A stretch of DNA of 41,668 nt. It comes from Folioceros fuciformis. Lineage: Eukaryota. Positions 1 through 41,668 of this stretch are shown here, in pieces. The stretch is taken from assembly GCA_049999805.1 (NCBI GenBank), contig JBNGIO010006409.1:1-41668 (forward strand). The letters run 5' to 3'. The position numbers were made by a program, and so were the translations under genes. Below the pieces are notes generated by a model. The model worked only from the letters and a program-made list of their open reading frames with translations. It had not been told where the DNA came from and did no database searches. Numbering within the stretch: position 1 is the first letter of the stretch; the number at the start of each line of letters is the position of its first letter.

Positions 1-2107
1 GGATTTTCTCTCTCTCCGAGTCGTCCCTACCCGACTGTTTTCTCGCGCTTTCCCTTTTGCGCTTTCCTTCCTTGGTTCTCCACAAAATAGCCTCTCACCC
101 TCAGGATCAAACGCGCACACATATGAACAGCAACAATCTGCCGGTCGCCTTCCACCCGTGTGATTTCACACTCTAGGTACACCCTCTGCAGTCTCAAATC
201 AACTTCCTCAAAGTCTCTCCAGTCTCATCGCGACTAGTTACTCATACACACCACGTCTCGTTACACATTACTCACCTCGCTTCTAGGGTTTCTCCGGCTT
301 CGTTCTCCACTCACCAGTTTTCGATATACATTCTCCTCGTCTCTGGTTACTCGCTTCTCCTCTTTCTCACACACGCGCACCCTCGTGCTTCTTCTTATCC
401 AATCCTCCGTCTTCTTTCTCAGCAATGCCCCTCCTGGGCTTCCATGAACATTGAGGAATGGTGAGGTACCGGAGCTAAGGGAAGAGGGACCTCTTGCACT
501 CCGAACTCGCGGATTTGGCTCCGACACCCACACCACCCACGTGACCACTCCGAGGATAGCTGGGGAGCTTCTCTCCCACTCGGCGAGGCTCCTCCTCCCG
601 ATTCGTCCCCGGACCTGATCACGGAGCGCCCACCACCTACACCCGCACCCCAAGTTGCTACGTGCGCTCGCTTGCCTGGACCTCCTGTCCAGCAATAGCC
701 ATCGCTAGGTTCCTGCAAGGTCGACTGCTCGGTTGGTGTTTTGCTACTTCCATAGGCCTTCAAACCGGCCTCTTGTACACGGTGATGGCGGTTTTTCCGC
801 CATAAAGTCTGTCAGGCAAGGGGCTGCGCTCTTAAATTTCTGAGCGACTTGGGTCCGAATAAAGCACGCTAAAAAAAACTATTCTAGCCTGCATTTACTA
901 TCGCCCTGTCCTACGCCGCTGGCGGCTTCCTCCTGGCCTTCGCACGTCACCCCTCGCTACTCCTCCTCTCGCTCTTCTGCCCCTCCGTTGATCCGGCAGG
1001 TCCTCCCAAAGGATCTTCACATCACTGCTGCTGCTGCTGGGCCTGGCTGGCGGTGCAGGTGGGTCCCGCCACTATGGTCCACCACGCCTCTTCAAGGACT
1101 CTAGCACCAGCCCCCCTTCCTCCTGTTGGTCGCGCCCGTAGACCCTCCTGACCAACTCCAAGTTCCATTCATGGGGTCTGCCTCTGATCCCCTCCTCGCG
1201 TACGGACTCTATTAGCCTCAGGGCGCACTCCCTAACCAGCTGAGGTGCTGCATGGTTCCACTTCTGGGTCATAAAAGTCAGACCCAGCTCTGCCACCAAT
1301 TTTCCTGCCCTGACTCTCCAATGCTCCATGTTGGGCCACATAAGTAGGTCGATTTGGGAGACAGGAGGTCCCCTCTCCTGTCTAGAGGCTGCTGCTCCAG
1401 GGATCAGTTCAGGCCCCGACCTCATCCTACCTGTCCCCCTCCTCTCGCGCTCGGACTCAGAACTCTTCTGTCCTGGTCGCGCTCTGGCCCTTCCTCTGTT
1501 CGACCAGATCCCTCCACCGCTTGCGCCTTGGAGGTCTTCCACTCCTCTGCGCCTGCTCGACCCTTACGCCCTGCGCCGTCTGTCCCGTCGTCCTGGCGAT
1601 TTCGCCTTCCTCAGCCACTTTACGCTTCAAGTTACTCCCGCTCCCCACGCTTCCGGATACTGGACAAAGCTCCCCTTTCTCTAGGGTTTTAATACCCTGC
1701 CTGCTTTCTCTTCTTACTGCCCATCGGGCTACCACCAGTCGTTCCTCCGGCGACGGTTGCCCTGCCGGCTACCGTCGCCCCGTCGTCTCGGCCCTTACTT
1801 TGGCCTACCTTAATGTTCTCAAGGACTCGAGGGTCAGGGAGGCACTCGCTGCTTCCTCCTTCCTCCTTGTCCCGATCTCCAGTACACCCCAAACCCCGAA
1901 GCCCAAGGTGGACTTTCGGTATAAACACCCTGGTCTTACTCGCTTACTAAGCCGATTCGCTTGTCCCTTCACAAAAAGAATCACAACCTGCTCATTCCGT
2001 CGCTCAAAATGGGGATTCCGAAAGTTTTTTCCGTTCACAATATCCTGGTATAACCTGGTATCACTTAGGTGGTAGATAACTACGAGTTCAATATGGGATA
2101 ATCTACA
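1..2107. mobile_element. Distal part of long solo LTR 3 (complete copy at 38239-40708)
   Basis: Ends ...GGGATAATCTACA at 2107, followed by CTATC. It matches 38602-40708, where the TG start and near-TSD are visible. Confidence 0.7.
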
Positions 2108-2112
2108 CTATC

Positions 2113-2164
2113 CTAAGTGTTGTATGCTCTTAATAACAATTCAGTTAGAGCTTGATTTCTAACA
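2113..2164 (-). mobile_element. Outer tip of the Copia C 5' LTR, inserted into the RT of Copia A
   Basis: Ends TTCTAACA (minus strand TGTTAGAA) exactly where Copia A RT (LDIKTTF) is cut. Same junction at 40765. Confidence 0.65.
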
Positions 2165-3412
2165 AAATGTTGTCTTGATGTCAAGTTGCATTAATTCATA
2201 GTCATGGTGAGATGCTAAAGCTACAAGAATCCTAAGTGAGGTTATCTTAAGTATATGACTAAAAGTTTCATTATAATCAAATCCGTACTTTTGAGAATAT
2301 CCCTTTGCCACTAGTCTAGCTTTATATCTTTCTATGCTACCATCAGCATTTAACTTAATTTTAAAAGTCCACTTAGAGCCTACTAATTTTCTATCCTTAG
2401 GTAGACTAGTTAGGGTTCAAGTCTTATTAGCTTGTAGGGATTCTAATTCTAATTTAATTGCCTTTTTCCAGTGTTCCTTTTATGTGCATGTCATGTCTTC
2501 GTGATAATTGGCTGGAACAAATTGATCTATGGCTGCATGGAGGCAATAGGCTAAAGTGTTCTTAGGGTCCCGCCAATTAGTGGGGGAATATCTATTAATT
2601 TTACTTGCATTATGTCTTTGAGGACGCCTGCCTCTTGTGTCAACGGGGTTGTCTTGTTGTGGAGTGTCCTCAATGTCCTCGTGAAGAGGATCTTCAACAG
2701 CTTGAGTATATGTAGGTTGAATGATGGAGTTAGGATCATTATTTAAATTCAAATACAATTTCCCATTTGCTTTTGGGGTCCTCGGTCGAGGGTGAGAGCC
2801 GGGCATCAAGTTGTGTGGCCGAGAGTCGCCCCGTGTGTCTATCTCAAATGCTTGGTAGAAAATACTCGTATCTACCGGTTCATGATGGCCGTGAGGGCAC
2901 GCTCCCGAGGATGTGCCGCCGTTGTGCGGATCTGGATGGCTAATTGGTTGCTAGGTGTGTGCTTCTTGCCGTGTGTAGACGTGTGGGCCTACTGTTGATG
3001 AATGTGTGCCTGCTGAGTGCCCTCCGTGCTGGAAATGTCGTTGGCTATCCTCATCCTGGAGCGCTTCGGGCCTGCTATTCCTCATGTCGATTGGAGCTAA
3101 AGATGCTAGAGGCCGAGGACGCTTCTACAAGTAAGGAGGGGTCGAGCTCGTTGTCCATAAAATCGCCGAAGAAGATTGATGGAGTTGCTGCTGCAGGCTG
3201 AGGCAGAGGGCCGGGCTTTGGTGCAGGTGTGGCTGGTGGCACGGGCTGGGCAGGTGGCTGTGGTTGAGCCTGTTGGTGAGGAGCTAGGAGATTGGGTGGT
3301 TTGGAGTCATCTTCGTCACTATCCTCAGGCTGTGCAGTGGTGTGGCTGGAGGATTCTCCCACTACAAGGTTGTCCGGCATGTCCTCAAGGAATGTTACAT
3401 CTCGGGAATAGG

Positions 3413-4330
3413 TCAGTTTGTGTGTCTATGGATGGATGAGTTTATAGCCTTTAATGGCGTCAGTGAATCCCACAAATAGGTATTTGCTGGCCCTATCATC
3501 CAGCTTTGTTCGAACTGCTTTGGGTGTGTGTACGTAAACAGGTGCGCCGAAAACTCCGAGGGTAGAGAGATTTGGCCTGTGCCCCATCCAAGCTTCATAT
3601 GTAGTACCTTGAGGTAGTGCTGTAGTGAGGGTCCTATTGATAATATACATAGCGAGTCCCATGGCCTCTGGTTAGTAACTTTTGGAAAGCTGTGCGTGTA
3701 TAAGCCTAGACAATCCACAATTCTGAACTGTTTGGTTCATTCTCTCCGCCACTCCATTTTGGTGGGAGGTGTGCGGAGTGGTTACTTGACGATTGATCCC
3801 GTGTTCCCTGCAGAATTGTTGGAATGGGCTAGAGCCATACTCGCTGCCTCCATCAGATTGTAAGCAAAGGATGGAGTCACCTGTTTGTTTTTCAGCCCAT
3901 GTCTTGTAGTCTTTAAAGCATGTCAATGCCTGGTTTTTTTGTTTGAGGAAATATATGATAGTGAATCTTGTTAGGTCATCTATGATGAGCATAAAGTACA
4001 GGTAGCCATGGAGGGACCTCCTTAAGGGTCCTCACAAGTCTTAATGGACTAATTGGAGCCGTTTGGTGGCTCTTGTTGCAGGGCCCTTCAGGAAAGGAGA
4101 CCTTTGGCTCTTAGCTAGTGAGCAAGCTGAGCATATGCCAAAATCTTCAACTCGGGTGAGTGATATGCCGTCAGCTGCTCTGGTCTTGAGCATGTTTCGC
4201 ATCCGCTGCAGGTGCATGTGTCCCAATCTAGCGTGCCATAAGAAGGTCTGATTTTGTGAGTGGTTGTTGGTGTCTGCAGCTAGGGATGATGGTGGTGCCC
4301 AGGGTATAGCTACATCTAGATGGTACAAGT
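3413..4330 (-). pseudogene. Copia A GAG-pre-integrase and integrase core, broken by stops and frameshifts
   Basis: ORFs 4041-4355, 3672-3992 and 3426-3662 carry consecutive rve-type motifs and the VFGAPVYVHTPK..R.KLD..A.K..FVG motif. Confidence 0.9.
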
Positions 4331-4668
4331 TGAAACGTGATGACAAGCAGGCCACTCAAGTCATCCGCCAAGGAACCAAAGCTACCACGAAATAGGTAGC
4401 ATGAACCCTACAAAACACTCATGGTTTTAGCGAATACCCAACTGATACAAAATAATTAAACAGATACTAATTAAATAGATAAATACCAGTATACAGGATA
4501 TCCAGATAACTAAAACTTGTTATACCAGTAGAATCCCAAGAAGTAGGGCAGTTAGGCGGGCAGGCACAACCTTCTTGGCACTGCTCACACACATGTATTT
4601 GTAGCGAATCCAAACATGAAGAGAACGTCCATTTTCCCAAAGCTGGAATCTAGAGCTACCCCGTAACA
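4331..4668 (+). repeat. Gypsy 5' LTR
   Basis: TGAAACGTGATGAC...CCCCGTAACA, colinear with 14429-14766 with scattered, mostly transition, differences. Confidence 0.95.
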
Positions 4669-4672
4669 TCTT

Positions 4673-4684
4673 TGGTATAAGAGC
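4673..4684 (+). promoter_or_regulatory. Primer binding site, initiator Met tRNA type
   Basis: TGGTATAAGAGC, one mismatch from canonical TGGTATCAGAGC, 4 nt after the LTR. Confidence 0.85.
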
Positions 4685-5699
4685 CTATGAGCTAGCCACC
4701 CTTAGATCTAGAATCAAAGTCGGCAACCAGGATCTAGAGGCCAAGTTCGGGAGCACCTAAAGGTGGTAGTAGCAGCTTCCCAGCAACCATCACCAGCGAC
4801 AGAGAACGGACCAACCAGGAGGAGGGCAGAAACCAGGAGGAGTCTTGGAAATTTCTCCAAGACAGGTAGCATGGACAATCGCGCCTTGACCCTAGCAGAG
4901 GAACCAGCAATCTCCAACGCAAGCGAGGAAGAAGACCCATTCAAAGGAATTGGAGAGAGGGTGTGCCGCTGCACACAACAGCACCTCCGCGATTCCTCAG
5001 GAGGCCATCTCCCCCTCGTTCCACCACCGGGGCCAGAAATCGCAGAAGTGCCAGCTCCCCAGGAGCGCCAGAGCCGGCAACACACTCGCCGCCTCCTGGC
5101 TCGAGAGGAGGTCGAGAATCGGTTGCAGAGGTTGGACCCCGAACCGGACGCTCCATGAATTCTTGCTGACTACGCCTCATAGTAGGTAAGCCGGCAACGT
5201 GGATGCCCGAGGAAGCACAACACTCCAGCGGAATCACGCCACCCTCCTGCACAGAACACAATCGGTGAGCCAACCGGGAGTGAAGCAAATCGAACAGACA
5301 CCTTGCAAAGAATGGAGGAAAGGACAACCAACGTCAAACATACCTGCGACGAATTGCGCTCATCCTTGTCTCGACAAGACCAACAGCTGGCTAAGGTAGA
5401 GCGGGTTGTCGATCGGATCGAAGTCCAGCTGGGGGAGGGCCAAGCCCGATTGGAGAGGCAGCTAGAGGGTGTGCTCCAGACGCTGGAGCAACCAACACCC
5501 CCAGGCGCTCACCAGTTCCCACCCTCGGACGCTGAGGTGACTAGACCCGTACCATCGGTGGACGGGACACACCTCTCCACACCTGTGGATTTCCGGAAGA
5601 CTATCAGGAGCAACCCGTCAAGACACGGGAAGGGGAGAAGAATGAAGGTACACCACCCTACCTTGTGCTGAGAGGGAATCCCACCTGGAGGATGGGGAG

Positions 5700-8600
5700 T
5701 TGAGGAAGAAAGTCATCGTAGAACTCCAACCTGGTGAGGAACAGAACAAAGACATCAAAGCAATGGTGAGGCGTTTGCAGATGATGAGATATGAGCATTG
5801 GGAGCGTCAACGAGGTCGATCGAGTGGAGAAGCTCAAGGGGGAGAAGAATACCCGTTCAAACCGAAGCCCCAGCTCGACAAGGAGTTATACCAGAAAATC
5901 AAGACCACAACGTTCGACGGAAGTGCCAAAGATGCTCAAAGTGTGCATGACTGGTTGGACAAACTCAACAAGTACCTTGTAGCCTCTGACAAAGACGATT
6001 TGCAAAAGATCTCGTTCTACGTGATGTCGCTTGAAGGATATGCCTACCGTTGGTGGCGCTAGAGAGAAAAACAGGTGGACCTCGGCATGGAACCGCCTGT
6101 GTACTCCTGGCCAGTCCTCAAGTAGCTCTTCTTGGAACAGTTCCTACCAGTGAATCATCGCAGAGACTTGTATCAACAATTCCGAAAGATATTCCAACAA
6201 GGTAGTGTACAAGAGTAATGTGACAAGTTTCTCCAACTCACACTTGACATGCCCAGGCTGGATGAGGAGCAAAAGATCGAGAAATTCATCGACGGAGTGA
6301 AATTCAACATGAGAGCGGATGTGAACCAACCCTCCAAGCCTAAGTGGAACAAGACAGCTAGCACGTCATACAAGAAACCAACTTTCAAAATACTGACGGA
6401 GGAGGAGAAGAAGGGATACAGTGAGAAGAGGAAATGTTTCACTTGTATGGCACAAGACCACGGTTCAAAGAACTGCCCTTTCCGCAAGGACTTCATCAGC
6501 TGGTTGAGAGAAACTGGGAAGACCACCAGAGTGAGCCAACCAAACCCAAACCCTCCCAAGAGCGGACATGCCATCAACACAACCGAGGTCAGTACCCATG
6601 CCATAGCTGCAGTGATCTCAAGGAAGTCAAATCTCCAAGAGGGTTACCTTACCCACGTGCCCATCAAACTAGAGGTTGGTCTAGAAGGTGCCTGAGCCAC
6701 AGCTCTGCTAGACTTTGGTGCCAATCATCATTATGTGTCGAGATCCGCTGATGAAAAGGTTGGCCTGCAGATCCGTACCTCATGACATGTGTCCACAGTA
6801 GTGACAGCGTTGGGCGAGCATGAAACCAGCAAGGAAGAGTGGACTGATGCACTAGTCACCTTCCCAGGTGGTTTTGCAGAAGTCTTCAAGCTAACTGTAA
6901 TGCCGTCCTTGTGTCATGACATCATTATTGGTAAGCCCTGGCTGGCCAAGCATACCCACACATTAGACATAGACTAGTTGTCTAACATAGTGAGTCTTAC
7001 AAAGGGGGACAAGACATACACCATGCAGGGTGAACAGTATACCCCCGACAAACAGTTGTTTGCAGTATCTGCTTTCAATATAGCCATTGCCTCTGGCAGG
7101 TTCATGTACATAGCTAAGCTGAAAAAATTCTTACCCCTAGAAGGAACCCCAGAGTCCAGAGCTGTAGAAGCCAAGGCTCATGAGGAACTCCTACCACCCA
7201 CCATGAAGTCACAACTACAGGAGTTCCAAGATGTGTTCACCGAACCAGCAAAACTCCCCCCTAGAAGTCCTATCGACCATGCCATAGAGCTCCTGCCAGG
7301 CCATAAACCCATCAGTATTCAGCGATACCGTACGTCAGCCACTGAAAACAAGGAAATAAAAAAACAAGTAGGTGAACTTCTACAGAAAGGGTTTGTATGC
7401 CCTTCAGTGTCCCCCTTCGGAGCCCCAGTCCTTCTTGTTGGCAAACCAGATGGTGGTTGGCGACTATGCATTGACTATCGAGGACTCAACCGGGCCACAG
7501 TCAGAAATGTCTACCAGATGCCGGGGATCAATGAGATCCTAGACCAACTTCACGGTGCAAAGTGGTTTACCAAGATTGATCTGAGATCCGGCTTCCACCA
7601 TATCAGGATCAAGGAAGGGGATGAGTCTACAACCGCCTTCCGTACAAGACATGGCCACTTCGAGTTCAGGGTCATGCCGTTTGGCTTGACAAACGAACCT
7701 TCAACATTCCAATGTCTCATGCAAGACATCTTACAACCATTGTTGGGGCACGGCGTAGAAGTTTTCCTCGATGACATCCTCATATACACACCTGACCTAG
7801 AGAAACATTACACCTTGGTCAGAAAGGTACTTGAGCTGCTACGTGCAAACAAGTTGTTGGCCAAAAGAAGTAAGTGTGACTTCATGAGGCAAGATTGTGA
7901 ATACCTGGGCCACATCATTAGTGCAACATGTATCCGGGTAGATCCGCGCAAGGTCAAAGCCGTGGTGGACTGGTCCCTACCCCAGGATATCACACAAACT
8001 ACGTGGGTTCCTGGGCATGGCCGGATTTTACCGCCGCTCCATCCAAAGTTTCAGTAAGATAGCTGTTCCCCTAACGGATGCCCTCAGGCACTCAACCACC
8101 AAACCCTTACAATTGGGGCCAGTGGCCATCCAGGCATTTGAACAGCTCAAGCAAGCCCTTAGGTCGGCTCCCGTGCTAGCGGTGGCAGACCCCCATGCCC
8201 CATACACCCTGCACATAGACGCATCAGATTTTGCTATGGGTGCAGTACTGTCACAACAGGGTCGAGCTATTGTCTACGAATCCAGGAAGTTGCAAGGGGC
8301 ACAGTTGAATTACGCTATACATGACAAAGAGATGTTGGCGATCACCCATGCTCTCAAGGTGTGGAGGCCTTACCTCTTAGGCCAGAAGGTGGTGTGTCAC
8401 ACAGACCACCACTGCTTGCAACATTTCTTCTCACAACCCAACCTCAACTCCAGACAACGCAGGTGGGCCGAATACCTGGAGGATTTTGACCTCAAGATCA
8501 AGTATGTCATTGGGACTTCTAACGTGGTCGCAGATGCCTTGAGCAGGAGAGCCTGCACACTCATGACCACACAGTCCCAAACGGTGCAGTTAGTCCGGGA

Positions 8601-9500
8601 TGGATTGCCTCAAGACCTAGAGTTGTGGCAGCTGTATCAAAATCTCTTAGCAGATGCAGGAACAAGTATTCCCACAACAATTACCCAACTCTATTCCCTC
8701 AAGGATGCTTGTGTTTACCGTAAGGGCCGGTTGGTCATCCCCTCCTAGCTCACTGCTGTCAAACAGGCCATCCTCCATTATCTGCATGATTCCCCAATCT
8801 CGGGGCACTTGNNNNNNNNNNAATCTTCTGATTACACGAAACACCAGAGGACATTGTGTCGGACAAGGACGCGAAATTCACCTTCGGGTTTTGGCGGAAC
8901 TTCATGGACACACTAGGCATCAAACAGAACATGTCTTCAGCCTATCTCCCACAGAGGGACGGCCAGACAGAGAAGCAGAATCAGGTGTTAGAAGACATGC
9001 TTCGTCACACACGAGAAGCAGACGAAGTGGGAGGAACTCCTTCCCTTATTGGAGTATGCGTACAATTCCTTGAAGCACGTAGCCACAGGGGTTACTCCCT
9101 TCAAACTCCTGTATGGTGAGACACCCCCACCTTCAGGCTTATGGCCCAACAGTCAAGACAAGTGGCGAAGCGCTGTTGAAATCGCCGAGGACATCTGGCA
9201 CGAGGCCAAGATGGCTCGACAAAACTCCAAGCAGCACAAGACCGGACCTGCATCACAGCAAACCGTCACCGACGCGATGTCAACTACTCCGTTGGCCAGT
9301 TTGTTTGGCTTCGAGTCAAGCCCCACAGGTATCTTGACATGATTCAGCAACGCAGCAAACTCACCTACCGCTTTGCAGGTCCTTTCCGGGTGTTGAAACG
9401 CATCAACAAGGTCACGTACCAGCTTGAACTGCCCGCCGACTGGCGCCTCTACTAAACATTCCATGTGTCCCTGTTGAAACCAGTGATCCACCGCCGTGCT
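5700..9500 (+). pseudogene. Gypsy gag-pol: gag, zinc knuckle, protease, RT, RNase H, integrase
   Basis: CFTCMAQDHGSKNC knuckle; ALLDFGA degenerate protease site; RT with WRLCIDYRGLN, KIDLRSGFH, VMPFGLTN, FLDDIL (6978-8057); RNase H with IDASDFAMGAVL, NVVADALSR (8017-8748); integrase SDKDAKFT..FW, DGQTE. Multiple stops and frameshifts. Confidence 0.95.
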
Positions 9501-9600
9501 GAACTTCCCTCATTGCCGACACCAGCTGAGTATGTGCTAGTAACCAGCCAACCCTCAATCACCCATTCTAGGACACATGCTCCCATTCCCTCTCCGGAGG

Positions 9601-12600
9601 TGTGGACTCCACATGTTGAACAGACCCCTGGGAAATGATAGGTTTTCTTTTTTTTAGGATTTGTGAGTGAGTCTTGTAGAAGAAAGGTTGGAAGGTTAGG
9701 TTAGAATAGTAGCTTAGAGTGAGGGTGAGTCGATAGGGTAGGTAGGTTGTGTGGTAGATAGGACACGGGCTTTGGTTCCTCGGGGTAAGGAATAGGAAAC
9801 CTGGACGTCGTGGAAAGAGGGTTGGGGGTCCTCTGGCTATTGCTGGTGGAAGTTGGGACAGAGATGGAGGTGTCAGGACGCTGCCCTAGTGCATCGGGTG
9901 GATAGGGATCACCAGAGCACAGGTGGCCAAATTAGCAGACCGGCGGGATCAGGGCGGTGGCCTAGATCTGGCCGGATTCAGAAGGCAGGAGCCAGGTTGC
10001 GGCCTCTGGGCAAGCGGTCAGCAGTAGGCTGCGAGGAGGGTGGGTTGGCATATCTAGCCGGCCAGGAGGCCAGATCGACGGACAGTCCTAGGTGGATCAG
10101 CGGGGCGGCTTGGCGACGGATCCGAACTGGCAGACTAGGTAGTCGGTGGGCTAGGCTGCTTGGATCCAGGCTGGCCGGCTGCAGCAGCAGACCAGCCAGA
10201 TGCAAGCAGGTAGCTGCTACAAGCGGCAGCCCCAACCAGCGGTTGAATCCAGCGGGCAGCCAGGTCGAGCAGGTTGGCTGCCTGGTTGGATCTGGAGGCT
10301 AGAGGTCGGCTAGTGGCCTCTGGCCAGTCGGCCAAGTTGTGGGCGAGGAAAGCGGGCTGGGTCGCGGTCAGGGGCAGGGCACTTCGGCGGGCTGTGGCAG
10401 TGCCAGAGCCATGCAGCCAAGCGGCTGGCGAGTCGACATCCAGGTGGGAGGGTGCCGAACCAGATTGGTAGCGGTAGCCGGATTCGGGATGTGATCAGGC
10501 TTGGCAGGCGGAGGCCGGGGTGGATCTAAGCCAGGCCGATGCCTAGAGGAGGGCCGGGCCAGCAGCGGCCCGGCTACGGAGAGCAGGGGTTGCAGAGGAG
10601 CGCTTGCAAGGGCTGGGCAAGCAGCACGGACACCCGGCTACGGGGAGGCAGCCTAGCCTGGCTGCAAGCAGGCAACCTGGTAGCTGGCGGGTGGGTGACC
10701 TAGCAGGCACGGCGCCGGGATCCAGGCAGCCAGGCCTGGCTGGCCAGGATCGCGAGGGGGCTAGCTAGGGGCTACAGCAAGCGGCCCCGTGAGCGGGCTG
10801 CTTGGCCAAATCCAAGAGGGCAGGCCGGCCTGGTAGGCGGCCTGGAGGATGGCTGGGCCAGCGGCGACCCGGCTGTGCGACCAGCGGGGCTGGCCGGCCT
10901 AATGCAGCTGCGGGTGGCCGGACTGGCCGTGACTGGAGGCACGCACTCCAGCAGGCAGCCTAGTAGCGGCTTGGCTGGTCAGTAGCAGGCTGGCAGGCGA
11001 TCCTGTAGGCAGATCCGACCAGGCAGCCGCCTAGTGCAGGCTGGCTGGCTGGAGGAGATCTTGGCCGGCAAGGCGAGGAGCAGGAGGTGCTGCCAAAGCA
11101 GGTACCCACTTGGCGGGTGGCTTAGCGGGATTTGGGGCCAGCCAGGCGGGCTGCAGGCAAGTAGCCGGGTAGGCCAAACGGGTGGCTGCCCTGCAAGGGT
11201 CGAAGACAGGGCACCCCAGGCCCGATGGGTGGCCTACGATGGAGACTAGACTAGCAGGACCGCCAGGTGACGGCAGCTAGCAGCAGTGGCTGAGGTGGCT
11301 AGCCAGCAGGCTCAGGTGGCCCCTGGCTGGATCAGGTTGCAGGCGGCCGGTAGCAGGCAGGGCTGGGGGGACGATGGATCCAGTAGCCAGGCCGACTAGC
11401 TAGACCATGGGTAGTCGGCGGGGTGGCTGGATCATGGCCAAAGCAGCCGGGTTGCAGGTAGGCGCGACCACCGGGCCAGCTGTAGAGGAGGCTGGGGCGG
11501 ACTGAGGCAGGAGCCGGGTTGGATCCAAGTAGGCGGCGGCGCTAGACCTGGACCAGGACGAGGCAGGGTGCAGGCGAATCTCGGCAGGTAGGAGGCAAGC
11601 TAGGCGGTCCAGTCGTCCAGGCGGATCAGAGGCGGGCGCTGGCCGGATTGCCAGGCAGCCAGGGGGCGGACCAGTAGCAGGCTAGCAGGCAGTCAGATGG
11701 TAGGTAGGTCTGGTGCTGGCTGGATCATGGTCGGTAGATCAGCTGGATGGCTGGATCAGATAGCTGGATGGCTTAGGAAGGCAGGCCGACTAGCTCCAAG
11801 ATCTCAAATAGGCTGGTGACCAGTCGAATTTGGGCGGGCAGGTTGGCTGATCGGACTGGCGGCCTACCAGGGCAAATCGGTCAGCCGGAGTACAGGCGGC
11901 CTGGTTGCTGAGTGCAAGTAGGCGCCCCAGCAGAGCGGACACAACCGGCAGGCAGCCGGCAAGTGTCCCTACAGGTAGACAGCCAGCAGGAGCTGGCGAG
12001 GCCAGTGGCTGAGGATTCAGGGGCACTAGCAGGGCTGGATCCCCGAAGCCAAGCAGCCGCCTGGCGGCTGGCTGGGAGAAATCGGGCCAGAGGGGAAGGC
12101 GGATTCTGGTAGGAGGCTGGCTTGCGGGCGCATGGCAGGCTGGCTGCGGCTGGTTGAGCTAGGGCCGCTTGGGGTGGCTGACTGGCCAGGTAATTGAAGG
12201 TGGACAGGGAGGCAGCGGTGGAAAAATGTGTGTGTTTCTCTAGTAGGCAGGAGGTGAGGAGAATGGTGGTGGATGATGTGAAGTCTGCAAGGGCTGCATT
12301 ATGCTAGGCCATGCTCAATGTGGTTCGCAGGGGAGACATTATCACCTTGCTGCCTGTGTACCCCTCTATCCCTGCCCGTCCTTCTTCCTCCGTTCACAGT
12401 GCAACATGCCTGCTTAAGGGCGAGGCCAAGGTTGTGGACAGGGCAACAATGCTGGGGACGGAGTGGAGTTGTGGAGACACATTTCAACCTCACTGCTAAT
12501 TAGTGAGAAAATTACAAAACCTGGCCGGGGGGAAGTCCAGGCTAGGGGGGGGAATCCTGACAGGTGGCTGGCCTAGCAACAGCTGGCTAGATCAGGGCTA

Positions 12601-14160
12601 GGCCTACCAAGCGGGGAGCAAGGGTGGCCCTCGTGAGACGGCTGGGGGCAGGATTCGGGAGTCGGGCAGCGACCTGCGGCCTGGCTACAGGATCCTAAGC
12701 AAGGAAGACAGCCGGATTTGGGTTGTGGTCTTGGGCGGATCCGGCTGACTGCAGATGCAAGGGAAGGTGCCTGAGCCCTGGCTGATGGTTAGCTGTCTGG
12801 ATACGGGTTGCAGGGCACTAGATGAGTAGATCTGCTGGGTCATGGGCCTTGGCCCACAGAATGGAGGGAAGGGTCAGAAGACGGTGGGGCTTTGAAGGGT
12901 TGCAGGATGATTCGAGGGAAAGGGAGGAGAGGAGAGTGTTGAGGGGCACTTCGGATTCTTGCTAGTTGTGAGAGGCTAACAATGTTGGATAGAGGGCAAC
13001 CAGCGGTGTCCAAGGGGGTAACGGGCAATTAGGTGCAGGTTAGAGTTAGGCTTGGGCTAAGTTGCAATCAGAACTAGGCCTGACTATATTTAGGTCTGTT
13101 TAGTTTTAGGTCAGGCTTAGATTAGGTCTAGGTCAGGCCTAGATTAGGTCTAGGTCAGGCCTAGNNNNNNNNNNTAGGTCAGGCCTAGATTAGGTCTAGG
13201 TCAGGCCTAGATTAGGTCTAGATCAGGCCTAGATTAGGTTAGATCTGGGTTAGACTTAGGCTAGGCCTAGGTTAGATTTGGGTTAGATTTAGGTCAGATC
13301 CAGGTTAGGTCATACCTAGGTCAGGTTTAGGTCAGAATTTGGTTAGGTCAGAGAGAGGAGGTAGGGTAATTGATTCAGGTTAACCATAGTAGACAGAGAT
13401 AGAGGGTAGGCAGATAAGAGGGGAGACCTGCCATTGAGAGGGGGCGGTCTATGGCGTGATATCCCCGGACTTTGTGGGTAGAACTCCTGGCTTAGGGCGC
13501 TGAGCCGGTTGAGGATGACCCAAAGTCTTGATTCCCCTTGCCACTAGGGGAACGTGGGGATCCCGGGGCTGTTAAGATCCGTGTGGCCGGATCCGCAAGG
13601 GCTACATGAATCGCAGGTTGGCTGAAGTGAAGGAACAGGACCGTGAGCTGGGGGGGGCTATCCAGTCCTAGATCCACACTATGCTTGAAGGCTGCAAGAA
13701 GTGAAGCCATTGTGTCCTAATTTCCAGGGGGGGAAAAGCTGAAGAAAAGGGAGGGAGAGTTGGAGTGAAATGCATAGAAGTGAAGAGTGAGCTGTTGAAG
13801 TGCAGGAGTGTGTGTTGAAGTGGGGGGTGGAGGACTGAAGTGAAGAGGAAGGGACTGAAGTGGGAAGTTTGCAGAGCTGAGGTGAAGGAGAAAGTGGCTG
13901 AAGTGGAAATCAAGAAGAGCTGAAGGACTGAAGAACAGGAGTGTGAGTTGGGCGAGCTGACTTAGGGGGTAGGCTAGGCTTCTAGCCTTTTTGTTGTCAG
14001 TGTATGGACAGACCTATAGACCGGCTGATAGGTAGGAGTGTGATAGGTAGTGTTCCTTGGCACTAGTTCACTCCCTTGGGAGCGAATCATAGGACTGCAA
14101 CGACAATAGGGGAATGTGTGGCCCCTTAGGTGGTTCTTGGGTGCAAGAAATCATTCCACA
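9601..14160. mobile_element. Long solo-LTR-like insert 1 (4,560 bp including a gap) inside the Gypsy integrase-chromodomain linker
   Basis: Termini TGTGGA...TCCACA, perfect TSD GGAGG (9596-9600 and 14161-14165), no recognisable retroelement coding domains. Confidence 0.88.
13100..13350. repeat. 22-bp tandem repeat TTAGGTCTAGGTCAGGCCTAGA with degenerate flanks
   Basis: Visible tandem copies on both sides of the gap at 13165-13174. Confidence 0.9.
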
Positions 14161-14165
14161 GGAGG

Positions 14166-14431
14166 TTAGCCACAGTCTTCCCTCTGAACCCCTCCCGACG
14201 GTATCACCAATTCCCCACCAACCGACCCGCATCCTCCAACGTCGAGACCGGCACCTCCGGCACCGACACATCCGGCACCGACACATCCGTGACTTCCTGG
14301 TTGCGTGGGAGGGCGAGCCCGATTCAGCGGCAACATGGGAACCTGAGGATTTCTATCTACAATTCCCCCGTCTGCGTGAGCAGATTCTAGATGGCCAGGA
14401 GGACCCGGCCCCAGCAAGTGGGGGAGAATGA
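14166..14431 (+). pseudogene. Integrase C-terminal chromodomain of the Gypsy element
   Basis: RDFLVAWEGEPDSAATWEP matches the chromodomain pattern YLVKW.G.....TWEP. PPT AAGTGGGGGAGAA (14416-14428) abuts the 3' LTR. Confidence 0.88.
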
Positions 14432-14766
14432 AACATGATGACGAGCAGGCCACTCAAGTCATCCGCCGAGGAACCGAAGCTACCACGAAACAGGTAGTAG
14501 GAACCCTACGAAACACTCATGGTTTTAGCGAATACCCAATTGATACGAAATAATTAAACAGATACTAATTAAATAGATAAATGCCAGTATATAGGATATC
14601 CGGATAACTAAAAATTGTTATACCAGTAGAATCCCAAGAAGTAGGGTAGTTAGGCGGGTAGGCACAGCCTTCTTGGAACTGCTCGCACACATGTATTTGT
14701 AGCGAATCTGAACATGAAGAGAACGTCCAATTTCCCAAAGCCGGAATCCAGAGCTGCCCCGTAACA
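14429..14766 (+). repeat. Gypsy 3' LTR
   Basis: TGAAACATGATGAC...CCCCGTAACA followed by TSD CAAGT. Confidence 0.95.
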
Positions 14767-16123
14767 CAAGTCGTTGTTTTGTAAGGATCCTGTAGCAAGG
14801 AGTTCCCTTTGCGGGGTTTCAATGATGTAGTGACCATCCCCGAAGCATACGTAACAGCCTGAGAAAATAGGCCTGTAAAATAGGCACTGGAGGAAGATCC
14901 TCCAGCATAAAAAGTGTTGGATAATTTGCGTCTTGCTTCTTCTGTTAGCATAGAGCTAATAACTTTGTTGACTGTCAGGGGAGTTACTCCTTGAAGGGAC
15001 TACACAACACTAACCCAGGACTCGGGCAGCGTGAAAAGGAGTAGGGCTGCAGAAAGATCTTTGGTAAGGGTGAATCCAGTGGCCTTGAATTTTGTTGACC
15101 AGCTACGGAAGTGCATAGTATGTTGGTCGACGAGATCTCCCTCTTGCGTGCGCAGGTTGAAGAAGTGTGTACAGTGTGCATAATATTATATCGTGCAATT
15201 GCTGCCAGGCAGCTACTGTAGTGTTTGTGTTTTCGATTTGTTGGACATTCCCATGACACATAGCCTGGATGATCATGTTGTGTGCTTGTTGATTGGCGTC
15301 TTCCCAGTCCTCCTTTTCTTTTGTTGTTCCGTTGGTTGGGTAGGCTATGGGAACAGGGGGGTTGCCTATGCCTTCTACGTAGCCCCATAATTTTCTCTCC
15401 TTTAGGATATTTTTATCCTAAATTTCCATGTTGGAAAGTTTTGCTACTAACCATCGAACTTGTCTTCTTTGGACAGGCTGGTGTGGGAGGACATGGTGTT
15501 GGTGGCGTTCTAAACGCTGAAGATAGTGTTTCTAATTATACTAGATACATCTAATTGCATGGTGAGGACAACTTTGTAAGTTCGTTGAGGGAATTTGATG
15601 TGGGAATGTGATTCGCCTAGACTGTTGATTTTCTGTATTATTGAGGTTTGTGTTTCTTGAATTTCCTTCGCAGATGGGAGCATGAAGAGGTTGTGTTGTC
15701 TACATAGAGAACTGAGGTGAGAGATTACTTTCTCCTTGACATCTGTGAGTGAGATGGGAGCGATGATGTCTAGACATGTGGTAAATTCCCTTTTCATTGT
15801 TGATGGAAGAGGTATTCTACCTGGATGTATGAGAAGTCATAATCATTATGTTCTAGGTGACCTCTGAGGAGTAGTTCTTTGCCAATTAAAAAGTAGGACA
15901 CCACAGGTCCTAAACCAGCCATAATGACAAAGGTTTTCCTGTGCCTCTTTGAGGTATCGAATCTCTCTGTTGGACCTTTGCCATTGAAGGTATTTGGCTT
16001 TTTTTTCCTGCCTTCTTTGCAAGGCGCCTTAGCCTCTGATCACCAGGCACTAGGTCGCAATTGGCGGGGCATTATGGTGTGGCTGGTATGGATGAGATCA
16101 ATGGACCAGAGGGAAGGGATCCT

Positions 16124-16135
16124 GCTCTGATACCA
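16124..16135 (-). promoter_or_regulatory. Copia A primer binding site (Met-i tRNA)
   Basis: GCTCTGATACCA is the reverse complement of TGGTATCAGAGC. Confidence 0.9.
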
Positions 16136-16329
16136 TATAATTATCAGGATTAGATTTGCATTGACACGTGATCGTTAAGTACATAGGTGAAATGCTACGA
16201 GCATACTCGTAACCGTTCACTTAAGTTCGACTTTTGGTATCTAGTGTGTAGACCGAAACGTGCCCTAACCTAGGCAGTAGATATGCATTAATAATAGGCC
16301 CACCTTTGATACCCTACAGTCAGTGTTTG

Positions 16330-16540
16330 GGCAACCAGCATGTGCACCTCCATGCTCTTCTGAAAGGCACCAGTGCTGTGCACCAGCCTTTTTCAAGCAC
16401 AGCAAAGTAACATGGTCAGCGAAAATGAGGCCCTCCAGCTCTAGTCGTCCACACACAACTAGCGCTTCCTGTTCGAGCAAGCCCGTGCTTGGCATACCTA
16501 GTCTCATAGCATTCCAGATGGAATATTCTACTCGCACCTC
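16330..16540 (-). pseudogene. PLS-class pentatricopeptide repeat gene fragment
   Basis: Across frameshifts it reads SIWNAM..G/YAKHG..QEAL...RLELEG..DHVTLLCLK.A../STGAFQKSMEVHMLV, which resembles consecutive P and L motifs. Confidence 0.65.
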
Positions 16541-17330
16541 AAATGGACACCGAGATCAATGTACTCGTCGCTTCACAAATAAATCCTTCTTACAGACAGA
16601 CACTTTCGAAACTTTGCCTCTAATTACAAAATAGGTGTAGATGTGACAATAATGAGCATCTTGGCATTCATGTATGTATTATTTGTTGTAGGTTTCAAAA
16701 CATTCACTCATGACCATGGTGGTGTAGGGTTATTAAAGACCAATGTGTTTAGACTAATGTGTTTAGTCTAAGATTAGTGTCTAGTTAAGTATTCATTAGT
16801 TTAGATTAGCTTAAGCTAATCTGTAGGAAGCTTCTTGCGCAGCTTCTTGTGCGCTTCTTGTGAAGCTTCCTAGGGAGCTCTTCTAGAGGGTATAAATACC
16901 CCCTTGAGCTCCCTTGCATATTAAGACTCATTGTGAGAGTGTGACCTCTCTTTCTCCTCTCCTCCTTGCCTCCTCCTCTCCTCCTTCACCATGTAGCTTC
17001 TGGAGCTATCCTTCAAGTGGAACAATGCACATGACATTGGAGCACCATGGACCATTGGATCACTAACAGTGTGGTTTAACTTCTTCCAAACATGGCATAA
17101 GGAAACCTTGTGGCCAAACTCCTTACACACCTAGCAAAAGGGAACGTGGTGGCTGAACTTCGTACACACTTAACAAAAGGTAACATACGTTATCTACCTT
17201 TTTGGCTAAGGGCAGTTGGAGGCTTAGTGCCTTGGCATGTTGCTATTAAAACAACATCCTACTGGGATTAACATCAATTATTAGGACGAAGCAAACCTCC
17301 ACTGGCCTAGTAAGGTTGGTCGTAAACTAT

Positions 17331-17660
17331 GGAATTAATAAATTGGGACTATTAAAAGTCTCTCTCTGTGTACAATCGGCCGAAGGTGTTACAATTATTG
17401 TTATTATTAATTTTTAATGTTTGATTTGCTCTTTGATTTTAGATTGTAGAAGTGGTAAGACCAAAGTCTATTGCGGTAGCCATTAACTAAGTCTTGGAAT
17501 TAATAAATTGGGACTATTTGAAGTCTCTCTCTATGTACAGTCAGCCGAAGTTGTTACAATTATTGTTATTATTAATTTTTAATGTTTGATTTGCTCTTTG
17601 ATTTTAGATTGTAGAAGTGGTAAGGCCAAAGTCTATTGCGGTAGCCATTAACCAAGTCTT
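17331..17660. repeat. Two-copy tandem duplication of ~165 bp
   Basis: GGAATTAATAAATTGGGACTATT... begins at 17331 and 17496, and the copies are near identical. Confidence 0.92.
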
Positions 17661-18144
17661 AAAGCTTGTGAAAGAAGCTAAACTGCTTATAGGTCTAAAA
17701 GGGAAGGATCATTATCGAAGAAAACTCTAGAGAGGACTTTGACTAGGGTGTGCATGACTAGAGGAGTTATGTCAGATTGACAACTAAGGCAACAACAAGC
17801 ATAAGGAGGACACTTATTTTTTCTCCTTCTTTTGCTTTTTCCTCCTCCCACCAGCCCCTCCCTCTTCTTGTCTGTACACAGGTTGGCTGGTTCTTCATAG
17901 AAGAAATCACTCTAGCCTAACATTTTAGACTTTTCTCCATGCTCAAGCATTGTAACTCATGCACCCATCCATCCACTTGCCCGGTTGGCTGGTTCTACAT
18001 AAACGAAGTCACTCCAACATGACGTTTTAGATTTTTCTCCATGGTCAAGCATTATGTCCCATGTTTTAGACTTTTCTCCATGGTCAAGCATAGTGTCTCA
18101 TGTTTTGGACTTTTAATAGGGTTAATAAAGTCCAATGTGCTTAT

Positions 18145-18680
18145 ACTAATGTGTTTAGTGTAAGATTAGTATCTACTTAAGTACCATTAGTTTAGATTAG
18201 CTTAAGCTAATCAGTTGGAAGCTGTACCATTAGTTTAGATTAGCTTAAGCTAATCAGTTGGAAGCTTCTTGCGCAGCTTACGATGCGCTTATTACGCAGC
18301 TTTTCATGCGCTTCTTGCACAGTTTCCCATGCGCTTCTTGCGCAGTTTCCCATGCACTTCTTGCGCAGTTTCCCATGCGCTTCTTGCGTAGTTTCCCATG
18401 CGCTTCTTGCGCAGCTTCTTAGGTCCTAAGATTGGAAGCTTCCTATGACTCTAGTGGTAATTAGACCCTTGCTCGATGCCAGGACCTAAGACTCTAGTGG
18501 TAATGAAGACTCTTTCTCCTTAGTAGCTTGGAGGACCTAGGACTCTAGTGGTAGTGAAACTCTTAGTCCTAGTAGTAGTGAAGACTCTTTCTCCTTAGTA
18601 GCTTGGAGGACCTAGTGAAACTCTTTTTCCTTACTAACTTGGAGGACCTAGTGAAACTCTTTTTCCTTACTAACTTGGAC
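18145..18680. repeat. Minisatellite cluster: ~23-bp TTTCCCATGCGCTTCTTGCGCAG units, then GACCTAG/ACTCT units; 18145-18280 also repeats 16753-16845
   Basis: Directly visible tandem units. Confidence 0.85.
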
Positions 18681-19059
18681 ACTGATGTTTTACCTACTAT
18701 GAGTAGCCATCAGGGTCAAGGGTAGCCCTAGTGTCTAATCAAGATTTATCAAGATTTATAAATGGACCTAACCTTCTTGATGCATCAAAGATGTGCACGA
18801 GGTTCTTGAGCATAGGAAACAACTTGGCTATGAGGTTCTTGAGCTTAGGAAACACCATAGCATGAGGTGTTTTTTCCTTCTGAAGAGTTGAGGATCTTTC
18901 AAAATAAAATTTTAAGTACAGAGGGCCCGTAGATCCTATCAGAACCCCACGACGGAATAGACCGTGACGTGGACCCCATTTAGCGACCACGGAGGGTGCA
19001 TGCGTGCCCCGTATCACTCCAGAATCCCTAGGCTTCAAGTGTTAAGTCGGCAAAATTAC

Positions 19060-20855
19060 CTGGGCATGATTTTCTGCATACACAAGAGCTCTGCCTCCGG
19101 ACTGGGAATCGATTAAAGTCTCTACAATCTGAAATCGCCGTACCACATGCCGTTCGTTAGTTCACAAAACGTGAACCACACTCACGAAGAATTCCATGGA
19201 GTACAGGACTCTCAAATCTCACCTGACTCATACTCCATTCACTGTCTGGAACATTTTCAATGCGATACGACCACATCTCAGAGGGTGAGACGCTGGCAAA
19301 GTAGTCAAAGCCCAACCCGCCTTTACTGATGGGTTCAGTCAATCCTGGATACTGTGAGGCCTGTGGGAAGTCGCAATCGACTCAGCCAAGAGTGCTGGTG
19401 CTGTGCACACAAGCAATCCAGAATTTGTCAATTAAAAGAAGAGAGGCAGGATTGTGCATACATCCCCTGCAATTGTGACAATGTTCGAGTTGAGCTTGTG
19501 CAGCATCTCATTAGCCAGAACCACATACAGCAATGCATCTCTGTCCACGTATTGATTGCAGTAGCTGCACAACCAGAGAAATGTGAGAAAGAGCGATGAA
19601 GCAGTCTATGTAATTCGACCAACATGGAGCTCGTGCGAGCAATTTCCTGAATGACAGCAGCCTTACTCATTCAAGCCATTTGTGAACTCTGCAAATCCAT
19701 TGTGGTTGTAAAACATGGACTGCAGCGAACGGAAGTGGAAACCATCTAATTGACACTCTTCCACCCACCTGCCATGAGAAAGAAACGTGTGACTTCCAAG
19801 CTACCTTGCTCTAGATGCGAACTGCCTGAGAGAGCAAATTCAAACAAAGCATTCAGAAAGATCAGTCACACTAGAGATCATCGAGGCGGACTAANNNNNN
19901 NNNNCAATAACCACTTCAACTTTGATAAGAGGTCGCGAAGCACTTCGTATTCACCATAGTTGAATATGCGGGTGCCTGGATGTTTGTGACGCCCTCGCCG
20001 TCCTGCAATGCAAGGGTGAACTCAGCTGCTACAGTGAACGGGATGGTGAACGGACGAAAAAACAACCTAAGTTTTCTACACCAATCCTTGCAAGGCAGTG
20101 CACACTAACCATCATGGAAGTAACACTCATTAGCACTATCGAATGAAGAAAGGCCAACCATCTCGTCTGCAGCCGCATGTGAGTGGACCATAGTGTCCAT
20201 GATGAAAAACAGGCCCATTCTTGTTTCATCATGAACTCAAAACATGAGAAACGAAACGCTGACTTGATGTAAACTGGGCTTCAGTAGCAGGCTTGCAAGG
20301 AATGCCTAACGAACCATGGGCACTGTCAACCAGATGTTTGAAATCTTCTGGGGTTCCAAAGCGACTACTTACCGCGAACATATTCGTAACCTGCCCAGTT
20401 GGCAAATTCTACACATTAAATGGGCGCAGAATAATCTCAACGAACCTTCAAACATGAGGCACATGAAGAGCACAACAGGGTTGTACCTTATAGCCAGCAC
20501 TTGCATAGTCTACATGCTCCTGAATACCCATGAGCTGGACAGCGTTGTACCTAGACTTCTTGACAAGAGGAAGAGCCCAATTTGTCATAAAACATGGTTT
20601 CTCAGACTGCAAACTACATACTACAGACATTCTGAGCAGGGCACAAAACAAAGGCAACGAACCACCAGACTCAATCCATACTTGCCTTCGCAGTAAACTG
20701 TTGGAACATTGTTACACCAAGTTCTTCTCCACTTATTCCGACATGACATTCATAAATCCGTAATGGCTGTGGTCTCTTGGGACTCTTGTGCTGCCATTGG
20801 TGCCGCTGTTGAGGTGGATTCCACATACAGGCGCTAAATGTATTACTCCCAACAT
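19060..20855 (-). pseudogene. SBE3: Starch branching enzyme 3 clade (GH13) gene, nine central exons, inverted
   Basis: Spliced exons translate to [62 protein letters not shown]-like; YCNQYVDRDALLYVVLANEMLH; GGLGFDYFASVSPSEMWSY..ENVPDSEWSMSQ; IVETL...YAENHAQ. These resemble Arabidopsis BE1/EMB2729 as remembered. Both gene ends are missing. Confidence 0.9.
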
Positions 20856-21292
20856 CTGAATAGATTGGTTAAGATCAACTTAGCATCATCGTCCATCCCA
20901 CAGAACACATTCACATCCTTTGTCTCAGCAGGTTCAACCTGCCGGATATACAGGTCATTACATCTGCTGCTACAGGCATTAGAAGAACTTTCCTTACAGC
21001 ACACACCAATGCCATCAACATTAGAAGAAACCATCAGTCACAGAGTACAGGGTGTGGTTGATATGCTCACGTGGTTGCAGCGCATTCGCTCAACGTCGAG
21101 AAAGCTGTTGAGAAGGCTACCACGGCTAAAACGAGTATGCACCGCTTGCCGAAGTTGGAAACAAATATAGGAGAACAAATACAGCAGACATTCTCTTTGT
21201 CCATAGTTCACAAGTTGTGAACATTCTTTGTCCATAGTTCACAGTTCACATCCTAATAGTAAAAAAGGTTGCATTGAAATTTATGAGTCATC

Positions 21293-22339
21293 CTAATCTA
21301 TCAGTAAGGGATAGCCTAGAGAGTCAGCTATGCAAACTATTGCCGAAGCTTGAGAAATTGTTAGTGGAAACCTGGATATCTTCCATGATCCATACTGCCT
21401 TTCAAGTTGCGAAAGGACACGAAATGTATCGTCGTCAACATGGGCAGAAAGAATTTTGTACATATCCACTATGGCTCTAACTTGATCATCAATGGATTGC
21501 CAGCCTCCAGAGATCTTGATACACTGAAACAAATTCACATCTGAGGATAGAAAATACCGCCACCAATCAGCTCTGGTTCTTCTACCCTTGGTGTCTCCAG
21601 TTCTGATTCCTCTATCCATGGTGCCTCCATACTTCACCTTCAAGTGTTCTTCAAAGAACTTGAAAATGCCTGTCAAGTTGTTGGTGCCTTTTGCCGTTAA
21701 GAGATCGAATTCGAGATCCCGAATTCTTCGTTCACAGTGAGAAATAGCCTGATCCTTAGACCTCGAAGCTTCTATGGCCATCTGCGCGGTTACCTCCCTA
21801 GCCCTCGAAACTTCTATGGCCTGCTGCACGGCTAGGGAGGCCTCCTGAAAGGCTTGCTCCCTAGCCTGCTGCACGGCTTGCTCACTAGCCCTCGAAGCTT
21901 CTATGGCCTGCTGCACGGCTTGCTCCCTAGCCTCCTGAAAGGCTTGCTCCCTAGCCTGCTCACTAGCCCTCGAAGCTTCTATGGCCTGCTGCACGGCTTG
22001 CTCCCTAGCCCTCGAAGCTTCTATGGCCTGCTGCAAGGATTGCTCCCTTGCCCTCGAAGCTTCTATGGCCTGCTGCAAGGATTGCTCCCTAGCCCTCGAG
22101 ACCTGGATGGTTTCTTCAAGCATCTTGACTGAATCAATGAGCATCTGTTGCCTCTCGGGGTCCTCCTCTGTTCTCAACAGGTTCAACAGAGGGTCCATAT
22201 AGGAAGCTCTAACACTGAAAGCCTTGACATGCCTATCCCGAGCATAATCTCTTCTTGGCATACTCAAGCCCATGAGTGATCTAGAAGCAGAGCCGCTAAT
22301 CGGCACCAGCAAAGCCGCCATAGACAGAGACGCCTGCAT
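21293..22339 (-). CDS. Intronless 348-aa protein: putative organellar transit peptide, repeat coiled coil, unknown C-terminal domain
   Basis: Uninterrupted ATG-to-TAG ORF. N-terminus is Ser/Ala/Arg-rich and ends in VRA|S. The non-repetitive ~140-aa C-terminus is also open. Confidence 0.78.
   Translation of the reverse strand: MQASLSMAALLVPISGSASRSLMGLSMPRRDYARDRHVKAFSVRASYMDPLLNLLRTEEDPERQQMLIDSVKMLEETIQVSRAREQSLQQAIEASRAREQSLQQAIEASRAREQAVQQAIEASRASEQAREQAFQEAREQAVQQAIEASRASEQAVQQAREQAFQEASLAVQQAIEVSRAREVTAQMAIEASRSKDQAISHCERRIRDLEFDLLTAKGTNNLTGIFKFFEEHLKVKYGGTMDRGIRTGDTKGRRTRADWWRYFLSSDVNLFQCIKISGGWQSIDDQVRAIVDMYKILSAHVDDDTFRVLSQLERQYGSWKISRFPLTISQASAIVCIADSLGYPLLID
21760..22105 (-). repeat. 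In-frame 42-bp (14-aa) tandem repeat AIEASRAREQ(S/A)(L/V)QQ with in-frame variants
   Basis: Recurrent GCCCTCGAAGCTTCTATGGCCTGCTGCA on the plus strand. Confidence 0.93.
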
Positions 22340-22424
22340 ACCTCAACCGGCAAAGGCTTTCCGATTCTCCCACTACCTCTCACCCCTCACCCATTTAATG
22401 TCCAGAATTTTGCCAACTGAGCAG

Positions 22425-23675
22425 GTTACGAATATGTTCGCTGTAAGTAGTCGCTTTGGAACCCTAGAAGATTTCAAACATCTGGTTGACAGTGCCTATG
22501 GTTAGTTAGGCATTCCTTGAGCGCCTGCTACTGAAGCCCAGTTTACATCAATTCAGCGTTTCGTTTCTCATGTTTTGAGTTCATGATGAAACAGGAATGG
22601 GCCTGTTTGTCATCATGGACATAGTCCACTCACATGCGGCGGCTGCAGACGAGATGGTTGGCCTTCCTTCATTCGATTGTGCTAATGATTGTTACTTCCA
22701 TGATGGTTAGTGTGCACTGCCTTGCAAGGATTGGTGCAGAATGCTGAGATTGTTTTTTCGTCCGTTCACCATCCCGTTCACTGTAGCAGCTGAGTTTACC
22801 CTTGCATTGCAGGACGGCGAGGGCGTCCCAAACATACAGGCAACCGCATATTCAATTATGGTGAATACGAAGTGCTTCGCTACCTCTTATCAAAGCTGAA
22901 GTGGTGAGTGGATTNNNNNNNNNNCGATGATCTCTAGTGTGACTGATCTTTCTGAATGCTGTGTTTGAATTGCTCTCTCAGGCAGTTCGCATCTAGAGCA
23001 AGGTAGCTTGGAAGTCACACTTTTCTTTCTCATGGTAGGTGGGTGGAAGAGTATCAAATAGATGGTTTCCACTTCCATTCGCTGCAGTCCATGTTTTACA
23101 CCCACAATGGATTTGCAGAGTTCACAAATAGCTTGAATGAGTAAGGCTGCTGTCATTCAGGAAATTGCTCGCAGGAGCTCCATTTTGGTCGAATTACATA
23201 GACTGCTTCCTCACTCTTTCTCACATTTCTCTGGTTGTGCAGCTACTGCAATCAACGTGGACAGAGATGCATTGCTGTATGTGATTCTGGCTAATGAGAT
23301 GCTGCACAAGCTCAACTCGAACATTGTCACAATTGCAGGGGATGTATGCACAATCCTGCCTCTCTTCTCTTAATTGACAAATTCTGGATTGCTTGTGTGC
23401 ACAGCACCAGCACTCTTGACTGAGTCGATTGCTACTTCCCACAGGCCTCACAGTATCCAGGATTGGCTGAACCCATCAGTAAAGGCGGGTTGGGCTTGGA
23501 CTACTTTGCCAGCGTCTCACCCTCTAAGATGTGGTCGTATCTCATTGGAAATGTTCCAGACAGTGAATGGAGTATGAGTCAGGTGAGATTTGAGAGACCT
23601 GTACTGGAATTCTTCGTGCGTGTGGTTCACGTTTTGTGAACTAACGAACGGCATGTGGTACGGCGATTTCAGATT
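22425..23675 (+). pseudogene. SBE3: Second partial SBE3 copy (six central exons), forming the right arm of the inverted repeat
   Basis: AG/GT-bounded exons: [25 protein letters not shown] (22425-22500); MDIVHSHAAAADEMVG; IFNYGEYEVLRYLLSKLKW; WVEEYQIDGFHFHSLQSMFYTHNGF (His at the DGFRFD nucleophile position, typical of the SBE3 clade); DRDALLYVILANEMLH with a 2-bp deletion relative to the left copy; GGLGLDYF. Confidence 0.9.
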
Positions 23676-24160
23676 TCAAGAAGTTGTTCAATTTGGACGG
23701 CCCATTCCCGACAGACAGGGATGCATTGGCTGGGACCTTTGAAAATATCTTTCGTAAAACGGCAAGGATCGATTGTCCAGGTTTGTGATACGACCTTCGT
23801 AGTTCATATGGTCTGAACGAAGTTGGCACTCACCTGGTATTTGGTTGTGCCCAGTGGGATGAACGAGGTTCCTGGTTGTAATCTGGCTTTTGGTTGTGCT
23901 GTGCAGCTACTCTACCAGGACCACCTTGGTCACTGAGGCATTCACCACCGAATGAGCTTGCCAAACTGACAGAGTTCCAAGAAGAGTTGGTGCAGTTAGC
24001 TTCACAGTTGAATGGTGATCACTTGTTGAACAGCTATCCCAACATTGGAAAACTCCTGAACGTGGGGCAAGCGAATGCATACACTCGAGGCCATGGCTAG
24101 ATTCCTGGAGGAGGGTAGGAGGGCACTGCGGAATGGTGGGAATAGCACAATGTTGTAAGG
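23676..24160 (+). pseudogene. NPC1: 3' fragment (last two exons) of a non-specific phospholipase C gene, NPC1-like
   Basis: [25 protein letters not shown]...DCP, intron 23781-23906, then LTEFQEELVQLASQLNGDHLLNSYPNIGKLLNVGQANAY. Matches the remembered NPC C-terminus (KKLFNL..FLTKRDAWAGTFE; LSEFQ.EL.QLASQLNGD). Confidence 0.82.
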
Positions 24161-24298
24161 CTGATGCCATTTGCTTTACCAGTAACCCTCAGATATTTGG
24201 GTCTACCCCTTACGTCGGTGCGTCATGGTAGGATTTGAAGGAACTGACTTGATGCAGTATCCAAACCAAACCGTGGAGTTGATGAGTTAACTGGTCAC

Positions 24299-25836
24299 AT
24301 GGAAAAATGGACGGGATGCCTCCAGCCAGGCCAACTGCTAGACATGCGGTCTCCCCGAGACACCATGTTGAAGCTCATTGCTACCCCACCAAGGGACGTC
24401 GCAGTTTCAAAGTGCTTTGCAGTGGGGAAGACAGGGATTGCATCTGAGCAAAGAGTCCCGGCTCCCAGTAACTTGGGCCCGGATGCAGTTGGGTTTTTTA
24501 AGGAGAAGAATCTCACCTCGAAAGCCTTCCCGCAGTATTTGCGTGAAAGGTACTACTCTCTCAAGCTCTGTATGGCGTATTGTTTTAGTAAACATGAAAC
24601 GAAAGTAGCTGGAGGTGAAAACTGTGGTTGGTTCAGGACTTGGAATTTGAAGCAGACATAGCATAGGAAAAGGGGAAAATTTTCTCCTGAGCTGCTGCAA
24701 TTGTTGTCCAGGTACAAAGCTTTGAAGGACTTGAGAATGCTGATAGCTGAGCAGGATGACAATCTTCTTGCCTTCGCATCAGCGTACGTGACGCTTTGTG
24801 TACCTCCTTTGATGGTCCACAGTGGTGAGGGTTGGGAAGGGGGGATTGACCCGCTAGTATGCATCGCAGATATGAGGCTTCGCCTTTCATGCTGTTAAGC
24901 TTATTGAATGGGCTCCAGGTAAAATTTGTTCTCTTCGTTTTCACTTCTGGTGAACAAGTGCATGCATCCATTTTGTAGTAGCTGCATCCTATATCTTGGT
25001 GTAGAATCAGTCCTGCAGGTGCCTTGAAGTCTCCATTGCCAAACAGTGGCTATTCAAACCATTCCATGTCTTGTGCTTCTGACGCATGCTTTGTCAGTAC
25101 CCTGCCTGACTCAGCCATCATGGTTGCAGCTTCTCGTTTTTGTTCTATTGTTGGGGATTTCAACAACTGGGAACCCAGTAAAGAGTATTCAGGGGAGGGA
25201 TATCTTCGACATGATGATTATGGCTGTTGGAGACTTGTAATTGAAGACAAGCTTCGTGAAGGAGAAAAGCCAGATCTTATAGTAAACGAGTACAGTTACG
25301 ATTAGGATTATGACTTAGGTGATGAGAACCCTGACTGGGATGCAATTTTTGACGAGGCTGACAAGCAATATTGGGAGCCTGGTGAAGATGAGTATATGGG
25401 TGATCCCTTGGTTAAGTGGCTGGAACTACATAGGAAGATTTTTGGAGACAATCCCAATCCCATTTATCGGGAAGAGTCCACAGACACAGAGGAGGAGGAT
25501 GGTTCTGACGACTTTCCTGACTACATCCCCAGTGCTCGAGCAAGATATGAAGCATGGAGAGCAAGCCAGCCTGTCATTGAGGGACAGTTGCCTCCGATTG
25601 ATGTAGTAGATGATGGGAGAAATGTTGAACCGACCTGTGTAGATGACCCTATTTACCGGGCCCGAGCGGAGCGAAAAACTCCTCCAGGTTATTGGAAATA
25701 CCTACGAAGTGGCCGTAAAGCATGGGAGAAGAAGTATATACCTACTGTCGCTCATAAGAGTAAACTACGGCTGTTTCTTCAAACGCCTGGAGGGCCTCTG
25801 GAGCGAATCCCTGCTTGGGCCACGTATGTCTTACAA
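24299..25836 (+). pseudogene. SBE3: SBE3 5' exons (N-terminal region), with an in-frame stop
   Basis: GPDAVGFF...KAFPQYLRER / YKALKDL / EWAP / FCSIVGDFNNW...HDDYGCW..IEDKLREGEKPD / YWEPGEDEY / GRKAWEKKYIP...GPLERIPAWATYV. TAG at 25303-25305. The start position is approximate. Confidence 0.88.
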
Positions 25837-26338
25837 GTGAATAGCTTCTCGAGGGACTTGAGTGCATGGGGTCGTAGAAACCGTAGCAAGCCATTCCCGT
25901 CCATATCTTGAAGACGGGAATGGGATGGCATATTTCCACTGACCTCCCAGCTTTCACCCAGGCTGGAGATGGCCACGCGCAGGTTGTGTAGAAAGATCCC
26001 TTTCACAGCCCACAAGGCAGGTTCTGCCATGAGGTTAGTCGAAGGCCATCATGACGAGTACTTTCACCCAACCCATAAAGCGATGCAGTCTTTGCAACTG
26101 ATGTTGGGTACTGATCCTTGGACATAGTGATGCGAAACCAAGAGATCGGAGGTGCAAGAATAACTCAAACAAGAGCCTGCTGTCTTCTATCCTGCCACCA
26201 TGGCAAATGTCCCCATCACAAGCTCAATGCATATCCTTCGAAACCTCGGCGTGCAGTCTGACCTTCACCTCCTCCACCCGAGTGTGTGTGAAGAGCTGTC
26301 AGTATGTCAATGGCGGGCTTCTCCAGGAATCTGAAACG

Positions 26339-29300
26339 TGTTGGAGAAAACTAGGTTTAAGCACAGCCTGATACCCGTTACCGAATTAGGACAGTTTCAT
26401 AAACTCACTAGTTAAACAGCTTAGCGGTTCGAACAGTTAAGTAGGTTACTCAAGTTACTAATTGATCAATCGTCGTTATAACTAAATACACTTTGTATTT
26501 AAATCGTATCATTAATGCTCGAATCATCAATTCCAAGGGATTCTTGTCCCGCTACATGGTATCAGAGCCCCAGGCTCGTCCCCTCATGGCTTCGCCGTTG
26601 CTTCCCGTCACTGGCGCTGCACACTTCACAAGGATGGGTCAGCAACAATTGAAGAATCCAGCGGACCAGAGATCCTAATCAGGAAAACATGGCAAGGCGA
26701 TGCACCTCCGTGACTTTCACTTCAATACACCGTGCTCCCACTCCTGAAGGGAGATCTTTCATCAACATAGTAGAGAAGCAAATCCACGACGAGCGACTCC
26801 GCCGCCGGTGGACTACGCCAACTACCAGCACACCTATCAGCATTCCAGCCACGGCCGCCCCGATCAAGCCCATCTCTCACTCACACGGATGCACGTACAC
26901 TGCTTCCTCCCAAGCCAGCGTACCTGCCACACCTAAGTACTTGAGAATTCAATTGGACTACATAGAGTCACAACTCGGCCCTGCATATCGCAATCAATCA
27001 AATTCCCTTCTACATACAAATGTAGATCACGCACTCACTCCTCACCTTTTTTGCTAGTCCTAATTCGACGCCCCGCTGCCTTTTATGCCCAAATTTGATC
27101 CGCTCTCCCTTCATACCACAAAGCTCCCTACAAAGAAACTTGCAATTAAATCAGCCATGGCCTCTTATGTCCCTAATCCCACTTCTACGGTGATTAACAC
27201 CACCAAAGTAGAATTTAGAGACTGTGATCGCTTCAACGGAAGCAATTACGATATCTGGCAAATGAGAATCACAGCCCTGTTAGAAGAACATGATCTAATG
27301 TCAATCACATACGGCACTTTGCCACGGCCCTCGCTCACCTCTACCACACCAGCTACCCTTGACCAGATAGCTACATGGGACAAGAAAGACAAGAGGGCTC
27401 GCAACATCTTGATATCTGCGATTGACAAAACAATGCTACAACACACCCAAGGTCAGACGACCTCACATGATGTATGGAAAGCTTTTAATGACATGTTCCA
27501 GGCACAGAGTTCAATGTCTCTAATCAATGCCACAAGTCAATTCTATTCACTGAGGATGAAGGACAGTGAGAGTGTCGAGCAACACGTAAACATCTTGCAG
27601 CCCCTGCGAGCGAAGCTCTCTAGCAGCGGCACCGTCATCACCAAACTTCAAGCAGTAGGCGCAAACGCACCACCAGCCTACACCTTTTCAGACGTTATTT
27701 CAGCATTTCTCGAGAAAGAATCCAGCAGAATCGGCACCTCAAGCAATAATGTTGGGGTAAGCCACGCCCTCTTCACTTCCAGAGGTCGGGGAAATAGGCG
27801 TGGTAAAGGACGAGGAGGTTTCCCCAAGCGAAGAGGCCCACCTTCTCCAAGCTTCTCGGGCTTCCCAAGTCGACAATTTTCACAAAACAGATCATTTGAC
27901 AGAAGATCAGCCAAACGAGCATGTAACTGGTGCAAAAATCTTGGTCACTACAAAAGTGAATGCCGAAAGAAGCAGGCAGGCAAGCCACGCAGAGAAGCTC
28001 CCAGAAACGAGTCTCACCTTACCACAACTACCAAGTCGTCGTCAGCCAGTTCCATCTTAGCAGTCTGCCTCACCCTTACCAGAACAGACACATGTCGTTG
28101 GTTCTTAGACTCCGGAGCCACCACACACATATGTAGCTGTCAAGACATGTTTACCTCCTACCACCCGGTCCTCTCCGACCAACACGTCCTCTTAGGAGAT
28201 GATAGTGCACTACCCATTCAAGGTTCAGGAGAAGTCCAACTGCGTCTTTCTACTGGAGAGCTCCTCACCATCAACAAAGTCCTGCACGTACTTGCAATGA
28301 CCAAGAACTTGCTAGCAGTCCGTAAGTTAGCCACAAAACATGACCTCACCATCACGTTCCAAGGAAACCACTGCACCATCTGTCACAGCAAAGACCCTGA
28401 GAAAATAGCCCTGGCTCACGGACTTCCCTTCAATGATCTTTACCTCTTGAACATCCAATCTACATCACTCTTGGTAGATAGCAGTCCACCAACATCCTCA
28501 AACAAGTCCTTGTTACTGCACTGCCGTGCAAGCCATATGAACCCTAGATACCTTAACATGCTTGCAAACCCCACCATGTATAAGGATCTTGTCAAGCTCA
28601 AAGTTCACAAGGACTTCTTCTGCAAGATATGTCAGTATACCAAGTTAAACCAATCACCTTTCAAAGACCCTTCTCCTACCCATGCCAGACTAGTGCTTAA
28701 GACAATCCACTCCGATATATGTGGACCCATGAGCACAGACTCCTTTGGAGGCCACAGCTATTTCATTACGTTCCTGGATGAATGGAGCAGATATTGCCAT
28801 GTCTACTTCTTGAAGCGAAAGGACGAGGCCCTTTCATGTTTCCAAGACTTTCTTCTCACTGCTGAGTGGCAAACAGGATTTCAAGTAACCACCCTGCGAA
28901 CAGAAAATAGGGGTGAGTACATCAGCAATGCCTTCCAAAGATTCTGCCGCTCTAAGGGCATTCAACAAAAGAACACGGTACCTTATACTCCCTCATAGAA
29001 CCCTTTCGCTGAACGACTGAATCGTTCCTTGTTGGAAATCTTGAGGTCCCTCCTCAAACTCGCAGGCTTAACAAAAGCATACTAGGAAGAAGCTGTGTTC
29101 AATTCCACTTACCTGAAAAACAGGCTTCCAACTAAGGAACTCCCCTGCACTACTCCATTCGAGAGGTGGAGTGGCCACAAACCTAGGGTATCCCACCTCC
29201 ATATTTTCGGTAGGAACCTTTGCCCATATTGCTGCAAAAACCCGAAGGAAGTGGGATGATACAGGTCGAAAGATGTTGTTCATAGGATACTTGGACCAAG

Positions 29301-30204
29301 TCAAAGACTACCGGCTCTTTGATCCCCACTCTTGAGAGGTAATCCATTCCCGCAATGTTCATTTCCACAAAACCCATCTCCTCAACACACTCCTCCAGTC
29401 CTTCCTCACTTCCACTCCCTTGCTTGCACCTAGCATTTTTGGCCATTCTACCACTGAATCCCCCCTTGAGTTTGAAGGGGCCACAGACTACGATAACATC
29501 ACCTCACTGCAAACTCAAAAGGTGATCCAACAAGAAGTACTTTAGCAACCTGCACCACCAACCTAACAACCACTAGCCCAATAGCCTATACAGCAGCAAC
29601 CAGACCTCTCTCACTCCACATCATCTCCAAACTCCCAAATCCCAGAGGTTACTGTCCCGGAGATAATACCCCAAGTGTACCATCCCGAACCCACTTTACC
29701 TGCACCTCCAGAAGCAATCAGAAGATCCACCAGAAACAAACCTACACGAAGTGAACGGAAAGAGCCACCATACACTCATGGTGATACCCTCACATGTCCC
29801 ATGGAGCGCCAGGCATCCTCCATCTCTCAACCTCACACTGACTAGTTGGAAGATGTTGCACACCAGGCACTATCGGCCATTGAAATGTAGGGAGTACCCC
29901 TATCCATAGACGAGGCACTTGCTTCACCAGAATGGACAGTTGCAGTACAATCAGAGTACGACTCCCTAATGAGCAACAAAGCGTGGAAGTTGGTGGACTT
30001 ACCGAAAGGAAGAAAACCTATCTCCTGCAAGTGGACATTCAGGCACAAACTCAATCCAGACGGAACAGTAGCAAGACATAAGGCCAGACTTGTTGTAAGA
30101 GGCTTCACTCAGATCCCTGGCTTCGACTACGAGGAAACCAGACTTTTTAGTCCAATAGTGAAGTCGACCTCCATTAGAATTCTTCTTGCCTTCGTAGCAC
30201 ACCA
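26339..30204 (+). mobile_element. Ty1/Copia element B, 5' part, truncated within RT
   Basis: 218-bp LTR TGTTGG...GCTACA (26339-26556), perfect PBS TGGTATCAGAGCC (26557-26569), gag-PR-IN ORF, and RT start ([28 protein letters not shown]) cut at 30204. Confidence 0.93.
27085..28998 (+). CDS. Copia B gag-protease-integrase polyprotein, prematurely terminated
   Basis: FNGSNYDIW, CNWCKNLGHYKSEC knuckle, WFLDSGATTH protease, IHSDICGP, YFITFLDEWSR. TAG falls inside the integrase core. Confidence 0.92.
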   Translation: MPKFDPLSLHTTKLPTKKLAIKSAMASYVPNPTSTVINTTKVEFRDCDRFNGSNYDIWQMRITALLEEHDLMSITYGTLPRPSLTSTTPATLDQIATWDKKDKRARNILISAIDKTMLQHTQGQTTSHDVWKAFNDMFQAQSSMSLINATSQFYSLRMKDSESVEQHVNILQPLRAKLSSSGTVITKLQAVGANAPPAYTFSDVISAFLEKESSRIGTSSNNVGVSHALFTSRGRGNRRGKGRGGFPKRRGPPSPSFSGFPSRQFSQNRSFDRRSAKRACNWCKNLGHYKSECRKKQAGKPRREAPRNESHLTTTTKSSSASSILAVCLTLTRTDTCRWFLDSGATTHICSCQDMFTSYHPVLSDQHVLLGDDSALPIQGSGEVQLRLSTGELLTINKVLHVLAMTKNLLAVRKLATKHDLTITFQGNHCTICHSKDPEKIALAHGLPFNDLYLLNIQSTSLLVDSSPPTSSNKSLLLHCRASHMNPRYLNMLANPTMYKDLVKLKVHKDFFCKICQYTKLNQSPFKDPSPTHARLVLKTIHSDICGPMSTDSFGGHSYFITFLDEWSRYCHVYFLKRKDEALSCFQDFLLTAEWQTGFQVTTLRTENRGEYISNAFQRFCRSKGIQQKNTVPYTPS

Positions 30205-32945
30205 TGTGGGGGAAAAATATCACACCCGGGGGTGCTGCAAGGTCCACACAAACCCTCTTTGTCGTTACAATTTAGGGATTCGATCCCAAAGGAATGATCC
30301 CAAAGGAACTCTCACCGACAGCACTTCTAGTTAGAATTGCTAACTTGGAAGCAAATGCATTGAAAATGATCTATTAGCAAATTGATTAGGTGGATACAAA
30401 GGTAGGCCTTAAGTAGCAGTTTAGGAGGGGTGTGCCCTTTGACTAACTTGCCAGTTAACTAACTACACTCATAACTATGTCTAGTTAGGCTAACCAACGT
30501 AATACAGATTCACGTGGTTTGCCTAATATTCCAACTCTCCCTCTCAGACACGTGTTGGTTGCTGTTAGAAGAGAGCTCCTAAGTACAAACGGAGATCACT
30601 ACTGTTGACGCCAAGCTTTAAACATCGTCAAAACGGCTATCACCTAAAGTCGGTAGTCCTCACTCTTGTAGAGCCTATAGTCTACTATGGAGGCAAAACC
30701 CCGGGCACTGATTGCCGATGGGTTCCACCTTTAGTGCCCACACTTATCCCACTGTCGTTGAGACATTGGGTTTCGTTCCCATGAAGGAGCGATGGGGTTC
30801 CTTGCTGCTATGGATGGAGGGTCGGACTTGATCAACTTGATGATGGATTCGAGGGTTCCCCTCCAGCTCCAATCAGGCGTAGGACAGGCCTCGCTGTCTA
30901 GCGGTCAACTGCACCTCTCTCGTTGCCCACAAACTCACTCCAGTCACTACAACGACTTTAACCTCTCAGATCTGCGTCTTCCCTCACACACTTCACTCAC
31001 TCTCTTACTCCAGCACCAACACCAGCAACTACCAGCAACCAGCAATAACACCACTACCTTCTACACTTCCCTACTGACTCCTCCTACCCGGCAAGAGTCA
31101 CTAGACTAACCCCAAAGAAAAGAAAGAAGGGAACACACTCCCCTCTTGGGTATCTCCTCCCCACAACCTTACCAGACGCCATGAAACATGGCCGGCCTAC
31201 GGCACTTGTCCAAACAGGGAACAAGAGTGGACAGGTCGAGAGAAAGACACATCCTTTACAATCAAGAGCTAGGGGCAAGCCCCTTCACCCTGGTCATTAC
31301 ACCTTGTGATCCTACCAGACACTATACAACCAGCAACACGCTACCCGCGATCCTACCAGACACTGTACAGCCGGCAACACGCTGCCTGCGATCCTACCAG
31401 ACACTGTACAGCGGGCAACACGCGGCTTGCGATCCTACCAAACGTTGCACAGCCGGCAACACACTGCAGGTCCTAAACCAAGCAGGGACAGACCACGAGA
31501 GCTCATGAAGAGAGGACCTCCAAGAGCTCACGAAGTGATAGACTGACTCCCAAAGTGAATGACTCCTTCCTCCTACAGGCTCACCTGATCTCATAGGAGC
31601 CTTTCTCTCTCTTTGACTTCACCTCTCTCTAACTTGAGAAATATTATTTTAATAAGACTACTAGCCTAGCCGGCTGTCACTAGCCACTTATTTAGACTTC
31701 TAGCACATCCTGCCACCAATGAGCTGGCCCTACCACCACAAGGATCTACCACCTCTCAGACTATCCTGAGACTTCGGAGGATGTCTGATCTTCAAAGATC
31801 TGTGGACGTCGCCTTAGTCTTCCCTTGCAACTGTTCACCCTGGTGGCTGAGCCAGCCTCCAGGGAAGGAGCATGAGCAATGGGAAAGATAGAGAAGAGGT
31901 GGGAAGGAGTGGGATCAGCAACCGGAACTTGGCCTGAAAACGGTAGCTTATTCAGCTGAATTAGCTTCCAGCCGAAATGGTTCCTCGGCCATGGAAGACT
32001 GACCCTAAGGTGCTGGGGGAGGCCCTAAACTAAGAGGGGCTAGATCAGCCCGTGGCGAGGGGAGATGGTAGCGGGATTGGAGAAAATGGGCAGGGGAGGG
32101 GGAAAGGGAGGAGGGGGAAGGGGAAATGGCAGCACCAGCAGCGGGACAGCAACGGGGTTGTAGATTGAGGAGGAAATCGGGACAGGGTAGGAGGGGGATG
32201 GGAAAAGAAATCGGGAAGAAGACGGGGGCAGGCCTGGCCCTGCATCAGCTGAATCCTGCAGCTCGCCTCAGCCTCCTTTCCTGCACATATTCGATCTCAT
32301 CACCCGTCAATCCCTCCTCCTGCATGCAATCTAGATCCAAAGAAGAAACAGGAAGGGAAGATTGAGAAGGAAGGGAGGAAGAAGAGGAGAATGGAGGAGA
32401 AAGGGAGCAAGGGAGAGAGGGGGAAAAGGGATGGGGGCGGCTGCAACCCCTGCCTCTAGCTCTAGCTAGGGCATGGCCTCCATGGCCGTTCATGCCCGCC
32501 AAGCAATCAGCCAGCCTATCGTTAGACCTTGACCCCTAACACTGACATACCCAGATACCCGTTCCTATGTTCAAACCCTTATTTTATTATTTAATACCAG
32601 TATATTATTTAATACTATTATATTATTGTTTAATCATTTAATATTATATATAATTAATATTAAACTAATCATCAGACATAGACTCAAACTTTCCCAACCC
32701 TATGGCCTGGTACCGAACCTAAACCTTCCTAGGTCTGGGACCAAACCTATACCCACTCTTATAACCAAACCAACTATTTCCTGGTCAATTAACCTAATTA
32801 GCACAAAGAAAAATAGGAAAAATGACCAGAAAATAAAAGAAAATTAGGCAAAATAAGTTGAAAAAGAAAACCAAACCATACCACTATTAACCCTTTTCCA
32901 ACCAAAACAAACTACTACCCCAAACTTTGGAGGTTCACATCTACA
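30205..32945. mobile_element. Long solo-LTR-like element 2 (2,741 bp) without a matching TSD
   Basis: TGTGGGGG...CACATCTACA. First ~95 bp align with 38239-38335. Left flank CACCA (Copia B RT), right flank CGATC. Confidence 0.75.
31308..31470. repeat. 41-bp tandem repeat, about 4 copies
   Basis: GATCCTACCAGACACTGTACAGCCGGCAACACGCTGCCTGC-like units at 31308, 31349, 31390 and 31431. Confidence 0.9.
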
Positions 32946-33049
32946 CGATCTCACAAAGTAGAACACCACTCCAGTGACCAGAAGAGAAGCATGCCAATTG
33001 CTTCGTATCATCAACCTAAGTGACGGGAATATTTGTGTAGTGAAAGGTC

Positions 33050-34159
33050 CTACCAAATAAGTGATTTGTCTAGTGTCATGTATCTACTACAATCCACCAA
33101 ACCAAGCCCTTCTATGTGAAAACAATGTTTGAACTTAGGCAAGGACTTGGTTAGGACATCTGCTGTGTTGTGGTCGGTAGGTATATATTGAACCTTGACG
33201 ATACCTCTCTCACCAGCATCCCTAATATAATGATGTTGAATTTCTATATGCTTGGTGCGTGCATGGAAGACGGGGTTAGCAACCAAAGCAATTGCTGACA
33301 TGTTGTCACAATGCAAGATTGTTGGCCCTTCTTGCTTCATACCCAAGTCTTCACAAAGCTTCCTTTCCCACTTAGCCTCCTTAGTGGCTTCGGTGAGTGC
33401 CTTGTACTCAGACTCAGTGGAAGACAGGGAGATGGCTGCTTGTTTTCTACATGACCAATTAACTACAGAGGAGTTGGCCAAAAAACAATAAGCTGATATA
33501 CTTTTTCGGGTGTCTGCATCGGAAGCCCAATCTGCATCTACGTAACAAGTTAGTTGCAGATGCTTCTTCCCGCTTGGCATATAGTAAAGGCCATAATTAG
33601 GTGTACCCTTAAGGTACCTCGTAATTCGCTTGATAGCAACGTAATGATCCTTTCCTGGGTTTCCAGTGAATTGGGCAACAACATTGACTGTGTTGGATAT
33701 ATCGGGTCTTGTCTGATTACTCAGGAACATGAGGGTGCCAACTACCATGCGATAAGGAATATTCTCCATCTCCTTCTTGTCTTCTTCAGATTGGGGACAT
33801 GAGGCAGATGAGAGCTTGACTCCAAACGCACCTGGGGTGTTTGACGCCCTAGCATTCTCCATGTTGAAGCGTTTGAGCATACCGGCTACATATCTACCTT
33901 GGTGAAGATAGATAGCACTTGTGGTATCCCTATGTACATGCATGCCAAGGATATACTTGACCTTTCCTAGGTCCTTCATCTCGAATTCCCTGCTGAGATA
34001 AGCTTTTATCTTCTTGACGAGTTCAACGTTATTGCTTGCAATGACTAAGTCATCCACGTAGAGTGCAACTAGAACAAGTGAGCTATCCTTGCGTAGCACA
34101 TAAATATTAGTATCTGCTTCACTTTGAACAAAACCTATTTTCTTAAGAGATGAATCCAT
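33050..34159 (-). CDS. Copia C RT C-terminal half plus RNase H (open fragment)
   Basis: LYVDDL, MKDLG, TRPDI, YVDADWA, SLSSTESEY, CDNMSAI, RTKHIEI, ADVLTK. Confidence 0.95.
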   Translation of the reverse strand: MDSSLKKIGFVQSEADTNIYVLRKDSSLVLVALYVDDLVIASNNVELVKKIKAYLSREFEMKDLGKVKYILGMHVHRDTTSAIYLHQGRYVAGMLKRFNMENARASNTPGAFGVKLSSASCPQSEEDKKEMENIPYRMVVGTLMFLSNQTRPDISNTVNVVAQFTGNPGKDHYVAIKRITRYLKGTPNYGLYYMPSGKKHLQLTCYVDADWASDADTRKSISAYCFLANSSVVNWSCRKQAAISLSSTESEYKALTEATKEAKWERKLCEDLGMKQEGPTILHCDNMSAIALVANPVFHARTKHIEIQHHYIRDAGERGIVKVQYIPTDHNTADVLTKSLPKFKHCFHIEGLGLVDCSRYMTLDKSLIW

Positions 34160-34755
34160 TCTCTCATACCACAGTCGTGGGCTTGCTTATGGCCATAAAT
34201 TGAGTGATTAAGTGTACACACCTTTTGTGGACAAATCTTATCTTCGTAATCCTCGGGTTGATCCATGTAGATCTCTTCCTTGAGATGACCATAGAGAAAG
34301 GTTGTACACACATCAAGCTAATAGATCTCCAAGTTTAGTTCAGCACATAAAGCAAGGAGCATTCTAACTGATGCAGCCTTGACGACGGGTGAGTAGACCT
34401 TATCACCTTGATAATCCACTCCCTCCTTTTGACTATATCCCTTAGCTAATAATCTTGACTTGTAGCGAATTCGTGGCTCTACTTCCTGGAACTTAGTTTT
34501 AAGAACCCATTTGCACTTGACAGTGGTCCTACCCTTAGGCAGACTAACGAAAGTCTAAGTGTTGTTTTTAAGTAATGAGTTGTACTCATCATCAATAGCT
34601 AGCTTCCATTTGGCTCCCTCAGGTCCCGAGTATGCATCTTGTAAGGTTAAAGGATCTCCCTCTGTAGCAGAAACACTTAAGGCATAGAGAGCATCCAAAG
34701 AATTAACATAGGTTAAACTAGCTTGATTAAACTCAATATCAAATGGTTGTTCCTT

Positions 34756-35475
34756 CTACAGATGCCTAAGCTGGCGCACACGAGTAGGATATCTATGCTC
34801 AAGAGCAGCCGGGGGCCTAGGTGGGGATGGAGGAGTGACAGGTGCTTGAGGAATATCATGGGGCACCACGTGTTCAAAATCNNNNNNNNNNGACTCAGGA
34901 GCGGGCTGCACTTGGGGAGCAGAACTAGCAACTGGCGGCACCAAAATTGCTTGAGGGATAGGAGCCATAGGAGGAGGAGGAACACCACCAGTCAGAAAAG
35001 TAAAGGTCTGAACAAAGGGATCAATAGAAGTATCACCAAAAGAGCGAGGAGTGCTCGAGCCAAAGGAAGCACCATCTTGCACGTCAAGAGGAGGCTCAAA
35101 TGACGTCACAAGAGTAGGCACTATCTTAGCTTCATCAAAGGTGACAGTGCGGGCGTAGATAGGAATCCGAGAGTCCAAGTCCACGAGCTTGTAGGCTTTG
35201 CGGTCATCGCCATAACCGACAAACACCAACTTGCGAGCACGAGCATCAAGCTTGTCGCGAAGCTGTGATGGGACAAGAGCATAGGCAGGGCAACCAAAAA
35301 CACGAAGATGTGAAATTAAAGGCTTGCTCCCATGCCAACACTCATATGGAGTACGGCCATAAACCGACTTGGTGAGGACTCTATTCTTAATGTACACTGC
35401 AGTAGACATAGCCTCAGCCCAAAAGGACTTGGGTAGCTGAGACTGTGCCAACATAGCACGAGCCATGGACATCAA
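34756..35475 (-). pseudogene. Copia C integrase C-terminal part
   Basis: MARAML..SQLPKSFWAEA...TPYECWHG.KP..HLRVFGC.AY...R.KLD.RA. Confidence 0.92.
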
Positions 35476-38094
35476 ATCGCCATAGGCCTTCTCAGCAACG
35501 CCGTTCTGCTCAAAAGTCTAGGGCACTGTAAATTGACGCAAGACACCACGCTGCTCGCAAAAGTCGCAAAACTAATGGTTGTTGAGTTCTCCCGCATTAT
35601 CGAAGCGAATACACCGAAGTGTACGGCAAGTTTGTAACTCAGCCATAGTAACAAAGGGTGAGAACACATTAAACGAGTCACTCTTAAGACAGATAGGAAA
35701 CGCAAACGTATATCGAATGAAGTCATCCACAACAGTCATAAAGTGATCTGCCTAAAGACGAGACAGGGAGAGGACCACATAAATCTACATGGACCAAATC
35801 AAGAGGTGCCAAAGACTGACGAGCAAGAAGAGTAGGATAAGAGGAACTTCGCTGTTTAGCAAGGACACAAGCTTCGCAGAGAGGCTTTGTTGACGGAAGC
35901 TTAGGAAGTTTGTCCTAGTACAAGTCTTACTGGGAGTTGGCAAGCAATCGAGCAGGGTTGAGGTGCGCGAGCCGGCAATGCCACAAGAGAGCTGCACCTA
36001 GATGCGAGCTCCTATAAGGCTGGTCTCCGTGAGAGGAAACCACCGTAGAGGCAGCCGCTAAAAGCACGGGCTTGCTTGAAAAGACATATAAATCATGACA
36101 AGGACGACCTTTAGCAACAATAACCCGTGGGTTAGAAGTCCGAGATAACAGACAGCCTCCAGGGCCAAAGTTAAGGCGAAAGGATCCGTCCTGCACAGAT
36201 GTCTAACAGAGATAAGATTCTTGGCCATGTGGGGAACATGTAGCACATTAGTAAGAAATAGCAAGGAACCATCATCCAAAGTGAAGGTGAGGGAACCATG
36301 TCCCACAATAGAAAGACCAGAGTCATCCCCAAGCAGCACGGAACGCCGAGTATTAGCAGACGCTGCATACGTAGCGAACATCGACTTGTGACTATAGATA
36401 TGTGCTAACGCGGCAGAATCTATCAGCCAGGAACTCTTGTACTCAAAGGTCACAAGACAAACAGTGAGAGCAACGCCAGGGTTAGAATGGTTCTTGGACT
36501 TAGTCGAAACCACCATGGTATTTGCCGTGCGAGGCTCGCGCTTGGCCTCACCAACTTGCTTCTTCTTGCAATCCCTTTCCCAATGACCTGGGGACTGGCA
36601 CTAGTTGCACGTATCTTGCCACCTTGGTGTCTTCGACAAAGAGGGTGCTGAGGAAGCAGGCTTAGAAGTACCTGTGGAGTTATTCCTTCAATTGTTATTA
36701 TTATAAGAATTCTTACGCTGCGATTGCCGTCCTTTGGAGACGAACATGACCCTCTCTCCTCCATGTTTGGAAGTCCCGATATTGAACCTGGCAGACTCCT
36801 CTTGAAGGAGTGCTCCAGCGATCTCGGACACGGTGATGTTGGGAACCATACCCAACTGCACAACCTGATGTGCATTTCTCACCATTTGGTTTTGAGAGGA
36901 GACAAATGTATGGTAGCTAGCCAGGAGGCTAGCCAATAACTAAATAGCAGCTTCAAATTCGGTGATGGTTGTCCCAAGAGCAGCAAAGAACTTGCAAATA
37001 TCAAAACTTGCTAACGTGCTGAGCAACGTTGTCATTGGGGCCCATGCGCAAAGAATAGAATTCTAGGCGTATCGTGACCAGCGTCATCACGTTCGTGGAC
37101 TGATAGATGTCAGTGATTTGCTTCCAAGCTTCAACAGATGTGGACGCACCATCAGTGTGATGTAAGGTAACCTTGTCGAGGCCAGAGATCAACATTTGCA
37201 TAGCCTATCAATCTTGACGAACCCAAGCATCAATGACAGCCGGATTAGCAGAGGGCTTGGGAATGGTTCCCTCCACAATGGGGAGAAGATCTCGACTGTT
37301 GAGCATAGTCTTCATGCGCTTTGACCACACCTCAAACTTCGTACCGTTAAATCTATCCTTTTCCTTGAAGACATGTCTGTATTGATATTAACGATGTTGA
37401 AGTAAGGTTGAAGTGGGGGGATACCAACTGGGGGTGGAGGCGGTGGGTTGCCTGCTGAGCCAACAAAAGGTGGTGGGTTGATGGTTTGCCCACCTAGAGG
37501 TGGTGTGGGTGGTGACGAGGGTCTTGATCCTAGCCTTGGAGACCGAAGAAGCCCCGACCCAGAGGTAGAAGCGCTTGACATCTATTGTGGATTTTAAACC
37601 AAAGCGTAAGCCGATGATACGTTATGACACAACGCCGAGAGTACGAGTGAAAGAAGAATCACAAGAGATTATGTAATAAAAGTACTACCCTTCATCTTTT
37701 AGAATCCACCCACCACAATTATTTCCTCCCTGTGGTGAGGAATGTGCAGCTGACTCTTCATTAAGCAAAAACAGCCTTTGCTCAAGCTTTCAAAAATAAA
37801 AAATAAAATCAGAACACTGTTTGCCAAGTTCAGGCCTTCCTCCTCGCAAATCCTGGGCCTGCTGTGGCTCCCACGGCCTGGTTGCGTCCAGTAGTTACTG
37901 CTCCTCTTGAGTCTCTCTCCCTCTCGCGCCTCTCACGCGCTCTTGTGCCTGTGGCGCCTGTTGCGGCTTCCTATGCCGCCTACGCTGCTGCACCTCCTGC
38001 GCCTCTCAAAGGCTTGCATTGCTTGCCACCTTCACGCTCACGGCCATAGCCTCAAACCTCCGCCATAGCCACCATGGCCGCCAACGCTCTCTTT

Positions 38095-38107
38095 GGCTCT
38101 GATACCA
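38095..38107 (-). promoter_or_regulatory. Copia C primer binding site (Met-i tRNA)
   Basis: GGCTCTGATACCA immediately adjacent to the LTR terminus. Confidence 0.92.
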
Positions 38108-38238
38108 TGTTGGAAAAGCACCACAAGCTAAGATGGACTCCACAGTACATTCCTTATGGTGCACAGGATGCTACATATATAGCCTTTAGGCGGGGCAACC
38201 CTCGATAAGGTAAGCCTTAGTCACGAGGGTGCAATATC

Positions 38239-40708
38239 TGTGGGGTTAAAATATGGTACCCAGGGGTACCGTGAGGTCCACACAAGCCCTCTATGTCGTT
38301 GTAGCTCTGGGATTCGATCCCAAGGGAATGATTAGTGTTAAACTACACAGGTTAGCTTCTAAAGTCAATTAGCACCTAAACTCGACTGACCCACGCACAC
38401 ACGTCCAGTGCTCGGTCCTTACCCAGCCCCCTTACTTCTCCCACTAGACGACTCTCCTACCACCCAGTCGCACCAGGGACTACCTCCCCCTAGACTACTC
38501 TTGGTGGCCCACCGGACTACCCTCCGTTCCCCAATGGACTACTATTGTCGTCTTTCGGGCTACCACTCGTGGGTCCCACTCCCTCTCTCTTTCTCTCTCT
38601 AGGATTTTCTCTCTCTCCGAGTCGTCCCTACCCGACTGTTTTCTCGCGCTTTCCCTTTTGCGCTTTCCTTCCTTGGTTCTCCACAAAATAGCCTCTCACC
38701 CTCAGGATCAAACGCGCACACATATGAACAGCAACAATCTGCCGGTCGCCTTCCACCCGTGTGATTTCACACTCTAGGTACACCCTCTGCAGTCTCAAAT
38801 CAACTTCCTCAAAGTCTCTCCAGTCTCATCGCGACTAGTTACTCATACACACCACGTCTCGTTACACATTACTCACCTCGCTTCTAGGGTTTCTCCGGCT
38901 TCGTTCTCCACTCACCAGTTTTCGATATACATTCTCCTCGTCTCTGGTTACTCGCTTCTCCTCTTTCTCACACACGCGCACCCTCGTGCTTCTTCTTATC
39001 CAATCCTCCGTCTTCTTTCTCAGCAATGCCCCTCCTGGGCTTCCATGAACATTGAGGAATGGTGAGGTACCGGAGCTAAGGGAAGAGGGACCTCTTGCAC
39101 TCCGAACTCGCGGATTTGGCTCCGACACCCACACCACCCACGTGACCACTCCGAGGATAGCTGGGGAGCTTCTCTCCCACTCGGCGAGGCTCCTCCTCCC
39201 GATTCGTCCCCGGACCTGATCACGGAGCGCCCACCACCTACACCCGCACCCCAAGTTGCTACGTGCGCTCGCTTGCCTGGACCTCCTGTCCAGCAATAGC
39301 CATCGCTAGGTTCCTGCAAGGTCGACTGCTCGGTTGGTGTTTTGCTACTTCCATAGGCCTTCAAACCGGCCTCTTGTACACGGTGATGGCGGTTTTTCCG
39401 CCATAAAGTCTGTCAGGCAAGGGGCTGCGCTCTTAAATTTCTGAGCGACTTGGGTCCGAATAAAGCACGCTAAAAAAAACTATTCTAGCCTGCATTTACT
39501 ATCGCCCTGTCCTACGCCGCTGGCGGCTTCCTCCTGGCCTTCGCACGTCACCCCTCGCTACTCCTCCTCTCGCTCTTCTGCCCCTCCGTTGATCCGGCAG
39601 GTCCTCCCAAAGGATCTTCACATCACTGCTGCTGCTGCTGGGCCTGGCTGGCGGTGCAGGTGGGTCCCGCCACTATGGTCCACCACGCCTCTTCAAGGAC
39701 TCTAGCACCAGCCCCCCTTCCTCCTGTTGGTCGCGCCCGTAGACCCTCCTGACCAACTCCAAGTTCCATTCATGGGGTCTGCCTCTGATCCCCTCCTCGC
39801 GTACGGACTCTATTAGCCTCAGGGCGCACTCCCTAACCAGCTGAGGTGCTGCATGGTTCCACTTCTGGGTCATAAAAGTCAGACCCAGCTCTGCCACCAA
39901 TTTTCCTGCCCTGACTCTCCAATGCTCCATGTTGGGCCACATAAGTAGGTCGATTTGGGAGACAGGAGGTCCCCTCTCCTGTCTAGAGGCTGCTGCTCCA
40001 GGGATCAGTTCAGGCCCCGACCTCATCCTACCTGTCCCCCTCCTCTCGCGCTCGGACTCAGAACTCTTCTGTCCTGGTCGCGCTCTGGCCCTTCCTCTGT
40101 TCGACCAGATCCCTCCACCGCTTGCGCCTTGGAGGTCTTCCACTCCTCTGCGCCTGCTCGACCCTTACGCCCTGCGCCGTCTGTCCCGTCGTCCTGGCGA
40201 TTTCGCCTTCCTCAGCCACTTTACGCTTCAAGTTACTCCCGCTCCCCACGCTTCCGGATACTGGACAAAGCTCCCCTTTCTCTAGGGTTTTAATACCCTG
40301 CCTGCTTTCTCTTCTTACTGCCCATCGGGCTACCACCAGTCGTTCCTCCGGCGACGGTTGCCCTGCCGGCTACCGTCGCCCCGTCGTCTCGGCCCTTACT
40401 TTGGCCTACCTTAATGTTCTCAAGGACTCGAGGGTCAGGGAGGCACTCGCTGCTTCCTCCTTCCTCCTTGTCCCGATCTCCAGTACACCCCAAACCCCGA
40501 AGCCCAAGGTGGACTTTCGGTATAAACACCCTGGTCTTACTCGCTTACTAAGCCGATTCGCTTGTCCCTTCACAAAAAGAATCACAACCTGCTCATTCCG
40601 TCGCTCAAAATGGGGATTCCGAAAGTTTTTTCCGTTCACAATATCCTGGTATAACCTGGTATCACTTAGGTGGTAGATAACTACGAGTTCAATATGGGAT
40701 AATCTACA
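38239..40708. mobile_element. Long solo LTR 3 (2,470 bp) inserted in the Copia C 5' LTR
   Basis: TGTGGGG...ATCTACA, near-TSD ATATC/CTATC (4 of 5), shared terminal motif. Confidence 0.75.
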
Positions 40709-41668
40709 CTATCCTAAGTGTTGTATGCTCTTAATAACAATTCAGTTAGAGCTTGATTTCTAACAAAATGTTGTCTTGATGTCAAGTTGCATTAATTCAT
40801 AGTCATGGTGAGATGCTAAAGCTACAAGAATCCTAAGTGAGGTTATCTTAAGTATATGACTAAAAGTTTCATTATAATCAAATCCGTACTTTTGAGAATA
40901 TCCCTTTGCCACTAGTCTAGCTTTATATCTTTCTATGCTACCATCAGCATTTAACTTAATTTTAAAAGTCCACTTAGAGCCTACTAATTTTCTATCCTTA
41001 GGTAGACTAGTTAGGGTTCAAGTCTTATTAGCTTGTAGGGATTCTAATTCTAATTTAATTGCCTTTTTCCAGTGTTCCTTTTATGTGCATGTCATGTCTT
41101 CGTGATAATTGGCTGGAACAAATTGATCTATGGCTGCATGGAGGCAATAGGCTAAAGTGTTCTTAGGGTCCCGCCAATTAGTGGGGGAATATCTATTAAT
41201 TTTACTTGCATTATGTCTTTGAGGACGCCTGCCTCTTGTGTCAACGGGGTTGTCTTGTTGTGGAGTGTCCTCAATGTCCTCGTGAAGAGGATCTTCAACA
41301 GCTTGAGTATATGTAGGTTGAATGATGGAGTTAGGATCATTATTTAAATTCAAATACAATTTCCCATTTGCTTTTGGGGTCCTCGGTCGAGGGTGAGAGC
41401 CGGGCATCAAGTTGTGTGGCCGAGAGTCGCCCCGTGTGTCTATCTCAAATGCTTGGTAGAAAATACTCGTATCTACCGGTTCATGATGGCCGTGAGGGCA
41501 CGCTCCCGAGGATGTGCCGCCGTTGTGCGGATCTGGATGGCTAATTGGTTGCTAGGTGTGTGCTTCTTGCCGTGTGTAGACGTGTGGGCCTACTGTTGAT
41601 GAATGTGTGCCTGCTGAGTGCCCTCCGTGCTGGAAATGTCGTTGGCTATCCTCATCCTGGAGCGCTTC
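38602..41668. repeat. Long direct repeat, copy 2 of 1-3067, including the Copia C/Copia A junction and Copia A RT (40766-41668)
   Basis: Identical ORF set and matching sequence at offset 38,601. Confidence 0.97.

Follow-up and report, generated by a model that had tools for sequence, protein, structure and literature searches.

The window, a 41,668-nucleotide stretch of Folioceros fuciformis DNA, contains a fold-back of branching enzyme (SBE3) exons that encloses an intact open reading frame of 348 amino acids (ORF348). This arrangement raises the question of whether the locus is a hairpin that silences a functional SBE3 in trans, as the initial annotation proposed, or an ordinary rearranged copy of the gene. 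The evidence described below favored an ordinary rearranged copy and left the silencing hairpin unsupported.

To define the geometry of the fold-back, we compared the window with itself. Self-BLASTN returned a single inverted match between positions 19126–20424 (left arm, minus strand) and 23675–22390 (right arm, plus strand), with 93.3% identity over 1304 columns (E = 0), and a repeat search resolved the fold-back into six blocks of 93–99% identity each. This alignment, which had been suggested as a check, showed that the reported inverted arms of about 1.3 kb were real. The left arm was part of a longer left SBE3/MKIP1 copy, and the right arm was a duplicate of exons A–F that began 35 nt inside the intron preceding exon A. 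Arm-to-arm homology stopped 3 nt past the acceptor of left-copy exon G (19057–19125, minus strand); the position of this exon outside the arm explains why the initial annotation placed the start of the structure at 19060. The spacer between the arms (20425–22389; 1965 bp) contained two more SBE3 exons and ORF348 (21293–22339, minus strand; taken from the open reading frame listing and covered by contigs of run X3), both as previously described, and the ATG of ORF348, placed earlier about 50 bp from the right arm, lay 50 nt from the inner boundary of that arm. The arms shared 25 perfect runs of at least 21 nt (915 nt in total; the longest was 84 nt), and the duplex energies of two N-free blocks were −1447 and −918 kcal/mol. 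Neither Self-BLASTN nor tblastx turned up another copy of SBE3 or ORF348 elsewhere in the window; tblastx of the block against the remaining sequence gave short chance HSPs only.

Next, we determined the exon structure. The arms consisted of intron-containing SBE3 catalytic-domain sequence, as had been claimed: each carried six exons (A–F) with colinear branching-enzyme matches and conserved GT/AG borders, except for the acceptor of left exon B, which was CAA instead of CAG. On the minus strand, the left copy comprised exons A (20315–20390), B (20110–20220), C (19912–20002), D (19667–19768), E (19462–19564), and F (19223–19360). The right copy on the plus strand comprised exons A (22425–22500), B (22595–22705), C (22813–22903), D (23039–23140), E (23243–23343), and F (23445–23582). 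The two exons of the left copy that lie in the spacer, E1 (about 20683–20868) and E2 (about 20487–20588), both on the minus strand, were found by tblastn and matched residues 144–189 (E 1e-7) and 190–223 of PDB entry 5clt, respectively. Adjacent to the right arm, the 5′ half of the gene (23676–25836, plus strand) was delineated by tblastn with residues 38–272 of protein P0007 (43% identity, E 2e-51), by translations, and by joints and loose ends of X3 contigs. Its exons were located at 23676–23780, 23906–about 24130, a stretch ending at 24549, 24712–24918, and 25130–25836, the last being a large exon encoding CBM48 plus a charged insertion and containing an in-frame TAG at 25303–25305. One SBE3/MKIP1 gene was accordingly present in three pieces, namely the minus-strand middle exons (20868–19057), the plus-strand six-exon duplicate, and the plus-strand 5′ half, and its 3′ part was absent from the window.

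The family identity of the gene was examined using structures, protein matches, and active-site motifs. Single exons matched solved branching enzymes colinearly, including human GBE1 (5clt residues 144–189, 190–223, and 308–339) and rice BEI; the PDB entries matched by single exons were 5clt, 4bzy, 3amk, and 7ml5. Tblastn with proteins P0007–P0014 tiled both SBE3 copies. The top protein matches were two fragments from the fern Adiantum nelumboides annotated as "hypothetical protein," which also matched 25123–25833 (43% identity, E 2e-51). Residues 38–272 of P0007 aligned to the Glu/Asp-rich stretch encoded by 25130–25836, and PF02922 was the sole family in the precomputed domain list of this protein. 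Pfam searches with 68 short reading frames from this region produced sub-threshold chance matches only, the exons being too short for the alpha-amylase model; exon F had no homologous protein at E ≤ 0.001 (13 candidates), and Rfam gave 0 matches across the whole window. Where the 5clt motif DGFRFD has the catalytic nucleophile Asp, the right copy has His (DGFHFH) and the left copy Arg (DGFHFR). In exon G, the region IV motif (..YAENHAQ) was aligned by eye with HDQ, which we take to be the canonical branching-enzyme motif; the second triad Asp was missing and the residue was Ala. Because the nucleophile was replaced in both copies and a charged insertion followed the CBM, the gene, as judged from its sequence, is a class III branching enzyme, SBE3/MKIP1. 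Replacement of the nucleophile Asp (His558 in AtMKIP1) and a charged, MKIP1-specific stretch of some 150 aa downstream of the CBM have been described as hallmarks of class III, AtMKIP1 also having Asn682 in place of the second triad Asp, and SBE3 (BE1/EMB2729/MKIP1) has been described as a catalytically dead MatK cofactor for plastid group IIA intron splicing in land plants that is essential in Arabidopsis (10.1101/2025.01.08.628318). The functional frame of the locus is thereby corrected from a starch enzyme to a MatK cofactor, and any trans effect would hit plastid splicing rather than starch.

The two arms differed at 25 of 616 exon sites (4.06%) and 29 of 653 intron sites (4.44%), and their overall difference was 4–7%. 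Most exon substitutions were nonsynonymous (22 of 25), giving a pN/pS of 1.89, a value that is imprecise with 3 synonymous changes. The similar divergence of exons and introns and the predominance of nonsynonymous changes indicated neutral drift of both arms. It follows that one or both copies are transcribed pseudogenes, and the locus in its entirety is probably a cluster of such pseudogenes. The lesions comprised a 2-nt deletion shifting the frame in right exon E, loss of the acceptor at left exon B, and the TAG in the large 5′ exon. Several observations counted against full decay. Left exons A–F, when spliced, formed an open 207-codon frame, and RNA contig depth over the region was high. 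Moreover, X5 carried "AT" inserted behind 23254, which restored the right-copy frame, X3 and X4 carried "AA" behind 24086, and X1 and X3 carried 16 extra letters at 24877–24882; these small differences could reflect errors in the assembly or allelic variation.

The N-terminus of ORF348 was disordered and rich in Ser and Ala; it was followed by a long coiled coil composed of 42-nt (14-aa) repeats (21745–22122) and by a folded C-terminal domain, about 150 aa in length, outside any named family. No Pfam family was assigned, the homologous-protein search gave no match at E ≤ 0.001, and residues 195–348 had no usable Atlas match. Two remote homologs were detected among 1.84 billion representatives; the earlier designation of ORF348 as an orphan was therefore nearly right. 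AF2 modeled the C-terminal domain poorly from the single sequence, and a 3-row alignment gave a pLDDT of 77.6. Searching the PDB with the model in Foldseek yielded 0 matches at E ≤ 0.001, and a wide structure search returned coiled-coil rows only (residues 35–193, Z ≤ 7.7), providing no basis to call the C-terminal fold new. ORF348 is a lineage-restricted gene located between the SBE3 copies. It marks a small unnamed protein family that combines a coiled coil with a conserved domain about 150 aa long and is almost without public relatives.

To assess transcription, run X3 was treated as RNA, given that intron-sized joints occurred in X3 alone, although none of the runs listed as containing the sequence is recorded as RNA; contig depths were left out as a measure of copy number. 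Twelve of the 15 listed splice joints occurred only in X3. On the right side, all four listed joints were GT..AG on the plus strand, two inside the right arm (22704–22812, and 23582 to about 23676–23681) and two further downstream, indicating that the right arm is read away from ORF348. The joint starting at 23582 was chimeric, linking SBE3 exon F with a 5′-half exon. On the left side, four of the eight listed joints were printed as CT..AC, corresponding to minus-strand introns. A minus-strand X3 contig joined the 3′ end of ORF348 (21433–21071) to the start of the left copy (20897–20834), and the 173-nt skip from 21071 to 20897 becomes a canonical minus-strand intron given the X1 variant 20899 C>T. 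ORF348 and the left SBE3 copy can thus be one transcript. No minus-strand transcript through the right arm or spanning both arms was seen among the run contigs, which cannot show absence. The minus-strand hairpin transcript predicted by the initial annotation was therefore supported in its link between ORF348 and the left copy and unsupported at the right arm, which was read on the plus strand. The shorter side of most spliced contigs was only 23–30 nt, and these contigs could consequently derive from a near-identical paralog elsewhere. X3 had no cover at 22325–22387, between the ATG and the arm, and was uninformative on the transcript start; the other runs carried four variants in this interval, where short contigs may drop below the 95% limit.

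We then weighed other explanations for these features. An inversion created by mis-joining would be consistent with the N10 gaps at mirror positions in the arms (19895–19904 on the left and 22915–22924 on the right, both in the intron that separates exon C from exon D), with the many small indels between the window and public runs, and with the exact 3067-bp repeat that self-BLASTN detected at the window ends. A scaffolding error at the N gaps had been named in advance as an outcome that would overturn the hairpin proposal. The right gap, however, was spanned by an X5 contig (22862–22987), the left gap was skipped by an X3 joint (19824–19911), and the junction at 22390 between the ORF348 flank and the right arm was bridged by DNA contigs of X1 (22201–22495) and X4 (22171–22427), two runs carrying two organism labels. 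A scaffolding artefact is thus unlikely, although these contigs do not rigorously fix how the central segment between the N gaps is oriented. Furthermore, the splice from exon F to the 5′ half was present in RNA, the inverted repeat would persist even with the inter-gap piece flipped, and the 4–7% arm difference indicated two loci rather than one counted twice, making this the least probable of the explanations considered. Capture and shuffling of fragments by a DNA transposon of the Pack-MULE, Helitron, or CACTA type would suit a transposon-rich window in which pol domains of copia and gypsy type lie to either side, and fragments that retain introns and yield chimeric spliced transcripts. We regard it as very unlikely, as a comparison of 15500–19125 with 23676–27100 revealed no terminal inverted repeats (best matches 12–13 nt, E 0.15–0.61) and no transposase domain was found in the ORFs scanned. 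In addition, all fragments came from one gene and nearly tiled it, which fits local rearrangement better than independent capture. Functional chimeric genes, in which ORF348 is fused transcriptionally to SBE3 exons or the right copy to 5′-half exons to give a neofunctional protein or regulatory RNA, would account for the spliced chimeric joints (23582 to 23676; 21071 to 20897), the open 207-codon frame, the pN/pS above 1, and the presence of the ORF348/right-arm junction under both organism labels. This possibility is quite doubtful: the ORF348 stop lies 223 nt before the 3′-UTR intron, so that the SBE3 exons would not be co-translated, the frame from SBE3 exon F closes after about 44 more codons, exons and introns diverged equally, and of the 11 ORF348 variants listed for X1, X3, and X4, 9 were nonsynonymous and one removed the ATG.

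The silencing hairpin itself would require a minus-strand transcript from or beyond the right arm that passes through ORF348 into the left copy, with DCL-made siRNAs silencing a functional SBE3/MKIP1 in trans. The pairing capacity and duplex energies of the arms, the X3 contig tying the 3′ end of ORF348 to the left copy, and the known precedents (PAI1–PAI4, Mu killer, and AtFOLT2) were compatible with this scheme, as was the ATG 50 nt from the arm, since a longer 5′ UTR would be antisense to the arm. Nevertheless, both listed right-arm joints were on the plus strand, and the copies stand head-to-head, an orientation in which their own transcription yields no hairpin; PAI1–PAI4 are tail-to-tail, and Mu killer depends on transcription reading through from a neighboring gene. 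Once spliced, moreover, the left-copy portion of the transcript is without its introns, which account for about half of the arm, and strong trans-silencing of a gene essential in Arabidopsis would be costly. We consequently consider a silencing hairpin unlikely.

We consider it reasonably probable that the fold-back reflects a genuine inverted segmental duplication within a rearranged extra SBE3/MKIP1 copy that drifts neutrally and produces by-product transcripts. A tandem or partial duplication may have occurred first and an inversion second, and the inversion would have broken the canonical junction of the 5′ half with E1. The right copy retained the acceptor of its last intron, so that the sequence beyond it is spliced in as an exon; the second copy of exons A–F is spliced directly to the 5′ half on the plus strand, and the ORF348 mRNA can continue into the left copy. 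The arms have drifted neutrally since the duplication, and the transcripts would have no function beyond being by-products. If the genome held no intact MKIP1 elsewhere, the locus would be partly functional or the assembly scrambled. The locus represents a well-documented case of a duplicated essential gene falling apart through partial duplication, inversion at an intron, a kept acceptor creating chimeric spliced RNAs, and neutral drift.

Finally, we compared the locus with known systems. Similar to MKIP1/BE1/EMB2729/SBE3 (AT3G20440), it has intron-rich GH13 exons, His in place of the nucleophile Asp (right copy), and a charged insertion after the CBM48 start. Unlike AT3G20440, it is split into three rearranged pieces, its 3′ part is missing from the window, it has lost one splice acceptor and carries a frameshift and a premature stop, and it has Gly at the acid/base Glu (IAGD) and Ala, not Asn, at the second Asp position. 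The initial annotation regarded the hairpin as a candidate for an undescribed system; even if real, it would belong to a known type, represented by PAI1–PAI4, Mu killer, and AtFOLT2. AtFOLT2 comprises rearranged, truncated copies thought to give siRNAs that silence AtFOLT1 and cause incompatibility (PMC3431836); the incompatibility scenario on which the initial annotation speculated would be of this kind, and the copies here are likewise rearranged and truncated. An element of this type, selfish or causing incompatibility, would require that an ORF348 mRNA starting inside the right arm and reaching the left copy supply a putative plastid-directed coiled-coil protein and an MKIP1 hairpin from one amplified unit. 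We consider this highly improbable; if true, the dosage of MKIP1 would be something that carriers either rely on or disturb, with plastid intron splicing as the aim. PAI1–PAI4 of Ws-type Arabidopsis accessions is a natural inverted duplication that triggers methylation of unlinked copies (PMC3431836) and, like the present locus, involves a housekeeping gene; PAI1–PAI4 consists of whole genes arranged tail-to-tail, whereas the copies here are partial and head-to-head, with a 2-kb spacer containing another gene. Maize Mu killer is likewise a partial inverted duplication, for which a hairpin RNA produced by flanking-gene read-through has been proposed (PMC3440606, PMC3431836), but its arms are perfect and its target is a transposon, whereas the arms here are 93% identical, the would-be target is an essential host gene, and read-through of the right arm is putative.

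When the window was compared with itself, 19126-20424 aligned in inverted orientation with 23675-22390, the only long match of this kind; repeat detection over the window split it into six blocks of 93-99% identity. The left arm (19126-20424, minus strand) and the right arm (22390-23675, plus strand) are separated by a spacer of 1965 bp. ORF calling placed the only long ORF of the fold-back region, ORF348 (21293-22339, minus strand, 348 codons), in this spacer, with its ATG 50 nt away from the right arm's inner edge. The initial annotation, which had described inverted arms around an ORF starting about 50 nt from the right arm, was therefore accurate in its geometry. Of the window's five N10 gaps, one lies in each arm, at mirrored places (19895-19904 and 22915-22924). 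DNA contigs from the public sequencing runs X1 (22201-22495) and X4 (22171-22427; a run with a second organism label) bridged the junction between the ORF and the right arm, and a contig of a further run, X5 (22862-22987), spanned the right gap. The fold-back is a real structure.

Translations of single exons from the arms and spacer gave colinear matches to 1,4-alpha-glucan branching enzymes of known structure, including human GBE1 5clt (residues 144-189, E 1e-7; 190-223; 308-339) and rice BEI. Of 27 candidates in a word-based search with one exon, 25 proteins passed E <= 0.01; the top two, P0007 and P0009, come from the fern Adiantum nelumboides and are annotated as "hypothetical proteins". 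In tblastn, these two and full-length enzymes tiled both copies and detected a third gene piece at 25123-25833 (plus strand; P0007 residues 38-272, 43% identity, E 2e-51), the translation of which spans the start of CBM48 and a long Glu/Asp-rich insertion. According to the passages of 10.1101/2025.01.08.628318 that deal with class III branching enzymes (AtBE1/EMB2729, now called MKIP1), these proteins carry a charged insertion of ~150 aa after the CBM, have two Asp of the catalytic triad replaced (H558 and N682 in Arabidopsis), are without branching activity, bind MatK, are required for plastid group IIA intron splicing, and are present in all photoautotrophic land plants examined. Where canonical enzymes read DGFRFD, the right copy reads DGFHFH and the left copy DGFHFR; translation of exon G, a later exon of the left copy, gave ENHAQ, in which the second Asp is absent but Ala stands in place of the Asn of Arabidopsis. 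Since the altered DGFRFD motif and the charged insertion match the class III hallmarks, the class label SBE3 in the initial annotation is correct, but the known role, as far as those passages describe it, is plastid splicing, which replaces starch branching as the functional frame of the gene.

Exon borders were set by conserved GT/AG sites and RNA joints. The left copy, on the minus strand, comprises exons E1 (about 20868-20683) and E2 (about 20588-20487) in the spacer, exons A-F inside the left arm, and exon G (19125-19057) just beyond it. The right copy, on the plus strand, contains exons A-F only and begins 35 nt within the intron preceding exon A. In the alignment, arm homology stopped 3 nt past the acceptor of the intron after exon F, which is followed by exon G in the left copy and by an unrelated exon, 23676-23780, in the right copy. 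This exon belongs to the 5' half of the same gene (23676-25836, plus strand), in which RNA joints, tblastn, and translation further placed exons at 23906-about 24130, ending at 24549, and at 24712-24918, as well as a large exon at 25130-25836. The large exon reads ..YVLQ up to its GT, and the next residues in the fern protein are those of E1, which lies 5 kb away on the opposite strand; an inversion breakpoint therefore lies within the intron between them. Neither translation nor tblastn found exons beyond G in the window. In the simplest history, a duplication, partial or tandem, would have come first and an inversion later. No terminal inverted repeats surround the block (best flank matches, 12-13 nt), and self-comparison and translated comparison of the block with the rest of the window found no further SBE3 or ORF348 copies there.

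Five of the eight public runs listed contain part of the stretch, none with half or more of its words. Contigs of X1, X3, X4, and X5, all from Logan and none from a run recorded as RNA, were mapped to 17500-25500. Twelve of the 15 joints listed (of 16) occurred only in X3; they were intron-sized, and because such joints were absent from all three DNA runs, X3 was treated as an RNA run. These contigs give neither strand, ends, nor levels, the runs are ~3% divergent from the window, and the shorter side of most joints is just 23-30 nt, with a near-identical paralog as a possible source. To the right of ORF348, all four listed joints were GT..AG (22704-22812, 23582-23681, 24547-24710, and 24915-25127). 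Five letters reported between the sides of joint 23582-23681 are those of window 23676-23680, so that exon F is spliced to the acceptor at 23675. Only the rearranged arrangement can yield this chimeric joint of exon F and the 5' half, which demonstrates plus-strand transcription of the right arm, directed away from ORF348. To the left, four of eight listed joints were CT..AC, as for minus-strand introns (19564-19667, 19564-19769, 19824-19911, and 20388-20485), and the other four had non-canonical ends as printed. Joint 20896-21070 becomes CT..AC with a one-base shift and the X1 variant 20899 C>T. The contig with this joint (427 nt, 14 mismatches) extends from within ORF348 (21433) beyond the stop codon as far as 21071 and resumes at 20897-20834, where the left copy begins; in the allele concerned, a single minus-strand transcript carries both ORF348 and the left SBE3 copy, with SBE3 exons in the 3' UTR. 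In X3, the alternative joint 19564-19769 skips exon D and joint 19824-19911 uses an acceptor within an intron, adding a stop-containing exon; both represent aberrant or poison-exon splicing, either of the SBE3 copy or of its paralog. Contigs of X1 and X3 depart from the window at 24291 and 24354 with loose ends of 113-255 nt, and the 5'-half region is therefore structurally different between the window and the public runs.

Divergence between the arms was nearly equal in exons (25/616 = 4.06%, plus 8 gap columns) and introns (29/653 = 4.44%, plus 6 gap columns). Nonsynonymous changes made up 22 of the 25 exon substitutions (pN 0.045, pS 0.024, ratio 1.89), with ~20 expected from the nonsynonymous share of sites. 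Because of these values, a 2-nt deletion causing a frameshift in exon E of the right copy, a CAA instead of CAG acceptor at exon B of the left copy, and an in-frame TAG in the large 5' exon (25303-25305), the sequences point to neutral decay. The public runs differ from the window by small indels, including some that restore reading frames ('AT' after 23254 in X5, 'AA' after 24086 in X3 and X4, and 16 letters at 24877-24882 in X1 and X3), and part of the damage may therefore reflect assembly errors or individual alleles. Exons A-F of the left copy still form an open frame of 207 codons.

ORF348 had no Pfam family and no match in the word-based protein search. HMMER, run exhaustively against 1.84 billion representatives, yielded six proteins at E <= 0.001, four of which match the coiled coil only, encoded in ORF348 by 42-nt repeats. 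Its C-terminal domain was matched by P0005 (197 aa, E 9.7e-6) and P0006 (239 aa, E 5.1e-4), unnamed singletons that share its architecture of a coiled coil followed by this domain (pairwise BLASTP 2e-13 and 8e-13). AF2 on a three-row alignment (pLDDT 77.6) predicted disorder for residues 1-41, a long helix at 61-191, and a mixed helical domain at 195-347; fold searches returned nothing specific. The Ser/Ala-rich, acid-poor start makes a plastid transit peptide plausible. X1, X3, and X4 carry at least 11 variants in ORF348; of the 11 listed, nine alter a residue and one, A for T at 22339 in X1 and X4, changes ATG to TTG, the next in-frame ATG being codon 7; weak constraint is hinted at.

Most of the remaining window consists of copia- and gypsy-type retrotransposons. 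A gypsy/chromovirus-type LTR retrotransposon occupies 4331-14766, with direct repeats (4331-4668 and 14429-14766; 338 bp, 92.6%) about as divergent as the SBE3 arms, reverse transcriptase (6978-8054), RNase H (7942-8745), integrase SH3 (9180-9452), and a chromodomain (14093-14428). Within it, a GC-rich block (10001-14000; GC 0.65-0.68 at 10-12 kb) has a strongly positive GC skew that reaches 0.41 at 13-14 kb. Copia-type elements lie at 27064-30331 (plus), 33053-36600 (minus), and 2162-4355 (minus); in the first, an open frame of 644 codons (27064-28995) encodes gag, Pol_BBD, and integrase domains. Satellite-like tandem arrays at 17330-18680 (two 165-bp, two 102-bp, two 43-bp, about eight 23-bp, and 36-75-bp units) lie directly next to the left copy on its truncated 3' side, and DNA runs contain array length variants (joints 17967-18055, 18445-18532, and 18782-18823). 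The window ends, 1-3067 and 38602-41668, are 100% identical direct repeats (period 38,601 bp), which could reflect a unit repeated in tandem, circularity or overlap of the contig, or an error of assembly; a copia reverse transcriptase fragment (2162-2416) lies in this repeat.

We consider the fold-back to be probably a rearranged, transcribed, and neutrally decaying extra MKIP1/SBE3 copy around a lineage-restricted gene. The initial annotation had proposed a silencing hairpin, in which a minus-strand transcript holding both arms would give siRNAs silencing SBE3/MKIP1 in trans, a reading that we regard as improbable. The arms, the alignment of which had been suggested there as a check (93.3% identity over 1304 columns), would be able to pair, with 25 perfect runs of at least 21 nt (915 nt in total, longest 84 nt) and computed duplex energies of -1447 and -918 kcal/mol for the two N-free blocks; such pairing capacity is a property of any repeat like these arms, and the decisive element would be one transcript that contains both. 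The link of ORF348 to the left copy, one half of the proposed transcript, was seen in the X3 contig, but a minus-strand start inside or beyond the right arm was not seen in contigs of X1, X3, X4, and X5 over 17500-25500. Any 5' UTR of more than 50 nt would extend into the right arm, so that a short stem with exon A is conceivable. The copies are head-to-head, each is read outward in its own sense on the available evidence, and the two sense RNAs are not mutually complementary.

Known hairpin loci differ from this one in geometry, as far as the pertinent sections of the sources describe them. Arabidopsis PAI1-PAI4 is arranged tail-to-tail (PMC3431836), whereas the locus here is head-to-head, and Mu killer relies on read-through from a flanking gene (PMC3440606, PMC3431836). 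The incompatibility scenario raised as speculation for this locus is already covered by the AtFOLT2 case (PMC3431836), and a silencing hairpin, if true, would fall into a known kind of system.

Follow-up and report, generated by a model that had tools for sequence, protein, structure and literature searches.

The open reading frame (ORF) at 21293..22339 on the minus strand of the window, i.e. the whole stretch of 41,668 nucleotides of Folioceros fuciformis DNA analysed here, is a real gene and belongs to a multi-copy, rapidly changing plant family. Judged from its sequence, it is a copy of a lineage-expanded family, with a transit-peptide-like leader, a coiled coil of variable length and a HEPN-like domain. 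A sequence-only reading of this DNA had presented it as an intact gene among ruins. This picture misleads: by alignment, no other member of its subfamily is as altered as the window copy. The explanation that we favour, and in which we place about as much trust as doubt, is that HEPN-like domains assembled by their coiled coils bind or cut RNA, those of this subfamily within plastids, as part of defence or another conflict, and that the window copy is degenerating or non-catalytic.

The ORF and its N-terminal parts

The window ORF is free of internal stops and of N from 22339 to 21293. Its 348 aa, already pointed out by the sequence-only reading together with motifs that are all found in it, exceed every ORF obtained from 1000 base shuffles of the surrounding 3-kb gap-free region (longest ATG ORF 238 aa, mean 91). 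The first ATG is private, being present in none of the six siblings aligned there (0/6), and Met7 (22321) is present in 5/6; thus the family protein begins at Met7. The stop lies about 5 codons earlier than in the siblings, and no poly(A) run was seen after it.

Residues 7–47 (22199..22321, minus strand) form a transit-peptide-like segment found only in the subfamily of the window ORF. This character, proposed earlier for the N-terminus, is supported by the composition (Ser 17%, Ala 15%, Arg 15%, no Glu) and by a near-invariance with few differing sites among 7 copies. The leader ends in VRA-S, which we take to be a cleavage-like motif. Its DNA matches just 8 places in the genome, each a family copy, and a DNA search of the genome found no donor gene for it. 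Plastid targeting through this putative leader is plausible, and from its sequence we lean slightly towards it. A short predicted helical segment (residues 48–80; 22100..22198, minus strand), which varies between copies, separates the leader from the repeats.

The A/E/Q/R-rich helical repeats of the earlier reading correspond to a tandem array of coiled-coil-like repeats, with a 42-nt unit and 8.3 copies by the tandem-repeat count (21753..22099, minus strand). Such a tract precedes the C-terminal domain in all subfamilies. That of the window copy (128 aa) is the longest of the five close copies measured, the siblings having 31, 59, 78 and 86 aa; changes in repeat number leave the frame intact in the three complete copies. 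Homodimer prediction scored 0.00, in a run without alignment where the fold itself was uncertain, and carries no weight here. HEPN enzymes mostly act as dimers, hence the proposal that the coiled coil would draw copies together.

An expanded family with one outside relative

The genome searched (87 Mb, 7240 contigs) contains SBE3-like, PPR and LTR-retroelement sequences, which point to a land plant. Copy number had been singled out for checking; the ORF is multi-copy, which the sequence-only reading had not noticed: its C-terminal 146 aa have at least 26 matches in the genome. A distant-paralog query has at least 42, and both queries together fall on at least 32 contigs, among which some near-identical pairs may be assembly duplicates (C6154/C6155, 99.6%). 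The close subfamily consists of 11 loci at 78–100% aa identity. Three are complete and open (the window, C6350, and C6479 at 15.4 kb), two are frameshifted, and the remainder have gaps in the repeat or reach a contig end. Other subfamilies stand at 25–47% identity, and for distant paralogs dS is saturated.

Outside this genome, single-sequence phmmer against 1.84 billion representatives, a search that probably missed remote relatives, returned one relative, P0002 (28% identity, E 1.4e-4). Like the window family, P0002 has a coiled coil and the same domain with Y-x3-S-x-H-x-H, at 27–28% identity. Unlike the window ORF it is 197 aa long, lacks a leader and is a single-member cluster from one Logan contig. 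Word-indexed protein searches gave no relative among 70 candidates for residues 195–348, none among 8000 longer proteins scored, and P0002 alone among 5837 candidates. The ESM Atlas held no usable match for the domain (best score for P0002, 0.79), tblastn on plasmids was without match, and Pfam, NCBIfam, PHROGs, PADLOC and PDB sequences yielded no credible match, in line with the unknown family suggested before. Pattern scans retained 0/296 and 4/123 candidates in metagenomes and 2/124 in genomes; these six loci were rejected as relatives (best profile E 0.21). Similar proteins may occur in fungi and green algae.

A HEPN-like C-terminal domain with a non-canonical motif

The folded helical C-terminal domain expected from the letters is supported by structure prediction (about residues 205–348; 21296..21727, minus strand). 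The model is laid out as helix 1, helix 2, a helical insert, helix 3, a beta-hairpin and helix 4. In structural searches with two sequences about 27% identical, one fold class, HEPN, takes the top five rows, the top entries being HI0074/1jog, 1wwp, the HepT-type toxins 5yep and 8xdj, and the HEPN regions of Cas13 and AbiA. No Foldseek match reached E <= 0.001 (pdb with two models; viral), no HEPN model reached E <= 1 in profile searches (Pfam with 16 members; PADLOC, NCBIfam and PHROGs with 18), and a profile search of PDB sequences with the family gave a best E of just 0.53. On the predicted model, the domain bears a weak likeness to HEPN, a class of defence enzymes that cut RNA.

In HEPN domains as described in PMC3710099, helix 3 closes with an RX4-6H motif, helix 2 carries a conserved acidic residue, and an insert separates these two helices. 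We compared these features with the alignment of 16 family members. Tyr294, Ser298 and His300 are invariant (16/16 each). They belong to the family motif Y294-x3-S298-x-H300-x-H302 (21434..21460, minus strand), which reads x-L-S-x-H-x-H from the second column after Tyr294 onward. The conserved His are placed at the end of helix 3 (model helix 91–107), i.e. at the end of helix 3 or start of the next loop as in HEPN domains. His302 and Lys305 are conserved in 15/16, the single exception being the window copy (Asp302, Thr305), which is thus the sole aligned member without this His (1/16). Glu227 (21659..21661, minus strand; 14/16) and Glu/Asp231 (16/16) both lie inside model helix 30–50, helix 2, so that the family has the conserved acidic residue of HEPN RNases; the window copy has Lys227. 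No conserved Arg occurs 5–7 residues before His300 or His302, where the canonical RX4-6H motif would have it, and the family is therefore not classed as a canonical HEPN RNase. Some HEPN families lack the Arg and yet retain the His (PMC3710099).

If the family is an RNase, the window copy, devoid of Glu227, His302 and Lys305, is probably catalytically impaired; the clustering of its losses at conserved residues is not significant (p 0.12). Alternatively, the domain could be an unrelated small helical bundle whose conserved His, Cys and Tyr bind metal or protein, the whole being a non-enzymatic coiled-coil adaptor or decoy. We find this rather doubtful, because the HEPN class recurs in the top rows for two such distant sequences and because the polar residues that never vary in the family are located where HEPN domains have their motif.

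The locus is a rearranged and amplified SBE3 unit

A 1.3-kb inverted repeat, which the sequence-only reading did not mention, encloses the window ORF in its loop. The neighbours of the ORF, SBE3-like fragments and LTR retroelement pieces, are broken as previously described. The left arm (19126..20424, minus strand) consists of middle exons and introns of a gene that, from its motifs, we take to be SBE3-like (starch branching enzyme 3). The right arm (22390..23675, plus strand), 93% identical, carries the same SBE3 segment and adjoins the upstream region of the ORF. A 10-N gap in each arm leaves the orientation of the loop relative to the outer flanks uncertain; no gap interrupts the piece that holds the ORF and the inner arms. 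The middle part of SBE3 (19033..21070, minus strand) is fused behind the 3' flank of the ORF at a splice donor, and ends at about 19033 against other sequence. The SBE3-like 5' part (24915..25836, plus strand; weak CBM48 match, E 0.018) is parted from its continuation by an inversion. The segment that follows it (25837..26338, plus strand) makes up the 3' flank of the gene itself in an SBE3-free copy on C6479, and is the reciprocal inversion product. Both reciprocal junctions are in the window and have in common GTGA at the SBE3 splice donor. C6479 and C4709 retain SBE3 in its parental arrangement, where 25837 adjoins 21070, and C6479 also has the gene copy followed by 25836–26338 without SBE3. 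The simplest history would be a partial SBE3 duplication beside the gene, an inversion of about 21071–25836 between the 3' flank of the ancestral gene and the SBE3 splice donor, then a recent amplification of the chimeric unit from which the window copy would derive.

Arm DNA matches 20 places in the genome and the SBE3 5' exon 10. SBE3-like fragments are amplified with varied junctions, in the window (19033–26338) and on at least 18 other contigs; of the loci examined, C6479 and C5930 alone showed SBE3 3' exons. Read-through of the inverted repeat could yield siRNAs against SBE3. The remnant of a spliced gene, without Pfam match, occupies 23676–24900 and separates the right arm from the 5' part of SBE3.

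The ORF could also be the cargo of a TIR transposon (Pack-MULE or foldback), a retrocopy or a gene recently acquired by horizontal transfer: the coding region has no intron, the 1.3-kb inverted arms around it recur in several contigs, and a distant pseudogene of the family lies between 360-nt terminal inverted repeats. We regard this as highly improbable, and at the window locus it is largely refuted. The arms are spliced SBE3 exons, with joints seen in run X1 (below), and the left arm runs on into the next SBE3 exon. Flanks outside the arms are common to the copies, which is not expected of a TIR element, and no target-site duplication is found at 19126/23675; a Pack-MULE or TIR transposon was thus rejected here. 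The earlier suggestion of mobile cargo is retained for the movement of the copy with a segmental amplicon and for the distant pseudogene, and otherwise falls. That of a retrocopy is not sustained, since each strong genome match either spans the domain in a single frame or is frameshifted, and no exon-split, intron-bearing parent is among the matches listed. Horizontal acquisition fares no better: searches weak for remote relatives found no prokaryotic or viral one, and the deep divergence within the genome, with saturated dS, argues for long residence.

Other repeats were observed. In C1279, terminal inverted repeats of about 360 nt (1–358 and 6158–6498, 89.6%), Pack-MULE-like and at the contig ends, enclose the distant family member, which is riddled with stops. 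In C6281 (4289–6164) a 250-nt inverted repeat (72%) flanks a 170-nt fragment of the window ORF domain. A distant subfamily is duplicated as a 2.3–3 kb cassette among Copia elements in C3018, C6498, C5779 and C5521. In the window, a long direct repeat occupies both ends (1–3067 and 38602–41668; identical over the 300 nt compared, same ORFs) and is either an LTR pair or an assembly overlap; a satellite of TTAGG-like units (5–6/11-nt period, with an N gap) lies at 13085–13363, and nested LTR-like repeats of 23, 43, 102 and 165 nt, common to C5469, C5651, C803 and C310, at 16725–18650.

Transcription of sibling copies

None of the runs listed is recorded as RNA. Contigs of run X1, taken as RNA by guess and available as contigs only, cover 30/30 bins of 18800–26500, with GT..AG joints. 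One contig of 427 nt joins the 3' flank of the ORF (21070) to an SBE3 exon at 20896, indicating that splicing takes place beyond the stop codon in transcripts of the siblings. The description of the gene as intronless thus stands for its coding part and not for what follows the stop. X1 agrees with siblings C5469 and C3567 at 15/16 listed differences, all of them differences from the window only. At 21436 the whole X1 depth corresponds to the His codon and the window allele is absent, in contigs that lose rare variants and possibly come from a different individual; the splice acceptor used in X1 is mutated in the window. On the expression check proposed earlier, transcription is thus indicated for sibling alleles, not for the window copy. 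From the other runs, X2 has 0 and X3 has 1 contig aligned to the region.

Fast diversification of the SBE3-linked copies

In seven close copies the domain changes are almost all non-synonymous. Omega of the domain is 7.5 (2dL 13.9 vs omega = 1, p 2e-4), 8.8 without the window copy (p 0.003) and 6.7 with the two frameshifted copies included, for about 50 changes, with kappa profiled on a coarse grid, contigs that may be alleles and possible recombination. Among SBE3-linked close copies dN/dS, another check put forward beforehand, is thus not near 1. The N-terminal part gives 2.0, not significant, and the control, a co-amplified SBE3 exon (7 copies, 177 codons), 0.9. The SBE3-free copy on C6479 was taken as outgroup and excluded from the main estimates; its inclusion lowers the gain over omega = 1 to 2dL 3.7, and its pairwise ratios are 0.5–0.8. 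Pairs of the older subfamilies have ratios of 0.20 and 0.34. Low ratios in old pairs and a high omega in close copies point to an old conserved family in which the SBE3-linked branch diversified fast. The window copy diverges by 4.3–5.5% in the domain, about twice the value of its 3' flank (1.5–2.7%).

These values bear on whether the subfamily is a neutral passenger of SBE3-fragment amplification, its ORF open through the youth of the copies and the window copy an incipient pseudogene. The unit was amplified together with broken SBE3 pieces, 2/11 close copies are frameshifted, and the window copy lacks conserved residues, the downstream splice acceptor and any trace of its His302 allele in X1. 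A spliced 3' UTR also invites nonsense-mediated decay. We nevertheless hold it unlikely, as the domain omega of 6.7–8.8 far departs from that of co-amplified SBE3, the domain of the window copy outpaces its flank, and three complete copies keep their frame through repeat-number changes. Neutrality may hold for the window copy yet fail for the family.

In the explanation that we favour, the domain would adopt the HEPN four-helix fold, and Y-x3-S-x-H-x-H with the helix-2 Glu would form a non-canonical RNA-binding or RNA-cleaving site. The leader would direct the subfamily of the window ORF to plastids. The family may be engaged in genetic conflict, as defence or as selfish element, which would drive its diversification, and the window copy may be an early-decaying copy or a non-catalytic partner. 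That it is an undescribed Arg-less plant HEPN RNase family with a plastid-directed, positively selected subfamily, whose dead long-coiled-coil copies are dominant-negative partners, the whole being an RNase/inhibitor system encoded in the nucleus, directed to the organelle and active in defence or segregation distortion, seems distinctly unlikely.

Comparison with known systems

A selfish killer/resistance (poison-antidote) system, with motif-intact copies as poison and motif-dead copies like that of the window resistant, would account for a multi-copy family dispersed in repeat-rich DNA, strongly diversified, with variable coiled-coil repeats ahead of a nuclease-like domain. The model is Spok of Podospora: in the excerpt of PMC6660238 these drivers are likewise multi-copy, with a variable N-terminal coiled-coil repeat and a nuclease-type domain (here predicted), and nuclease-dead alleles stay resistant. 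Spok differs by its PD-(D/E)XK nuclease fold, its kinase domain, absent here, and its fungal host (PMC6660238), and has no homology to the window family. As the likeness is an analogy, as a transit peptide is unexpected in such a driver, and as expansions of HEPN defence genes leave the same signature (PMC3710099, in excerpt), we consider this system very unlikely.

Should the predicted fold prove right, all profile libraries searched have missed a eukaryotic HEPN-like family, with a new active-site variant and under diversifying selection at present; a plastid-imported HEPN RNase, if true, would represent a novel kind of gene for defence or conflict in plants. Should it prove wrong, there is still an expanded orphan family that bears a clear mark of selection. 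Natural motif-intact and motif-dead copies provide a ready test pair. No description of a plastid-imported or hornwort HEPN family of this kind was found among the open-access papers listed.

Expansions of HEPN families in eukaryotes, as excerpted from PMC3710099, include KEN in monocots and Oikopleura, Swt1-like in Daphnia and PaREP in Caenorhabditis, and lineage-specific stand-alone expansions are interpreted by its authors as defence genes. The window family has no Pfam match to those families, and a plant family with coiled coil and transit peptide does not figure in the excerpt of that description. It shares with the HEPN superfamily a conserved His ending helix 3 and an acidic residue in helix 2, and its predicted four-helix layout, in which a helical insert parts helix 2 from helix 3, would be common to both. 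With the Arg-less families PaREP1/8 and c2405, as they appear in the excerpt of PMC3710099, it shares a His retained without the Arg.
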